NCBI GenBank assembly: GCA_041910055.1
Contig: JAYRRP010000004.1
Coordinates: forward strand, 67,804 to 131,803
Direction: 5' to 3'
Origin: Candidatus Saccharimonadales bacterium
GTDB lineage: Bacteria > Patescibacteriota > Saccharimonadia > Saccharimonadales > JAYRRP01
DNA length: 64,000 nt
The notes under the pieces are model-generated. The model worked only from the letters and a program-made list of their open reading frames with translations. It was not told the origin of the DNA and did no database searches. Within the stretch, counting starts at the first letter, position 1; each line of letters opens with the position of its first letter. Position numbers and translations under genes: made by a program. Positions 1-64,000 of this stretch are shown piece after piece.

Positions 1-117
1 CACATCAATTTATGGTTAATGCTGAGAAAGTTTTGCAGCCAACGCTTGCCCGGTCATTCTTTGGCCCAAGTGTATTCCTGCTCGTGAAGAAAGCCGTCTA
101 AGGTTTATACTGACTTC

Positions 118-2157
118 ATGGACATCGATAGCCCGGTGACGGCCTTGAGGGGCGTGGGTTCTGTACAACAAAAAAAATTTCTTAAAATTGGCATACAGTC
201 AGTAAAGGATCTGATTACCTATTATCCAAAAAGATATGAAGACTTTTCAAAAACTATAAATTTACGTGCCTTAAAGCCAGGGCAAGTAAGTACACGGGGC
301 ACGATTAGTCATATAGCTGGTCGTTATAGTCGGCGCGGAATACATGTTTGTGAGGCAATTGCCCAGGATACGTCTGGAAGTGTGCGATTGGTGTGGTTTA
401 ATCAGCCATATCGAACAACTACTATCAAAACAGGACAGGAGTATTTTATTACTGGCCAGTTTGGCTTGAAGAACAGCCGGCTTGTAATTACAAACCCTTC
501 GATTGAATTGGTGAGTGAGTTTCCCCTTCATACCGCACGTATTGTGCCTGTGTATCGGCAAACTGAAGGGCTCACTTCGTCCCACATTCGGCGAACCATT
601 CAAGCTGCGAAAAAACTTATTGATGATTTGCCAGAAATTCTACCAGACTGGATAATCAGCCGTTTTCATTTACTGCCACGCAATCGAGCTGTTTGGACTA
701 TTCATTTTCCCACTAACCAAGCTCAGCTGGAAACAGCGCGCTATCGACTTGCTTTTGAAGAACTATTTGAACTTTGCCTAGCCAGTTTATTGAACCTGCG
801 AGAGGTCCAGACGGATGCTGCACCTCGAATACCATTTGTTCAAACCCTGGCCCAGAGATTTGTTGCCAATCTAACCTTTCAACTCACTGATGATCAAAGA
901 CGGGTGGTATGGCAAATTTACCAGGATATGGATCGTACGGTACCAATGAATCGGTTGGTAGAAGGTGATGTAGGAGCAGGTAAAACTGTAGTGGCAGCAA
1001 TGGCGGCAGCAATGGTCATTTCAGAGGGTTTTCAAGTCGCCTTTATGGCACCAACTGAGCTGCTGGCACAACAACATGCTGAGACGTTAGAACAACTTCT
1101 ACAGCCACTGGGATATCAGCAGTCAGTGGGATTGTTGATAGGCAGTCTTAGTGCCCCACAAAAGAAATTAGTTCATTCTAAAATTGCTGATAGATCCCTA
1201 CAGCTAGTGGTGGGCACTCATGCACTTTTGCAAGAAAAAGTAACTCTACCAAAACTGGGACTCGCTATTATTGATGAACAGCATAGGTTTGGCGTAGATC
1301 AGCGAAAGGCTTTGCAAGCCAAAGCTGGCGGTCTTTTGCCTCATTTGCTTACTATGACCGCAACCCCAATTCCTCGTAGTTTGGCCTTGACCGTATACGG
1401 GGAGCTAGATATTTCGATTTTGTTTACAAAACCAGCCAAGCGCAAACCCGTCGAAACCCTTTTGGCGACAACTGCCTCGCGTGCAGAGGTATATAAGAGA
1501 GTTGAACACCAGATTAGTCTTGGCCGACAGGTATTTGTAGTTTGCCCTCTTGTTGACGAAGATGAGTTATCTTCCAAACGATCTGCCCAACAAACTTACC
1601 GTGAGCTGTCGTCTGGCCTATTTGCCCGTCGTCGGGTTGGCTTATTGCATGGCAAAATGAAAGCTGCCCAAAAGACAGCCACTATGCAGCAATTTTTGAA
1701 GCATAAATTAGATATTTTAGTTGCAACTACAGTTATTGAAGTTGGCGTAGATGTTCCGAATGCCACAGTTATGGTTATTGAAAATGCTGATTGGTTTGGG
1801 TTAGCTCAGTTACATCAATTGCGTGGTAGAGTTGGTCGCAGTGAACATCAGGGGTATTGTTTCCTTATCACTAGTGACAATGCTCCACCGAGTCGCCGTT
1901 TGAAGGCTATCGCTGCTTCTACGGATGGCTTTCGTTTATCAGAACTTGATTTGGAAATACGGGGACCCGGTGCGATTTACGGCACTCTGCAGCATGGTCA
2001 GTTGGATCTAAAAGTCGCCTCACTGACTGATACTCAACTGATTGCCAAGGCTCGCAGCGCTGCCCATGAATTCATTGAAGGTGGACATTCTTTGTTACAA
2101 TATAAGGAACTGAGTGGCCGGGTGGCCCGCTTTAAACAAATTACAACTTTGAACTAA
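118..2157 (+). CDS. recG: ATP-dependent DNA helicase RecG
   Basis: 679 aa; Walker A 'GDVGAGKT', DEQH-type box 'DEQHRFGV', helicase C-terminal motifs; size and architecture typical of RecG. Confidence 0.85.
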   Translation: MDIDSPVTALRGVGSVQQKKFLKIGIQSVKDLITYYPKRYEDFSKTINLRALKPGQVSTRGTISHIAGRYSRRGIHVCEAIAQDTSGSVRLVWFNQPYRTTTIKTGQEYFITGQFGLKNSRLVITNPSIELVSEFPLHTARIVPVYRQTEGLTSSHIRRTIQAAKKLIDDLPEILPDWIISRFHLLPRNRAVWTIHFPTNQAQLETARYRLAFEELFELCLASLLNLREVQTDAAPRIPFVQTLAQRFVANLTFQLTDDQRRVVWQIYQDMDRTVPMNRLVEGDVGAGKTVVAAMAAAMVISEGFQVAFMAPTELLAQQHAETLEQLLQPLGYQQSVGLLIGSLSAPQKKLVHSKIADRSLQLVVGTHALLQEKVTLPKLGLAIIDEQHRFGVDQRKALQAKAGGLLPHLLTMTATPIPRSLALTVYGELDISILFTKPAKRKPVETLLATTASRAEVYKRVEHQISLGRQVFVVCPLVDEDELSSKRSAQQTYRELSSGLFARRRVGLLHGKMKAAQKTATMQQFLKHKLDILVATTVIEVGVDVPNATVMVIENADWFGLAQLHQLRGRVGRSEHQGYCFLITSDNAPPSRRLKAIAASTDGFRLSELDLEIRGPGAIYGTLQHGQLDLKVASLTDTQLIAKARSAAHEFIEGGHSLLQYKELSGRVARFKQITTLN

Positions 2158-2162
2158 AGATT

Positions 2163-2984
2163 ATGTACTCAGGCACTACACTTACCCCATTATCTGGCCG
2201 TGTTATCGGAGCGCACCAAAAAATTGACCGGGTGGCCCGACGTCACTTGACCAAGATTGCCAAAAGCAACCAGCAGTTTCCTCGTGTGCGGCAAATACTT
2301 CATTTTGAAGGTCACAATGGGCCAGATGCGATAAAGCGCAAGAGCCCGGCCAAAGATGAACCGTGGCACTTTTATAGTCCGTTTGATGAGGCTGACTCCC
2401 AGTTGCTTGACCTTATTAATGATCATTACCGACTACTAGTTGACCATTTACAGAAAAAAAACCACGAACGGGCTGCTTTTGAAGCAGCGTGGTTGGCTCA
2501 TGCAATTGTGGATGGCCTGACTCCTGCCCACCATTACCCTTATGAAGAAAAACTGGAAGAATTACGTGGTGGCAAAACAAACGCGACGCGTGACACTATT
2601 AAGAAAAAACTTGTTGTACCTGGTCAAACACCGCGTCAACGCGTGAAAAACAACTGGAAAGTCTGGGGACCAAAAGGTTTATTGACTACTCATGGTATGT
2701 TCGAGTTTGGCATTGCGACGTTGATTGCACCGATGACATTCTCGGATACTATTCCGACTGCCCAACAAGCCAGTACAGTTGTCCGGATAGGCCCAGTAGA
2801 GTGGTTTAAGCGAGCTGCTCGTGAAATTGCGGTACTGGATATGTATGAGCGATACTACCGACGAGGTTGGACAGCTAAACTAAGCCTCGAAGTAAGACAT
2901 AAATTAGCCCCCACCATTATTAGGGCTGTAGCTTTAGCCTGGTATTGCGCGCTGGTTGAGGCAGGCTTAGAGAAACCTGCGTGA
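2163..2984 (+). CDS. hypothetical protein; His-rich motifs (HFEGH, AHAIVDGLTPAHH) weakly reminiscent of the zinc-dependent phospholipase C / S1-P1 nuclease fold
   Basis: 273-aa ORF packed between recG and rsmD; its stop overlaps the rsmD GTG start (GTGA); no confident family assignment. Confidence 0.5.
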   Translation: MYSGTTLTPLSGRVIGAHQKIDRVARRHLTKIAKSNQQFPRVRQILHFEGHNGPDAIKRKSPAKDEPWHFYSPFDEADSQLLDLINDHYRLLVDHLQKKNHERAAFEAAWLAHAIVDGLTPAHHYPYEEKLEELRGGKTNATRDTIKKKLVVPGQTPRQRVKNNWKVWGPKGLLTTHGMFEFGIATLIAPMTFSDTIPTAQQASTVVRIGPVEWFKRAAREIAVLDMYERYYRRGWTAKLSLEVRHKLAPTIIRAVALAWYCALVEAGLEKPA

Positions 2985-3508
2985 AGATAATAGCTGGCCG
3001 GTTAAAGGGTCATGTCTTTGCCGCCCCGCCAGGTTTCCGAACACATCCAATGGGAGACCGTGTGCGGGCAGGGCTGTTTAATGTGCTGGGTGATGTTGAG
3101 GAACTGCAAATGCTGGATGCTTTTGCTGGTTCCGGCGCGCTTGGCTTTGAAGCGCTTAGTCGGGGTGCACGCCAGATATTGGCTATCGAGGTGGATCGCC
3201 GGGCCCAGGATACTATCAGCAAAAATGTCACAAAATTAGGTTTTACAACAGACCAGTACCACCTAGTACACGCCAATGCTGGCAGCTGGTCTACTAATAA
3301 TCCCCAAGCGTTATTTGACGTAGTGTTTGCAGCTCCTCCCTACGATTCGCTTCAGATTCCTTTAGTGAAAAAGCTTGCCCAACACGTAAAGCCGAGTGGC
3401 CTGTTTGTGCTGGATTGGCCAGGCAACCAACCATTGCCTGAAATAAAAGGATTACAGCTTGTAAAAGATAAATCATATGGTAATGCACAGATTGCCTTTT
3501 ATCGTTAA
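2981..3508 (+). CDS. rsmD: 16S rRNA (guanine966-N2)-methyltransferase RsmD
   Basis: 175 aa; SAM motif 'LDAFAGSGALGFEALSRGA' and 'FAAPPY' (DPPY-like) motif. Confidence 0.8.
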   Translation: MKIIAGRLKGHVFAAPPGFRTHPMGDRVRAGLFNVLGDVEELQMLDAFAGSGALGFEALSRGARQILAIEVDRRAQDTISKNVTKLGFTTDQYHLVHANAGSWSTNNPQALFDVVFAAPPYDSLQIPLVKKLAQHVKPSGLFVLDWPGNQPLPEIKGLQLVKDKSYGNAQIAFYR

Positions 3509-3576
3509 CCTTTAAAAAATAAGGGGTAGGTACTTTACTGGCACTCCAAGAAGTTATTACGTACAATAAAGAGCAA

Positions 3577-3661
3577 GGGCGAGTGGTGGAATTGGTAGAC
3601 ACGCATGCCTTAGGAGCATGTACCGCAAGGTGTGGAGGTTCAAGTCCTCTCTCGCCCACCA
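3577..3661 (+). tRNA. tRNA-Leu (anticodon TAG), class II with long variable arm, CCA encoded
   Basis: Manual cloverleaf: acceptor GGGCGAG/CTCGCCC, anticodon stem CATGC/GCATG with loop CTTAGGA, T-loop TTCAAGT, 3' ACCA. Confidence 0.85.
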
Positions 3662-3726
3662 GCATATTCACTAGGTTTTGCATCAATTTACTCATATAAG
3701 GCTGGCCTCAAGTAATCCGTTAGAGT

Positions 3727-5058
3727 ATGCTAGACGGTAATATGGCCTTATCATTGCAGCCTTATAAAGGTGCCCGTGATTTTTATCCGGCAGATAAACG
3801 TTTACAGAAATATTTATTCCATACGATGCGCCGTGTGGTCGAGCATTTTGGCTATGAAGAATACGATGCGCCGATGTTGGAACCATTGGAGCTTTATCTG
3901 GCGAAAACCAGTGAAGAAATTGTACATGAACAAACATATGTCTTCCGTGATCGGGGCGGTCGTGATGTGGTGATCCGTCCCGAAATGACTCCTAGCGTGA
4001 GCCGTATGGTAGCGGCCCGCCGCCAAGAGTTGGCGTATCCTTTGCGACTCTATAGCATTCCTAATCTATGGCGATACGAACGCCCTCAGCGGGGCCGATT
4101 AAGGGAACACTGGCAACTGAACGTCGATCTATTTGGTGTGGAAGGAGTAGAAGCAGAGCATGAAATGCTTATACTGGCCACCGAACTCTTATCTGCTTTT
4201 GGTGCCAAGGCGTCCATGTATTCCATTAGGGTCAATAGTCGTAAATTGACTAAAGAGTTGTTTACCCAAGTACTTGAGTTAAGTGATGTAGAGCAGGCTA
4301 CAATTGCTCGCTTACTGGATAAGAAAGACAAATTAACAGAGGCAGAGTTTGTCTCACAGGCTGAAGCAGTATTTTCACCCTCAGCTCGTGAAGCTGGTAA
4401 ACCAGCCAGATTATTTGGGCTGCTGGAAGCGAAAACAGTCGAGGATTTGCCTGCGTCAATTCGCCACAATGAAGGCGTGGAGAAATTGCGCCAACTTATG
4501 CAGTTGTCAGATGTTACTGGTATTCATAATATTATCTTCGATATCGCTCTGATGCGTGGTTTCGATTATTACACTGATATTGTCTTTGAGGTGTTTGACA
4601 ATGATCCGGCCAATCGGCGCAGCTTATTTGGTGGTGGCCGTTATGACGGATTAGTAGCTCAGTTTGGCGTAGAACCAATTGCAACAGTTGGTTTTGGTGT
4701 GGGCGATGTGATCTTGACGGATTTTCTAGCTACCCATAGCTTACTACCTGATTTCTCAGGGGGGATTGATGCGGCTGTCATTTTAATTGGCAACACCTAC
4801 CTTGCTGCCCAACCACTTCTCCACAGTTTACGTAAACACGGGCTGAACTTGTCTGTTGATATGACGAATCGAAAACCAGCAGTCCAAATAAAACATGCCG
4901 TAAAACGGGGGCTGCCTTACGTTATATTTGTAGGTGAGTCGGAGCTAAAAGATGGTCGCTTTACCCTTAAGGATCTACGGAGTGGTGAGGAACAGCAGCT
5001 AAGTCCGGAAAGGCTTGTTTCGACCATGAAAGATTATAGGAAAAATGACCGCCACTAA
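3727..5058 (+). CDS. hisS: histidine--tRNA ligase
   Basis: 443 aa; class II aaRS motifs (RDFYP..., 'VFRDRGGRDVVIRPEMT', 'GGGRYDGL'); start may be the M at 3742. Confidence 0.9.
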   Translation: MLDGNMALSLQPYKGARDFYPADKRLQKYLFHTMRRVVEHFGYEEYDAPMLEPLELYLAKTSEEIVHEQTYVFRDRGGRDVVIRPEMTPSVSRMVAARRQELAYPLRLYSIPNLWRYERPQRGRLREHWQLNVDLFGVEGVEAEHEMLILATELLSAFGAKASMYSIRVNSRKLTKELFTQVLELSDVEQATIARLLDKKDKLTEAEFVSQAEAVFSPSAREAGKPARLFGLLEAKTVEDLPASIRHNEGVEKLRQLMQLSDVTGIHNIIFDIALMRGFDYYTDIVFEVFDNDPANRRSLFGGGRYDGLVAQFGVEPIATVGFGVGDVILTDFLATHSLLPDFSGGIDAAVILIGNTYLAAQPLLHSLRKHGLNLSVDMTNRKPAVQIKHAVKRGLPYVIFVGESELKDGRFTLKDLRSGEEQQLSPERLVSTMKDYRKNDRH

Positions 5059-5500
5059 TCACACTGTAACTGGCATGGTGATAGCGACAGCAGTGAAAAC
5101 ACCATGGGCAGCTGTACCCTTGGCCTTTGCTTCGCACTTTCTGCTTGATGCCATACCCCATTTTGGTAACCACCCGGTTATCAATAAGCGTGTCAAAGCG
5201 TTTACTGTTTTTCTAGCAGCCGATATGGCCGTTGCAATGTCGTTATTACTTAGTGTGCTCCTTCTGTCTCCACCTGGTGTTTGGCTAATTGTGGCGTGTG
5301 GCATTATTGCTGCCAGTCCTGATTTAATGTGGATACCCGAATACCTCGCTATGATCTCAAAGAGACCAGTACCAAAAAGCGGTGTCATCAAGAAGTTCCA
5401 TAGCAGTTTGCAAAAAGAACTGCCGAGCGCATTTGCGCTGGAAGCTGTCTGGTTTGTGGTGATGTCCGGCTTATTACTTTGGCTGATGCGGCCAGTCTAG
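5045..5500 (+). CDS. membrane-bound metal-dependent hydrolase-like protein (DUF457/YdjM-like)
   Basis: 151 aa, multi-TM, 'HFLLDAIPH' motif; overlaps hisS end by 14 nt. Confidence 0.5.
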   Translation: MTATNHTVTGMVIATAVKTPWAAVPLAFASHFLLDAIPHFGNHPVINKRVKAFTVFLAADMAVAMSLLLSVLLLSPPGVWLIVACGIIAASPDLMWIPEYLAMISKRPVPKSGVIKKFHSSLQKELPSAFALEAVWFVVMSGLLLWLMRPV

Positions 5501-5531
5501 GGGTTCTGTCTCAAAGAATCTGTTATAGTGT

Positions 5532-6818
5532 GTGTCCATGCATATACAACGCACTCAACCATCCGCTACGCGGACACTGCTAGAGATAGCTATTTCTAGT
5601 CAGGAACTACTTCCTATTAAGAAAAGTGTCTTAGCGAAACAAGCAGCCCGTGTATCAGTGCCGGGTTTCCGACCTGGCCGAGCCCCACTTGATCTCGTAG
5701 AAAAACAACTTGACCCGACAATGTTACAAACGGAAGTGGTTCAGGAAGCAGTAAATTTCTTTTACGACCAGGCAGTGCACCAAGAAAATATACGACCTTT
5801 GTCTGACCCGGATATTAGCTTGCGGAAGTTCGTCCCCTATAGTCAGCTTGAATTTGAGGTTGGCATTGATGTATTTGGTGAGATACACTTACCGGAAATT
5901 AAAAAGCTAAAAGTTGAGAAGCAGGTATCTACAGTTCGACCTAAAGATGTAGAAGATGTTTTGCAATCGTTGCGTCGGCAACAAGCTTCTCGCAAGCCAG
6001 CTAAGCGAGCTGCCCAGCTCGGTGACGAAGTGACAATTGACTTTAAAGGTGAAGATAAGGAAGGCCAACCAATTCCTGGAGCAGAAGGAAAAGATTATCC
6101 CCTGGTATTAGGTAGCGGCTCATTCATTCCTGGTTTCGAAGAGGCCATACTAGACATGAAAACGGATGAGAAAAAAAACTTTGAGGTTGTCTTTCCCAAA
6201 GATTACCGCGTTGCTCATTTGCGAGGTCAAACAGTACATTTCAGTCTCCGCGTAAAAAAGACTGAAACCCTTGAGATGCCTGAACTCTCTGATAGTTTTG
6301 CGAGCAAAGTTGGTCCGTTTAAGACTCTCGTTGACCTAAAAAAAGATATAAAGAAACAGCTGCAACAAGAGCGGGAAACGGAAGCAAGGCAAGGCTACGA
6401 GCAAACGCTGCTCGAAACGACTGCGAAAGAAACGACAGCTGCTATTCCTGAGAAATTAATTGATGAACAAACAGAACGATTGGAAAAAGAAGAGCGTAAC
6501 CGTTTAATTCACCAGGGAATAACATGGCAGGAACATTTGAAGGCGGAAGGTATTACTGAAGCAGAACATCGACAACGACAACGACGCCAGGCAACAGAAT
6601 CAATCAAGGTTAGCCTAGTATTAAGTGAATTAGTCAGTCAGCATGATATAGAGGTAACTGAGGACGAGATTACGACACGGCTCCAGTTGCTGAGGGGACA
6701 ATATACTGACCCGGCTATGCTTCGTGAGCTTGATAAACCGGAAAATAAGCAAGAAATTGGCTGGCGTATCCGTAACGAAAAAGCCTTGGCAGTCCTGGTA
6801 AAACTTCATAAAACATGA
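5532..6818 (+). CDS. tig: trigger factor
   Basis: 428 aa; ribosome-binding N-domain 'GFRPGRAPL', FKBP-type PPIase region 'FIPGFEEAILDMK...', C-terminal arm. Confidence 0.85.
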   Translation: MSMHIQRTQPSATRTLLEIAISSQELLPIKKSVLAKQAARVSVPGFRPGRAPLDLVEKQLDPTMLQTEVVQEAVNFFYDQAVHQENIRPLSDPDISLRKFVPYSQLEFEVGIDVFGEIHLPEIKKLKVEKQVSTVRPKDVEDVLQSLRRQQASRKPAKRAAQLGDEVTIDFKGEDKEGQPIPGAEGKDYPLVLGSGSFIPGFEEAILDMKTDEKKNFEVVFPKDYRVAHLRGQTVHFSLRVKKTETLEMPELSDSFASKVGPFKTLVDLKKDIKKQLQQERETEARQGYEQTLLETTAKETTAAIPEKLIDEQTERLEKEERNRLIHQGITWQEHLKAEGITEAEHRQRQRRQATESIKVSLVLSELVSQHDIEVTEDEITTRLQLLRGQYTDPAMLRELDKPENKQEIGWRIRNEKALAVLVKLHKT

Positions 6819-6896
6819 TTTAATTGCAGTACTTCAATGGTACATAATGAGGGGATAAGACTCACTAATTAAGGGTGTGGCAGAAATCCAACAAAG

Positions 6897-7241
6897 ATGG
6901 AGCGTTGTAAACACGGTGAAGGAATTCACTTCAGTGGACCAGACTTAAGGGTGGTGGCTCATTCCTTGCATGGAGTAAGAGTATTGACAGAGCACCATGA
7001 AGCAAAGGATAGACTGACAGAGCTATTTGAAAGTGCAGAAGCAGAGAATTCACGGACTACACGAAAAGGCAGGCAACAAGAGGTGGTAGTGGTAGTGGCT
7101 GGAGTCGAAGAAATCATAGTGATTGAGGCGATAAAACAATATTCAGAAAGTCATTTCGATTCGACCGAAGGATTGTTGGCAGCAAAGATAATTGATGACT
7201 ATGAACAAGCTGACCCTCGTAACACACAAAAGTACAATTAG
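6897..7241 (+). CDS. hypothetical acidic protein (weak ORF, may be non-coding)
   Basis: 114-aa ORF with no SD; contains GTGGTA tandem repeats; lies in an unusually long 470-nt tig-clpP spacer. Confidence 0.25.
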   Translation: MERCKHGEGIHFSGPDLRVVAHSLHGVRVLTEHHEAKDRLTELFESAEAENSRTTRKGRQQEVVVVVAGVEEIIVIEAIKQYSESHFDSTEGLLAAKIIDDYEQADPRNTQKYN

Positions 7242-7244
7242 TAT

Positions 7245-7271
7245 TTGGCACTCTTGACGTGAGAGTGCTAA
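7245..7271 (+). promoter_or_regulatory. CIRCE-like HrcA operator (TTGGCACTC-N9-GAGTGCTAA) in the clpP promoter region
   Basis: Sequence TTGGCACTCttgacgtgaGAGTGCTAA matches the CIRCE consensus TTAGCACTC-N9-GAGTGCTAA with one mismatch; a TTGACG -35-like hexamer lies in the spacer; it ends 18 nt upstream of the clpP ATG. Confidence 0.6.
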
Positions 7272-7289
7272 ATTAGTAGACTATAGTAT

Positions 7290-7928
7290 ATGAACACGCA
7301 ACTCAATAACCTTAACGAGACCAGACAGATTCTTATTCCCACGGTAATTGAAACTGAGGGAAGAGTTGAACGGGCTTACGATATTTACTCCCGCCTACTC
7401 AAGGATAGGATTATATTTATTGGCGATGATATTAATCCCCACACTGCGAATCTTATCGTGGCTCAATTGTTGTTTTTGGATAACGAAGATGAAGCAAAGG
7501 ATATTTATCTTTATATCAACAGCCCAGGAGGAAGTGTTTATGACGCCCTAGCGGTTTATGACACCATGCGTTATGTGAGGAGTGATATACAAACAGTAGG
7601 AATAGGGGTACAGGCAAGTGCAGCGGCTTTTCTGCTTAGTAGTGGCACCAGGGGAAAGCGTTATTTGTTGCCACATGCGACTGTTATGATTCATCAACCA
7701 TCGAGTGGCACCAGAGGAAAAGTAACAGACCAGGAAATAGATCTGCGTGAGGCTTTACGGGTAAAACGTCTGATGGAAGAGATTATGAGCAAGAATACCG
7801 GCCAGACAACTGCCCGTATCCATGAAGACATGGAGCGGGATTTCTGGATGACAGCCGAGCAAGCCAAGAAATATGGTTTAGTTGATGGGGTAATTGACAG
7901 TCCTCACATTAAAAAGAAAAAGACTTGA
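7290..7928 (+). CDS. clpP: ATP-dependent Clp protease proteolytic subunit
   Basis: 212 aa; 'RIIFIG..I...A..IVAQLLFL', 'INSPGGSV', catalytic-region conservation. Confidence 0.9.
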
Positions 7929-8085
7929 CAATATAATAACGCTGCTTCAGACTACTACACTAAGAAGTAGTGTAAGTTGGGCTGTGCAGGTTATTCACCT
8001 AAAAAGCACCAAAATTCCGGCTTAGGGACCTTCGCACGCGAAAACTACCAAAATAAGCTAATAATTTAGTAATCTTTGGCAAAAG

Positions 8086-11000
8086 ATGCCAAGGGGAGTA
8101 TGGAGAGGTATGGCAGGAGCTTCTACACGTTCACTTAAAAAGAGGCAATATTTTAGCAAAAACACAGACGAGGTCATTCAACTACCAAATTTAGTCGATC
8201 ACCAAAATGCTTCCTTTCAATGGTTTATTGAGCAGGGGCTAGGGGAACTACTGCAGGAAGTAAGTCCAATTGATGACTATACAGGTACAAAGTTATCATT
8301 ATCGTTTACTGATTATCGTTTTGATAAGCCAAAATTAACTGAAGCTGAGGCACGTGAAAACAACGTGAGTTTTGAAGCGCCCCTCAAAGCCACTGTTGAA
8401 CTGACTAACAAAGTAACTGGTGAAATCAAAAAACAAGAAATCTATCTTGGTGATTACCCCTGGATGACTAGTCGGGGCACCTTTGTAATTAATGGTGCAG
8501 AACGAGTGGTAGTTAGTCAACTTATTCGTTCAGCTGGTGTATTCTTTACAGCTGATCCACACGGGACTACTAATTTGTTTGGCGCGAAGGTTATTCCTGG
8601 CCGTGGTGCTTGGTTGGAATTTGAAACTGCTGCTTCAGGGGCTATGTACGTCAAAATCGACCGAAAACGCAAAATTGCTGTCACCACCTTGCTCAGGGCC
8701 TTGGGGCTAAGTGAAGCAGATATGCGTGATAAATTTGCGCATGTAGATAAGGGAAATCTTAATTATTTGGATGCGACACTTGAGAAAGACCCTGCACGTG
8801 GGGTAAACGAAGCACTCATTGAGGTATTCCGTCGTTTGCGGCCGGGTGATCTGGCGACAGTTGAAAACGCGCGCAGCTTACTTGAGAATATGTTCTATAA
8901 CTTCAAACGCTTTGATTTTAGTCGTGTTGGACGCTATAAGATTAATAAGCGTTTGGATCTAAAAGTACCCAATACTATCGAGCATCGTGTGATGCGCTTG
9001 GATGATCTGGTAGCTATTGTGGCGGAAATTATCCGTCTGAACAACACACAGGAAGCTGCAGATGATATTGATAGTCTGGCGAACCGACGGGTGAAACTGG
9101 TTGGTGAATTAGTCCAACGTCAGTTCCGGATTGGTCTTTTGCGCATGGAACGTAATACCAAAGACCGCATGAGTATGAGTGAAATCGAAACTGTTACACC
9201 GGCTCAGCTTATTAATGCTCGACCTGTGGTAGCGGCAGTCAGGGAATTTTTTGCCAGCTCCCAGCTAAGCCAGTTTATGGACCAAATTAACCCGCTAAGT
9301 GAACTTGCACACAAACGACGACTGAGTTCTATGGGTCCAGGTGGGCTGTCTCGGGAACGGGCCGGCTTCGAAGTGAGGGACGCTCACGCTACCCATTATG
9401 GTCGAATCTGCCCTGTAGAAACTCCTGAAGGTGCCAATATTGGCCTAGTGTTAAACTTAGCCAGCTATGCTCGGATTAACGAATATGGTTTTATTGAAAC
9501 ACCCTATCGGAAAGTAGTGAATGCGTTGAGTGCTACAAAAGCTGTTGGTCATATCGCTAGCGTAAATCTCGAAGATAAAGATGGCCGTCTGATAGTAAAG
9601 GCAGGACAGAAGATAACTGCTGCTGATGCTAAGAAATTAGAGCGTGTCAAAGACAGGGCAACATGGCCGATTAAGGCGAAGGTGACAAGCGAAATTGTTT
9701 ACCTTGATGCATCCGAGGAGGACCAGGCTGTTATCGCCAGCGCCGGAGAAGAAGTTGACGAGAGTGGTTATTTTATTAACGAACGTGTTAGCGCAAGAAA
9801 TCGTCTTGTTTCAGGAGAAGTGGATGCAGATGAAGTGACACATATTGACGCTTCGCGGCGTCAAGTGATTGGTTCAAGCGCCGCTCTCATTCCATTTATT
9901 GAGAAAAACTACGTGTACCGTTCGCTTATGGGTAGCAACCAGCAACGGCAAGCTGTCCCATTAATTAATCCAGTGGCACCGATTGTTGGTACTGGCATGG
10001 AAGGCTCTGCTGCCGATAACTCAGGCCAGTTAATACAAGCTGAAGCGGCTGGTGAAGTAACCAAAGCAACAGCCGAAGAAGTAGTGGTGAAGTATAAAGG
10101 CCAGGTAGCTCATTATTATCCTCAGCATTTTGTTCGGAGTAATGAGGGTACATCAATTAATCAGAAAGTGGTAGTGGCTACCGGTCAGAAGGTAGCAAAG
10201 GGCGAAGCGTTGATTGAAGGCATGTCTATTAATAATAGTGAGTTGGCATTAGGAAGAGATCTTGTGGTCGCGTTTATGCCATGGTCAGGCTATAACTTTG
10301 AAGATGCCATCATTATTTCACGCAAACTAGTAGAGGATGACAGCCTTACCTCTGTCCATATTGTTGATTTTATGACTGAGGTGCGTGAAACCAAATTAGG
10401 GCCTGAAATTGTCACACGGGATATACCGAATGTTTCTGAGGAAGCATTGCGTCATCTCGACGAGGACGGAATTGTACGAATTGGAGCTGAAGTTCATCCA
10501 GGTGATATTTTAGTAGGAAAAATAACTCCTAAGGGTGAGCAGGAATTAAGTAGTGAAGAACGCCTGCTACGAGCAATCTTTGGTGAGAAAGCCAAGGAAG
10601 TGCGTGATACTTCACAGCGAATGAGTAATGGCAAACACGGCAAAGTAGTTGGAGTAAAGATATTCAGCCGTGAGCTTGGTCACGATCTCAAAGCAGGTGT
10701 GATTATGCAAATTCAGATATACGTCGCCCAAATGCGGAAGATTGCTGTTGGCGATAAGCTGGGCGGCCGCCATGGCAACAAAGGTGTCATTGCTCGCGTT
10801 CTCCCAACTGAAGACATGCCTTTTATGGAAGATGGAACCCCAGTTGACATCATTCTAAACCCATTGGGGGTGCCTTCCCGTATGAATGTGGGTCAGTTAT
10901 TTGAAACTCACCTTGGCATGGCTGCTAGGGCGTTGGGCATAAAAGTAGCCAGCCCGTCCTTTAATGGTGTACCGACCACAAAAATCCAGGAATTACTCAA

Positions 11001-11706
11001 AGAAGCTGGCTTGCCCGATGATGGGAAGCAACAGTTATATGATGGTCGCACTGGAGAACAATTCAAAGAGCGTACCACTGTCGGTAGTATGTATATGATC
11101 AAGCTTAATCATATGATTGCTGACAAGATTCATGCTCGCAGTACTGGGCCATATACTATGGTGACTCAGCAACCCCTTGGTGGAAAAGCCCAAAATGGGG
11201 GACAAAGATTTGGTGAAATGGAAGTTTGGGCTTTGGAAGCCTACGGCGCTGCGAACACCTTGCAGGAAATGCTCACCATAAAATCTGATGATGTCTATGG
11301 TCGCTCAAAAGCTTACGAAGCGATTATCAAGAATACTGAGATTGTAGGACCTAAGGTACCAGAAAGCTTTAATGTGCTTGTGAAAGAGTTGCAAGGTTTA
11401 GGGCTAAAGGTTGACCTCTTTAGCAGCTCCAAGGTTGTGGATGCGGAAGATGTACTCGCAACCAATATTAAAGATGAGGCTGAACATTTGGCTGATGTAG
11501 ATGTGCCGGCACCAGAGATTTCCGAGGTTGATGTTACTCAAGACGTCGTGGAAGATGAATTTGCAGTCTTGGGACTGGAGGATGAACCCCCGCAGGATAA
11601 GACAAATGATGAAAAGGTAGAGGCAAGCCCAGAACATCCAACTGTCACCACTGAAGAGCTTAGCCAGACATCTGAAAAACAAGTTGATCACAAGGAGGCA
11701 GCGTAA
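8086..11706 (+). CDS. rpoB: DNA-directed RNA polymerase subunit beta
   Basis: 1206 aa; many conserved beta-subunit blocks (e.g. 'GPGGLSRERAGFEVRDAH', 'NMQRQAVPL'-like, 'GDKLGGRHGNKGV'). Confidence 0.95.
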   Translation: MPRGVWRGMAGASTRSLKKRQYFSKNTDEVIQLPNLVDHQNASFQWFIEQGLGELLQEVSPIDDYTGTKLSLSFTDYRFDKPKLTEAEARENNVSFEAPLKATVELTNKVTGEIKKQEIYLGDYPWMTSRGTFVINGAERVVVSQLIRSAGVFFTADPHGTTNLFGAKVIPGRGAWLEFETAASGAMYVKIDRKRKIAVTTLLRALGLSEADMRDKFAHVDKGNLNYLDATLEKDPARGVNEALIEVFRRLRPGDLATVENARSLLENMFYNFKRFDFSRVGRYKINKRLDLKVPNTIEHRVMRLDDLVAIVAEIIRLNNTQEAADDIDSLANRRVKLVGELVQRQFRIGLLRMERNTKDRMSMSEIETVTPAQLINARPVVAAVREFFASSQLSQFMDQINPLSELAHKRRLSSMGPGGLSRERAGFEVRDAHATHYGRICPVETPEGANIGLVLNLASYARINEYGFIETPYRKVVNALSATKAVGHIASVNLEDKDGRLIVKAGQKITAADAKKLERVKDRATWPIKAKVTSEIVYLDASEEDQAVIASAGEEVDESGYFINERVSARNRLVSGEVDADEVTHIDASRRQVIGSSAALIPFIEKNYVYRSLMGSNQQRQAVPLINPVAPIVGTGMEGSAADNSGQLIQAEAAGEVTKATAEEVVVKYKGQVAHYYPQHFVRSNEGTSINQKVVVATGQKVAKGEALIEGMSINNSELALGRDLVVAFMPWSGYNFEDAIIISRKLVEDDSLTSVHIVDFMTEVRETKLGPEIVTRDIPNVSEEALRHLDEDGIVRIGAEVHPGDILVGKITPKGEQELSSEERLLRAIFGEKAKEVRDTSQRMSNGKHGKVVGVKIFSRELGHDLKAGVIMQIQIYVAQMRKIAVGDKLGGRHGNKGVIARVLPTEDMPFMEDGTPVDIILNPLGVPSRMNVGQLFETHLGMAARALGIKVASPSFNGVPTTKIQELLKEAGLPDDGKQQLYDGRTGEQFKERTTVGSMYMIKLNHMIADKIHARSTGPYTMVTQQPLGGKAQNGGQRFGEMEVWALEAYGAANTLQEMLTIKSDDVYGRSKAYEAIIKNTEIVGPKVPESFNVLVKELQGLGLKVDLFSSSKVVDAEDVLATNIKDEAEHLADVDVPAPEISEVDVTQDVVEDEFAVLGLEDEPPQDKTNDEKVEASPEHPTVTTEELSQTSEKQVDHKEAA

Positions 11707-11711
11707 ACATT

Positions 11712-14700
11712 ATGAGACGATACCAAAACGGAACGAACATCGCTGATTTTGACGCAGTCCGTCTCGCGGTCGCCAGCCCTGAAGATATTATGGACTGGTC
11801 ATACGGCGAAGTCACGAAGCCTGAGACTATCAACTATCGGACACAAAAACCCGAAAGAGATGGATTGTTTTGTGAACGAATTTTCGGACCTGTTAAAGAC
11901 ATTAGCCCACATGATGCGAAGTACAAAGGGGTGCGATCCAGGGAAGCAGCAGTCGACAAAAATGGTGAGATTGTTACCAAATCGATTGTCCGCCGTGAAC
12001 GTATGGGACATATTGCTTTGGCGTCACCTGTTGCACACATCTGGTTTCTTCGAGGAACTCCATCAGCTATTGGGCTGGTACTCGGTATGACCGTTAAAAG
12101 TCTTGAGCGCGTAACTTACTTCGCGAACTATATTATTAAGTCAGTTGATACCGCAAAGCGTGACCAGATTGCCGCTGATAAAGAAGCTGAATTCAATGCG
12201 GCCAAAGAGGCAATCCGTCTACGTAACGAGGAAGAAGCTAAAAAGGCCGATCCAGGTCAGGTAAAAGAGATTGCTGAACGACAGACTAAAGAACTAGAGC
12301 AGCTCACTAAAGACTATGAACAGACTAAGAGTCAGTTGGATGTACTGCAAAAGTACAACTTGATTGGTGAAACTGAATATCGGGCTTTGCCTGATGATCT
12401 CCGCAGCCTTGTACAAGTTGGCATGGGCGGAACCGCCTTAAAAGACTTACTAGAAGAAATTAACCTTCCTGAGCTGATTGAAAAACTTACCAAGGAGTCC
12501 GAAGAGGCGAAAGGACAGCGAAAAAAGAAACTTATGAAAAGGATGCGACTGCTTGAAAGCATGAGTCGGGCAGACATTAAGCCAAGCAGTTTGTGTTTGA
12601 CAGTGTTGCCTGTCATCCCTCCAGACCTTCGTCCTATGGTGCAGCTCACCGGTGGCCGGTTCGCAACCAGTGACTTGAATGATCTTTACCGGCGTGTCAT
12701 TAACCGCAATAACCGGTTAAAGAAATTGATTGAATTAAATGCACCTGAAGTCATTCGTCGTAATGAACAGCGTATGCTGCAAGAGGCAGTTGATGCCTTG
12801 ATTGATAATGGCAATGCGCGGTCGGGGCGAGCGGTTGCCGCCACAGGTCGACGCCGTCGCCTAAAATCACTGAGCGACATGCTCAAAGGCAAACAAGGCC
12901 GTTTCCGCCAGAATTTGCTTGGAAAAAGAGTAGATTACTCAGGTCGTTCTGTTATTGTGGCTGGACCTGAACTAAAAATTAATCAATGTGGTTTGCCAAA
13001 GATGATGGCGCTCGAGTTATTCAAGCCTATGGTGATTGGCAACCTCATTGCCAATGAGCAAGCACATAATATTCGGAGTGCAACCCGCATGATTGAAGCG
13101 GGTGAAACTGCAGTTTGGGATGCGCTTGATGAGGTAATTAAAGAAAAGTATGTGCTTTTAAACCGAGCTCCCAGCTTGCACCGGTTAAGCATTCAAGCAT
13201 TTCAACCAATTTTGATTGAGGGGAAGGCTATACAGCTGCATCCTTTGGTGTGTAAGGGCTTCAACGCTGATTTTGATGGTGACCAAATGGCGGTACACCT
13301 GCCACTTTCCAGGGCTGCCCAAGCCGAAGCCGATGAAATCATGGCTGCCAATAAAAACCTGTTAAAACCAGCAGATGGCTCGCCGATACTACATATTGAA
13401 CAGGATATCGTGCTCGGCTGCTATTACTTAACTTATGAGCGTGAGGGCCGACAGGCAAGTTCACGAACGGTACGAAGTTTCATAGCAATAGATGAAGCAA
13501 TTATGGCATACGACAAAGACGAAATTACACTGCAAAGTTCTGTGCGGGCGCCCTTTAGGGGAGAAGTGCGGGTAACTACACTAGGACGTTTGCTCTTTAA
13601 TGAACTCTTTCCCGAGGATTTCCCTTTTCAGGATGCGGCCATGACAAAGAAAAAATTGCAGGCAGTCATGACACAGGTTTATCACCGCTATGGACAAACT
13701 CAGACTGCCGAAATTGCTGATAACCTAAAAGACATTGGTTTTCTCTATGCAACAAAATCAGGATTATCAATGGGAATGGGAGATTTCAGCGATATTAAGC
13801 AACTTGGGTCGATATTAGACAAAGGTGAAAAGAAATCAGTTGAAATTAGCCAGCAGTATGACCAAGGATTTATTACTGATGAAGAACGTTACCGCCTAAC
13901 CGTTGAGAATTGGATGGAAACTGACGCTGCGGTTCAAACAGCACTGAGTGAGCAATTCTCTGCTGAAGATAGTGCCATGTCTACTGCGGTAGTGTCCGGC
14001 GCCAGGGGTAATATTGGTCAAGTAAAAACAGCTGTCGGCATGCTTGGCGTGACCACAGATGCGACTGGGCGGGCAATCGAGTTGCCGATTCGCTCTAACT
14101 ACAAAGGGGGACTTACTCCGCTTGAGTACTTTACGGCTACCCGGGGTGCTCGAAAAGGTATGATTGACACTGCCCTTAAGACTGCCGATTCTGGTTATCT
14201 TACACGAAGACTTGTTGATGTAAGCCAGGATGTATTTACAATTGACGAAGAAGTTGATGATCCAGGGCTATCTATTTACCGACAAGATTCAGAAGATATA
14301 GGGGTATCTTACGCTTTGCGATTGCAGGGTCGTTTTACTGCAGAAAAAATTACAGGTTATGTCAAAAAGGGTCAGCTAATCACCAAAGATATCGCTGAAA
14401 AGATTGAAGCAGATAAAAAGCTCGACGGCATAAAAATTATGTCTGTCCTGAGTTGTAGCAGTGTGCGTGGGGTCAGTCGTAAATCATATGGAATAGATCC
14501 GGCGACCGGCGAACTTGTTTCCGATCACCACCCTATAGGAGTGATTGCGGCGCAGAGCATCGGCGAACCTGGCACACAGTTAACTCTTCGAACATTTCAC
14601 TCTGGTGGAGTGGCTGGTGAAGACATCACTACTGGTCTACCTCGTGTTGAGGAGCTTTTTGAAGTCCGCACGCCCAAAGGACAAGCCTATTTGTCTGAAA

Positions 14701-15524
14701 TTGACGGTGTAGTATCTGTATGGGAAGAAGGCGATCACTACATTGTGCAAGTGCTCGCTGAGGACGCGAAGGCCATCGAAATACCACTGAAAGGTCGTAA
14801 ACCACAAATCTCCAATGGCTCAGAAGTAGCGAAGGGTGATGTATTAGCAGCTGATAAAAACGACAAGAAACCACTGGTTGCACCCGCAGAAGGCCGCGTG
14901 GAAATCGTGAAGGGTGCCATTTTAATTGTACCCAGCGGAAAGGGACTGATGAGATATGAAATCCCAGGCTTTAAACAATTAAGTGTCAAGGATGGCGACC
15001 GAGTCATTGCCGGCCAACGATTGACAAATGGTTCAATCAATCTCCATGAGCTCATGCGACTTCAGGGTGTGGAATCAACCCAACGGTATATAATGAATGA
15101 AATCCTGAAGATTTTTGCTTCACAGGGACAAAATATTGCTGATAAACACCTCGAGGTAATTGTGCGACAAATGTTCAGTCGCGTCCAGATTGAGGATGCG
15201 GGGGACAGTGAGTTTGTGACAGGTGATATTGTGAGTAAACAAGCTGTAGTTGACCAAAACGAGGAGCTGACAAAGGATGGCAAACAGCCAGCGAAATATA
15301 GTCAGTTGCTCTTAGGCATTACCAAGGCGTCACTTTCTACTGATTCGTTTTTGAGTGCGGCGAGCTTTCAGGACACCACAAGGGTTCTTATTAGTGCCGC
15401 AACGAGTGGAAAGGTTGACCATTTATACGGTTTGAAAGAAAACGTAATACTGGGGCGAAGTATTCCGGTCGGTACTGGCTTTGCACAACAACATGAGGGA
15501 GAGTCCGTTGACGATAATGAATAA
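11712..15524 (+). CDS. rpoC: DNA-directed RNA polymerase subunit beta'
   Basis: 1270 aa; 'NADFDGDQMAVH' catalytic motif, zinc-finger region, trigger loop/bridge helix blocks. Confidence 0.95.
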   Translation: MRRYQNGTNIADFDAVRLAVASPEDIMDWSYGEVTKPETINYRTQKPERDGLFCERIFGPVKDISPHDAKYKGVRSREAAVDKNGEIVTKSIVRRERMGHIALASPVAHIWFLRGTPSAIGLVLGMTVKSLERVTYFANYIIKSVDTAKRDQIAADKEAEFNAAKEAIRLRNEEEAKKADPGQVKEIAERQTKELEQLTKDYEQTKSQLDVLQKYNLIGETEYRALPDDLRSLVQVGMGGTALKDLLEEINLPELIEKLTKESEEAKGQRKKKLMKRMRLLESMSRADIKPSSLCLTVLPVIPPDLRPMVQLTGGRFATSDLNDLYRRVINRNNRLKKLIELNAPEVIRRNEQRMLQEAVDALIDNGNARSGRAVAATGRRRRLKSLSDMLKGKQGRFRQNLLGKRVDYSGRSVIVAGPELKINQCGLPKMMALELFKPMVIGNLIANEQAHNIRSATRMIEAGETAVWDALDEVIKEKYVLLNRAPSLHRLSIQAFQPILIEGKAIQLHPLVCKGFNADFDGDQMAVHLPLSRAAQAEADEIMAANKNLLKPADGSPILHIEQDIVLGCYYLTYEREGRQASSRTVRSFIAIDEAIMAYDKDEITLQSSVRAPFRGEVRVTTLGRLLFNELFPEDFPFQDAAMTKKKLQAVMTQVYHRYGQTQTAEIADNLKDIGFLYATKSGLSMGMGDFSDIKQLGSILDKGEKKSVEISQQYDQGFITDEERYRLTVENWMETDAAVQTALSEQFSAEDSAMSTAVVSGARGNIGQVKTAVGMLGVTTDATGRAIELPIRSNYKGGLTPLEYFTATRGARKGMIDTALKTADSGYLTRRLVDVSQDVFTIDEEVDDPGLSIYRQDSEDIGVSYALRLQGRFTAEKITGYVKKGQLITKDIAEKIEADKKLDGIKIMSVLSCSSVRGVSRKSYGIDPATGELVSDHHPIGVIAAQSIGEPGTQLTLRTFHSGGVAGEDITTGLPRVEELFEVRTPKGQAYLSEIDGVVSVWEEGDHYIVQVLAEDAKAIEIPLKGRKPQISNGSEVAKGDVLAADKNDKKPLVAPAEGRVEIVKGAILIVPSGKGLMRYEIPGFKQLSVKDGDRVIAGQRLTNGSINLHELMRLQGVESTQRYIMNEILKIFASQGQNIADKHLEVIVRQMFSRVQIEDAGDSEFVTGDIVSKQAVVDQNEELTKDGKQPAKYSQLLLGITKASLSTDSFLSAASFQDTTRVLISAATSGKVDHLYGLKENVILGRSIPVGTGFAQQHEGESVDDNE

Positions 15525-15548
15525 AGCTGTTAGTGTAGGAATCTAAAT

Positions 15549-15962
15549 ATGCCTACAATTAATCAATTAGTTCGCAAACCACGTAGCAAGTCTGCAATAA
15601 AGTCCAAGTCACCTGCTTTAATGCGTGTAACGAACAACTTAAAAACTCGACACTATGAAAAAGCAGCTCCATTCAAACGTGGTGTGTGCGTGAAAGTGAC
15701 TACAAAAACCCCGAAAAAGCCAAACTCAGCGCTTCGTAAAGTTGCCCGGGTACGATTAACGAATGGATACGAAGTTTGGGCGTATATAGGTGGCGAGGGA
15801 CATAACCTGCAAGAGCATGCGGTTGTCATGGTTCGTGGTGGCCGCGTGAAAGATTTGCCAGGTGTGCGTTATCACATAGTACGAGGCAGCCTGGACTTGC
15901 AGGGCGTACAGGATCGCAAACAAGGCCGCTCAAAGTATGGCACTAAGAAGGCAGGAAAATAA
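15549..15962 (+). CDS. rpsL: 30S ribosomal protein S12
   Basis: 137 aa; '[19 protein letters not shown]' conserved loop. Confidence 0.95.
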
Positions 15963-15965
15963 GCG

Positions 15966-16445
15966 ATGCCACGTAAAAAAACCAAGTCTTTAGTGCGCCC
16001 AATCCAACCGGACCGTGTCTATCAGAGCGTACAAGTCCAACGTGTAATCAACCGTGTAATGCAAGACGGCAAGAAGCAGATGGCGGAACGGTTGATGTAT
16101 GGTGGTATGCAGAAGGCGGCTGACAAATTAAAGGTCAAGAACCCAATTGAAGTATTTGAGCAAGCTTTTAGAAATGTTCAGCCACATATGGAGACGCGGT
16201 CACGACGTGTCGGTGGCGCCAACTATCAGATACCATTTGAAGTGAAGGGGCAGCGCCAAACCCATTTGACCACTATGTGGTTTGTTGACGCTGCACGGGC
16301 ACGCAAAGGTATGAGCATGGAAGACCGCATAGCCCTTGAGTTAGTCGACGCCTACAACAACCAAGGTGCTGCCGTCAAAAAGAAGGAAGACACTCACAAG
16401 ATGGCTGAAGCCAATCGTGCCTTTGCCCACTTCGCGAGATACTAA
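15966..16445 (+). CDS. rpsG: 30S ribosomal protein S7
   Basis: 159 aa; typical S7 blocks, position after rpsL. Confidence 0.95.
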   Translation: MPRKKTKSLVRPIQPDRVYQSVQVQRVINRVMQDGKKQMAERLMYGGMQKAADKLKVKNPIEVFEQAFRNVQPHMETRSRRVGGANYQIPFEVKGQRQTHLTTMWFVDAARARKGMSMEDRIALELVDAYNNQGAAVKKKEDTHKMAEANRAFAHFARY

Positions 16446-16518
16446 GTTATGGCTATGGCGTGCGAAAATTGTCCATTTCAAGCAGCTTTGGATACTGCCG
16501 CAAAAATAAAGGAACACC

Positions 16519-16866
16519 ATGACTAAGTATACTTGTGAATTATTTGCAGAAAACCCTCCATACTCAGAAGATGTTTCCTTATTCAAAGCACGCATTGAAC
16601 CACCATTACCTGTATTACCAGAGCAAGCATTAGAAGACTATCATTATGACGGAATAGAAGTGAAGCATTACGCAACCACAGAGAGTGCCACTGTATATCA
16701 AATAGATCACACAAGGGAACAGCTTAACCATGGGGAGCGAACACAACAAGTCGTTAGTTTTCTTAATGACATTCTGGTAGTACTCAATAGTGTGGAGGCA
16801 AATGATCCTAGTGTGTGGGCACAAGGTGAAACAAGACTAGATATTCAACCAACAGGAGAAATGTAG
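16519..16866 (+). CDS. hypothetical acidic protein inserted between rpsG and fusA
   Basis: 115 aa; AAGGA SD 6 nt upstream of ATG; its stop lies 1 nt before the fusA ATG and the fusA SD lies inside its 3' end (translational coupling). Confidence 0.5.
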
Positions 16867-16867
16867 A

Positions 16868-18955
16868 ATGGCAAACAAAAAGTACCCCCTGGATAAACTA
16901 CGGAACATTGGCATTATTGCTCACATTGATGCTGGGAAAACAACGACGACGGAAGGTATTCTGTATCGCACTGGCTTGAAGCACAAAATTGGCGCAGTTC
17001 ATGAGGGTGAAACAACTACAGACTGGATGGCGCAGGAACGTGAACGTGGCATCACCATTGTGTCTGCAGCGGTATCATGTTACTGGAAAGATCACCAGAT
17101 TAATATAATCGACACCCCAGGGCATATTGACTTTACTGTTGAAGTAGAGCGGTCTTTACGGGTCTTGGACGGGGCAGTGGTAGTTTTTGATGGCAAGATG
17201 GGCGTCGAGAGTCAATCTGAGACAGTCTGGCGCCAAGCGGATAAGTACGGAGTTCCGCGCATTTGTTTTATTAATAAGATCAACCAAACGGGTGGAGATT
17301 TCTATAAGTCTCTTGACTCTATCCATCATCGGCTCAGTAAACGGGCTTTTCCAATTCATCTTCCAATTGGCTTTGAGCAAGGCGTCAACGGTGTAGTCGA
17401 TTTGGTAAGTATGAAAGCCTATACCTATAAGAACTTTACAGATAAAGAGCTCTTAGAAGGCGATGTTCCGGCAGATCTTATGGATAAGGCTAAAAAATAC
17501 CGGAGCCTTCTCATTGAAAATGCAGTGGCCGAAGATGAAAAAATGCTTGAGAAATATTTTGATGTTGGCGAAGAGGGACTAAGCGAAGCAGAGATTAAGC
17601 AAGCTATTCGAAGTGCGATTCTTCAGGGTGATTTCTTTGTAGTAACTGGCGGTGATGGTCGTGGGGTGATCGTTGAGAAATTACTTGATTTAGTAACCGA
17701 ACTTTTGCCAAGTCCGATTGACCGTGGTGCCACCTGGGGCACTCATCCAAAAACCGGTGAGGAAGTAGAAAGACAACCTGCCGAAGACCAACCATTTGCT
17801 GCTTTGGCTTTTAAGATTGCCACTGATCCATTTGTGGGAAAACTGGCATATTTTCGAGTTTATTCAGGCAAACTACAGGCGGGCTCCTATGTACTGAACA
17901 GTTCTACTGGAGAGAAAGAACGGGTTGGCCGGATCGTCCGAATGCAGGCCGATAAACGTGAAGATGTTACAGAGGTAGGGGCAGGTGACATTGCTGCCAT
18001 CGTGGGACTGAAAGGCACCACCACCGGCAACACCTTATGCGAAGCCAATAATCCGATTGTCCTGGAAAGTATTACATTCCCTGAACCACCAGTATCAATT
18101 GCTATTGAACCAAAAACTAAGAGCGACCAAGAGAAAATGTCGACTGCACTTCAACGATTGGCTGAAGAGGATCCAACCTTTCGCATTAAAGTAGACGATG
18201 AAACTGGCCAAACGATTATCAGCGGCATGGGGGAATTGCATCTGGAAATTATCGTTGACCGGATGAAACGCGAATTCAACGTTGATGCCAATATTGGCCA
18301 ACCTCAAGTTGCATATCGGGAGACAATCCGTAAAGACAGTGTTGAAGCTGAGGGCAAATTTATCCGTCAAAGTGGTGGACGGGGGCAATACGGCCATGTC
18401 TGGGTACGGCTCAGTCAGAATGAGGCAGGCAAAGGCTTTGAATTTATTAATTCCATTAAAGGCGGGGTAGTACCAAGTGAATATATTAACCCCGTCAAGG
18501 CAGGTATTATAGAAGCTATGAGCAATGGCGTTATCGCGGGTTATCCTGTCGTCGACATCAAGGCAGAACTCTATGATGGAAGTTATCACGAAGTAGACTC
18601 ATCTGAAATGGCCTTTAAAATAGCTGGTTCAATCGCTCTGCAAGAAGGAGTGAAACACGCTGCGCCGGTTTTACTTGAACCCATTATGAAAGTAGTGGTA
18701 GTAACACCCGAAGAGTTTATGGGTGATGTAATTGGAGATCTAAATGCCAAGCGTGGTCGCATTGAACTCATGGAAGACCTCAACCCAGGCGTGAAAGAAG
18801 TAACTGCCTATGTGCCTTTAGGTGAAATGTTTGGTTATACCACTAACCTTCGCAGCATGACGCAAGGGCGAGCTAGCTCCAGCATGGAGCTTGACCATTA
18901 CCAGGATGTGCCTAACAATGTCGCAGAAGCGATAATTGCAAAAAGTAGCAAATAA
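16868..18955 (+). CDS. fusA: elongation factor G
   Basis: 695 aa; G-domain '[12 protein letters not shown]', 'DTPGHIDF', 'NKID' (as NKIN) and domains II-V. Confidence 0.95.
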
Positions 18956-19127
18956 AAGCAAGTGGCAATGAGTCATAGTATTGAGAATATCGCAATAGAA
19001 GTTATGTGTACCCAAAACTGCGATTTATCCTGTGATATGGAGAAATTTAAGAGATTCACTGAGCGGGAAATTAATTCCATTTCATTTTATATGAATATAC
19101 AAGTAGCGGCCGAGCCGAGTAGTTCTA

Positions 19128-19156
19128 TTTACAAATAAGTAGTTTTTCTCTATAAT
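19128..19156 (+). promoter_or_regulatory. sigma70-type promoter for tuf (-35 TTTACA, 17-nt spacer, -10 TATAAT)
   Basis: Read directly: TTTACAaataagtagtttttctcTATAAT, about 75 nt upstream of the tuf ATG. Confidence 0.5.
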
Positions 19157-19230
19157 GCCGCAGTAATTCGTATGAGTGGAATCTTTATTCGTTCATGCAA
19201 ACATATCATTAAATCAGGAGAATCACACTA

Positions 19231-20415
19231 ATGGCAGAAAATTTTGACAGAAGTAAACCACACGTTAATGTTGGTACCATGGGTCACGTTGACCACGGTA
19301 AGACGACATTAACAGCGGCAATAACAGCGGTGCTAGCGAAGCGTATGCCAAGCAACGTCAATAAACCGATTGCTTATGACCAGATTGATAATGCTCCCGA
19401 GGAAAAAGCTCGAGGAATTACGATTGCAACCTCGCACCAGGAGTACGAAAGCGAAAAGCGACACTATGCCCACGTCGACATGCCGGGACACGCTGACTAC
19501 GTAAAGAACATGATTACCGGTGCGGCACAGGTTGATGGTGCCATTTTAGTAGTATCAGCTGCTGATGGCCCTATGCCGCAAACGCGTGAGCACGTACTGC
19601 TTGCCAAGCAAGTTGGTGTTCCATCCATCCTTGTGTTTATGAACAAAATGGACTTAGCCGACCCAGAATTAGTCGAATTAGTTGAGATGGATATTCGTGA
19701 ACTTCTGAAGAAATATGACTTTGATGAAAATGCACCCATCATCAAGGGTTCAGCCACTAAGGCGCTTGACGGTGACAAAGAGAACGAAGATGCAGTAATG
19801 GAACTAATCAAGGCTATGGATGAGTATATTCCAGAACCTAAGCGTGATCTTGATAAGCCGTTCCTCATGCCGATCGAAGACGTGTTCTCTATTAAGGGCC
19901 GCGGTACCGTGGCTACTGGGCGTGTTGAACAAGGTGTAGTTAAGGTGAACGAAGAAGTTGAGATCGTTGGTATACGGGATACCCGCAAGACAGTGGTAAC
20001 CGGCGTAGAGATGTTCAAGAAAAATCTCGATCAAGGACAAGCCGGTGATAACGTGGGTGTATTGCTCCGAGGTATTGAGCGCGATGACATTGAGCGCGGT
20101 CAAGTTCTGGCAAAGCCCGGTTCGATTACACCGCACACTGAATTTGAAAGCGAAGTTTACGTGCTGACTAAAGAGGAAGGTGGTCGTCATACGCCGTTCT
20201 TTAAAGGCTACAAACCACAGTTCTATTTCCGTACCACTGACGTGACAGGTGAAGTTGAGCTGCCAGCTGACAAAGAAATGGTAATGCCGGGAGACACTGT
20301 GACCTTTAAGGTGAAGCTGCTTGCCCCAATTGCCATGGAACAAGGTTTACGTTTTGCAATCCGTGAAGGTGGCCGCACTGTTGGTGCTGGAGTGGTGACC
20401 AAAATCAACAAGTAA
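19231..20415 (+). CDS. tuf: elongation factor Tu
   Basis: 394 aa; '[13 protein letters not shown]', 'DMPGHADY', 'NKMD', near-universal EF-Tu sequence. Confidence 0.95.
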
Positions 20416-20433
20416 GTTAACGGCAGATAATAA

Positions 20434-20467
20434 AGAGAGCGGTTTTTTAGACCGTTCTTTTTATTTT
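20434..20467 (+). terminator. Rho-independent terminator after tuf
   Basis: GAGCGGT-tttttag-ACCGTTC hairpin followed by TTTTTATTTT. Confidence 0.6.
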
Positions 20468-20482
20468 AAGTAGTGTATACTG

Positions 20483-20812
20483 TTGCTTATGGATTACGGT
20501 AGAAGAGACGTGGACAGATATAACTATATAAAATATAGCTCGGAAGTTCGTGATGAGTCATCTGAAACAATGCAGCGATTCTATGACCGTGTACATGAAT
20601 GGGCTGAACAGGCTGGAATTACACTTGGTGAAGGTGTAACTTACAGTTTTGATCATATGAATAGCCTGGGCGATAAAGTGCTTTACCTTTGCGCGCCGCT
20701 GGCTTCCGGAAATTGGGATGAAATTGAGCCGTATACATCTTATCCTGACGATGGTAACTGTATTAATGAGATTATCGAGTTAGGTGATCAGGGTAACCCT
20801 TTACTAACTTAA
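20483..20812 (+). CDS. hypothetical protein (weak; TTG/ATG start, no SD) between tuf and rpsJ
   Basis: 109-aa ORF after the tuf terminator; no recognisable motifs. Confidence 0.3.
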   Translation: MLMDYGRRDVDRYNYIKYSSEVRDESSETMQRFYDRVHEWAEQAGITLGEGVTYSFDHMNSLGDKVLYLCAPLASGNWDEIEPYTSYPDDGNCINEIIELGDQGNPLLT

Positions 20813-20953
20813 AAATACGTTGTATAGTGGGTCCACATATTAATTGTGATGACTAAAAGTCGTTGCAAAGGTTCTCAAATAGCCTTGCAAAGATGTTACA
20901 TCACTTAAAAGAACCGGCAATAAATTTGCCAGTTCATCAAGGAGCCTTAAGAA

Positions 20954-21289
20954 ATGGCTGACGCAAAAAAACCAGAAGCAAGTACGAACCAGCGGATCCG
21001 CATCCGTCTAAAGGCCTACGATCATAAGGTGATAGATCAATCTGCCAAGCAGATTGTTGATACTGCCCTCCGAACGGGCGCCACTATTGCTGGGCCTATT
21101 CCATTACCGACAAAAAGGACTGTTTACACAGTAGTCAAAAGCCCTCACGTCTATAAAAAGGGACGTGAACAGTTTGAGATGCGCGTACATAAACGCTTGA
21201 TCGATGTATTGGAGCCAACACCAAAGACAATTGACAGTCTCATGAACCTAAGTCTTCCGGCTGGCTGTGATGCTGAAATTAAAATGTAA
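20954..21289 (+). CDS. rpsJ: 30S ribosomal protein S10
   Basis: 111 aa; '[18 protein letters not shown]...IAGPIPLPT' conserved. Confidence 0.9.
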
Positions 21290-21352
21290 GCAGCTAGATA
21301 TACAAGCCTTTTAGCAGAAGCGTTTTCTTTGAGCTTTTGATATGATACTTGA

Positions 21353-21628
21353 ATGAAACAGCGCCGCAACAGCAAACTGGTTACAAAACAGTCAGATGGG
21401 ACTTTTGTACTAAAAGTTTTGCTTTACATTATTGTGGGTGCCCAATGGCTGTACATTACAAACCCGGACAAGGGCCAACAATATCCTATTCCCATAGGTT
21501 TGGTCATTGGCTTATTCTTTGCCTCTCATGAGCATTTTAAGCTAGATAGAAAGATTGAATATGCAGTTTTACTGGCTTCAATGTTTGTGAGCTTTTGGTT
21601 GCCAATGGGCATTACAATTGTACGATAA
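21353..21628 (+). CDS. hypothetical small membrane protein (2 predicted TM) between rpsJ and rplC
   Basis: 91-aa ORF with two hydrophobic segments; no SD; sits in an atypical ~530-nt rpsJ-rplC gap. Confidence 0.35.
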
Positions 21629-21817
21629 TGGTAGTAGAATTAACAACAACTTGACAGATGTAGCATGTAACTGTTACCCTATAACAGTATCTTGAAAAGT
21701 ACGTGGGTTATTGCCGGAGTCTGTTTATGCAACAACAGGGGTAGAAACCATCAATAACTTGCTTTGTTTGCGTGTTACTTTTCAAACTTTATAGATAAGG
21801 TAAACGGGTTTGAAGCT

Positions 21818-22429
21818 GTGAAAGCATTTATCGGTCGAAAGATCGGCATGACAAATACAATAGATCAAACTGGCGCCGTGAAGGCATTGACTGTATTGGC
21901 AGCTGAACCTAACACTGTGACTGCCATAAAAGATATTGATAAAGATGGTTACCAGGCAGTGCAATTAGGTGTAGGCCAGAAACGTCTCAGTAAGGCATTG
22001 CAAGGCCAGTTTAAAGCCAGTAAGACAAGCCCTAAACATGTCAAAGAGTTCCGAGTGACCCAGATTGACAGCGAGCTTAAACTGGGGTCAACGTTATACG
22101 TCGAAGAAGTCTTTGAGGTCGGAGATATTGTGAAAGTAACTGGACAATCAAAGGGCAAAGGCTTTGCAGGCACCATTAAGCGCCATGGTTTTCACCGAGG
22201 GCGAAAAACCCACGGTGGCAGAAGTTACCGTCGCCCAGGTTCAATTGGCTCAATGTATCCACAAAAGATTTTTAAAGGCAAAAAAATGGCCGGTCAGATG
22301 GGTAGCACCAGAGTCACTGTCAAAAACCTACGAGTAGAATTAATTGATCGCGAGCTCGGTATCATTGGACTATCCGGCGCGATACCAGGTCCTCGAAAGG
22401 GCCTGGTTTTTATTAGGGGACAAGAATAA
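21818..22429 (+). CDS. rplC: 50S ribosomal protein L3
   Basis: GTG start giving 'VKAFIGRKIGMT...' (the ORF-track start at 21764 is probably too far upstream); conserved L3 blocks. Confidence 0.9.
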   Translation: MKAFIGRKIGMTNTIDQTGAVKALTVLAAEPNTVTAIKDIDKDGYQAVQLGVGQKRLSKALQGQFKASKTSPKHVKEFRVTQIDSELKLGSTLYVEEVFEVGDIVKVTGQSKGKGFAGTIKRHGFHRGRKTHGGRSYRRPGSIGSMYPQKIFKGKKMAGQMGSTRVTVKNLRVELIDRELGIIGLSGAIPGPRKGLVFIRGQE

Positions 22430-23094
22430 TGAGTGCTCCTACCTATACTAAAACGGGTAATAAAGCGACCGCTAACGTCAGGCTTCACAAAGATGTTTTT
22501 GATGTAGATATTAATAACCATGAATTACTAAAGCGTGCTTATGTTGCTTATCTTGCGAATGGCCGTCCGAACCTGGCAAAAGTGAAGACTCGCGGTGAAG
22601 TTCGTGGTGGTGGCAAAAAGCCATGGAGGCAGAAAGGAACAGGCCGAGCCCGCTTTGGTTCGAGCAGGAACCCAATCTGGAAAGGCGGCGGTATTACATT
22701 TGGCCCGACAGGAAATGAAAATTATACCCATAGCTTGCCAAAGAGCCTTAAACAACGAGCATTGCGGCAGGCATTATCTGTTGCTGCGAAAGATAATCGA
22801 ATCAAGATAGTTGAAAACTATGTTTCCATGGATGGTAAGACTAAGGATATGAGTAAATTCCTTGAGAAAATAGAAGCAAAAGGACAAATCTTAGCAGTTG
22901 TCAGCCAAAAAGATCCATCGAAAGAGCGGGCCACTCATAATATTCCACAATTATGGGTCGTGGCAGCACTTTATCTCAATGTTTTTGACGTACTGAATGC
23001 CGATACGATTATCATCAGCCGGGATGCGCTTACCATGATTGTTGACTGGTTAGGCGCCAAAAATATGACTACAACCAAGGGGACAAAAGAATGA
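22429..23094 (+). CDS. rplD: 50S ribosomal protein L4
   Basis: 221 aa; 'RGGGKKPWRQKGTGRAR' motif. Confidence 0.9.
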   Translation: MSAPTYTKTGNKATANVRLHKDVFDVDINNHELLKRAYVAYLANGRPNLAKVKTRGEVRGGGKKPWRQKGTGRARFGSSRNPIWKGGGITFGPTGNENYTHSLPKSLKQRALRQALSVAAKDNRIKIVENYVSMDGKTKDMSKFLEKIEAKGQILAVVSQKDPSKERATHNIPQLWVVAALYLNVFDVLNADTIIISRDALTMIVDWLGAKNMTTTKGTKE

Positions 23095-23462
23095 ATAAAG
23101 CACTAGTTTTGCGCCCCCGAATGAGTGAGAAAACTTATGCTTTAAGCAAAGAAGTTAATGTTTATGTATTTGAGGTGCCACTTTCACACAATAAACACGA
23201 AATTGCGAAAGCAGTAGCTTCACAATTTGAAGTCACGGTGACCGATGTAAGAGTAGTAGTACAAAAGGGCAAACAGAAGCAATCATACCGGAAGCGAAGT
23301 CGACCAGTAACAGGTCAACGGAAAACTATTAAAAAGGCTTACGTGACACTTAAATCCGGCGATTCTATCCCAGTTTTTGCAGCCATAGATGAAGCAGAAG
23401 AGAAGGCTGAAAAGGCAAAAGCTACGGCCGAAAAGCAGCCAAAGAAGGCTAAGGATAAGTGA
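23091..23462 (+). CDS. rplW: 50S ribosomal protein L23 (with K/A/E-rich C-terminal extension)
   Basis: 123 aa; L23 core plus ~25-aa charged tail. Confidence 0.9.
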   Translation: MNKALVLRPRMSEKTYALSKEVNVYVFEVPLSHNKHEIAKAVASQFEVTVTDVRVVVQKGKQKQSYRKRSRPVTGQRKTIKKAYVTLKSGDSIPVFAAIDEAEEKAEKAKATAEKQPKKAKDK

Positions 23463-24298
23463 TGGCAATAAAAAGCTATAAACCAACTACCCCAGGTAGA
23501 CGAGGTATGACCACACAGGACCTTGCTGGTATTACGTCCAAAAAACCGGTGCGTTCTTTGTTGAGACCAAAACGCCGTTCCAATGGTCGAAACAGCCAAG
23601 GACGCATTACAGTTCGTCATAAAGGTGGCGGAGCACGTAAATTTTATCGAGTGATGAACTTTAATCCTGCTGAGGGCTTATCAGCAGTGATCGAAGCGAT
23701 TGAATATGATCCAAACCGAACAGCACGAATCGCCCGCCTTAAGGATAATAACGGTAGCTATCATTATGTCTTAGCCGCTAAAGATATGCAGACTGGGCAA
23801 AAAGTAATGGTCGGTGCTGAAGCCTCAATTGAGCAGGGGAACCGTTTGCCACTAATCAATATTCCAATTGGTAGCTCTATATATGGTATTGAACTTCAGC
23901 CTGGCAAAGGTGCGCAATTAGTGCGCAGTGCCGGTAACAATGCTCAGCTTGTCGCCAAAGATGAAAAGTATGCACAGGTTCGCCTGCCGAGTGGAGAGGT
24001 ACGCCTGGTATTACTGAGCTGCCAAGCTAATCTCGGATCTATCGGTAATGAACAACACCAGAATATTAAAGTTGGTAAAGCAGGCCGTAACCGTCGGAAA
24101 GGTATCCGGCCGACTGTGCGTGGTGTGGTAATGAATGCAGCTGATCATCCGCATGGAGGCGGTGACGGCGGACGTCATGGTACCGCCAAGGATCCGCGTA
24201 CTCCGTGGGGTCAGAAGACGCTTGGTTATAAAACACGTCGCCGAAAGCATACTGATAAGTTTATTGTAAAGAACCGCCAATCGGCTAAAAGAAGGTAA
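23459..24298 (+). CDS. rplB: 50S ribosomal protein L2
   Basis: 279 aa; 'RHKGGGARKFYR', 'MNAADHPHGGG'-type motif. Confidence 0.95.
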   Translation: MMAIKSYKPTTPGRRGMTTQDLAGITSKKPVRSLLRPKRRSNGRNSQGRITVRHKGGGARKFYRVMNFNPAEGLSAVIEAIEYDPNRTARIARLKDNNGSYHYVLAAKDMQTGQKVMVGAEASIEQGNRLPLINIPIGSSIYGIELQPGKGAQLVRSAGNNAQLVAKDEKYAQVRLPSGEVRLVLLSCQANLGSIGNEQHQNIKVGKAGRNRRKGIRPTVRGVVMNAADHPHGGGDGGRHGTAKDPRTPWGQKTLGYKTRRRKHTDKFIVKNRQSAKRR

Positions 24299-24308
24299 AG
24301 GATAAATA

Positions 24309-24584
24309 ATGAGCCGTTCACTGAAAAAAGGACCATTTGTTGACCCGAAGCTTGCCAAGAAAATTAGTGCACTTGGCAGTGAAGACCGAACAATTGTAAA
24401 GACCTGGGCAAGGGCTTCTACTGTTGCACCTGAGTTTGTAGGACGTACGATAGCGGTTCACAATGGCAAAGTCCATGTACCAGTATTTGTTACCGAAAAC
24501 ATGGTTGGCCACAAACTAGGTGAGTTTGCACCAACGCGTAAATTCCGTTCACACGGGGGCAAGCTCGCGAAAGGGAAGAAATAA
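24309..24584 (+). CDS. rpsS: 30S ribosomal protein S19
   Basis: 91 aa; 'SLKKGPFVD', 'HNGK' blocks. Confidence 0.95.
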
Positions 24585-24585
24585 T

Positions 24586-24987
24586 ATGAATAGGACTGCA
24601 TATGCAACCGCGAAAGGTGTCCGTCTGAGTCCTCGCAAAGTAGGGGTAGTTGCCTCTCTGGTGCGTGGCCAAACAGTTGAAGGAGCGTTAACGATTTTAC
24701 GCCATACACCACGGCGAGCAAATATAGCAGTCCAGAAGGTAATTGAAAGTGCGAAGGCAAATGCCGACTATAACCATCAAATTAAACCTGAAACTCTGAA
24801 AATTGTAGAAATTTCAGTTACATCAGGAGCTCGTCTGAAGAGGTTTCGGCCAGCTGCCCGGGGCCGTGCCCTGCCATACCAGAAACGCACCTCACATATC
24901 CGGGTCGTGGTTGATGGCGAAGTCCGTGCACCTAAGAAACCTGTTACGAAGACAAAATCTGCGCCCAAAGCAGGAGAAAGGGTATAA
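24586..24987 (+). CDS. rplV: 50S ribosomal protein L22
   Basis: Internal ATG at 24586 directly after the rpsS stop gives 'MNRTAYATAKGVRLSPRKV...'; the ORF-track start at 24520 overlaps rpsS and is rejected. Confidence 0.9.
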   Translation: MNRTAYATAKGVRLSPRKVGVVASLVRGQTVEGALTILRHTPRRANIAVQKVIESAKANADYNHQIKPETLKIVEISVTSGARLKRFRPAARGRALPYQKRTSHIRVVVDGEVRAPKKPVTKTKSAPKAGERV

Positions 24988-24989
24988 CC

Positions 24990-25619
24990 ATGGGCCAAAA
25001 GGTTAATCCAATCAGTATGCGTTTGCAGGTGAATAAAGATTGGCGAAGCAAATGGTTTGCAAACAAACGTGAGTATGCCACTTATCTTTCGCAAGATCTT
25101 GCTGTCAGGAAATTGATCCAATCTAAATTGGGATCACGCGCAGCGATCAACAAAGTTGATATCGAACGTTCACCCAACTTGGTAACCGTGACGGTAAGCA
25201 CCGCAAAAGCAGGCGTCGTTATTGGACGAGGGGGTAGCGGAGCGCAAGACCTAAAAACTGCTATTGAGAAAATATACGGGGTACCTGTTCGCCTGAATAT
25301 TGAAGAGGTAAAGAAGCCCGAATTATATGCAAAACTGGTGGCCGAGAATATCGCCTATCAATTGGAACGGCGTATTTCATTCCGTCGTGCCATTAAGGCT
25401 GCTTCTGCAAATACCATGAGAGCTGGCGCAAAAGGTATACGCATTGAAGTGTCTGGCCGTCTAAACGGAGCAGAAATGTCCCGTCGTGAGAAGGAAGTAG
25501 CTGGCAGTGTACCCCTGCACACTTTGCGCGCAGACATCGATTATGCGCAAATAGATGCGAGAACAGTAGCAGGTATTATTGGCGTGAAAGTGTGGATTTA
25601 TAAAGGTGAGGTGGTGTAA
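24990..25619 (+). CDS. rpsC: 30S ribosomal protein S3
   Basis: 209 aa; 'GQKVNP...R', KH domain. Confidence 0.95.
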
Positions 25620-25624
25620 GTACT

Positions 25625-26038
25625 ATGTTGATGCCAAAGAAAACAAAGTACCGCAAGGTTCGGAAAGGACGGATTACTGGTGTTGCCAGTAGCGGCCGCA
25701 CTATTGCCTTCGGAGATTTTGCTTTGCAGTCTCAGGGTCAGGAACGAATTACTTCTCGCCAAATTGAAGCGGCTCGGCAAGCGATGACAAGACACATCAA
25801 GCGTGGTGGTAAAATTTGGATTCGCGTTTTCCCACACACCCCAGTAACTCGTAAGCCTCAAGACGTCAAGATGGGCAGCGGAAAGGGCAATCCAGAATTC
25901 TTTGTTGCCAAAGTCCGTCCTGGTACTATCTTGTTTGAAATGCAAGGGGTGGCTGAACCAGTTGCCCGTGAAGCAATGCGTTTGGCCGCACATAAGCTTC
26001 CGATTAAGACAAAGTTTTTGGCAAAGGAGGATATGTAA
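25625..26038 (+). CDS. rplP: 50S ribosomal protein L16
   Basis: 137 aa; '[14 protein letters not shown]' start. Confidence 0.95.
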
Positions 26039-26239
26039 ATGAAGATTGTAGAAATTCGCAAACTGTCTACATCAGAGCTTACTCTCCAAAGCACAAAATT
26101 ACGTGAAGAAATCAGCGAACTAAGACGCCGGATACATATGGGTGAAATGCAGAACGTTCGTATGATTCGTAATAAGAGAAAAGATCTTGCCCGTATGCTG
26201 ACAGTACTAAGCGAGCAACTTACCAAGGAGACATCATAA
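26039..26239 (+). CDS. rpmC: 50S ribosomal protein L29
   Basis: 66 aa; helical, conserved position. Confidence 0.85.
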   Translation: MKIVEIRKLSTSELTLQSTKLREEISELRRRIHMGEMQNVRMIRNKRKDLARMLTVLSEQLTKETS

Positions 26240-26553
26240 TGCCACGCCAGATTACAGGTATCGTTTCATCAGATAAAGGCAATAAGACAATCGTGGTAAG
26301 TGTCCACGCCCGAAAAACCCATCCGTTATATCGCAAACAGTACACCATAACGAAGAAGTTTATGGCGCATGATGAAAAGAATGAAGCTCAAGCTGGAGAC
26401 ACAGTGTCAATTATTGAATCAAAACCAATAAGTGCTAGGAAGCATTTTGTGCTTAGTAAGATTGAGCAGCGTGCTGCCATCCGCCAGAAAGACAGCGTAG
26501 AAACTTTGACAAAAGATGAAACGCAGAATGATGACCAGGGGAAAGCCAAATGA
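26239..26553 (+). CDS. rpsQ: 30S ribosomal protein S17
   Basis: 104 aa; 'GKTIVV...K.HPLY.K' block. Confidence 0.9.
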
Positions 26554-26918
26554 TACAGCAAGAATCTAGGTTAATAGTGTGTGATAATAGCGGCGCCAAA
26601 GAAATACTTTGTATTCGTGTACTTGGTGGTACGCGTCGTCGTTATGCCCGAGTTGGTGATACAATTGTGGCTACAGTAAAACAGGCAAACCCCAGTGGCA
26701 ATGTGAAGAAAAAGTCGGTGGTGAGGGCAGTAGTAGTACGCGCCAAGCAACCAATAAAACGACGTGATGGATCAACTATTTCATTTGATGACAATGCAGC
26801 GGTGATCATAGGCGATGATAAACTGCCCAAAGCGACGAGAATTTTTGGGCCGGTCCCCCGTGAACTCCGTGACCTTGGCTATCATAAAATAATCAGTCTT
26901 GCCCCGGAGGTACTATAA
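26550..26918 (+). CDS. rplN: 50S ribosomal protein L14
   Basis: 122 aa; '[18 protein letters not shown]' start. Confidence 0.95.
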
Positions 26919-26919
26919 A

Positions 26920-27252
26920 ATGCCTCAAGTATACAAAATACGGCTCAAAAAGGGTGACACTGTCATTGTACGGTCCGGCAAAGATAAGGGAAAGACTGGT
27001 AAAGTTTTAGCAACCCATCCACAACTTAATAAAGTGACGGTTGAAGGGGTAAATTTGGTAAAACGTCATATAAAACCGGATAAACGAAATCCGCAAGGTG
27101 CAATTACTGAAAGCACAAAGCCTATTTGGGTGTCGAAAGTAAGTGTAGTTGACCCTACCAGCAAGAAACCTTCGCGGATTATCTATAAGTTTGATAAAGA
27201 TGGGAAAAAGATAAGACTGTATGCGAGAAGCGGCAAGGAGATTAAATCATGA
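26920..27252 (+). CDS. rplX: 50S ribosomal protein L24
   Basis: ATG at 26920 with GGAGG SD; KOW motif 'KKGDTVIVRSGKDKGKTG'. Confidence 0.9.
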   Translation: MPQVYKIRLKKGDTVIVRSGKDKGKTGKVLATHPQLNKVTVEGVNLVKRHIKPDKRNPQGAITESTKPIWVSKVSVVDPTSKKPSRIIYKFDKDGKKIRLYARSGKEIKS

Positions 27253-27845
27253 GTAGTGTCGCTACCGCAAAAAAACCGCAAACTGCACGTCTCAAGCGTC
27301 TTTATCACGATGAGGTAAAGAGACAACTGTTGACAGAGTTGAAGCTTAAGAATTTGCACCAAGTTCCTCATCTTGAGAAGATTGTTTTAAATGTTGGTTT
27401 GGGCAAGGCAAAAGATGATAAAAAACTTATCGAGGCCGCTGCTAATACCCTGACGAAAATATCAGGCCAAAAACCCATACCTACCGTTGCAAAAAAATCG
27501 ATTGCTTCATTTAAGCTGCGTGAAGGCAACCGTATTGGGTTGAAGGTCACCCTGCGCGATGAGCGAATGTATGAGTTCCTAGATCGATTTATTAATATTG
27601 TGCTTCCCAGGTTACGTGATTTTCACGGTGTAAGTTTGAAAGCATTTGATAAGTCGGGGAACTACAGTATTGGCATTAATGACCAGTCAGTATTTCCAGA
27701 GCTATCATTTAGCGAAACGACAACTGTTCATGGCTTACAAGTAGTATTAGTAGTACGTGCCAAATCTGCTGAACAAGCTCAGGCGCTACTTGAGAAATTT
27801 GGAATGCCGTTTGAGAAAACAGCTGCCACTAAAGGAGGCAAATAG
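27249..27845 (+). CDS. rplE: 50S ribosomal protein L5
   Basis: 198 aa; conserved L5 blocks. Confidence 0.95.
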   Translation: MSSVATAKKPQTARLKRLYHDEVKRQLLTELKLKNLHQVPHLEKIVLNVGLGKAKDDKKLIEAAANTLTKISGQKPIPTVAKKSIASFKLREGNRIGLKVTLRDERMYEFLDRFINIVLPRLRDFHGVSLKAFDKSGNYSIGINDQSVFPELSFSETTTVHGLQVVLVVRAKSAEQAQALLEKFGMPFEKTAATKGGK

Positions 27846-28115
27846 ATGGCTAAAAAATCAATCGTTGCACGTGATCAAAAACGACAAAAAATGATCGAAA
27901 AGTATGCTGCGAAGCGCGCTGAGTTAAAGGCCTTAGGTGACCATGATGCCTTACATCAATTACCACCCAATTCATCTCCCACGCGACGTAAGAATCGTTG
28001 CCAAGAGACTGGCCGACCGCGGGCTTATATGCGTACTTTCGGCTTAAGCCGCATTTCTTTTAGAGAGCATGCAAGCAAGGGTGAGATTCCGGGCGTAACT
28101 AAATCAAGTTGGTAG
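27846..28115 (+). CDS. rpsN: 30S ribosomal protein S14 (non-zinc form)
   Basis: 89 aa; '[33 protein letters not shown]' C-terminus; a single Cys, so not Zn-ribbon type. Confidence 0.9.
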
Positions 28116-28125
28116 AGGAGAGATT

Positions 28126-28527
28126 ATGACAAAAGTGACCACAGACCCAATCGCCGACATGCTTACCCGCATTCGTAATGCCTTATTGGTCCAAAAGGAA
28201 GAGATTGTGTTACCGCACTCTAAAGTAAAAGAAGCGGTAGCTACTATATTGCAGAAAAATAACTTTATTGATAAAGTAACCGTCAGCAACACCTCAGTTG
28301 GCAAAGATTTACACTTAGTGCTGATTAAACCCGGACAGAATTCCCATATTACCGAAATTGCTCGAATGAGTACTCCAGGACGTCGCCATTATGTGAACTC
28401 CAAAGAGATCCCTGTTATTAAACAGGGTCGAGGTATCGTCGTTATTTCTACATCTCAAGGCATGATGACGGGTGATGAAGCTCAGAAAAAGGGACTAGGC
28501 GGCGAATTAATTTGTAAGGTGTACTAG
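28126..28527 (+). CDS. rpsH: 30S ribosomal protein S8
   Basis: 133 aa; 'DPIADMLTRIRNA' start. Confidence 0.95.
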   Translation: MTKVTTDPIADMLTRIRNALLVQKEEIVLPHSKVKEAVATILQKNNFIDKVTVSNTSVGKDLHLVLIKPGQNSHITEIARMSTPGRRHYVNSKEIPVIKQGRGIVVISTSQGMMTGDEAQKKGLGGELICKVY

Positions 28528-28537
28528 ATTTAAGAAA

Positions 28538-29077
28538 ATGAGTAGAGTTGGCAAAATACCAGTTACATTACCAGACAATGTCGATGTGAGTATCGATAAA
28601 GAGCTGATTATTGCCAATGGCCCGAAAGGCCGGCTTGAACAGCAAATGCTAGCTGGCATTAAGGTTACTCAGCAAGACCGACAAATCGTTTTCACCAGAA
28701 AAAATGATGAGCCGGTCAATCGTGCTAATCACGGGCTGTTACGTGCCCTGGTTCAAAATATGGTAACAGGTGTTCAGAATGGCTTCCAGAAAAAACTAGA
28801 GATAAACGGAGTCGGCTATCGAGTAGCACTATCAGGTAATGAACTACGTTTGTCTCTAGGTTTTTCCCATCCAGTTACCTACCGCCTACCAGAAGGCATT
28901 ACTGCTAGTGTTGAGCAGAATATCATCACTATCAGCGGTATCAGTAAACAACAAGTGGGACAGGTGGCTGCTGAGATTCGCGCACTCAAGAAACCAGAAC
29001 CGTATAAAGGCAAGGGTATCAAGTATGTCGGCGAACGGATAATTCGAAAAAGTGGAAAGTCAGGTAAGGATAAGTAA
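28538..29077 (+). CDS. rplF: 50S ribosomal protein L6
   Basis: 179 aa; 'MSRVGK.P' start, duplicated domain. Confidence 0.95.
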   Translation: MSRVGKIPVTLPDNVDVSIDKELIIANGPKGRLEQQMLAGIKVTQQDRQIVFTRKNDEPVNRANHGLLRALVQNMVTGVQNGFQKKLEINGVGYRVALSGNELRLSLGFSHPVTYRLPEGITASVEQNIITISGISKQQVGQVAAEIRALKKPEPYKGKGIKYVGERIIRKSGKSGKDK

Positions 29078-29431
29078 ATGGATAGGTTACTTCATAAATA
29101 TACTGCCAAAAGTCTGCGGAAGAAGCGGATTAGGGCACGTCTGATGGGTACGACTGAAGTGCCGCGTCTGAGTGTTTATATTAGTAATAGGCACGTGTCA
29201 GCCCAGATTATTGACGATTCCATGCACCGAACACTGGCAGCAGTTACCACAGTTGGACAGAAGATGGAACCGTCAAAGATGAAGCAAGCCGAATGGGTAG
29301 GTACCCAAATAGCCCAACATGCGAAAAAAGCTGGAATCAAGAAGATAGTATTTGATCGCAACGGCAAACTATACCACGGAAGAGTAAAAGCGCTAGCTGA
29401 CGAAGCCAGGCGTGGAGGATTGGAGTTTTAA
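29078..29431 (+). CDS. rplR: 50S ribosomal protein L18
   Basis: 117 aa; conserved L18 C-terminal block 'GRVKALADEARRGGLEF'. Confidence 0.9.
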   Translation: MDRLLHKYTAKSLRKKRIRARLMGTTEVPRLSVYISNRHVSAQIIDDSMHRTLAAVTTVGQKMEPSKMKQAEWVGTQIAQHAKKAGIKKIVFDRNGKLYHGRVKALADEARRGGLEF

Positions 29432-29977
29432 ATGGCTGAACCGACAAAACCTGCCCGATTGAGTGGTGAAGAAAAGCAATTCGATGAACGCGTAGTTCAT
29501 ATCGATCGTGTCGCACGCGTGGTAAAGGGCGGTCGTCGTTTCCGTTTCCGTGCGTTAGTGGTTGTGGGTGACCCGAAAACAAACCGAGTAGGTGTAGGTT
29601 CAGCAAAGGGCGCTGATGTAACTGCAGCAGTTGCAAAAGCTGTAGATGTAGCGAAGAAGAACATGATATCAGTCCCCACTTATAAAGACACATTACCACA
29701 TGAAGTTACTACAAAAGTAAGTGGTGCACGGGTACTTATTAAACCAGCCAGCCCAGGTACTGGGCTGATTGCAGGCGGTGTGGTCAGAACTATCCTTGAA
29801 TCGGCCGGGCTTCATAATGCACTTAGTAAATCATTTGGCTCAACTAATAAGACTAATATTGCTTATGCCACTATAGAGGGGTTAAAGTCGGTTCGACCAG
29901 CTTCACAATGGATAACCAGACAAACTGCGCTAAAAAAAGAAGTGGTGAAACCAAAGAAAACGAGCGTTAAATCATGA
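29432..29977 (+). CDS. rpsE: 30S ribosomal protein S5
   Basis: 181 aa; 'VVKGGRRFRFRALVVVGD' block. Confidence 0.95.
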   Translation: MAEPTKPARLSGEEKQFDERVVHIDRVARVVKGGRRFRFRALVVVGDPKTNRVGVGSAKGADVTAAVAKAVDVAKKNMISVPTYKDTLPHEVTTKVSGARVLIKPASPGTGLIAGGVVRTILESAGLHNALSKSFGSTNKTNIAYATIEGLKSVRPASQWITRQTALKKEVVKPKKTSVKS

Positions 29978-30471
29978 AGTATCACGAACTTCAGCTTACC
30001 CACTCCCCAAAGAAGAAAACACGAGTTGGACGTGGTATTAGTGCTGGAAAGGGAAAAACCGCCGGCAGGGGTACAAAAGGGCAAAAATCGCGAAGCGGAT
30101 ACAGTCGGCGGCCTGGATTTGAAGGCGGACAGAATCCTCTTATGCAACGCTTCCCAAAGCTTCGTGGCTTCCACTCTAAGCACCAGAAACCGGAAATAGT
30201 ATTTACTGACCAACTGAATGGTCTCAGCACCAACGTTAATAATCATACATTGGCAGATAGTAAGCTAGTTTCAAGTGCGTATGTGAAAGTGACCATACTA
30301 AAACGTGGTGATGTGAAAAAAAAGGTGAGCGTTGAGTTACAAAAGGCTAGCGGTCAGGCCATAACACTTATTGAAAAAGCCGGCGGCACTTTTAAATCGG
30401 TGCCTCAGCTAAAGCGCCCGGCATCATCAAAAAAAACTAAAGCTACTTCTGCTCAAAAATCTAAAGAGTAG
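29974..30471 (+). CDS. rplO: 50S ribosomal protein L15
   Basis: 165 aa; 'RVGRGISAGKGKTAGRGTKGQKSRSG'; follows rpsE directly (no rpmD/L30 gene). Confidence 0.9.
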   Translation: MKYHELQLTHSPKKKTRVGRGISAGKGKTAGRGTKGQKSRSGYSRRPGFEGGQNPLMQRFPKLRGFHSKHQKPEIVFTDQLNGLSTNVNNHTLADSKLVSSAYVKVTILKRGDVKKKVSVELQKASGQAITLIEKAGGTFKSVPQLKRPASSKKTKATSAQKSKE

Positions 30472-30529
30472 TATTTTTGGCCACCAAAGCTTGCTATACT
30501 GAAAGGCAACTTATGGGAAATGAACTGAG

Positions 30530-32038
30530 ATGAGTTGGAAAACCATTTGGCGTTCGTTTAAAAACGCCGACATGCGTAAACGTATATTGGCAGTATTGGG
30601 TATGTTGCTGGTGTTTCGAATCTTCGCACATATTCCCGTACCCCTGAGCGACCCGAGTACCCTCAAGCAGATACTAGAAAACGTATTTAATTCCCAACAG
30701 GCGCCTCAGCTACTTAGTTTTATTAACGTACTATCTGGTGGTGCACTGGCCAACTTCTCTATTATGCTAGTTGGCTTAGGGCCATATATTAATGCCTCAA
30801 TTATTATGCAATTATTAACGAGGGCAATTCCGAAACTTGAGGCCCTTAATCAAGAGGGTGAGTACGGACGAAAGAAAATCAATCAATATACCAGAATATT
30901 GACCCTGCCGCTGGCTATTATTCAATCCATTGGTGCAATTTATCTGGTACGACAATCTGCCGCGAGCATCGGCGGTCTCGGTGACATTACCGCGAATGCC
31001 AATATCTGGCAGTGGGTTTTAATGATTTGTGCCATGACTGGCGGCTCAATGATACTCATGTGGCTTGGTGAGCTTATTACCGAACAGAACATCGGCAACG
31101 GAATCTCCTTGATAATTACGGTTGGGATTGTTAGCAGTCTGCCGAAAACCATTGTGAACCTTATAAATACCATCTCCGCTGGCGGTGAGCACAAATGGAC
31201 AATCTTCGGAAGGCAGCTACCCATTAATAAAGCCGGGGTGCTCTATTCACTGCTTATTCTGGCTATTGTCGTCGTGGTGACGATACTTATCGTGAAACTA
31301 AACGAAGCTTCAAGGAAAGTCACCGTCAATTATGCGAAACGTGTGCAAGGTAACCGAACCTATGGAGGCGTTACTACTGTTTTGCCTATTAAACTTATTA
31401 CTGCTGGCGTGGTACCAATTATATTTGCGGTGGCTTTTTTGAGTGTTCCGAGTTTTGTAGGACAAATTCTGTCAGGTGCATCAAGTGAGAAGCTTCAGAC
31501 AATTGGCCAACACTTGGTCAGACTGTTCCAAAGCCCAAGCGCCCAAAGTTTCCAGCAAGGTGGTTGGCAACCTTACTTATATCCAATCGTTTACTTCCTG
31601 CTTGTGGTGGTATTTACCTTTTTCTACACCAATATTGCTTTCAACGCGAAAGAAATTGCTGAAAACTTGCAGAAACAAGGTGGGTTTATTGCGAATGTCC
31701 GTTCTGGAAAGCAAACTGAACAATATCTCTCGAGAATGGTAAATAGACTCACCTTATTTGGATCTATTTCGCTAGGGCTTTTGGCAATTTTACCGATAAT
31801 TGGTCAGATTTTCCTCAAGACCAACATTACAATCGGTGGCACAAGCGTACTAATCTTGGTATCAGTTGCTCTTGAGACCCTGCGTCAAATAGAGTCTAGA
31901 GCCCTGATGGTAACGTATGACCAATACGAACAACCTGATTTTTACTATGATGTGTCAGTCCCGGCAGATGCAGCCACCGGTGGTCGCCGTTTGCGTATTT
32001 TGCCACGCCGCCGGAACCGCTCAGAAAACAAAAAATAA
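30530..32038 (+). CDS. secY: preprotein translocase subunit SecY
   Basis: 502 aa; 10 TM, conserved SecY blocks; basic C-terminal tail. Confidence 0.95.
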   Translation: MSWKTIWRSFKNADMRKRILAVLGMLLVFRIFAHIPVPLSDPSTLKQILENVFNSQQAPQLLSFINVLSGGALANFSIMLVGLGPYINASIIMQLLTRAIPKLEALNQEGEYGRKKINQYTRILTLPLAIIQSIGAIYLVRQSAASIGGLGDITANANIWQWVLMICAMTGGSMILMWLGELITEQNIGNGISLIITVGIVSSLPKTIVNLINTISAGGEHKWTIFGRQLPINKAGVLYSLLILAIVVVVTILIVKLNEASRKVTVNYAKRVQGNRTYGGVTTVLPIKLITAGVVPIIFAVAFLSVPSFVGQILSGASSEKLQTIGQHLVRLFQSPSAQSFQQGGWQPYLYPIVYFLLVVVFTFFYTNIAFNAKEIAENLQKQGGFIANVRSGKQTEQYLSRMVNRLTLFGSISLGLLAILPIIGQIFLKTNITIGGTSVLILVSVALETLRQIESRALMVTYDQYEQPDFYYDVSVPADAATGGRRLRILPRRRNRSENKK

Positions 32039-32092
32039 AAACCCTTTGCAACACCTTAGGGTTCCTGCTATAATAACGCAAGTTATATATTT

Positions 32093-32314
32093 ATGGCCGG
32101 GAATAAGGAAGTCATTGAGTTGGGCGGCACTATCGTAGAAACGCTGCCAGGGACACAATTTCGTGTCGAACTTGAAAATGGTCATCAAATAATAGCTCAT
32201 GTCGCAGGTAAAATGCGAAAACATTATATCCGGATTGTCCCCGGCGACAGCGTGACGGTTGAGTTGACCCCTTACGACCTTACGAAGGGAAGAATCACCT
32301 ATCGCAAATCATAA
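32093..32314 (+). CDS. infA: translation initiation factor IF-1
   Basis: 73 aa; S1-like OB fold, 'RVELENGH...AH..GKMRK..IRI..GD.V..E..PYD...GRI..R'. Confidence 0.9.
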
Positions 32315-32358
32315 ATTAAGCAGTGTGTTATGCACCAGCGAAGAGGAGCATGATCCGC

Positions 32359-32475
32359 ATGAAAGTGCGTGCAAGTGTAAAGAAAATTAGTCCTGATGAC
32401 AAAATCGTCCGCCGAAAAGGACGGGTATACGTCATTAACAAGATGAAGCCTAAGCATAAGCAAAGGCAGGGTTAA
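32359..32475 (+). CDS. rpmJ: 50S ribosomal protein L36
   Basis: Not in the ORF track (38 aa): '[38 protein letters not shown]'; AGGAG upstream; between infA and rpsM as expected. Confidence 0.85.
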
Positions 32476-32477
32476 AG

Positions 32478-32864
32478 ATGGCAAGAATTTCTGGTGTAAC
32501 TATTCCGTCAGAAAAACAGGTGCAGATCGCACTGACCTATATTTATGGCATTGGCAATAAAACTAGTGGCCAAATTCTAGACATTGCCAAAGTGGATCCT
32601 ACAGTCCGCGTAAAAAACCTGACTGATGCTGAGATTTCCCGTATTCAAGATGCGATCAATGATAAGTACCTAGTTGAAGGTGAATTGCAGCGAGTTGTTA
32701 CCACGAACATTAAGCGTTTGAAAGATATTAATGCATATCGCGGTTTACGTCATAAGGCTGGCCTCCCCTCGCGAGGACAACGCACCCGAACTAATGCTCG
32801 TACACGACGTGGCAAGAAGATGACTGTCGGTGGTACCGCCAAGAAGGCACCTTCCAAGACATAA
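32478..32864 (+). CDS. rpsM: 30S ribosomal protein S13
   Basis: 128 aa; 'MARISGV.IP..K.V.IALTYIYGIG'. Confidence 0.95.
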   Translation: MARISGVTIPSEKQVQIALTYIYGIGNKTSGQILDIAKVDPTVRVKNLTDAEISRIQDAINDKYLVEGELQRVVTTNIKRLKDINAYRGLRHKAGLPSRGQRTRTNARTRRGKKMTVGGTAKKAPSKT

Positions 32865-32879
32865 GGGAACAAGAGAATT

Positions 32880-33290
32880 ATGGCTGAGACGAAACCAACT
32901 ACTACGAAAACAACTTCCAAGAAGAAACGAGCAAAACGACCAGTGCCGCATGGCCAAATGCATATTCTGGCCACCTTTAACAACACTATTGTGACTTTCA
33001 CCGACCAAAAAGGTGAAGCCTTAGCGGCAGCAAGTGCTGGCGGCAGTGGATTTCGTGGTTCAAAGAAGGGTACTGCGTATGCTGCCCAGGTTGCTACTGA
33101 GAAAGCTGCTCAAACTGCGAAGCAGAATCACGGAGTGAGCAAGGTTGACGTTTATATCCGTGGGATTGGGCTTGGCCGTGAAGCAGCTGTTCGAACGCTG
33201 CAAAATATAGATATTCAGGTTGAGAGCATTCGGGACGTAACTGGTGTTCCCCACGGTGGTGTCCGACCACGAAAAGCGAGGAGAGCATAG
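32880..33290 (+). CDS. rpsK: 30S ribosomal protein S11
   Basis: 136 aa; conserved S11 blocks. Confidence 0.95.
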   Translation: MAETKPTTTKTTSKKKRAKRPVPHGQMHILATFNNTIVTFTDQKGEALAAASAGGSGFRGSKKGTAYAAQVATEKAAQTAKQNHGVSKVDVYIRGIGLGREAAVRTLQNIDIQVESIRDVTGVPHGGVRPRKARRA

Positions 33291-33291
33291 A

Positions 33292-33915
33292 ATGGCCCGT
33301 GATACGCAATCTATTGTCAAAATGAGCCGGAGAGAAGGGTACGCTCTTCATCCGAAAGCACATAAGGTGCTTATCAAACGAAGTGGACCCCCTGGTCAAC
33401 AAAGTGGGGGACGTCCGCAGCGTACTAAGAATACACAGTACGGATTACAGTTACGCGAGAAACAAAAGGTAAAACGTTTGTATGGTTTGCTTGAAAGACA
33501 GTTCCGCAAACTAATGCAGGAGGCCATGCGCGGTAAAGGTGAGAGTGGACCTCAGTTACTGGAATATCTCGAGCGGAGACTTGACAATGTCGTTTATCGC
33601 AGCGGACTGGCAACCAGCCGGCGCAGTGCACGACAACTCGTCACTCATGGACATTTTCTATTGAATGGACGACGGGTCGACATTCCTTCTATTCGAGTAC
33701 AGGCCAAAGACACCATTACTTTAAGACCAAAAAGTCAAAAGAACGACTATTTTGCCCGCATTGATGACAATAGCCCAATAAGTCCTGACCAAATTCCTGA
33801 GTGGCTGAAAGTTAATCGCAAGAAGTTTGAAATTTCAGTTGTTGGCTTACCTTCGCGAGAAGATGTCGAGCCTGATATAAAAGAACAGTTAATAGTTGAG
33901 TACTATTCACGCTAA
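33292..33915 (+). CDS. rpsD: 30S ribosomal protein S4
   Basis: ATG at 33292 right after the rpsK stop gives 'MARDTQSIVK...'; S4 domain 'RRLDNVVYRSGLA.SR..ARQLV.HGH'. Confidence 0.9.
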   Translation: MARDTQSIVKMSRREGYALHPKAHKVLIKRSGPPGQQSGGRPQRTKNTQYGLQLREKQKVKRLYGLLERQFRKLMQEAMRGKGESGPQLLEYLERRLDNVVYRSGLATSRRSARQLVTHGHFLLNGRRVDIPSIRVQAKDTITLRPKSQKNDYFARIDDNSPISPDQIPEWLKVNRKKFEISVVGLPSREDVEPDIKEQLIVEYYSR

Positions 33916-33932
33916 GGGAGGTTAGAAGCTAT

Positions 33933-34877
33933 ATGTCAAAATTAATCCATACACCGAGTCTCGCTCACATTGACGACCACGGCCAGAACTCAGCCACATT
34001 CCGGGTTGAACCACTTCTTACTGGCTATGGCATGACCCTTGGTAACTCATTGCGGCGAGTACTGCTTTCAAGTATTGCTGGTGCCGCTATTACCTCTTTC
34101 AAAATTGAAGGAGCTACCCATGAATTTACAACCATACCTGGTGTCAAAGAAGATGTGGTTGATATCATGATGAACCTTAAAGGTGTTCGTTTCCGTTTGT
34201 TTAGTGATGAGCCACAACGACTACGAATTACTAAAACAGGCAAAGGTGCAATCACAGCCAAAGATATTGCGTTGAACGCTGATGTAGAAGTCGTCAACCC
34301 TAAACATGTGATTGCGACAGTTGATGGTGGCAGCACAAAGTTTGTTATGGACCTTGTAGTTGAAAAGGGCCGTGGTTACCGCACTATAGAAGAAACGACC
34401 CACCACAAAGCAAGTGATATGATTGCGCTTGATGCAATATTCAGTCCTGTCTTGCGGGTGCGCTACAAAATTGAGAATACCCGTGTTGGTCAAATGACTG
34501 ATTTGGACCGTCTGCTTATTACCATCGAAACAGATGGCTCTATCACCCCCAGGGATGCATTCGAAGAAGCAGCTGCTATTTTAGTAAACCAATATACTGC
34601 CCTGGCTGGTCAAACACGAGTCGAAAGTGGTTCACCAGTAGCTTCCAGTCTAGAATCTGATACAAACTCTGAGAATGCTGATGAACCAACAGAGCTAATG
34701 ACCCCAATTGAAGACCTTAACCTCTCTGCTCGGACTACCAATGCTCTAGTAAATAACGAAATTCACACCATTAAGGATTTATTTAGCCTAAGCGATGCTG
34801 AGCTGAGGGATCTTAAGGGTTTCGGCAGCAAAGCCCTTAATGAAGTAAAAGATAAGTTGGCAGAACTGGAATTATAA
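33933..34877 (+). CDS. rpoA: DNA-directed RNA polymerase subunit alpha
   Basis: 314 aa; NTD dimerisation blocks and a CTD helix-hairpin-helix ('LSARTTNAL'). Confidence 0.95.
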   Translation: MSKLIHTPSLAHIDDHGQNSATFRVEPLLTGYGMTLGNSLRRVLLSSIAGAAITSFKIEGATHEFTTIPGVKEDVVDIMMNLKGVRFRLFSDEPQRLRITKTGKGAITAKDIALNADVEVVNPKHVIATVDGGSTKFVMDLVVEKGRGYRTIEETTHHKASDMIALDAIFSPVLRVRYKIENTRVGQMTDLDRLLITIETDGSITPRDAFEEAAAILVNQYTALAGQTRVESGSPVASSLESDTNSENADEPTELMTPIEDLNLSARTTNALVNNEIHTIKDLFSLSDAELRDLKGFGSKALNEVKDKLAELEL

Positions 34878-34879
34878 CA

Positions 34880-35344
34880 ATGCATCGGCACGGATATAAA
34901 GGAAGAAAATTCGGTCGCGAGCGTGACCAGCGTCAAGCCTTACTAAAAGGTTTGGCTGGGGCGTTAATTGAGCACGAATCAATTGAAACTACCTTGCCGA
35001 AAGCCAAAGAATTAGTTCCTTATGTTGAACGCCTTATCACCAAGGCAAAAGTTGGAGATTTACATAACCGGCGACAAATTATTGCGGCCTTACAGCCTGC
35101 CGCAAATGCTCATAAACTCGTTGATGAGATTGCTCCAAAGCTTAAAAACCGTCAAAGTGGTCATTTGCGGATTCAAAAAACAGACTCACGCCGGGGTGAC
35201 AATACATTAATGGCAAAGGTAAGCTTCGTGGACGACCTAAAAAAGGCTTCAGAAAGCAAAGCAATAAAGACTGAGAGAAATACTGTTATCAAACCAACCG
35301 CTCCTGCTACTGCGACGAAAGCAAAACCGGAGAAGAAACAGTGA
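34880..35344 (+). CDS. rplQ: 50S ribosomal protein L17
   Basis: 154 aa; 'HR.GYKGRKFGRERDQRQALL..L' block. Confidence 0.9.
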   Translation: MHRHGYKGRKFGRERDQRQALLKGLAGALIEHESIETTLPKAKELVPYVERLITKAKVGDLHNRRQIIAALQPAANAHKLVDEIAPKLKNRQSGHLRIQKTDSRRGDNTLMAKVSFVDDLKKASESKAIKTERNTVIKPTAPATATKAKPEKKQ

Positions 35345-35775
35345 AAACATTCAGTGCGAAACCTCGCGATATTACCCGAGCATGGTATGTGCTTGATGCA
35401 ACTGAGCTGCCACTAGGCCGTTTAGCTACCAAAGTTGCTGCATTGCTAAGTGGCAAGACAAAACCATCATTTACACCACACATTGATGGAGGTGACTATG
35501 TAGTTGTCATTAACGCCGCCAACCTAGTAGTGACCGGAAAAAAATCTCAACAAAAACAATATTACCGTCATTCCCAGTACCCAGGCGGCCTGAAACAGGC
35601 CAGCCTTAGCCAGCAGTTAGAAAAAGATCCGACAAGGATTATTATCAAGGCCGTTCGGGGAATGTTGCCTGCTAATAAATTACGTGACGCTCGGTTAGCA
35701 CGGCTCAAAGTATATGCAGATGCAGCTCACCCTCACGATCCGCAGAAACCAATAAAAGTATCACTGAAGAGTTAG
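35341..35775 (+). CDS. rplM: 50S ribosomal protein L13
   Basis: 144 aa; conserved L13 N-terminus 'W.V.DA....LGRLA..VA..L.GK'. Confidence 0.95.
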   Translation: MKTFSAKPRDITRAWYVLDATELPLGRLATKVAALLSGKTKPSFTPHIDGGDYVVVINAANLVVTGKKSQQKQYYRHSQYPGGLKQASLSQQLEKDPTRIIIKAVRGMLPANKLRDARLARLKVYADAAHPHDPQKPIKVSLKS

Positions 35776-35784
35776 AAGGAAATT

Positions 35785-36186
35785 ATGCCCAAAAACACTC
35801 ATTACTATTATGCTCTCGGCCGAAGAAAAAGTGCGACCGCCCGCATTCGTTTACAAGCAGGTAAAGGGGCACTGGTGATTAATGGCAAGCCAGCAACCGA
35901 ATATGTTGCAGATAGTAAATATTTACTGCAGAAGCTTGAACAACCATTTACCGCGGTAGAACTTAATAATAAGTATGATATTTCTGTCGTAGTAAGTGGT
36001 GGTGGACTCAATGGACAGGTCGAAGCTATTCAACTTGGCATTGCCAAGGCATTAGCTATTATGAATGAAGATCTCAAGTCTACCTTGAAGCGGGCTGATC
36101 TGCTTGGACGTGACCCCCGTGAAAAAGAACGCAAGAAGTTCGGTCTTAAGGGCGCCCGTAAGAAACGCCAGTATACCAAGCGTTAA
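35785..36186 (+). CDS. rpsI: 30S ribosomal protein S9
   Basis: 133 aa; 'GRRK.A.ARIRL' and C-terminal 'KFGLKGARKKRQYTKR'. Confidence 0.95.
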   Translation: MPKNTHYYYALGRRKSATARIRLQAGKGALVINGKPATEYVADSKYLLQKLEQPFTAVELNNKYDISVVVSGGGLNGQVEAIQLGIAKALAIMNEDLKSTLKRADLLGRDPREKERKKFGLKGARKKRQYTKR

Positions 36187-36327
36187 TAGTCGAGCTGCCT
36201 AAAATAATTTGACACAAATCATTAGTGGCAGTATTGTAAGGTGCACTATGTCATTACACTTTTCAGTTTTTTATTGGTTTTCCGCATATAAGTGGCGGTA
36301 ATTCCAGTATTGGATACAAAAAGTATA

Positions 36328-36350
36328 ACCGCCAATCAGGCGGTTTTTTA
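36328..36350 (+). terminator. intrinsic terminator-like hairpin in the trpS leader; possible attenuator with an upstream competing GGCGGT copy at 36294-36299
   Basis: AACCGCC-aatca-GGCGGTT followed by a T-run, located 14 nt upstream of a strong SD (AAGGAGAG). An identical upstream GGCGGT could pair with ACCGCC as an alternative structure. Confidence 0.4.
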
Positions 36351-36363
36351 TAAGGAGAGAAGA

Positions 36364-36531
36364 ATGAAGAATAAAGAGGTTCTTGGCCTACTGCGAGAGA
36401 ATAAGGTATTAATCGCCCCCGAGGACGATCGGTCACCAATAGAAATTGCGGTTAGTCTTGGATTAGTAGCAACACAAAACGAAGTTGAGATTCCTGAGCA
36501 ACCCTCAGGTATAATAGAAACAAATGGGTAA
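36364..36531 (+). CDS. hypothetical small protein (56 aa) overlapping trpS start
   Basis: ATG preceded by AAGGAGAG SD; the ORF-track version (36292, GTG) would run through the terminator hairpin and is less likely; overlaps trpS by 8 nt. Confidence 0.3.
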   Translation: MKNKEVLGLLRENKVLIAPEDDRSPIEIAVSLGLVATQNEVEIPEQPSGIIETNG

Positions 36532-37552
36532 GCCAGTAATTCTCACCGGTTTGAGGACCAATAATGATTTACACTTGGGTAATTATCTTGGTGCATTGCT
36601 GCCTATGGTTAAACTACAACGTCAATATGCAAGTGAGTATCAAATCAATATGTTTGCACCAGACCTGCACAGCTTCACTACACCTGTAGACCATACGCGT
36701 TTGTATGCACAGACGATGAAAGGCATCAAAATGTATGTGGCGGCAGGCTTGAATCTTCAAGACCAGAATACTTATTTATACCGGCAAAGTTTTATCCCGG
36801 CTCACTCCGAACTCACTGTGATCCTTAATAACTTTACCTATATGGGTGAACTATCTCGAATGACTCAATACAAAGAAAAGGGCGCACAGCAACAAAACGT
36901 TTCCGCTGGGCTTTTTGATTATCCCGTCCTGATGGCGGCCGATATCCTGCTGTATGGCGCAATTTATGTACCCGTGGGCGATGACCAATCGCAACACGTT
37001 GAACTGGCCCGCGATATAGCCCAGAGGATGAACAATAAGTTTAACCAGGGGCTGTTTATTCTGCCTGCCGATGAAAAAAAACAAATAGCCTTTACCAACC
37101 AACACGAACGACTTCGTATACGTGATTTAATGGACCCTACCAAAAAGATGAGCAAGTCTGACGCCAGCGGCAAGGGTGTAATTTTTCTTAACGAAGACCC
37201 GGAGACAGCTGCTAAAAAGATTATGTCAGCAACAACCGATAATGTCGGCAACATTAGTCATGATATGACTAACCAGCCTGGTATCAGCAATTTGCTGCAG
37301 CTTCTAGCCTCACTCACTCATGTGTCGCTCAGTGAAGTAACAAAAAAATATGAGGGCCAAAGCAGTTATGCAGATCTCAAAGCAGACCTATCCCAAGTAG
37401 TAAAATCATTCCTCACTGATTTCCAAAAGAAGTTTGCCTCCATAGATGAACTAGCTTTACAGGCAAAATTAGCCTCATCCGAGGCAGCGATGAATGAAAT
37501 GGCAACTAAAACTTTGCAGACAGTACAGCGTGCAGTTGGCCTGCGGCAATAA
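36524..37552 (+). CDS. trpS: tryptophan--tRNA ligase
   Basis: 342 aa; class I HIGH-region variant 'NDLHLGNYLGAL' and 'KMSKS' present. Confidence 0.9.
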   Translation: MGKPVILTGLRTNNDLHLGNYLGALLPMVKLQRQYASEYQINMFAPDLHSFTTPVDHTRLYAQTMKGIKMYVAAGLNLQDQNTYLYRQSFIPAHSELTVILNNFTYMGELSRMTQYKEKGAQQQNVSAGLFDYPVLMAADILLYGAIYVPVGDDQSQHVELARDIAQRMNNKFNQGLFILPADEKKQIAFTNQHERLRIRDLMDPTKKMSKSDASGKGVIFLNEDPETAAKKIMSATTDNVGNISHDMTNQPGISNLLQLLASLTHVSLSEVTKKYEGQSSYADLKADLSQVVKSFLTDFQKKFASIDELALQAKLASSEAAMNEMATKTLQTVQRAVGLRQ

Positions 37553-37557
37553 TTAGC

Positions 37558-38418
37558 ATGCCTGAATATACAGTAACGGATGAGGACAAAAATACACGGG
37601 CTGATATATTTCTAGCCAAGAGTATAGACTTTTTAAACCGGTCAAATCTCAAAAAATTATTCGATCAGGATAAAGTAAAGATCCAATCAGCTCCAATTAG
37701 AGCCGGTTACCAATTGAAACCCGGCGAGATTATCATTGTCGAATTACCACAAGATCCTCATCCAGAAGGACAGCTTCCCGTTATTTACACCGACGATGAT
37801 TGCGTCGTTTTTAATAAACCAGCCGGAGTTCTCTCTCATAGCAAGGGAGCTTTTCTTGAGGAAGCAACCGTCGCCACTTATCTCAAGCCATGGCTCCATG
37901 GTCTGGAAGGTAATCGCGCGGGTATTGTCCATCGGTTAGACAGGGGGACTTCCGGGGTAATGATTTGCGGCCGCACACCTGAAGCCTGCAAAGCCCTGCA
38001 ACGACAATTTTCCCAGCGTAAAGTCGTAAAGCAGTATTATGCGATTACTCAAGGAGTGCCCGAGCCACAAGAGGCAGTGGTTGATATGCCGATTGCGCGC
38101 AATCCCCAGCGGCCACAGACGTTTATAACCCAGTCAAATGGAAAAGCAGCTTCAACATATTACAAGGTAGTTGACTCTCGTGGAGATAAAGCCTTGGTAC
38201 TTTTGCAGCCAAAAACCGGCCGGACACACCAACTCAGAGTCCATTTATCTAAAATTGGCACACCGATTGTGGGTGACACGCTTTATGGTGGTTCACCAGC
38301 AGAACGGCTTTTTCTTCACGCCACTTCACTCGAAATCACCTTGCCCAATAAACAAAGGCGTAGCTTTACGGCACCGCTTCCAAAAGAATTTAAGAAAGTT
38401 TTGGGCGTAGCTTTATGA
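37558..38418 (+). CDS. RluA-family 23S rRNA pseudouridine synthase (RluD-like, N-terminal S4 domain)
   Basis: 286 aa; catalytic 'HRLDRGTSGVMIC' motif, S4-like N-terminus. Confidence 0.85.
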   Translation: MPEYTVTDEDKNTRADIFLAKSIDFLNRSNLKKLFDQDKVKIQSAPIRAGYQLKPGEIIIVELPQDPHPEGQLPVIYTDDDCVVFNKPAGVLSHSKGAFLEEATVATYLKPWLHGLEGNRAGIVHRLDRGTSGVMICGRTPEACKALQRQFSQRKVVKQYYAITQGVPEPQEAVVDMPIARNPQRPQTFITQSNGKAASTYYKVVDSRGDKALVLLQPKTGRTHQLRVHLSKIGTPIVGDTLYGGSPAERLFLHATSLEITLPNKQRRSFTAPLPKEFKKVLGVAL

Positions 38419-39284
38419 AATTGCTTCTGCACCCGGATACTAATAAAAACCTGCATCATTTACTGGCCTACCCTCCGCATGCAGTATTGGTGGTCGCACC
38501 CAAGGGAGCAGGAAAGGCGACACTGGCCGAATATATAGCCAGTCAGCTCCTTAATGTAGCCCCCGATGAACTGTCTCGCTATCCGTATTATCAAGCCATA
38601 GGCAATGGCGAAGAACCAGTGACGATTGATGATATTCGCAAGCTGCACGCCCAAACCAGGCTCAAAACAACCGGGCAAACTGCAGTCCGCCGTCTGCTTG
38701 TTATTTTTGGAGCCGATAATATGACAAAAGAGGCACAAAGTGCCCTATTAAAATTGCTGGAAGAGCCACCAGCCGATACGGTATTACTCCTGACATGTGC
38801 GAGGCCAGCTAGCTTGCTTCCCACCATACGCTCGCGAACACAGGCATTTACCCTAAAACCGCCAACTATGAAAATAACAACAGAATACTTCCAGAGCCAG
38901 GGTTATAGCGATAAAGACATACAGGCTGCATATTTCTTAAGTGAAGGCGGGGTAGGGCTGATGACAGCGTTACTAGGCCATGAAGATGACCATCCGCTTG
39001 CTAAAGCAGTCCAAGAAGCAAAGCAGTTATTAAAGCAGGATAGATACAATAAGCTGTTAACAGTTGAAAAGCTAGTGAAAGACAAGGGGATTGACATAAC
39101 AGTTATACTGGATGCGCTCGGCCGGGTATGTCGGACATTGATGCACGAATCTGCTAAAAAGAATGACAAAATTTGGGCTCATCATTGGCAAAAACTACTC
39201 AAAGAGATAATGCAGGCCCAGACTTATATTAACGCCAATGTTTCGTCCAAATTAGTTATGGCAGACCTGGTACTTCATATGTAA
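38415..39284 (+). CDS. DNA polymerase III delta'-like clamp-loader subunit (AAA+), tentative
   Basis: 289 aa; 'HAVLVVAPKGAGKATLAEYIA' resembles the delta'/gamma P-loop block; ATGA overlap with upstream gene. Confidence 0.5.
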   Translation: MKLLLHPDTNKNLHHLLAYPPHAVLVVAPKGAGKATLAEYIASQLLNVAPDELSRYPYYQAIGNGEEPVTIDDIRKLHAQTRLKTTGQTAVRRLLVIFGADNMTKEAQSALLKLLEEPPADTVLLLTCARPASLLPTIRSRTQAFTLKPPTMKITTEYFQSQGYSDKDIQAAYFLSEGGVGLMTALLGHEDDHPLAKAVQEAKQLLKQDRYNKLLTVEKLVKDKGIDITVILDALGRVCRTLMHESAKKNDKIWAHHWQKLLKEIMQAQTYINANVSSKLVMADLVLHM

Positions 39285-39306
39285 GTTCTGCTATAATCGT
39301 GCGTAT

Positions 39307-39960
39307 ATGCTGGAGCTTTTAATGGTGTTGGGTTTCGGGGCGATTGCAGTTCATGGAGCCAGTGTCCGTGAAGAAGAACTCAGTGGCTTGCCTCGCCGTA
39401 TTAGTGATAAACTCGGCCGACTATGGGATATTGCCCACCAAGGAATGCGTGAGAATCGTTTCTTGCGAGCAGAAAAAGCACTACTAACTATCCTTAAAAT
39501 TGATCAAAAGAACGCCGCCGCCTATAACCGACTGGGAATTCTTTACGCTAAACAGAAGGAATACAAAGACGCTATAGATTGCTTTGAAATTGCCTCAAGT
39601 ATTGAGTCAACTCCTTCGAGCTTGCATAATCTCGGACTCATTTACTACGAAACAGAGAATTATGAAAAGGCTGCAGTGGCGTTTGAACGAGCCTTGTCAC
39701 TTGAGGATAATTTGGCCGCTCGGCACATTGCTTACGCGAAAGTACAAGAGAAGCTAGCCAACGATAAACTTACCCTGCAACACTTACAAAAGGCGGTCGA
39801 GCTGGAGCCTAATAACGAAACCTACGCATTATTGCATAAGGCATACGAGAGCCGCAACATGGAACTCGAAGCTGACCAAATACAGGAAAAACTCAAGAAA
39901 CTTGTTGTCCCGTCTGGCCGACCAAAGCGCGTACTGCGACCAAAACGAGTGGTTATTTAG
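39307..39960 (+). CDS. TPR-repeat protein
   Basis: 217 aa; repeated 34-aa helical units ('AYNRLGILYAKQKEYKDAIDCFEIA', 'LHNLGLIYYETENYEKAAVAFERAL'). Confidence 0.6.
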   Translation: MLELLMVLGFGAIAVHGASVREEELSGLPRRISDKLGRLWDIAHQGMRENRFLRAEKALLTILKIDQKNAAAYNRLGILYAKQKEYKDAIDCFEIASSIESTPSSLHNLGLIYYETENYEKAAVAFERALSLEDNLAARHIAYAKVQEKLANDKLTLQHLQKAVELEPNNETYALLHKAYESRNMELEADQIQEKLKKLVVPSGRPKRVLRPKRVVI

Positions 39961-40024
39961 TTGCTTCTATACAGTGTCACATTGCCTGGCCACCGGTGTT
40001 CTGGTATTATTGAGCAGTCCTTTT

Positions 40025-40100
40025 GCCGACGTAGCTCAGCTGGTAGAGCAGCTGTTTTGTAAACAGCGGGTCGCAGGTTCGAGCCCTGTCGTCGGCTCCA
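40025..40100 (+). tRNA. tRNA-Thr (anticodon TGT), CCA encoded
   Basis: Cloverleaf: acceptor GCCGACG/CGTCGGC, D-arm GCTC...GAGC, anticodon stem GCTGT/ACAGC with loop TTTGTAA, T-loop TTCGAGC. Confidence 0.85.
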
Positions 40101-40119
40101 GATTTTGTTCTGGCGTTTC

Positions 40120-40205
40120 GCAGGGATAGTGAAGCGGTCAAACACGGCAGACTGTAAATCTGCTGGCATTCGCCTTCGGGGGTTCGAATCCCTCTCCCTG
40201 CACCA
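40120..40205 (+). tRNA. tRNA-Tyr (anticodon GTA), class II long variable arm, CCA encoded
   Basis: Acceptor GCAGGGA/TCCCTGC, anticodon stem GCAGA/TCTGC with loop CTGTAAA, variable stem GGC/GCC, T-loop TTCGAAT. Confidence 0.8.
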
Positions 40206-40242
40206 AATCTGCAGATAATATAAATAGGCTATAATTTAATAC

Positions 40243-40548
40243 ATGAGTGATATTGCTTGGGAGGTCTCAACCAAAGATTCTTATCCTAAAATACCTACAG
40301 ATGAGGTTCCAGATGATTTACGAGAGGATTTATACTGGATCACTCCATGGATCCGTGAAGAATTTCCAGATAATCCTCGAAGGATTGACTGGCATCGTTA
40401 CGGAAGAGACGCTGATGGTGACCCAGTATATAGTCAATTAATACTTTATGATGGAAAAAATGTAGGATGGCAAGAGGGAAGAAAATTAGTTGATGAACAT
40501 CAGTTGGGCGTAGTTATTTTAAGAAGTTTTGGTATTGAAGCAGGCTAG
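40243..40548 (+). CDS. hypothetical protein embedded in the tRNA cluster
   Basis: 101-aa ORF, AT-richer than its surroundings; TATAAT 7 nt upstream of the ATG and no SD; occupies the slot between tRNA-Tyr and tRNA-Thr. Confidence 0.4.
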   Translation: MSDIAWEVSTKDSYPKIPTDEVPDDLREDLYWITPWIREEFPDNPRRIDWHRYGRDADGDPVYSQLILYDGKNVGWQEGRKLVDEHQLGVVILRSFGIEAG

Positions 40549-40613
40549 TTTGTCTGAGCTAAATTGATTCTTAATCAGGGTTATAATAGTATCTTATTAC
40601 AATGTATTAATAT

Positions 40614-40688
<75 letters not shown>

Positions 40689-40741
40689 GCGTTCAACAAC
40701 TATTTGAAACTATAAAGTTAATCTGTTAAAATATACCTAAC

Positions 40742-40945
40742 ATGGCCAAGAAAACCGATAAGCGTAAGATTGTGGGATTAGTGTGCGAAGAAAGCGGACA
40801 CCGGCATTACTACACGACCAAAAACACCATGAACACACCGGACAAATTACGCTTACGCAAATATAACCCACTACTTAGAAAATACACTTGGTACAGCGAA
40901 ACTAAGAAAAGCCTGGGACGCAACGAAGTAAAAGGCCGCAAGTAG
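40742..40945 (+). CDS. rpmG: 50S ribosomal protein L33
   Basis: 67 aa; 'KRKIVGLVCEESGHRHYYTTKN..NTPDKL.LRKYNP.LRK...Y.E.K'. Confidence 0.85.
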   Translation: MAKKTDKRKIVGLVCEESGHRHYYTTKNTMNTPDKLRLRKYNPLLRKYTWYSETKKSLGRNEVKGRK

Positions 40946-40946
40946 C

Positions 40947-42893
40947 TTACTCTTCTTGGTTTGTCAGGCTCGCCAGATCAAGCGCAGTATTAAGGAATTC
41001 TGCATGGCTCCATACTAGTGGCGTCACTGACAAAGGTAAACCATCGCTCGGGTTGACTTGCTCAGAAATAGCACCGCTAGGTAAGGCATGTCGAAGCGTC
41101 CAATTCATATAGTGACGCGCTTTTTTTGATTGGTTTGTACGGATAAAATACTGGGCCAGCCATAGAGTGGCAACAAACCACGGATTACCTTTATAGGCTG
41201 GTTCAGAAGCAAAGTATTTATCATCGTTATAGCGTGGTAAGCCACCAGAAGGAGACTGGTCAAGTAAGGAGTCTTCAATACGAGCGGCGCACTGACGAAG
41301 TTGCTCAGGTTTTGTGTAATAACCAAACATTAATGGCCCGTACAAACTTGAGATGTCCAGAGTAGTATCTGCTGTGCGGCTTCCGTCCGGTTGCAACAAA
41401 AAGCCTTTAATAAAGTAACCCTTTTCGCTATCGAAGAAATTATCGGCTTTGGCTTTTATGACAGAAGCAGCTTCTCGCCAACGCACCCCGTCGTCAGGAT
41501 ACTCAAACTCATCAGCAAATTCAGCTGCCACCAGAAGTGCTTGATAAACTACCGCCGTGGTATAAGTGCTAGTTAAGAACTTTTCTTCCCACAGGTCATA
41601 GCTGGCATGTGGTAATTTGGTTTCCCGATCAGTAAACGTTGTCAGAAAATTAGCGGCTGGTTGCACTAGTGTGGCGTACATATTATGGACATAATCACGG
41701 TCTTTAGAGAAGTGGTAAAACTCGCTGAGCATATAAATTACAATGGCTGTTTCGTCTTCTTGAATAGCTAACTCTTTGCGTTTGCCATGCAAAAGTGGGT
41801 GCCAAGTGCTGCCAATCGAACGGTCTGGTTGATACTTATGCATTAAGTAGCCTTCGGGCGTCAAAATATCTCGGCAAAATTCGAAGAATTTTTTTGGTTC
41901 ATCTGTATAGCCAAGTCTGATGAGCGGCCACATCACATAGGCACCATCACGTGGCCAAACATAGCTATAGTAATCGCGGCCAAAGTTGTATATTGAAGAA
42001 TCGCACGAGGCAATAATGCCGCCCCGTTTGTCGGTGTGCGCTTTTATGAGCATGAGGGACTTCTTGGCCATACCCAGATATTCTTTATCAATCGTATGTA
42101 GGCCATTCGAGCCAGTCGACAGCCAATCATTCCAGTGTTTCCTGGTCTTCATAAGCCGTAGCACCAGCTTTTCATGTTTGATGCGGTCATGAATTTTTTC
42201 AGCCGTATATTGCGAATCAGCCGTGATAATCCAATAGTCAATTGTACTGGACTCATTTGCTGCCAATGGACAAACAAACCTCATGACTGAATCAACTCCG
42301 CCGTGCTCAACGGCGCTTCCGGATAGTTCACCATCTTCTGCATCCCGATAAGTACCTTCTTTGCCTTCAATCCCATAATTGCCAATCGCAAATTGGTCGT
42401 AGACCGTACCGTCCTCGTGCTGGCCATAGATTATCAAGCTGCATCGGCCTTTGTAATCAAGAATGTAATTTGCATCCGGCACAAAAAGGGCAGTATCAGC
42501 TCTACCGGCCCGTGAAATTTGAAACACCTGGTGCATAAATAAACGTATTTCGCGATGGGAAGAGTTGTTATTGTGTAACGTTACCCGGCGGCCAAACATG
42601 TTGTACTCACTATCAACGAAATCCTGAAAATCAAGTTGAACGCCAAGTTCTTCATTACGCATGCATATGTTGCTTACGAGCGCATCCGATTCAAACGTTA
42701 CTACTGTGTCCCAGCCTGGCTCATCAACCCAACTAAACCGACCGTCTAACCAGACACCGATTTTGTGATGGACACTACGCGAAGTCGTTAAATTATCTAG
42801 ACCCACGTATGGGTAATAGAAATCATGGACCAATCCGTGTTCATTCAGGCCCACTGTTAGGCTGCCATTGCCCAACATCACCGGTCGCCCCAT
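40947..42893 (-). CDS. glycoside hydrolase family 15-like enzyme (glucoamylase / glucodextranase / GH15-type trehalase)
   Basis: 648 aa; (alpha/alpha)6-barrel signature 'SYVWPRDGAYV', general size and composition of GH15. Confidence 0.7.
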   Translation of the reverse strand: MGRPVMLGNGSLTVGLNEHGLVHDFYYPYVGLDNLTTSRSVHHKIGVWLDGRFSWVDEPGWDTVVTFESDALVSNICMRNEELGVQLDFQDFVDSEYNMFGRRVTLHNNNSSHREIRLFMHQVFQISRAGRADTALFVPDANYILDYKGRCSLIIYGQHEDGTVYDQFAIGNYGIEGKEGTYRDAEDGELSGSAVEHGGVDSVMRFVCPLAANESSTIDYWIITADSQYTAEKIHDRIKHEKLVLRLMKTRKHWNDWLSTGSNGLHTIDKEYLGMAKKSLMLIKAHTDKRGGIIASCDSSIYNFGRDYYSYVWPRDGAYVMWPLIRLGYTDEPKKFFEFCRDILTPEGYLMHKYQPDRSIGSTWHPLLHGKRKELAIQEDETAIVIYMLSEFYHFSKDRDYVHNMYATLVQPAANFLTTFTDRETKLPHASYDLWEEKFLTSTYTTAVVYQALLVAAEFADEFEYPDDGVRWREAASVIKAKADNFFDSEKGYFIKGFLLQPDGSRTADTTLDISSLYGPLMFGYYTKPEQLRQCAARIEDSLLDQSPSGGLPRYNDDKYFASEPAYKGNPWFVATLWLAQYFIRTNQSKKARHYMNWTLRHALPSGAISEQVNPSDGLPLSVTPLVWSHAEFLNTALDLASLTNQEE

Positions 42894-44167
42894 TATGCCA
42901 CCCCCTCATTTTGGCTTAGTCTTGCTCTTAAATCATGCCACACATTCATGTAAGAAATAAAGCCGTCGTAGGGTGAGGCATAAGGACTGAAGTAGGCATG
43001 GATGTCACCATCATTGAACCATTTCGTACACATATAATAAAAATGGTCAGAAGTTTGCAAGCGGCGCCAGTCACGCATTAGTGATTCATCGGCACTGTCA
43101 AGAATTTGAGGAGCTAACTCATACAGCGCATGGATCGCTTGTTGTTGCATATTATTGCCTAACCAGGCTGAAAGGTCTCGTTCAGTATCAGCCCAGGTAA
43201 TCGTCTGCGGTACATCTACTGTGTCGACTGGTTCAAAGGCGTTGGCGGCCTCGCAAACAGTCATAAAAGTATGGTCCGGATGTTTTAGCCATTGGGCAGG
43301 CATAGCTTCTAGAAAGTCAAAGATACCGGAATCAGACCACTGGTGTTCCCCAAAAGTTTCATAATCCATGAACAAATTGTAATTAGTTGCGTTTTGGTCT
43401 TGACCCAGCCAATTAACAAACTTTTCAGCCGTCAACGGCCACTGTACCCACTTGTGGTCGCCGAACCGAAAAGCAATGTCATCACTCAAACGATAATTCT
43501 TCATAAGTAACCTAATATGCTCGGTGTAGGCTGGTTGATAAACATAGTTAGCGTTACGCCAACCAAGCACCTTATCCCAACCCTCCGCCAGTACTGCTTG
43601 ATATCCTTGTTTATCCGCCCAGTAAGCTAAATCATTATTGTAGGCTAATTCGGTATTTCGAAAGACTTTAGGTGTTTGGCCAAATTCACGAGCAACCATT
43701 TCGTGATGTAAGGCCACCTGGCGCTCAAACTCCGGACGGGAATAGAAAAACGCCAGACTATGATGATAAGTTTCAGCTACAATCTCTACCCGATCGCTGG
43801 CGGCCAGTTCTTTAAAGGAGTGCAGCGCTTCTGGTGCCCAGGCTGCCATTTGTTCAACTGCAGTACCGGTGATAGACAAACTCACCTTAAACTGAGGATG
43901 AGTATCCAGAAGTTTTTTAAGGCGTTGGTTTGTTGGCAGGTATGATTTCGCTGCTACTTTACGCATTAGTGAAGCGTTATTAGTAAGTTTGTCGGCTCCT
44001 TCACTAAAGTAATCATGGCTAACGCCAGTGTCGAACAAGCTATATTCACGAACCCGATATGGTTGATGCACATGTAAATACAATACTATCGCCCGTTTCA
44101 CACCACAGGCTCCAAAGTTGATTGACGATAAATTGAAAAAACGCGGTCGGCAGCCTGTTGCCAACAA
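42893..44167 (-). CDS. glycoside hydrolase family 57 alpha-glucan enzyme (alpha-amylase / 4-alpha-glucanotransferase type)
   Basis: 424 aa; N-terminal 'LYLHVHQPYR' GH57 signature. The called start overlaps the upstream GT4 gene by 70 nt; the true start is probably the GTG near 44101. Confidence 0.7.
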   Translation of the reverse strand: MLATGCRPRFFNLSSINFGACGVKRAIVLYLHVHQPYRVREYSLFDTGVSHDYFSEGADKLTNNASLMRKVAAKSYLPTNQRLKKLLDTHPQFKVSLSITGTAVEQMAAWAPEALHSFKELAASDRVEIVAETYHHSLAFFYSRPEFERQVALHHEMVAREFGQTPKVFRNTELAYNNDLAYWADKQGYQAVLAEGWDKVLGWRNANYVYQPAYTEHIRLLMKNYRLSDDIAFRFGDHKWVQWPLTAEKFVNWLGQDQNATNYNLFMDYETFGEHQWSDSGIFDFLEAMPAQWLKHPDHTFMTVCEAANAFEPVDTVDVPQTITWADTERDLSAWLGNNMQQQAIHALYELAPQILDSADESLMRDWRRLQTSDHFYYMCTKWFNDGDIHAYFSPYASPYDGFISYMNVWHDLRARLSQNEGVA

Positions 44168-45351
44168 TGTCGTTCCAGCTCACGATGAGCATTTTCAGCC
44201 AACTCTTTGCCTAAAGCCTCGTTGCGCATTACCGCTGTAATTTGGTCTGCCATTTTATGGACATCCCAAAAATCAACTCTAAGTGCATGATGCAACACTT
44301 CGGCTACCCCTGACTGTTTACTCAGAAGCACAGGTGTGCCATACCCAACTGATTCAAGTGCCGTTAAGCCAAAAGGTTCAGAAACTGAAGGCAGCACAAA
44401 CAAATCAGCAATAGCAAACGCATCGCGCCAGGCTTTGCCCCGCTGGAAACCAACAAATAAGACATTGCGGCTGATGCCTAATTCGGCAGCTTGTTCTATC
44501 AATTCATGGTACTGTTCACCGGCACCCACAAACAAAAACAACGTTTTGGGTTCATGTTCAATTACAATTGCCGCTGCCTTTAACAAGTTCGATAAGCCTT
44601 TCTGAATGGTAAGGCGCCCTATGTTCGCGATAACTTTGTAATCTTGGCGCTTCATCAGGTCCAAATATACATAGGTGCTTGAAGCATCGTCTGATTCCAG
44701 CTCATCAATGTTTATACTGTTGTGAACTACTTCAATTTTGTCCTCCGGAATCAAGTAGTCCCTAGCAATCATCTGTTTGGTATGGTGGCTGACTGCAATC
44801 ACTTTATCAGCCATAAGAAGTGCCGTTTGCTCAATCTCACGAACAAACGGATTGCCTGGATTACCGCCAGCTCTGTCTCTCTCTACAGAGTGTACATGGG
44901 CAATGAATGGCTTGTTGCTGAGTTCTTGGATACGCAAAGCCGCCCGGAAAGTTAGCCAATCGTGGGCGTGGATGATATCAAAAACACGCTTCTTGGCCAG
45001 CTCTACAGCCGCTCGCTCATAGTTTTCTAAATGCTGATGGGTTGACCCCAAACCTTGGCCAGAGAACTGGCCACTCCCGTACACTTCAAAAACCTGTTGC
45101 GTATGTGACATGTCATTTTCAGAAGACAATACCCGCATAAAGGGAGGTGGTTGGGCGAGTCGGTAGGGTAGAATAAAGTCAATATCCACCCCACTAGAAG
45201 CTAACGATTTACAGAGATGAAAACATGCGACCCCAAGTCCGCCACTGTTATGTGGGGGCAATTCCCACCCTAACATCAGTGCTTTCATGTCTTTTCGTTT
45301 TCCCCTAGTTTGTTTGCTTAAAATTATAGGGGCTATAAGGGTAAAACACAA
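44098..45351 (-). CDS. GT4-family retaining glycosyltransferase (alpha-glucan/glycogen synthase-like or TreT-like)
   Basis: 417 aa; GT-B fold with 'GGLGV' N-terminal motif and 'LFVLPSVSEPFGLTALES' E-X7-E-type C-terminal motif. Confidence 0.7.
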   Translation of the reverse strand: MCFTLIAPIILSKQTRGKRKDMKALMLGWELPPHNSGGLGVACFHLCKSLASSGVDIDFILPYRLAQPPPFMRVLSSENDMSHTQQVFEVYGSGQFSGQGLGSTHQHLENYERAAVELAKKRVFDIIHAHDWLTFRAALRIQELSNKPFIAHVHSVERDRAGGNPGNPFVREIEQTALLMADKVIAVSHHTKQMIARDYLIPEDKIEVVHNSINIDELESDDASSTYVYLDLMKRQDYKVIANIGRLTIQKGLSNLLKAAAIVIEHEPKTLFLFVGAGEQYHELIEQAAELGISRNVLFVGFQRGKAWRDAFAIADLFVLPSVSEPFGLTALESVGYGTPVLLSKQSGVAEVLHHALRVDFWDVHKMADQITAVMRNEALGKELAENAHRELERHCWQQAADRVFSIYRQSTLEPVV

Positions 45352-45430
45352 CCATTTTAAAGGATGCTGAATTGCATTGCCTCCCTAAAACGGAAATTAC
45401 TAACTAGCTTGTCGCCTACTTATGCAAGAA

Positions 45431-46993
45431 CTACCAAGTGGTTTGCCCGTCAATCTGGACTGAAGTATCTAAACTACCCCGGTTGCCACCAATCGCAAGT
45501 GATGAGTAATTACTTAGCTCACACTTTACACCAGTCGCTAGGATATGTTCAGGTGGACGACAGGGGCTTGGCTGAAAAACAACGTCTAGACTACCTAGAC
45601 CTGAGATGCCATTCAGGGAATGCGGATCAGCGTTGTAATGATACGCAACTATGCGATTGGTGGCTTGACGAGCAGAATCTTTATTATTCCAACGTGGAAT
45701 GACAGACAGGAACGATTTGCTATGGCTGCCATAGCTTAAGATGATTGGCATCCCCGTTGTGGGCGTCTCAACGCTGCTATTATATGTTTGACTAAAGGTT
45801 CTATCCTCCCACAACTTAAGATTTTTACTGGTAGTCACGCCCTGAGAATTTTTACTTATGTCGTACCACGAGTCATTATCTCCATACATATCTTTAGTAT
45901 TGGTATTAACAGTCCTTATGCTAGGATGAATTGCTTCGTTTGCTCCCGGCGTATACTGAACATATCGCAAACTTCTCGTGGCAACAGCTTCAGGAGAACA
46001 GGGAGCAAATCTTTGGGGATTTAAGTCTGTTGCATACGGTTTGCCAGTAGTGTAATCAGGATCCATCCTACAAGCTGGATTTGTAATCAAAAGAAGTTGC
46101 CCAGCATCACCCATAAAATTAACCGGTGCGTCAGCAGACAAACGCGTAATAATAAAAAATGTATCTGGTGTAAACTTATACGTTATCGTTAACCATAACT
46201 TTGTCGAAATACCGTTATAGCCGACAAATGGTGTAGCGTCTTTACTTTGACAAGTGGTGAAATCAACGACTCCAGGACAAAGATTCTTTAATTCGGTAGT
46301 ATATGTCGCCTGGGAATAATCGTCACGTACCTCGAATTGATTTGGCTTATCATAAGCTTGATTACGATAACTCCATATTTCAATTGGCTGAGGCGTACTA
46401 TCAGTCGGCTGGTAAAGCCCATAAAAATTTCGGTGAATCTCAACATGCAACCCCTTATACCCTCGAAAGGCAGTCGTACTTAAATAGCCCTGATGAATAG
46501 CAATCATGCTCTTGTTGGCGTTACGCCCGACAATACTGGTTGGCTCAGTTACCCCTTTAAAATTTGCTTGTTCATCAACCGGCCACAGACCGCGCAATAT
46601 GCCAGGAGCTGCTTGCGTGTCTACCCACGCAACAAATTCCTTATTTACAAAGAATCGATCTCCAAAACGTAAGCGCCCTTCCAGGTATGCGTCACTATTA
46701 GCCAGTACGTTTGCAACTGCCTCTTTGCTAGCAAGCGAACAATTTGAAATAGTGTGTGACACATTCGCCGAGGCGGGATTAAGAGGGCTGGCCTTTAATG
46801 AAATAACCTCATCATGGCATTTCGGGGACGAGTCGGCAATGGTGATATGCGGTAAGGATGTGAAATATATACCAGTGCCGATAAAAAGCACTCCGAACAA
46901 CGCACGTCTGGACTGAACACCATGTCGACGAAATTTACCGGCAATCAGAGGAGGTATTTCCGTTACAAACAATATAAATTTAGCTAAATTCAT
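45431..46993 (-). CDS. large secreted/cell-surface hypothetical protein
   Basis: 520 aa; N-terminal basic region followed by a hydrophobic signal/anchor (KFRRHGVQSRRALFGVLFIGTGIYF); Cys-, Asn-, Thr- and Tyr-rich mature region; no recognised domain. Confidence 0.5.
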   Translation of the reverse strand: MNLAKFILFVTEIPPLIAGKFRRHGVQSRRALFGVLFIGTGIYFTSLPHITIADSSPKCHDEVISLKASPLNPASANVSHTISNCSLASKEAVANVLANSDAYLEGRLRFGDRFFVNKEFVAWVDTQAAPGILRGLWPVDEQANFKGVTEPTSIVGRNANKSMIAIHQGYLSTTAFRGYKGLHVEIHRNFYGLYQPTDSTPQPIEIWSYRNQAYDKPNQFEVRDDYSQATYTTELKNLCPGVVDFTTCQSKDATPFVGYNGISTKLWLTITYKFTPDTFFIITRLSADAPVNFMGDAGQLLLITNPACRMDPDYTTGKPYATDLNPQRFAPCSPEAVATRSLRYVQYTPGANEAIHPSIRTVNTNTKDMYGDNDSWYDISKNSQGVTTSKNLKLWEDRTFSQTYNSSVETPTTGMPIILSYGSHSKSFLSVIPRWNNKDSARQATNRIVAYHYNADPHSLNGISGLGSLDVVFQPSPCRPPEHILATGVKCELSNYSSLAIGGNRGSLDTSVQIDGQTTW

Positions 46994-47088
46994 TGTCGTA
47001 GTTTAAGAAAGTAGTTACCTAACTGATATTAATAAAGTACAGTTTTTGTTATTAGTCAATCTTATTCTTTGATATAGTACTGCTTAAA

Positions 47089-47787
47089 TTAGTCCATAGA
47101 AAAAGTGGAACGCACCCCATCTGCCACAAGTCTTTCGTGGTAATGGTGCAAAGCATCAATGGTGAAGTTATCAATACGGTAATTATCAAGCAAGAAACGT
47201 GCAGCCCTTGAGAGGGCGGTAATTGAACTCACCTCAAAACCGTAATCATTTTCTAATACCTGTACACCACCTTCTTCGCGGTCAAACTGCAAAGTAATAG
47301 CTACCGGCTGTAGTCCGACAGCAGCCAACACTTGTGAACCTTCAACCTTTGATTTGCCATCGGTCACGACATCATCAGCCATAAGCACCGTCTCACCAGC
47401 GGTATAATCACCCTCGATTCTTTGATGGTGGCCATACGTTTTGTGTGACTCATCTATACGCTCCCAAAGATATGACATACCCGCTTCATATGCTGCAACA
47501 GCAGCCGTTGCAGTTGCAGCCTGCGCTTTACCAAAAATGTGGTCAACTGGATGCTCAATCTCGAAGAATTTAGCTGCATAACCAGCTACTAAGGCGCGTC
47601 TGAAATCACGTTGCTTCTCCATACTCATCTGACTATCACTATCAAACGAGAGACTGCCACGCATATTATAGTAATAAGGCGACGGGCGACCAGACTTTAG
47701 GGTAATACCACCTTCTGGAAAGCCAAGCAAGCCTCTATCAAACATACCGACTACGATTTGTTCTTCTTGGTGTTCTGGTAATGCCAT
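47089..47787 (-). CDS. pyrE: orotate phosphoribosyltransferase
   Basis: 232 aa; 'LKSGRPSPYYYN' and PRPP-binding 'VLMADDVVTDG' motifs. Confidence 0.8.
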   Translation of the reverse strand: MALPEHQEEQIVVGMFDRGLLGFPEGGITLKSGRPSPYYYNMRGSLSFDSDSQMSMEKQRDFRRALVAGYAAKFFEIEHPVDHIFGKAQAATATAAVAAYEAGMSYLWERIDESHKTYGHHQRIEGDYTAGETVLMADDVVTDGKSKVEGSQVLAAVGLQPVAITLQFDREEGGVQVLENDYGFEVSSITALSRAARFLLDNYRIDNFTIDALHHYHERLVADGVRSTFSMD

Positions 47788-48500
47788 TACGCAGCTCCTT
47801 CAACTTCAGCAACAAGCATTTCATATGCCTGGGCTGGATCTTCAGCCTGGGTTATTTGTCTGCCGATTACTAACAAATCAGCGCCCTCTCTAATAGCAAC
47901 TGCCGGCGTACCAACCCGAGCCTGGTCTGCACGTTCTATAGTCTCGGAGCGAGTACCTGGAATCATTGTAAGCAACTTTCGTGTCCTTAAATCGCGCTTG
48001 ATCATACCGACTTCGAGAGGTGATGAAACTACACCCGATATTCCAGCTGTGGCAGCATCCCGAGCAAGCTCCATTACTTTGCGACGCAATGACACATGAT
48101 ACAAGTTTTCAGCGACAGTTTCTGAAATAGATGTGAGCACTGTCACCCCGAACATCTTAATAGTTTCAGCTTCTTCTTTGGCGGCATACATTGTTTCGAC
48201 ACCCGTGGTCGTGTGCAAAGTAATACCAAAAGGCGGATGATCTAAGTTTTTAATGTTTCTGACTGTACTAACTACTGTGTTAGGTATATCGTCCAACTTT
48301 GCATCAGCTATCCAATCGAGATCGTGTGAAGCCGCCAACTCTGCACAATGACGCCAACTAGTAGCACTGGATAATTCTAGTCCTAGTTTTACATAGCGCG
48401 CCCCGGCCGCGTGCGCAATAGTGGCTAGCCGTTCCGCGTCTTGCTGTCGTGAGGTGTCGATCGCTAAAATAATACGTTCTTGGGCTGGTAATTCGTTCAT
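47787..48500 (-). CDS. pyrF: orotidine 5'-phosphate decarboxylase
   Basis: 237 aa; 'ILAIDT', 'VKLGLEL', 'ADAKLDDIPNTV' catalytic Lys/Asp motif. Confidence 0.85.
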   Translation of the reverse strand: MNELPAQERIILAIDTSRQQDAERLATIAHAAGARYVKLGLELSSATSWRHCAELAASHDLDWIADAKLDDIPNTVVSTVRNIKNLDHPPFGITLHTTTGVETMYAAKEEAETIKMFGVTVLTSISETVAENLYHVSLRRKVMELARDAATAGISGVVSSPLEVGMIKRDLRTRKLLTMIPGTRSETIERADQARVGTPAVAIREGADLLVIGRQITQAEDPAQAYEMLVAEVEGAA

Positions 48501-48570
48501 ATAATACCTCTGCCCACCACTTGCAAATATTTTATCAGAATAAAAGGCAATCTATTTGGTAAATAAGATC

Positions 48571-48647
48571 TGGCAGGGGTGGCAGGAATCGAACCCGCGA
48601 CCTTTGGTTTTGGAGACCAACGCTCTAGCCATCTGAGCTACACCCCT
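48571..48647 (-). tRNA. tRNA-Trp (anticodon CCA), CCA encoded
   Basis: Reverse complement AGGGGTG TA GCTC AGATGGCTA GAGC G TTGGT CTCCAAA ACCAA AGGTC GCGGG TTCGATT CCTGC CACCCCT G CCA. Confidence 0.85.
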
Positions 48648-48782
48648 ATGAACATGAGGTAATTGAATACTATTTATCAATGGCGCCTCAAGAAGTGATA
48701 ATAGCAAAATTATAGCCAGTTTGTCACTTCTTGGGACACCTTTTCAAATACTGTTGTTTCATGTTATACAATAGGGAGCATT

Positions 48783-49454
48783 ATGAGCAAAATTACCCCC
48801 AACAAACCCTTGTTAGTCATGCTGTATGGCTATCCGGGTGCTGGGAAGACACATTTTGCAAGACAGTTATGCAGTAGTTTTCAGGCAGCTCACTTGCACG
48901 GTGATCGGATTCGCCATGAATTGTTCGAAAACCCTCGTTACGATAAACAAGAAAACGATATAGTCACGCATTTGATGGAATATATGGCTGAAGAGTTTTT
49001 GCATGCCGGCGTCAGTGTGGTCTTTGACACAAATGCTATGCGACTAGCCCCACGGCGAGTCTTACGCGATATCGCTAGAAAGACCAATGCGCAGGCTCTT
49101 TTAGTGTGGCTACAGATAGATTTGGAAAGTGCCTTGCTGAGGGTAAACCGGCGTGACCGACGAAAGGCAGACGACAAATATGCCATGCCACTCAACAAAC
49201 AATCGTTCCAAGCCCTCGTAAAAGCAATGCAGAATCCTCACAATGAGGATTATATGGTCATCAGCGGAAAACATACCTTTAATACGCAGCGCAGCGCCGT
49301 TATCAAAAAACTATACGAGCTGGGAGCAATCGAAGCCAATAGTGCCTCTGCGGGAGTTATCAAACCTGGCATGGTTAACCTTATCCCCCAGCAACGCGCC
49401 AACGCACTAGCCGGACGAGTTGATCAGTCACGACGAAACATCGTAATCCGCTAA
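48783..49454 (+). CDS. P-loop kinase (AAA_33 / polynucleotide-kinase-like)
   Basis: 223 aa; Walker A 'GYPGAGKTHFA' at N-terminus, small-kinase architecture. Confidence 0.5.
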   Translation: MSKITPNKPLLVMLYGYPGAGKTHFARQLCSSFQAAHLHGDRIRHELFENPRYDKQENDIVTHLMEYMAEEFLHAGVSVVFDTNAMRLAPRRVLRDIARKTNAQALLVWLQIDLESALLRVNRRDRRKADDKYAMPLNKQSFQALVKAMQNPHNEDYMVISGKHTFNTQRSAVIKKLYELGAIEANSASAGVIKPGMVNLIPQQRANALAGRVDQSRRNIVIR

Positions 49455-49465
49455 TCGCCGCTTAG

Positions 49466-50191
49466 ATGCCAGTTAAACATGTCCTTATCCCCGAAATCGG
49501 CGAGGTAAAATTAGTGAAGCGCCGCGGCTCGCGCAGCCTGCGATTATCAATTGATAGCCACAATAATCTACGGGTAAGCCTCCCTTCTTGGGTAAGTTAT
49601 CGCACCGCCGCAGAATTTGCTGCTAGCCGTAAAGATTGGATTATCGCACACTGGCAAAAACCATCGCTTTTAAAGAATAATGACCGGGTGGGAAAGTCTC
49701 ATCGTCTACACTTTGTCCCTTCGCAAGGTACAGTTCGTGTTTCCAGTCGTATGGTAGGCAACGAAGTGCGAATAAGCTATCCCTCACACCTTACTCCGGC
49801 AGACACCGCAGTCCAGGCAGCTGCCCGTCGAGGCGCAATCAAGGCTCTCACTTTACAGGCAAAAACACTACTGCCAAACCGTTTAACTGAACTCAGCGAT
49901 AGGGCGGGTTTTCGTTTTCATAGCGTCCAAATTAAAAAACTGCACTCCCGTTGGGGCAGTTGCAGTGCAACTCAAGACATCACTCTTAATTTATTTCTTA
50001 TGCACCTACCCTGGGAACTGATAGATTACGTTTTGATGCATGAACTGGTGCATACAGAAATTCTGCACCATCAACCCGCCTTTTGGCGCCGTCTAGAAGC
50101 ATGTCTTCCTCACACACCGGAACTCCGGCGACGAATCCGTAACTATAAGCCATCGTTCTCCAGCAATGCTTATGGCATAATGGACATATGA
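49466..50191 (+). CDS. YgjP-like (DUF45) zinc metallohydrolase
   Basis: 241 aa; 'HSRWGSCS' and 'HELVHTEILHH...AFW' motifs matching the YgjP/DUF45 family. Confidence 0.7.
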   Translation: MPVKHVLIPEIGEVKLVKRRGSRSLRLSIDSHNNLRVSLPSWVSYRTAAEFAASRKDWIIAHWQKPSLLKNNDRVGKSHRLHFVPSQGTVRVSSRMVGNEVRISYPSHLTPADTAVQAAARRGAIKALTLQAKTLLPNRLTELSDRAGFRFHSVQIKKLHSRWGSCSATQDITLNLFLMHLPWELIDYVLMHELVHTEILHHQPAFWRRLEACLPHTPELRRRIRNYKPSFSSNAYGIMDI

Positions 50192-51291
50192 AAAAATCTG
50201 CCGTCCGGCACGCGTCGACCGCTACAGATATCGACCATCAACGACTGGTAAGTTTGATCAATAGTATGGGTGACGCGGTAGTAGCTGTTGATCGCAACTT
50301 GAACATTGTGACTTACAATGGCGCCGCCTTGAACATCCTTGACAGAAACATACTCACCAGCGGCACTCCTTTGCGAGGTGCTCTCAACCTCATAAATAAA
50401 CGCAACCAACGGGTTAATCTGGATCGCCTCATTAAGACGGCTTCCAAAGCAATTTCCAACCGTGACTACCGAATTGTCTACAAAGATAAAAGTACTGCGA
50501 ACGTCTACTTGAGCATTGCCCCTGTGCGGCTAGGTTACGGAAAAGATGCGGACCAGGGTTTTGTGTTGCTTCTAAGGGATATTACCCACGAAAAGTCGTT
50601 AGAAGAAGAACGTAATGAATTTATTAGTGTGGTTAGCCACGAGCTTAGGACACCTCTAGCGATTGCGGAAGGAAATATCAGCAACGCGCAATTTATCGTA
50701 AAGAAGAATCATGGCGGTAAAACAGTAGAAGAAGCCTTGCGACAAACCTATGAGCAAATCCGGTTTTTAGCAGACATGATTAACGATCTATCGACACTTT
50801 CGAGAGCCGAGCGCGGCAAACTGACATTGAACGTTGAACGTATCAATGTCGTAGAACTCTTGCATGATCTCCAACAAAATTATCAGCCAGATGCCAAGCA
50901 GAAAGGATTAGTTTTACATCTAGAAACAGATCCATCCCTGGAATTACTGAATTCAGACCGTTTATATGTGCGCGAAGTACTGCAGAATTTTATTACAAAC
51001 GCGATCAAATACACTGAAAAGGGTAGTATCACTATCTCTGCCAAACCTGGAATGTCAGGAATTACTTTTGCGGTTCGCGACACTGGGCTTGGTATCAGCA
51101 AGGCAGACAGGGAACGAGTATTTGAGAAATTTTTCCGTTCTGAAGACTATCGAATGAAGCAAACGAAGGGCACCGGATTGGGCCTGTATGTCACGATGAA
51201 ATTAGCCCGTTTACTCCGGGCAAGTATAGAATTGGACAGTGAACTCAATAAAGGTTCGGAGTTCCGAATTACTATTCCAGACCTTACTTGA
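50188..51291 (+). CDS. soluble PAS-domain sensor histidine kinase (no adjacent response regulator)
   Basis: 367 aa; PAS-like N-terminus, H-box 'SHELRTPL', N/G1/G2 boxes ('NAIKYT', 'DTGLGI', 'GTGLGL'); ATGA overlap with the upstream gene; no TM segment. Confidence 0.85.
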   Translation: MKKSAVRHASTATDIDHQRLVSLINSMGDAVVAVDRNLNIVTYNGAALNILDRNILTSGTPLRGALNLINKRNQRVNLDRLIKTASKAISNRDYRIVYKDKSTANVYLSIAPVRLGYGKDADQGFVLLLRDITHEKSLEEERNEFISVVSHELRTPLAIAEGNISNAQFIVKKNHGGKTVEEALRQTYEQIRFLADMINDLSTLSRAERGKLTLNVERINVVELLHDLQQNYQPDAKQKGLVLHLETDPSLELLNSDRLYVREVLQNFITNAIKYTEKGSITISAKPGMSGITFAVRDTGLGISKADRERVFEKFFRSEDYRMKQTKGTGLGLYVTMKLARLLRASIELDSELNKGSEFRITIPDLT

Positions 51292-51326
51292 CGACTTAAT
51301 AAATATTCGGTACTATTGACAGATAC

Positions 51327-51352
51327 AGGCCTACGTAATATAGGTCTTTTTG
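51327..51352 (+). terminator. Rho-independent terminator after the histidine kinase gene
   Basis: AGGCCTA-cgtaata-TAGGTCT (one G-U pair) followed by TTTTTGTTT; partly overlaps a TTGACA hexamer upstream of secE. Confidence 0.5.
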
Positions 51353-51364
51353 TTTGGAGAAATA

Positions 51365-51778
51365 ATGGCAAAGAGTACAAAGTCAAAAAAGGCACGGACA
51401 GAGACTGTCCGTCAACGTGCCGGTCAAACTAAACCGGCAGATCAGCCACGACGTCTACGCAAAACGGCGGGAGCAGCCTCGCGCCCATTCCGCGCTATCG
51501 CGAGCTGGCTTGTCCACTTGCTACGTCCTTTTCGTTTTCTACTCTGGCCATTTAAGACTAAACCGGCACGCTTTATAGGCCGCATTCTTGCCTCCATATT
51601 TTTCTTAAGGTATTTTCGTGATTCATGGCGTGAACTACGACAGGTCACTTGGCCAAACCGAAAGGAAACCTGGCAACTGACTTTCGCTGTATTTATATTT
51701 GCTATTGTCTTCGGCCTCATCATATCAATTACGGATTATGGATTAGATAAAGTATTTAAACGGGTATTACTACGATAA
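51365..51778 (+). CDS. secE: preprotein translocase subunit SecE (with long basic N-terminal extension)
   Basis: ATG at 51365 with GGAGA SD; conserved 'WRELRQVTWPNRKET' SecE motif followed by a single TM. Confidence 0.8.
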   Translation: MAKSTKSKKARTETVRQRAGQTKPADQPRRLRKTAGAASRPFRAIASWLVHLLRPFRFLLWPFKTKPARFIGRILASIFFLRYFRDSWRELRQVTWPNRKETWQLTFAVFIFAIVFGLIISITDYGLDKVFKRVLLR

Positions 51779-52320
51779 TGAGCAAGCGATACGACACAAC
51801 AAAGCAATGGTATGCCATTCATACCTATAGTGGTTATGAAGAAAAGGTAGCTGAGAGTATTCGCCAGCGCGCTGAAAGTCTGGAAATGAAAGACAAGATT
51901 TTTCAGGTGTTGGTTCCTAAGGAAAAGATGATCGAGATAAAAAACGGCAAACGCAAAGTTGTTGAAAAACGAATTTTCCAAGGATACGTATTGGTACAAA
52001 TGAAACTCAGTGAAGATGCGTGGTATATCGTGCGCAACACGCCAAGTGTGACAGGGTTTGTGGGTAGCGGCACTGAACCGACACCCATTAGTCAGGACGA
52101 GATGGAAAAAATTAACAAGCGCATGGGTCTTGAGCAACCCAAGCACAAGATTGATTATCGTGAAGGCGAAGTGGTTAACATTATTGACGGTCCTTTCAAG
52201 GGCTTTGATGGCACAATTAACGAAATCGATCCCGCGAAAGGTAAGCTTAAGGTGCTGGTGAATATGTTTGGCCGCGAAACCCCAGTTGAGCTCGATAGTT
52301 TACAGGTCAAGCGAGTATAG
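51778..52320 (+). CDS. nusG: transcription termination/antitermination factor NusG
   Basis: 180 aa; NGN domain 'WYAIHTYSGYEEKV', C-terminal KOW 'GEVVNIIDGPFKGFDGTI'; ATGA coupling with secE. Confidence 0.9.
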   Translation: MSKRYDTTKQWYAIHTYSGYEEKVAESIRQRAESLEMKDKIFQVLVPKEKMIEIKNGKRKVVEKRIFQGYVLVQMKLSEDAWYIVRNTPSVTGFVGSGTEPTPISQDEMEKINKRMGLEQPKHKIDYREGEVVNIIDGPFKGFDGTINEIDPAKGKLKVLVNMFGRETPVELDSLQVKRV

Positions 52321-52382
52321 ACGAGCTTGCATATTCATAGTAAAATAAGTTTTTAAAATACAGGTAAGGAACGGGGTCATTC

Positions 52383-52823
52383 ATGGCGACTAAAAAGCAA
52401 GTTAAGGCAAATCTTAAGATGAAAATTCGCGGCGGACAAGCCAGCGCCGCTCCTCCTGTAGGTAGCACACTTGGTCAATATGGAGTCAATATGATGGACT
52501 TTATTAACCCCTTTAATGAACAGACCAAACCACTGCAGGGCAAGATGGTCACAGCACACATTACCATTTACGACGACCGCAGTATGAGTTTTCGAGTTGT
52601 GGGAGAACCAACTGATGATCTAATCCGTGCCAAACTTGGTATTGATAAGGGGTCAGGCAAGCCCAACAGCGAGAAAATCAACAAGAAACTTTCAAATAAG
52701 GACCTGCAGGATATTGCTGAGGCGAAGGCCAATGACATGAACACCGATGATGTCGACGCAGTCAAAAAGATGGTAGCGGGCACAGCCCGAAGTATGGGTG
52801 TGGAGATTGAGACAAATGGATGA
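52383..52823 (+). CDS. rplK: 50S ribosomal protein L11
   Basis: 146 aa; 'PPVGSTLGQYGVNMMDF...FN' conserved. Confidence 0.95.
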   Translation: MATKKQVKANLKMKIRGGQASAAPPVGSTLGQYGVNMMDFINPFNEQTKPLQGKMVTAHITIYDDRSMSFRVVGEPTDDLIRAKLGIDKGSGKPNSEKINKKLSNKDLQDIAEAKANDMNTDDVDAVKKMVAGTARSMGVEIETNG

Positions 52824-53068
52824 CAGTGGAACGAATTACGCCTGCATCAACAGAGTGTGAAGTCACACAGATTGTTGAAGATATGGGATATGCTAGCGTT
52901 GAACTAGAGAATCTGACAGAGGCCCTAATAAGTGGAGATGTTCCGCGTACCCCAATGCTGGAAGAAGCAATTGGAAACCTGACTTCTGAAGTTTGTCGAT
53001 TATACATACGCTATTTCAACAATCGTGAAGCTGATTGTCCTATAATTATTGAGTCCAGTGAGTTATAA
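52820..53068 (+). CDS. hypothetical small acidic protein inserted between rplK and rplA
   Basis: 82 aa; ATG overlaps the rplK stop (ATGA), suggesting translational coupling; no known motif. Confidence 0.4.
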   Translation: MTVERITPASTECEVTQIVEDMGYASVELENLTEALISGDVPRTPMLEEAIGNLTSEVCRLYIRYFNNREADCPIIIESSEL

Positions 53069-53127
53069 ATAATTAATTTTGTGGGAGGCCGTCGTAAAAG
53101 CCGCTTGCACCACGAAAGGAGCACATA

Positions 53128-54072
53128 ATGGCAAAAGAAGCCACCAAAAAGAAAACAAAAAAAGAAGAAGTAGCAGCTGAAAAAACTACCGTCGCAAAAA
53201 AAACTAACACGGAGCAGGTAAAGCCCGAAGCCAAACCAGCGGCCAAAGCTGGCAAACGCAGTATTAAGGCGTTAAAAGAAGTTGAAGAAAAACAGGCCAA
53301 AGAGACTAGGAAAGTCGCCGCCAAGGAAGCGGAGGCAGACAAGAAAACAAAGTCGGTCCAAAAACCTACACGCTCACGACTTGAACGCCGTGGGAAAAAA
53401 TATCGCGAAGCTGCCAAGCTGATTGATCCCAAGAAAGAATACGAATTGGCAGAAGCTTTAAAAATTATTGGCAAAACCAGTCCTGCGAAATTTGATGCCA
53501 GCGTTGAGTTGCACATTCGGTTAAATGTGGATCCACGTCAAGCTGATCAAAACGTACGAGACAGCGTTGTATTGCCAGCCGGAAGCGGGAAAGACGTAAA
53601 GATCGCCGTGGTAGCAGATGATTCACAAACCGATGCAGCGAAAGCAGCAGGAGCTGATATTATTGGCAATGATAAGATTTTTGCCCTGCTTGATAAAGAA
53701 ACTATTACCTTTGATATCCTTATCAGCACACCAGTCAATATGGCCAAACTTGGCAAATATGCCAAGTTGTTAGGGCCACGCGGACTTATGCCAAACCCAA
53801 AAAGTGGCACGGTGACCAATGATATTGAGAAGGCAATAACAGAAGCAAAGGCAGGCAAAGTTGAATATCGCGTTGACAGCAGTGGCATTTTACATATCCA
53901 TGTTGGCAAAGCTAGTTTTACGCCAGCTAAGCTTCAGCAGAACATAGAATCAGTATTTTCAAGTGTCAAGCAAGCAAAGCCCACTTCAGTGAAAGGAACT
54001 TTCATCCACTCCATACACTTAACTACCACTATGGGGCCAAGTCTGAAGATTTCAGCAAATACCGTATTGTAA
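53128..54072 (+). CDS. rplA: 50S ribosomal protein L1 with ~88-aa K/A/E-rich N-terminal extension
   Basis: 314 aa. The canonical L1 sequence begins near residue 88 ('GKKYREAAKLIDPKKEY...FDASVELHIRLNVDPRQADQ'). It is in frame with an upstream lysine/alanine-rich segment that has a perfect AAAGGAG SD; the alternative start is the in-frame GTG at 53389, which has no SD. Confidence 0.85.
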   Translation: MAKEATKKKTKKEEVAAEKTTVAKKTNTEQVKPEAKPAAKAGKRSIKALKEVEEKQAKETRKVAAKEAEADKKTKSVQKPTRSRLERRGKKYREAAKLIDPKKEYELAEALKIIGKTSPAKFDASVELHIRLNVDPRQADQNVRDSVVLPAGSGKDVKIAVVADDSQTDAAKAAGADIIGNDKIFALLDKETITFDILISTPVNMAKLGKYAKLLGPRGLMPNPKSGTVTNDIEKAITEAKAGKVEYRVDSSGILHIHVGKASFTPAKLQQNIESVFSSVKQAKPTSVKGTFIHSIHLTTTMGPSLKISANTVL

Positions 54073-54081
54073 TATATCAAT

Positions 54082-54726
54082 ATGGTCAAACGACAAAAGG
54101 GACAAGTGGTTGCTTTTGATGGTCCAGACGGCGTCGGGAAAACAACCCAGATTCAGCGCGCCACCCAATTCCTGCAAAAGCAAGGCTTCCGGGTATTAAC
54201 CACCCGTGCATCTGGCGGTACCCCAATTGGCGAAGCCTTACGCACCGTCTCACTCAGTCCAATTGAACGCCCAGCCGAGACTGACCTTTACATTTCACTG
54301 GCAATGCACACAGCACTTGGTAAAGAATTGACCAGGTTACGCAGTCAATTTGACTTCATTCTCATTGACCGAAGTCCACTAGCTATTATTGCCTACAATG
54401 TGTACGGCAGCGAAATGGAAAAGCAGACCAAGGGCCTGACAGCGTGCCGACAGATGCTCCAACTATGGAAATTAGATGCATTGCTTCTCCTAGAAGCACC
54501 AGTTTCAATATTAGATGCACGGCGCCAACACCGGGCTGGAAAAATAGATTATTTTGAACAAAAAGGTAAGGCTTACCGTCAACGAGTCAGAAAAGGTTAC
54601 CAGGTAGCTACTGACTTGGCAGAAAAAATCCGGCCAAAAGTCAAACTTATAAAAATTGAAGCTAGTCCCTCTATTGACCAAATTGAAGACCAAATCATCG
54701 CTCGATTGTTGTCACTCATACACTAG
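54082..54726 (+). CDS. tmk: thymidylate kinase
   Basis: 214 aa; P-loop 'FDGPDGVGKTT', 'DRS' (DRY-like) motif, lid region. Confidence 0.8.
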   Translation: MVKRQKGQVVAFDGPDGVGKTTQIQRATQFLQKQGFRVLTTRASGGTPIGEALRTVSLSPIERPAETDLYISLAMHTALGKELTRLRSQFDFILIDRSPLAIIAYNVYGSEMEKQTKGLTACRQMLQLWKLDALLLLEAPVSILDARRQHRAGKIDYFEQKGKAYRQRVRKGYQVATDLAEKIRPKVKLIKIEASPSIDQIEDQIIARLLSLIH

Positions 54727-54777
54727 TAATTGCACCTGGGGAAGGGAATCCGTACAATAGGTAACGAGAGGAGTGCT

Positions 54778-55491
54778 GTGGGAGTTTATAGCAATATCCA
54801 GATTCGGCGGGCTATTGATGAAGGACATATTATCTGCACGCCTTTTGATGAGCGACATGTATCGCATGCCAGCCTTGATGTCACCCTAGGCTATTACTAT
54901 TACCGAACTGACCGGCTCAGTGACCAGACAATCTACAACCCGTTCGACGAGGCAGAAGTAAATGAATACTTCGACGGCCCTCTTAGGGCATTGAATTATA
55001 AAGATTGGGCTGCCCAAAACCAGGTTGCCCAGCTTAAAGGCATACCCCCTAATCATCCAATTATTCCGCTTCGGCCCGGTGAACGTATATTGGCTCATAC
55101 CCATGAATTTTTTGGCATTAAACCACCGGGGGCTTATGAGGTAAAATCACGCTCCAGCTGGGGACGCAACGGAATTGCCGTTTGCTTTGATGCCGGCTGG
55201 GTAGACCCAGGTTATATTAATCGGCTCACGCTGGAAATTTTTAACCTCAACCAACACCGTGTCGTTCTTCTACCCGTTGGTGAACGTATTGCCCAAGCAG
55301 TTTTTTATGAGACTGGTGAAGTGGAGGGGAGCTACGGAGAAGGTCGTCACGGCGGCTTTAGCGGTAAGTACCAAAGTGGAACTGACTTATCGGAGCTCAT
55401 CAAAAGCTGGCAACCATCGATGATGTTACCTCGCGCCTATAAAGACAAACGCACACTGCCCAAGAAAGTGAAGGGTCTACGAAGTGACTAA
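54778..55491 (+). CDS. dcd: dCTP deaminase (dUTPase superfamily)
   Basis: GTG start with GAGGAG SD; blocks align with Dcd ('ASLDVTLG', 'RSSWGRNGIAV...DAGWVDPGY...LEIFN'); ~45-aa C-terminal tail. Confidence 0.8.
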   Translation: MGVYSNIQIRRAIDEGHIICTPFDERHVSHASLDVTLGYYYYRTDRLSDQTIYNPFDEAEVNEYFDGPLRALNYKDWAAQNQVAQLKGIPPNHPIIPLRPGERILAHTHEFFGIKPPGAYEVKSRSSWGRNGIAVCFDAGWVDPGYINRLTLEIFNLNQHRVVLLPVGERIAQAVFYETGEVEGSYGEGRHGGFSGKYQSGTDLSELIKSWQPSMMLPRAYKDKRTLPKKVKGLRSD

Positions 55492-55533
55492 CCGATTCTT
55501 TCGCCACGCGATAGCAGGGTGGAGGAAACCGGT

Positions 55534-57915
55534 ATGAACACTGAACCAGGAACTTTTTTCGTTATTGAGGGGACAGATGGCTCCGGCAAAGGTACACAGT
55601 TTAAGCTACTGGCAGAGAGGCTACAAACCGCTGGTTATGATATTGCCACCTTTGACTTCCCCCAGTACGAGAAACCGTCTAGTTATTTCATCAAACAGTA
55701 TTTGAATGGCGTCTACGGTAGCAGTCAGGAAGTGGGACCTTATACTGCTTCACTTTTCTACGCACTTGATCGCTATGAAGCTTCGACAGGTATCCGTCAG
55801 GCGCTTAAGCAAGGCAAGATAGTCCTCTGCAATCGCTTTACTGGCTCAAATATGGCTCATCAAGGCACTAAATTTAATCATCCCGAAGAACGGCGGGGAT
55901 TCTATATATGGCTCGATAATCTCGAATTCCAACTGCTACGCGTGCCACGTCCGACCAAGAATATTGTGCTGCGCATCGATGCAAATTATGCCCAACAACT
56001 TGTCGACCAGAAAGAAACCCGTTCCTATACTGATAAAAAACGCGATCTTCATGAAGCTGACCTTAACCACTTGCAACGCTCAATTGAAGTCTATGATGAA
56101 CTCTGTGAGCTGTTCCCTAAAGATTTCCAACGATTAGACTGCATACGCGATAATCGTCTGCTTGAAATCGAAACAGTACACGAGCTACTCTGGAAAACTA
56201 TCCAACCATTTTTGCCCCCCCAACCTCAATTGACAACTGCAAAAAGCCAAATAGTCACCAAAGAGAAACCGGTCTCACACCGTCCTTTAGTTGAACATAA
56301 GAAAAATGGGGCTTACCAGATCACCGATGAAGGAAAACATTATTTACGTGACGTGGTTACTAATACCGACGAAAGCACCTATGCTTTCACTGACAAACTT
56401 AGCCAAGTCACCATTGCTGCCGCTATGGCTCGTTTATCACGTCGTGGCGACGATATGCGTGTCACAATTTTGGATGAATTCGCTGAGAGCGCACATAAAG
56501 ATGAGCAGCTACTCAAGCGAGTTATCACTGCATATGGAGATGACTCTGTCCAGCAGCTAGCTGGGCAGCATATTGTGGTTGAAAACGCGTCGAACTTGCT
56601 AACCAAAAAGCTTGAATGGGGCCGGCTGGCTTCATATCTTGAACAATCAACTCGTTATATATTTTTTGATCAAAAAAATGCCCTAGGGAACTATCGTTAC
56701 TTCATTCCACCTGAGTTCAGCAAGAAACATCGTCAGGTCTATTTAAGCGCAATGGATTTCATATTTGACACCTACTCAACTTTAGTGAGACAACTCACTG
56801 ATTACGTGCGCCAGCATTCAACTGTCCCTAAAAAAGAGCAGGACGTAGCTTGGAAAGGAGCTACTCGTGCCCAGGCATGTGACGCTGCTCGAGGCGTGCT
56901 GCCTGTCGCCACCACCTCGACCGTAGGAATCTACGCTTCCGGCCAGGCACTAGAGAGCTTAATAATGCATTTGCTGGCTGACGAGCTGCCAGAAGCCCGT
57001 AAAATTGGGAACGATATATTGCATGAATCGCGTAAAGTTCTCCCGGTCTTTTTAGAACGTGCCGATAAACCCGAGCGAGGTGGTGCGGCGATTGCCTTTA
57101 AAGCCGAAACGACGAAGAATACCCGTAATCTGGCAGCCAATATGTTGCCCGATAGCTATAGTTCTTCTGACCAACCCATCACTTTAACTGACTGGTGGCC
57201 AAAGAACGAGTTGGATCTTGTCGCTGATATGTTGTATGAACATTCCCAGCTTTCATTAGAAGAAATCAGGCAAGTGGTAACCGGATGGAAATATGATGCC
57301 AAAGCAAAAGTAATACAAACATACATTGGGGACAGGCTCAACCGTCGACATAAGCCTGGACGCGCCCTGGAAAAAGCTCACTATAGCTGGGATATTCTCT
57401 GTGACTATGGCATATTTCGTGACCTGCAGCGCCACCGCATAGTGGATGACATGGAATGGCAAAAACTTACTCCCCGCTACGGCTATGAAATTCCCTCGCT
57501 TGTTGATGAAGCAGGCCTCAGCGAGCTTTACGAGCAATGTTTTGATAAAAGCCTCGAGCTTTATAGCTACTTACAGACAAATGGGTTTGATTTAGCCTCT
57601 CAGTACGCGGTTCTATTGGGTCACCGTATGCGCTGGAAAGTGACCTACAATGCACGCGAAGCCTTCCATTTGCACGAGCTTAGGACCTCTCCACAGGGAC
57701 ACCCTGGCTACCGAAAACTCGTCAAACAAATGCACGAGAAACTATGCGAAGTCCACCCTCTTATTGGTGAAGGTATGAAATTTGTCAATAAAGATGAGGA
57801 TCCTGAACTAACCAGATTGGCAGCCGAACGCTATACCCAATTCAAGCTCACTCAGATGGATACTGCGCCAACCTCTGTAAAACCAGCTGTTGACAAAAGT
57901 GATCCTCAAGAGTAA
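55534..57915 (+). CDS. fusion protein: N-terminal thymidylate-kinase-like domain + tandem ThyX-like (flavin-dependent thymidylate synthase) domains
   Basis: ~793 aa. N-terminal ~225 aa carry 'IEGTDGSGKGTQ' P-loop and 'DRYEAS' tmk motifs. The C-terminal ~500 aa carry two ThyX-like signatures: 'AAAMARLSRRGD' (cf. AARVS) with 'WGRLASYLEQSTRY' (cf. RHRxASYxExSxRY), then 'QRHRIV...RY' with 'LHELRTSPQGH' (cf. LNLRADSHAQ). Confidence 0.6.
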   Translation: MNTEPGTFFVIEGTDGSGKGTQFKLLAERLQTAGYDIATFDFPQYEKPSSYFIKQYLNGVYGSSQEVGPYTASLFYALDRYEASTGIRQALKQGKIVLCNRFTGSNMAHQGTKFNHPEERRGFYIWLDNLEFQLLRVPRPTKNIVLRIDANYAQQLVDQKETRSYTDKKRDLHEADLNHLQRSIEVYDELCELFPKDFQRLDCIRDNRLLEIETVHELLWKTIQPFLPPQPQLTTAKSQIVTKEKPVSHRPLVEHKKNGAYQITDEGKHYLRDVVTNTDESTYAFTDKLSQVTIAAAMARLSRRGDDMRVTILDEFAESAHKDEQLLKRVITAYGDDSVQQLAGQHIVVENASNLLTKKLEWGRLASYLEQSTRYIFFDQKNALGNYRYFIPPEFSKKHRQVYLSAMDFIFDTYSTLVRQLTDYVRQHSTVPKKEQDVAWKGATRAQACDAARGVLPVATTSTVGIYASGQALESLIMHLLADELPEARKIGNDILHESRKVLPVFLERADKPERGGAAIAFKAETTKNTRNLAANMLPDSYSSSDQPITLTDWWPKNELDLVADMLYEHSQLSLEEIRQVVTGWKYDAKAKVIQTYIGDRLNRRHKPGRALEKAHYSWDILCDYGIFRDLQRHRIVDDMEWQKLTPRYGYEIPSLVDEAGLSELYEQCFDKSLELYSYLQTNGFDLASQYAVLLGHRMRWKVTYNAREAFHLHELRTSPQGHPGYRKLVKQMHEKLCEVHPLIGEGMKFVNKDEDPELTRLAAERYTQFKLTQMDTAPTSVKPAVDKSDPQE

Positions 57916-58014
57916 AATCCGTCTCGATATGACAAATAAGGTGGTCATGCTCAACCTCTTTATTATTAGCTCACAGGAGCTTGGTTGAGTATTTTCACTT
58001 TAAAAAGTAAAACC

Positions 58015-58039
58015 AGGCTCCACCAGGAGCCTTTTTTTA
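58015..58039 (+). terminator. Rho-independent terminator after the ThyX-fusion gene
   Basis: AGGCTCC-acca-GGAGCCT followed by TTTTTTT. Confidence 0.65.
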
Positions 58040-58054
58040 TGAAGGAACATCCAT

Positions 58055-59275
58055 ATGTACGAACAAACCAAATCCCAAGAATTAGCAGCTAACCGGTCGT
58101 TTCAGATAGAAATAAACGACCACTACACGCTGAACGAAATAGTTGCAATTCACGGAGCTCAAGAAACCTCAATACAAAGAACACCTCACACAGGCAACAT
58201 CAACCTTTCTCATATTTTGCATTTTGAGTTAGGATTACCAGCGGTACTTTACGATCGCAACAAAGGAAAACTGGATGGCACTTTTCATCCACACATGGTA
58301 GTGAACCAGAATGGTGCAGAACAGATAAGTGCTGACGATGTTTTAATGACCCATGCACGCATTGATACCCCTCACAATCTTTCCGAGGACCATAGTGATT
58401 TATTCCCGTTAGGCAGCAAAGTTGCCGACGCACACACACAAGCAATCCGTCGTATTTTTCCTGATGTGAATATTTCACAGTACTCCGAATATTTATCTGA
58501 AAACAACCAGTTTGTGAACGATATCTTACAGGTTGTTTCACGACATTATGAGGGTGACCTATGGAAACGTTGGGTGGAACCTGACGGTAATACAAAAACT
58601 ATGCGGCCAGAAACCAATACTGACGCAGCCACCCAAATCTACGGTGTTAACGATGAGGAGAAAGGCTGGATAATTGCAAACCAGATTAATGTGCTTCTAA
58701 TGGCGGCTGTCGAAGCCAAGAAATACGGTACTGATCGGGTATATCATGTCTCTGGTCCTGACATGTATCGCTATATTGACGACATGAAAGGAGAGTTAGA
58801 TTACTTATACTCCACTGTACGAGAAAAATTACCTCAACATCAACTACCGAGACGGTTAGAGTTTGTAGTAGTACCAATGGCAAATATTCGTTTCGTAACC
58901 CACGAGCAAAAGAGTAACGCAACTGAAGAATTGGTAAGTATGTGGCCAGTTTACAAAACCATGCTACAGGAAAAGAAAGATTTTTTCATAGATCTACGTA
59001 GTAGTGACAAAGAAAAGGAAGAGAAAGCAGAGGAAACTAAAAATTATATTCGGGATCGAGAGCGGCCCGTCTTGGACGCAATTCAGGCACAATGCAAAAC
59101 CTGCCCAGAACTCTTTTTTGATACCTCCCAAAAAAGCCATCTTACACAATACGACTTACTCAACGGCTATGGTCACAATTTAAAGATACCGAAAACGCTT
59201 CTAGACATGCCTATTAAAGAAATAAATGAGATGTATAAAGCGTATGAAAAAATAAGCTCTATCAATCTCAAATAG
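58055..59275 (+). CDS. hypothetical protein (406 aa), no recognisable domain
   Basis: Long ORF with normal composition between a terminator and the rplJ leader; own transcription unit. Confidence 0.5.
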   Translation: MYEQTKSQELAANRSFQIEINDHYTLNEIVAIHGAQETSIQRTPHTGNINLSHILHFELGLPAVLYDRNKGKLDGTFHPHMVVNQNGAEQISADDVLMTHARIDTPHNLSEDHSDLFPLGSKVADAHTQAIRRIFPDVNISQYSEYLSENNQFVNDILQVVSRHYEGDLWKRWVEPDGNTKTMRPETNTDAATQIYGVNDEEKGWIIANQINVLLMAAVEAKKYGTDRVYHVSGPDMYRYIDDMKGELDYLYSTVREKLPQHQLPRRLEFVVVPMANIRFVTHEQKSNATEELVSMWPVYKTMLQEKKDFFIDLRSSDKEKEEKAEETKNYIRDRERPVLDAIQAQCKTCPELFFDTSQKSHLTQYDLLNGYGHNLKIPKTLLDMPIKEINEMYKAYEKISSINLK

Positions 59276-59508
59276 CTCCTCAAATACGAATCGTACCCAC
59301 ATTGACGTAAGGAGAAATGAGTAGTATGATATTTATAGTTGCCAAAGACAGTGACGTCCTGAATAAGGATTAAGAATGTCACCGAGGTAGAAACAACGTT
59401 TCTTGCTATTCAAGTCTTTGGTTAATCGCCAAAGATTTTTATTTTTTAAGGCAACAATTTTGTGTAAGGTCGATGCGCAAAATAAAATTACTATAATGAG
59501 GTAGTAAA

Positions 59509-60036
59509 ATGGCAATTAGTAAAACCAAAAAAGAAGAAGTGGTTCAGGAAATTGGACAGTTGCTGAGTAGTACAAAGCTCACAGTCGTAGCATCATATCA
59601 AGGCACTGACGTCAAAGGAATGCAACAGCTCAGAAAGGCTGCGCGCGAAAACCACACCACTGTACGAGTTGCGAAGAACCGCTTGGTAGCTAAAGCACTT
59701 TTGTCTAACGACCAGCTAAAAGGCGTGGATCTTTCAGCCCTTAAAGGACAGTTACTCTATGCTTTTAACGCCGAAGATGAAGTAGCGGGAGCTCAAGTCT
59801 TAGCTACGTTTGCCAAAACAAACCCAAGTGTCGAGTTTATCGGCGCCATTACACCAGAAGGTGTCTTTATGGCAGCGGACGATGTAAAAGCCTTGGCTGC
59901 ATTGCCAAGTAAAGATCAACTGCGCGCTCAGTTAATCGGTACGCTTCAAGCACCATTCGGTAGCTTTGTAAATGTACTGGCTGGTAACGTACGCGGCATA
60001 CTAAATGTGTTAAACGCTCGAGCAGAATCATTGTAA
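59509..60036 (+). CDS. rplJ: 50S ribosomal protein L10
   Basis: 175 aa; typical L10 N-terminus; preceded by a 230-nt leader (the L10/L12 autoregulatory leader is expected here). Confidence 0.9.
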
Positions 60037-60056
60037 TAGAACGAAAGGACAATTTT

Positions 60057-60470
60057 ATGGCAGAAGAAAATAAGAAGGTAGAAGTTCCAAAAGAATTCGA
60101 AAAACTGGTCAGTGAGCTGGACAAAATGTCTGCGCTTGAAATCAGTAAATTTGTAAAATTTCTCGAGGAATATTGGGGAGTAAGTGCAGCTGCACCTGCT
60201 GTTGCAGTGGCTGCACCAGCAGCAGGTGGCGGTGAACAAGCGGAAGCCAGCGAAGAGAAAAGTGAGTACGACGTAGTCTTGAAAGATGCCGGCGCTCAAA
60301 AGGTGGCCGTTATTAAGGCCGTAAAAGAAATCACGAACTTAGGTCTGGGTGAGGCAAAAGCTCTGGTAGACGGTGCGCCAAAGACAATCCTTGAAAAGGT
60401 CAAGAAAGACGACGCCGAAAAAGCCAAGAAATCTCTTGAAGAAGCTGGTGCTACAGCTGAGTTAGCGTAA
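60057..60470 (+). CDS. rplL: 50S ribosomal protein L7/L12
   Basis: 137 aa; Ala-rich hinge '[15 protein letters not shown]', CTD '[11 protein letters not shown]...[16 protein letters not shown]'. Confidence 0.95.
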
Positions 60471-60625
60471 AGAACTTCCTATTCTATAATTTACTAATTA
60501 TTGTAGAGGGTGTCAGTACGTTTATCCACAGTAGATGTATTTGTTTTTGACTGAAAAAAGCAAATATGATATTTTTAGGCGTAAGTGTACCTAGACAAAC
60601 ACTTCTTGGGAGACAAAGGAATATC

Positions 60626-61135
60626 ATGGCAGACGTACCAGATAAACAAGTCAAACGTCTGAAGAGCCTCATCCAGGAGGCAGAGACCAGTTTGGCTGCA
60701 GCAAAAGAGCTATTACTTAGTTTGGTTGGCGAGGAACCAGAAGTAACCGCCTCAGTAAAAGAAGAAGCACTCGGTAAGATTGTCGAGGGAGTTTTTGATG
60801 GGCAGAACATGGTTGGTTCAGACAGTAAGACCTATCCGGTACCAGCTAATTACGCCTCAAAATCTAAACTCGTGCAAGGTGACATCCTTAAGCTGACCAT
60901 TGCTGAGGATGGTTCCTTTATGTACAAACAAATTGGCCCCATCCCTCGCAAGCAACTAGTTGGCGCTCTAGAATTGAAAGACGGTCACTATTTTGTCGTC
61001 GTCGGTGACAAACGTTACCGCGTACTGCTCGCCAGTGTGACCTATTTTAAAGCTAAACCTGGCGATCAGGTGAGTGTGAACGTACCCGAAGAAGATGATA
61101 GCGCCGAGTGGGCAGCCCTCGAAGCTGCACTCTAA
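60626..61135 (+). CDS. hypothetical protein
   Basis: ATG at 60626 with AAAGGA SD (the ORF-track start at 60566 is less likely); 169 aa; no known motif. Confidence 0.4.
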   Translation: MADVPDKQVKRLKSLIQEAETSLAAAKELLLSLVGEEPEVTASVKEEALGKIVEGVFDGQNMVGSDSKTYPVPANYASKSKLVQGDILKLTIAEDGSFMYKQIGPIPRKQLVGALELKDGHYFVVVGDKRYRVLLASVTYFKAKPGDQVSVNVPEEDDSAEWAALEAAL

Positions 61136-61236
61136 GCCTTAGCCGACCAACTAACCCCAAGCCAGCCACGCACAGACATTTTGTGCGAGATTACACAACA
61201 CTTGCTCATAGAGATTTTCAGTATAATAAGTAGGCT

Positions 61237-62613
61237 ATGGGGCAAGTGTTATACAGGAAATACCGGTCACGTAATTTTGATGAAGTCGTCGGACAAGATC
61301 ATATTGTCCAGGCCCTCAAAAATTCGCTCAAATCTGGCAAAATCAGCCATGCTTATCTTTTTACTGGGCCGCGTGGTGTAGGAAAGACTAGCATTGCCCG
61401 CATCTTAGCACACGCAGTGAACGACTTGGACTACCAGAACGAGAGCACTAATATCGACATAATAGAAATCGATGCGGCCAGCAATCGTCGTATCGACGAA
61501 ATCCGTGATTTACGGGAGAAAGCCCGCGTTCTGCCGGTGGCTGCCAAATACAAGGTGTACATTATCGACGAAGTTCACATGCTGACTCGCGAGGCCTTTA
61601 ATGCACTCCTTAAAACGCTCGAAGAGCCTCCCGCACATGTCGTATTTATTTTAGCTACCACTGAGGCCCACAAGTTGCCAGCAACCATCATTAGCCGTAC
61701 CCAACGCTACTCATTTAAGCCAATTGCTGCGAACATTATGAATAAACACCTGGTACTCATTGCGAAACGTGAGAACATAGAGATCGAACCACCAGCGCTT
61801 GAGATTATCGCCAAACAAGCCGACGGAAGTTTCCGCGATGCAATTAGTCTTTTGGATCAAACCCGCGGCCTCTCCTCACCAATAGATGTGTCTCAGGTAC
61901 AGTCATTACTTGGCGTTATGCCTGAAACAAGTGTTGATAATCTACTCGAGCTATTACGTGAAGGTGACGGCGCCAAACTCAGTCATAGTTTGCAAGATTT
62001 AGCACGGCAATCATACAACCCGGTCACATTAAGTAACCAAATCATTCAACGATTACGCCAACAATTATTGGCTTCAAATAGCCGCGAAGAACAATTAAGA
62101 CTGTTAAGCCTTTCACACAAACTTCTTAAGGTACCCTCCCAAGCTCAACCATTGCACTACCTTGAACTGATTCTGCTGGAAGAAGCGCTCGGCAAAACCT
62201 CTGTAAACACAGATAGTAAGCCGAGACAAGCAAACCCGGAAACCACACCGCATCAAAAGACCGCTACCGCCAAAAGAGTTAAACAAGCTAAACTTGATGA
62301 ACAATTATGGTCGTCAGTTTTAGAAACAATTAAGGAGCACCACAACACGCTCTACGGCATATTGAGGATGGGAAGTGCAAATTTCGAGGGGGCCGTGCTG
62401 GTCTTAAGTTTTGAATTTCCATTTCACCAACGTCGAATTTCAGAAACGAAAAACAAGCAAATAATTATTGAGACTATCCAGAAATTATGCGGCCAAACGG
62501 TCACCATAGAATGCCGCATCCATAAACCAACCACTGCCGCCCCTACAAACGAAAATATTGCCCTTCAAACGATAAGCAATATTTTTGGTGATGCAGAAGT
62601 GCTAGACTCGTAA
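61237..62613 (+). CDS. dnaX: DNA polymerase III subunit gamma/tau (short form)
   Basis: 458 aa; 'HAYLFTGPRGVGKTSIARILA', 'IIDEVHMLT', sensor motifs; lacks the long tau C-terminal domains. Confidence 0.9.
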   Translation: MGQVLYRKYRSRNFDEVVGQDHIVQALKNSLKSGKISHAYLFTGPRGVGKTSIARILAHAVNDLDYQNESTNIDIIEIDAASNRRIDEIRDLREKARVLPVAAKYKVYIIDEVHMLTREAFNALLKTLEEPPAHVVFILATTEAHKLPATIISRTQRYSFKPIAANIMNKHLVLIAKRENIEIEPPALEIIAKQADGSFRDAISLLDQTRGLSSPIDVSQVQSLLGVMPETSVDNLLELLREGDGAKLSHSLQDLARQSYNPVTLSNQIIQRLRQQLLASNSREEQLRLLSLSHKLLKVPSQAQPLHYLELILLEEALGKTSVNTDSKPRQANPETTPHQKTATAKRVKQAKLDEQLWSSVLETIKEHHNTLYGILRMGSANFEGAVLVLSFEFPFHQRRISETKNKQIIIETIQKLCGQTVTIECRIHKPTTAAPTNENIALQTISNIFGDAEVLDS

Positions 62614-62631
62614 ATTATAGGTAGGAAGAAT

Positions 62632-63996
62632 ATGCCAAACGGGCCCGATGACGCCATAATACCGCCGCAGAACACAGAAGCAGAGGCTAGCCTGCTGGGA
62701 GCTTTGCTAATAGACAGTGACGCGATTGTGAAAATCGCCGACCAACTGACACCAGGCGATTTTTATGACCCAAAACACCAGCATATCTACGAGGCAGCCA
62801 AACAACTTTATGATAAACACAGTCCAATTGACGTACTAACTCTCTCTGACCAGCTTAAATCCAATGACATGCTTGAAGAGGTAGGGGGAGCCGCCTATTT
62901 AACTGAGCTGACAAATTTTGTGCCAACTGCTGCTCATATCGAAAAATATGCTGAAATTGTTGCCCAAAAGTCTTTACGGCGACGTCTTATAAAAGCTTCA
63001 CAGGAGATCGTTACCCTCGGCTATAACGAAGCCGAAAACCTGCCAGACCTCATCGAACAAGCTGAAAGCCGTCTTTTTGAGGTTAGCCAGCGCCACGTTA
63101 AACAAGACGTAACCAGTTTGGAATCAATTCTCTCAGAGAGCTTTGACCGGCTGGACGAGCTACATAAAGATAAAGATAAAATCCGTGGTATTCCGACCGG
63201 TTTTAAAGACCTCGATAATATTCTTGCCGGACTGCAACAATCAGATCTTTTCATTCTTGCTGCCCGGCCTTCGATGGGGAAAACGGCACTCGCCCTCAAT
63301 ATTGCTCACAATGTTTCCTTAGGTGCCAAACAACCAGTCTTACTTTTCAGTTTAGAAATGAGCAAAGAACAGCTTGTGGACCGAATGCTGGCAATGGAAT
63401 CAGGCGTCCACGCCTGGGCCCTTCGGACCGGCAATTTATCTGATTCAGATTTTGAAAAAATTGGTCAGGCTATGGGAGCTTTGAGCGAAGCCAGTATTTA
63501 TATCGATGATACTCCTAGCATCACAGTGAGTGAACTGCGCACGAAGGCGCGTCGTGAGGCTCATAAACACCAGCTTGGCCTGATTATTGTCGACTACTTG
63601 CAACTAATGAGTGGGGGCTCCCGCTTCAGCGGTGACGGTAACCGAGTCCAAGAAATCACTGAAATATCAAGAGGACTCAAGAGCATCGCGCGCGAGCTGA
63701 ACGTGTCGTTAATTGCGCTAAGCCAGCTCAGTCGTTCAGTCGAAAGTCGTAGTCCACAAATCCCGCAACTACAAGATCTTAGGGAATCAGGCTCAATCGA
63801 ACAAGACGCGGATGTAGTTGCTTTTATTTACCGAGAGGACTACTACAATCCAGAGACTGAGCGTCGTAACTTAACTGATATCCTGATTAAGAAACACCGT
63901 AATGGGCCAACCGGAGGTGTTGAACTTTTCTTCGACCGCGAAACCCAACGTTTCCGAAGTCTGGACAAAAAACACACTCAACCGTTTGCCGACTAA
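62632..63996 (+). CDS. dnaB: replicative DNA helicase DnaB
   Basis: 454 aa; Walker A 'ARPSMGKTALALNIA', 'IIVDYLQLM', 'SQLSR' motifs. Confidence 0.95.
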   Translation: MPNGPDDAIIPPQNTEAEASLLGALLIDSDAIVKIADQLTPGDFYDPKHQHIYEAAKQLYDKHSPIDVLTLSDQLKSNDMLEEVGGAAYLTELTNFVPTAAHIEKYAEIVAQKSLRRRLIKASQEIVTLGYNEAENLPDLIEQAESRLFEVSQRHVKQDVTSLESILSESFDRLDELHKDKDKIRGIPTGFKDLDNILAGLQQSDLFILAARPSMGKTALALNIAHNVSLGAKQPVLLFSLEMSKEQLVDRMLAMESGVHAWALRTGNLSDSDFEKIGQAMGALSEASIYIDDTPSITVSELRTKARREAHKHQLGLIIVDYLQLMSGGSRFSGDGNRVQEITEISRGLKSIARELNVSLIALSQLSRSVESRSPQIPQLQDLRESGSIEQDADVVAFIYREDYYNPETERRNLTDILIKKHRNGPTGGVELFFDRETQRFRSLDKKHTQPFAD

Positions 63997-64000
63997 ACCA

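What the first reader, a model, noticed from the sequence alone, without database searches (positions are those of the whole stretch)
54082..59275. Thymidylate island (tmk - dcd - tmk-like::tandem-ThyX fusion - unknown 406-aa protein) splitting the rplKA / rplJL ribosomal cluster
The usually contiguous rplK-rplA-rplJ-rplL cluster is interrupted by about 5.4 kb encoding a dTMP kinase, a dCTP deaminase, and a ~790-aa protein. That protein's N-terminus is a second thymidylate-kinase-like P-loop domain ('IEGTDGSGKGTQ', 'DRYEAS'). Its C-terminus contains two divergent copies of the ThyX flavin-dependent thymidylate synthase signature ('WGRLASYLEQSTRY', 'QRHRIV...RY', 'LHELRTSPQGH'). The island therefore encodes most of the dCTP -> dUMP -> dTMP -> dTDP route, with kinase and synthase physically fused, followed by an unassignable 406-aa protein. 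A TMPK-ThyX fusion with an internally duplicated ThyX fold is not a standard bacterial architecture. It suggests substrate channelling of dUMP/dTMP in a genome that appears metabolically reduced. The second RHR motif is degenerate (no Ser in RHRx7S), so one ThyX half may be a non-catalytic pseudo-subunit.
Basis: partly seen in the sequence, partly recalled or inferred. Interest (0 to 1): 0.7.

Follow-up and report, generated by a model that had tools for sequence, protein, structure and literature searches.

The report
Thymidylate kinase fused to duplicated ThyX
A Saccharibacteria genome carries, between two ribosomal-protein operons, a gene that fuses a thymidylate kinase to a duplicated flavin-dependent thymidylate synthase; the arrangement is real and shared by hundreds of related species, and has been auto-annotated but apparently never studied.

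Summary
Window 54082-59275 encodes a stand-alone dTMP kinase, a dCTP deaminase, a 798-aa protein and a 406-aa orphan, all between rplKA and rplJL. The 798-aa protein has an N-terminal dTMP-kinase domain and two Thy1/ThyX domains.

It is not an artefact and not a recent island.
- At least 565 species genomes encode the full-length fusion, and the best 80 are all Saccharibacteria.
- Nearly all of those 80 show rplA - dcd - fusion - variable genes - rplJ.
- rplJ keeps its own L10 leader (RF00557).
- A terminator-like hairpin follows the fusion gene, so tmk, dcd and the fusion look like a 3' extension of the rplKA operon.

Duplicated ThyX without the kinase is a large family, noted in 2009 as uncharacterised.

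The new result is that the two ThyX halves have lost complementary sets of residues.
- Half 2 keeps RHR, R165 and R174, which contact FAD and uracil.
- Half 1 has WGR in place of RHR but keeps E86, S88, R90, Y91 and R147, the substrate loop.
- Set against published subunit roles, this predicts a homodimer with two composite active sites instead of four.

The 406-aa protein remains unassigned, with four homologues and no family or fold match. Novelty is moderate: a new variant of known enzymes.

The parts
52383..54072 (+). rplK (52383-52823), a small 82-aa ORF (52820-53068) and rplA (53128-54072): the upstream ribosomal operon that the thymidylate genes follow with 9-nt and 3-nt gaps
   Evidence: Pfam Ribosomal_L11_N/L11 and Ribosomal_L1. 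No terminator-like site on the + strand between rplK and 58015 with a stem of more than 5 pairs; three 5-pair sites inside dcd and the fusion gene lack a T-run.
54082..54726 (+). Stand-alone dTMP kinase gene, classical bacterial type (214 aa)
   Evidence: PF02223 E 4e-15. TIGR00041 67.8 bits, below the cut-off of 83.25. Best solved relatives are T. maritima and Aquifex TMPK, E 3e-16. A homologue sits at this position in only 11 of 69 related loci.
54730..55491 (+). dCTP deaminase gene (dcd), possibly the dUMP-forming bifunctional type. The mechanical TTG start is probably about 16 codons too far upstream, because relatives are 235-237 aa.
   Evidence: PF22769 107 bits. TIGR02274 88.9 bits against a cut-off of 92.8. 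Nearest solved chains are 4xjc (4e-15), M. tuberculosis 2qxx (4e-12) and M. jannaschii 'dCTP deaminase, dUMP-forming' 1ogh (2e-6); 2j4h, which I recall as the E. coli enzyme, scores only 4e-3. Directly upstream of the fusion in 72 of 75 loci.
55549..56211 (+). N-terminal dTMP-kinase domain of the fusion protein (aa ~11-231). P-loop G18-T-D20-G-S-G-K24-G-T26; N105-R106-F107 at the DR(Y/H/F) position; LID arginines R168 and R175.
56212..56310 (+). Linker between the kinase and ThyX parts (aa 232-264), variable in sequence and predicted disordered
   Evidence: pLDDT below 50 for aa 238-254. No consensus residues in these alignment columns.
56311..57168 (+). ThyX half 1 (aa 265-550), proposed substrate-loop donor. 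W367-G368-R369 replaces RHR. E375, S377, R379, Y380 and R458 are kept (= T. maritima E86, S88, R90, Y91, R147). Q476 and L486 stand at the R165 and R174 positions.
   Evidence: PF02511 E 1.6e-18. hhalign to T. maritima ThyX E 1.3e-4, probability 54%, aligning its residues 69-201. Family residue frequencies.
57169..57861 (+). ThyX half 2 (aa 551-781), proposed FAD and RHR donor. It keeps R634, R638-H639-R640, N711, R713, R722 and H728. T651 stands at the S88 position, Q695 at R147 and K649 at E86.
   Evidence: PF02511 E 5.2e-17. hhalign to T. maritima ThyX probability 95%, E 2e-8, aligning its residues 34-205. Family residue frequencies.
58015..58038 (+). Intrinsic-terminator-like hairpin plus T-run (AGGCTCCACCAGGAGCC-T7), 100 nt after the fusion stop codon; probable end of the rplK-to-fusion transcript
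   Evidence: Terminator scan; sequence read directly.
58055..59275 (+). 406-aa orphan protein of unknown function; a lineage-specific occupant of the variable slot between the fusion gene and rplJ
59302..59452 (+). Promoter-like site (59302-59330) and ribosomal protein L10 leader (59324-59452), showing that rplJL is a separate regulated unit
   Evidence: RF00557 59 bits against a gathering score of 44, E 1.4e-7, model positions 1-138 of 138. TTGACG-17-TATGAT, 10 of 12 matches.
59509..60470 (+). rplJ and rplL
   Evidence: Pfam Ribosomal_L10 and Ribosomal_L12_N/L12.

Best explanation
This is the Saccharibacteria-wide thymidylate gene cluster. It is appended to the 3' end of the rplK-rplA operon and ends before the L10 leader of rplJL.

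Proposed pathway:
- Dcd converts dCTP to a deoxyuridine nucleotide, probably dUMP directly.
- The 798-aa protein is a bifunctional enzyme. Its C-terminal duplicated ThyX module methylates dUMP to dTMP, using FAD, NADPH and methylene-tetrahydrofolate.
- Its N-terminal kinase domain, of the M. tuberculosis type, phosphorylates dTMP to dTDP.

Proposed ThyX assembly (inferred):
- The duplicated ThyX is not two equivalent enzymes in one chain.
- Half 2 supplies the FAD-binding RHR motif, R165 and the uracil-polarising R174.
- Half 1 supplies the substrate loop (E86, S88, R90, Y91) and R147.
- Two chains should therefore form a pseudo-tetramer with two complete composite active sites and two dead ones.

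What is shown: the genes, the domains, their conservation, the synteny, the L10 leader and the complementary residue pattern.
What is inferred: the enzyme activities, the dimeric half-of-sites assembly, co-transcription with rplKA, and any channelling of dTMP between the two activities.

The stand-alone tmk and the 406-aa gene are variable accessories of this lineage, not core parts of the cluster.
For: Domains:
- Thy1 is found twice and Thymidylate_kin once, all well above the Pfam thresholds.
- The P-loop Lys, D20, Y50, F80, R85, R106, N111 and the LID arginines are invariant in 44 sequences.

Conservation:
- The 120 best homologues are all 770-1047 aa with the same domains.
- At least 565 species genomes encode it, and the best 80 are all Saccharibacteria with full-length matches.
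- dcd is adjacent in 72 of 75 loci, rplA upstream in 67 of 69 and rplJ downstream in 55 of 57.
- dcd and the fusion gene overlap by 4-8 nt in relatives, and one genome fuses all three activities into a 1047-aa protein.

Operon boundaries:
- L10 leader at 59324-59452.
- Terminator-like hairpin at 58015-58038, with no comparable + strand site upstream: three 5-pair sites inside dcd and the fusion gene lack a T-run.
- Gaps of 9, 3 and 27 nt between rplA, tmk, dcd and the fusion gene.

Residue pattern in 94 unfused tandem ThyX representatives:
- Half 1 has R80 in 94, E86 in 92, S88 in 93, R90 in 92, Y91 in 90 and R147 in 94. It never has His at the H79 position, and has Q at R165 in 66.
- Half 2 has R78 in 93, H79 in 92, R80 in 92, R165 in 91 and R174 in 92. 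It has Q at R147 in 69, R90 kept in only 24, and Y91 mostly L or H.
- The same residues are invariant in the Saccharibacteria fusion family.

Published subunit roles in M. tuberculosis ThyX (PMC6514825): RHR and R199 (= R174) come from subunit A, R190 (= R165) from subunit B, and S105, R107 and Y108 (= S88, R90, Y91) from subunit C. In PBCV-1 ThyX, Gln75 and Arg182 come from monomer A and Ser88 and Gln89 from monomer B (PMC3498832). If the two half-2 domains play A and B and the two half-1 domains play C and D, D2 symmetry gives exactly two complete sites.

Dcd: the nearest solved relatives include two dUMP-forming enzymes, M. tuberculosis 2qxx and M. jannaschii 1ogh (PMC5519681 for mycobacterial Dcd:dut).
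Against: - No activity has been measured for any tandem or kinase-fused ThyX that I could find.
- The NCBIfam equivalog cut-offs for thyX, dTMP kinase and dCTP deaminase are all missed, so these are divergent members.
- The kinase has Asn instead of Asp in the DR(Y/H/F) motif.
- The AF2 model is mediocre (pLDDT 69; the active-site loops 367-382, 621-647 and 705-732 are below 50). Its coordinates could not be inspected, so the pseudo-dimer geometry is untested.
- Neither structure search showed a ThyX match, because P-loop kinases fill the lists.
- Half 1 aligns to T. maritima ThyX with only 54% probability, and only from residue 69 onward.
- The subunit that contributes R147 is taken from my memory, not from a cited source.
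- Half 2 of the Saccharibacteria proteins still keeps R653 and often Y654. The 'dead' sites might therefore retain some binding.
- Co-transcription rests only on a consensus terminator scan.
Confidence: 0.7

Rival explanations
1. The N-terminal kinase-like domain is not a catalytic dTMP kinase. It is a nucleotide-sensing regulatory domain, for example one that binds dTMP or dTTP to feed back on ThyX. True dTMP-kinase activity would then come from a separate enzyme such as the stand-alone tmk at 54082-54726.
For: - The DR(Y/H/F) Asp is replaced by Asn (N105, invariant).
- The NCBIfam equivalog cut-offs are missed.
- This genome also carries a classical tmk right next to the fusion gene.
Against: - The stand-alone tmk is found next to rplA in only 11 of 69 related loci. 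For most species the fused domain may therefore be the only one nearby.
- The P-loop Lys/Thr, D20, R85, R106 and the LID arginines are invariant. That is not expected of a pure binding domain.
Confidence: 0.12
2. Both ThyX halves are catalytically competent, so the chain is simply a covalently linked ThyX dimer with four working sites per dimer of chains. The substitutions would be neutral or compensated.
For: - Both halves pass the Pfam Thy1 threshold.
- Half 1 keeps R80 and half 2 keeps R653 in Saccharibacteria.
- A third of unfused family members have Arg at the half-1 R78 position.
Against: - No representative has R78, R165 and R174 together in half 1, and only 2 of 129 have an intact RHR there.
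- His79 is never present in half 1 of the 94 unfused representatives.
- Half 2 has lost R147 (Q in 96 of 129) and E86.
- R78 and S88/Y91 are described as important for flavin stabilisation and catalysis (PMC11940539).
Confidence: 0.12
3. The region is a recently acquired genomic island, or a mis-assembly, that split rplKAJL.
For: - The 406-aa gene has lower G+C (0.410) and only four homologues.
- The content of the slot between the fusion gene and rplJ differs between species.
Against: - The core dcd + fusion between rplA and rplJ is conserved in the 80 best Saccharibacteria species genomes.
- Its G+C is close to the genome's.
- An identical architecture is seen on many independent contigs.
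- Only the accessory genes, the 406-aa gene and perhaps tmk214, look like lineage-specific gains.
Confidence: 0.04

Closest known systems
Canonical homotetrameric ThyX / flavin-dependent thymidylate synthase (T. maritima TM0449, PDB 1o26; M. tuberculosis; PBCV-1 A674R)
   Same: - The same Thy1 fold family, for both halves.
- The same set of FAD and dUMP residues, once the two halves are taken together.
- The expected chemistry: dUMP to dTMP with FAD, NADPH and CH2H4folate, with no need for DHFR.
   Different: - All solved ThyX chains are single-domain, 216-270 aa.
- Here two diverged domains share one chain, and neither carries a complete RHRx7S motif.
- Two rather than four active sites per pseudo-tetramer are predicted.
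- A kinase domain is attached.
- Similarity to solved ThyX is too low for phmmer or a family profile to detect.
Duplicated (tandem) ThyX without a kinase, about 520-560 aa, noted in Chloroflexi by Valas & Bourne 2009 (PMC3224940) as 'not characterized'
   Same: - The C-terminal 534 aa align end to end at 33-56% identity with many such proteins. There are 739 clusters at E <= 1e-30.
- They show the same complementary residue pattern.
   Different: - The Saccharibacteria form has the N-terminal dTMP-kinase domain and a linker of about 30 aa.
- Its half 2 keeps the R90 equivalent, which most unfused forms have lost.
- From memory only, untested: Chlamydia trachomatis ThyX, studied biochemically in 2005, is about 530 aa and may belong to this class.
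M. tuberculosis-type thymidylate kinase (PDB 1g3u)
   Same: - Equivalents of D9, Y39, F70, R74, R95 and N100 are conserved.
   Different: - N105 replaces D94 and H114 replaces Y103.
- The P-loop has Gly where M. tuberculosis has R14.
- The domain is covalently tied to ThyX.
Bifunctional DHFR-TS of protozoa and plants (consecutive steps of thymidylate metabolism fused in one chain)
   Same: The logic is the same: two consecutive enzymes of dTMP metabolism sit in one polypeptide, which in DHFR-TS allows intermediate channelling (established knowledge).
   Different: The folds and the steps are unrelated (ThyA + DHFR against ThyX + TMPK). Channelling here is pure speculation.
Bifunctional dCTP deaminase:dUTPase (M. 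jannaschii 1ogh, M. tuberculosis 2qxx)
   Same: They rank among the closest solved relatives of the neighbouring dcd product. Such an enzyme would deliver dUMP directly to ThyX.
   Different: The protein here is 235-253 aa, against about 177-204 aa. The residues that determine bifunctionality were not examined.

Membership tests
ThyX / FDTS (Pfam PF02511 Thy1; NCBIfam TIGR02170) | Thy1 domain profile match above Pfam's gathering score | tested here: met
   Half 1 scores 67.6 bits and half 2 scores 62.7 bits, against 24.8. The whole protein scores 123.1 bits in 2 stretches.
ThyX / FDTS (Pfam PF02511 Thy1; NCBIfam TIGR02170) | NCBIfam equivalog score for thyX (cut-off 87.9 bits) | tested here: not met
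   57.1 bits.
ThyX / FDTS (Pfam PF02511 Thy1; NCBIfam TIGR02170) | Contiguous ThyX motif RHRx7-8S within one domain | tested here: not met
   Half 1 reads W367-G368-R369-x7-S377. Half 2 reads R638-H639-R640-x10-T651. The motif is complete only across the two halves.
ThyX / FDTS (Pfam PF02511 Thy1; NCBIfam TIGR02170) | Full set of FAD and dUMP contact residues (R78, H79, R80, S88, R90, Y91, R147, R165, R174) | tested here: inconclusive
   Every residue is present, but they are split between the halves. Half 2 holds R78, H79, R80, R165 and R174. Half 1 holds S88, R90, Y91 and R147.
ThyX / FDTS (Pfam PF02511 Thy1; NCBIfam TIGR02170) | Homotetramer with four active sites, each built from three subunits; FAD-dependent dTMP synthesis | not testable with these tools
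   No model coordinates and no multimer prediction were available, and there is no biochemistry.
Duplicated (tandem) ThyX | Two Thy1 domains in one chain, alignable end to end with the ~520-560-aa family | tested here: met
   Query residues 3-515 of 534 align with unfused proteins of 526-546 aa at 49-55% identity. There are 739 clusters at E <= 1e-30.
dTMP kinase (PF02223; TIGR00041; NF005923): fused domain | Pfam profile above the gathering score, and a TMPK fold | tested here: met
   [not shown]
dTMP kinase (PF02223; TIGR00041; NF005923): fused domain | NCBIfam equivalog cut-offs | tested here: not met
   NF005923 scores 122 against 193; TIGR00041 scores 68.5 against 83.25.
dTMP kinase (PF02223; TIGR00041; NF005923): fused domain | P-loop GxxGxGK[ST], the catalytic Arg of the DR(Y/H/F) motif, and LID arginines | tested here: inconclusive
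   The P-loop (G18...K24-G-T26), R106, R168 and R175 are invariant. The motif Asp is Asn (N105).
dTMP kinase: stand-alone gene 54082-54726 | Pfam profile above the gathering score; NCBIfam equivalog cut-off | tested here: inconclusive
   PF02223 scores 56.4 against 27, which is met. TIGR00041 scores 67.8 against 83.25, which is not met. The motif reads D-R-S (alignment).
dCTP deaminase (PF22769; TIGR02274) | Profile match above the curated cut-offs | tested here: inconclusive
   Pfam scores 107 bits against 27, which is met. TIGR02274 scores 88.9 against 92.8, just missed.
dCTP deaminase (PF22769; TIGR02274) | Product is dUMP (bifunctional) rather than dUTP (monofunctional) | not testable with these tools
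   The only evidence is the ranking of solved relatives.
Ribosomal protein L10 leader (Rfam RF00557) | Covariance-model score above the gathering threshold, located directly upstream of rplJ | tested here: met
   59 bits against 44, full-length match at 59324-59452, 57 nt before rplJ.

The most novel reading that the evidence does not exclude
Tandem ThyX enzymes, including the Saccharibacteria kinase fusions, are obligate asymmetric pseudo-tetramers. One duplicated domain has become a pseudo-subunit that only lends its substrate loop to the flavin-binding domain, which halves the number of active sites. In Saccharibacteria a dTMP kinase is tethered to this machine and hands dTMP straight on to dTDP. 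The whole unit is transcribed as the tail of the L11-L1 ribosomal operon, so thymidylate supply is tied to ribosome synthesis in an organism that must scavenge most other nucleotides.
Probability: 0.3. Interest if true: 0.55.

Novelty: new variant of a known kind. Interest (0 to 1): 0.4.

Why it matters
- ThyX is an antibacterial target and a mechanistically unusual flavoenzyme whose active sites need three subunits. A natural single-chain version, in which evolution has split the roles of 'flavin holder' and 'substrate-loop donor' between two domains, would be a ready-made tool. It would allow the contribution of each subunit to be dissected, which is hard in a homotetramer.
- For Saccharibacteria (TM7), which are epibionts with reduced genomes, the cluster shows that de novo thymidylate synthesis from dCTP is retained. 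It is hard-wired next to the core translation genes across the clade.
- The kinase fusion is a clean Rosetta-stone link between two consecutive steps.
- None of this changes a paradigm. The enzymes and the pathway are textbook, and the architecture is already in public databases.

Tried and rejected
- **Artefact or frameshift origin of the fusion:** rejected.
- **Recent island or mobile element:** rejected for the core genes on synteny and G+C.
- **AlphaFold-database library:** not installed.
- **Sequence searches against solved ThyX:** phmmer of each half and a family profile against PDB sequences found no ThyX. The residue map therefore rests on hhalign of deeper half-profiles against T. maritima ThyX.
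- **Literature searches:**
  - ThyX with Saccharibacteria, and 'flavin-dependent thymidylate synthase' with 'fused' and 'thymidylate kinase', each found no paper; ThyX with 'thymidylate kinase', 'fusion' and Saccharibacteria found one irrelevant paper.
  - Tandem or duplicated ThyX returned two papers, of which only one sentence in Valas & Bourne 2009 concerns a duplicated ThyX.
  - CT632 with ThyX found no paper.
- **A divergent fused representative (P0252):** its relatives are again Saccharibacteria, so I found no evidence for the fusion outside that clade.
- **Rest of the window:** no dut, thyA or tdk was seen among the 20 genes scanned outside the ribosomal-protein blocks. This says nothing about the whole genome.


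Full report
**What is in the sequence**

The + strand of window 51.7-62.6 kb reads as follows:
- nusG
- rplK (52383-52823)
- an 82-aa ORF
- rplA (53128-54072)
- a 214-aa thymidylate kinase (54082-54726)
- a dCTP deaminase (54730-55491)
- a 798-aa protein (55519-57915)
- a 406-aa protein (58055-59275)
- rplJ (59509-60036)
- rplL (60057-60470)
- a 189-aa protein, dnaX and dnaB

The 798-aa protein has PF02223 Thymidylate_kin at aa 16-207. Scanned in pieces, it has PF02511 Thy1 twice: aa ~298-510 (E 1.6e-18) and aa ~568-747 (E 5.2e-17).

**Is the fusion real, and how common is it?**

- A search of 5.8 billion proteins gave more than 4000 hits. The best 120 all have the same kinase + Thy1 architecture; 119 are 770-806 aa and the other is the 1047-aa triple fusion described below. 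They include a 97%-identical protein seen on 7 contigs.
- Source names include 'thymidylate kinase/thymidylate synthase ThyX' (JGI) and 'FAD-dependent thymidylate synthase [Candidatus Saccharimonadales]'.
- A scan of one genome per species found at least 565 genomes that encode a relative. The best 80 are all Saccharibacteria MAGs, apart from a few oddly labelled bins, and all match over the full length.
- A divergent fused representative (35% identical) again has only Saccharibacteria and Patescibacteria relatives.
- One genome fuses Dcd as well, giving a 1047-aa protein.

The fusion is thus a clade-wide feature, not an artefact.

**Is it an island?**

No. A tblastn of the window's proteins against the 80 loci gave these counts:
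- dcd lies immediately upstream of the fusion in 72 of 75 loci.
- rplA lies upstream in 67 of 69 loci, with a median gap of 1.7 kb.
- rplJ lies downstream in 55 of 57 loci, with a median gap of 2.3 kb.

The variable content lies around this core. A homologue of the stand-alone tmk is present in 11 of 69 loci. Other species carry an LPG-synthase-like gene, an M20 peptidase or a threonine dehydratase in these slots.

The 406-aa protein has only four homologues in the whole protein collection. Every one sits between a fusion gene and rplJ.

G+C of tmk, dcd and the fusion gene (0.46-0.49) is close to the window's 0.451. The 406-aa gene is at 0.410.

**Operon context**

- A complete L10 leader (RF00557, 59 bits against a gathering score of 44) lies at 59324-59452, preceded by a 10/12 promoter-like site. 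rplJL is therefore an independent, autoregulated unit, as in other bacteria, and the thymidylate genes sit at the natural operon boundary.
- rplA, tmk, dcd and the fusion gene are separated by 9, 3 and 27 nt.
- The first convincing + strand terminator-like element after rplK is a GC-rich hairpin with a T7 run at 58015-58038, 100 nt past the fusion stop codon; the three + strand sites listed inside dcd and the fusion gene have 5-pair stems and no T-run.
- I infer, but have not shown, that tmk, dcd and the fusion gene are transcribed as a 3' extension of the rplKA operon.

**The kinase domains**

The fused domain:
- Using the printed alignment, the equivalents of M. tuberculosis D9, Y39, F70, R74, R95 and N100 are D20, Y50, F80, R85, R106 and N111. 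All are invariant in 44 Saccharibacteria sequences.
- The DR(Y/H/F) motif reads N105-R106-F107, and Y103 is replaced by H114.

The stand-alone 214-aa kinase:
- It is of a different lineage. It resembles T. maritima and Aquifex TMPK (E 3e-16).
- It is not detectably similar to the fused domain by BLASTP (E 0.19).

Both kinases miss the NCBIfam equivalog cut-offs.

**The duplicated ThyX**

- The C-terminal 534 aa, searched alone against 1.84 billion cluster representatives, found 3645 clusters at E <= 1e-3 and 739 at E <= 1e-30.
- The best include many unfused proteins of 520-560 aa that align end to end at 33-56% identity, alongside kinase-fused forms of about 720-800 aa.
- No solved structure is of this type. 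All PDB ThyX chains are 216-270 aa, and neither the halves nor the family profile detect them by sequence.

**Residue map**

I built half-profiles from 128 diverse tandem sequences and aligned them to T. maritima ThyX. I had typed that sequence from memory and verified it as identical to 1kq4/1o26. The alignments were as follows:
- Half 2 aligns with 95% probability (E 2e-8, T. maritima residues 34-205).
- Half 1 aligns with 54% probability (E 1.3e-4, residues 69-201).
- Half 1 against half 2 gives 71% probability.

| T. maritima residue | Half 1 | Half 2 |
|---|---|---|
| R74 | K363 | R634 |
| R78-H79-R80 | W367-G368-R369 | R638-H639-R640 |
| E86 | E375 | K649 |
| S88 | S377 | T651 |
| R90 | R379 | R653 |
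| Y91 | Y380 | Y654 |
| R147 | R458 | Q695 |
| N163 | S474 | N711 |
| R165 | Q476 | R713 |
| R174 | L486 | R722 |
| H178 | none | H728 |

This pattern is family-wide. Among 94 unfused representatives:
- Half 1 has R80 in 94, E86 in 92, S88 in 93, R90 in 92, Y91 in 90 and R147 in 94. It never has His at the H79 position, and has Q at the R165 position in 66.
- Half 2 has R78 in 93, H79 in 92, R80 in 92, R165 in 91 and R174 in 92. It has Q at the R147 position in 69, keeps R90 in only 24, and has mostly L or H at the Y91 position.
- No representative has R78, R165 and R174 together in half 1.

**Mechanistic reading (inference)**

- In M. tuberculosis ThyX, one active site uses RHR and R199 (= R174) from subunit A, R190 (= R165) from subunit B, and S105, R107 and Y108 (= S88, R90, Y91) from subunit C (PMC6514825).
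- PBCV-1 ThyX shows the same split, with Gln75 and Arg182 on one monomer and Ser88 and Gln89 on another (PMC3498832).
- Suppose two tandem chains dimerise so that the two half-2 domains take roles A and B and the two half-1 domains take roles C and D. The D2 arrangement then gives two complete sites (A+B+C and B+A+D). The other two sites would be built from the degenerate faces.
- The prediction is one FAD per chain and a half-1 that acts as a loop-donating pseudo-subunit.
However, it is half 1 that lost RHR, and neither half could work alone.
- I could not test the geometry. The AF2 monomer model is mediocre (pLDDT 69, active-site loops below 50), its coordinates are not exposed, and kinases saturated the fold searches.

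**The deaminase**

- It matches PF22769 strongly but scores just under the TIGR02274 cut-off.
- Its nearest solved relatives are 4xjc, M. tuberculosis 2qxx and M. jannaschii 1ogh. The depositors named 1ogh 'dUMP-forming', and mycobacterial Dcd:dut is bifunctional (PMC5519681).
- 2j4h, which I recall as the monofunctional E. coli enzyme, is much more distant, at 4e-3.
- This weakly favours direct dCTP -> dUMP conversion, which would make the cluster a self-contained dCTP -> dTDP route.
- No dut or thyA was seen among the 20 genes scanned outside the ribosomal-protein blocks, but 64 kb says little about the whole genome.

**The 406-aa protein**

- It has no family match in four libraries.
- AF2 gives pLDDT 63.6, with the most conserved segment (aa 38-127) below 50.
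- I treat it as a lineage-specific accessory of unknown function. Nothing ties it to nucleotide metabolism except its position.

**Novelty and verdict**

- The components are textbook enzymes, and the architecture is already auto-annotated in public databases.
- No paper in the searchable library describes a kinase-ThyX fusion, ThyX in Saccharibacteria, or the properties of duplicated ThyX beyond the 2009 remark.
- From memory only, Chlamydia ThyX may be a tandem form with some published biochemistry. I could not verify this.
- I rate the finding a new variant of a known kind, with moderate interest (0.4).
- The most useful product of this check is the complementary-degeneration pattern and the two-site prediction it makes.

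Noticed in passing
window 8086-15524 and 59509-63996: rpoB and rpoC lie about 40 kb upstream of rplKAJL, directly in front of rpsL, rpsG, fusA, tuf and the S10/spc block. rplL is instead followed by a 189-aa protein with no Pfam match, then dnaX and dnaB. The usual rplKAJL-rpoBC linkage is therefore broken in this genome.
   Followed up: partly
window 53128-54072: RplA is 314 aa. The L1 domain covers only aa 116-304 and is preceded by a Lys/Glu/Ala-rich extension of about 110 aa. Relatives have the same length (295-318 aa).
   Followed up: no
window 52820-53068: An 82-aa ORF lies between rplK and rplA and overlaps the rplK stop codon. Gene callers place ORFs of 62-80 aa at the same spot in several relatives. 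Similarity is very low (28% in the nearest relative) and there is no family match, so it is either a fast-evolving small protein or spurious.
   Followed up: partly
window 57890-58047: The best sigma-70-like promoter match in the region (TTGACA-17-TAAAAT, 11 of 12) overlaps the fusion stop codon and is followed by the terminator-like hairpin at 58015-58038. The 117 nt between them gave only a chance-level Rfam hit (Atu_C8, E 0.43). This could be a short transcript or a coincidence.
   Followed up: no
L009 8001-11144 (protein P0108): One Saccharibacteria genome encodes a 1047-aa triple fusion of Dcd, dTMP kinase and tandem ThyX. In other relatives dcd and the fusion gene overlap by 4-8 nt.
   Followed up: partly
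L005 14742-15329: A relative with a contig of about 1.04 Mb carries a thymidine kinase gene (PF00265) about 1.3 kb downstream of rplL, so further thymidine-nucleotide genes gather at this locus.
   Followed up: no
window 54082-54726: The stand-alone tmk gives a weak PADLOC hit to the candidate defence component PDC-M51B (E 1e-6), as well as phage thymidylate-kinase PHROGs. This most likely reflects only the shared kinase fold.
   Followed up: no
window 40947-48500 (- strand): A GH15 + GH57 glycoside-hydrolase pair (40947-44167) and an OMP-decarboxylase/HUMPS-family gene (47787-48500) sit next to two proteins with no Pfam match (45431-46993 and 47089-47787).
   Followed up: no
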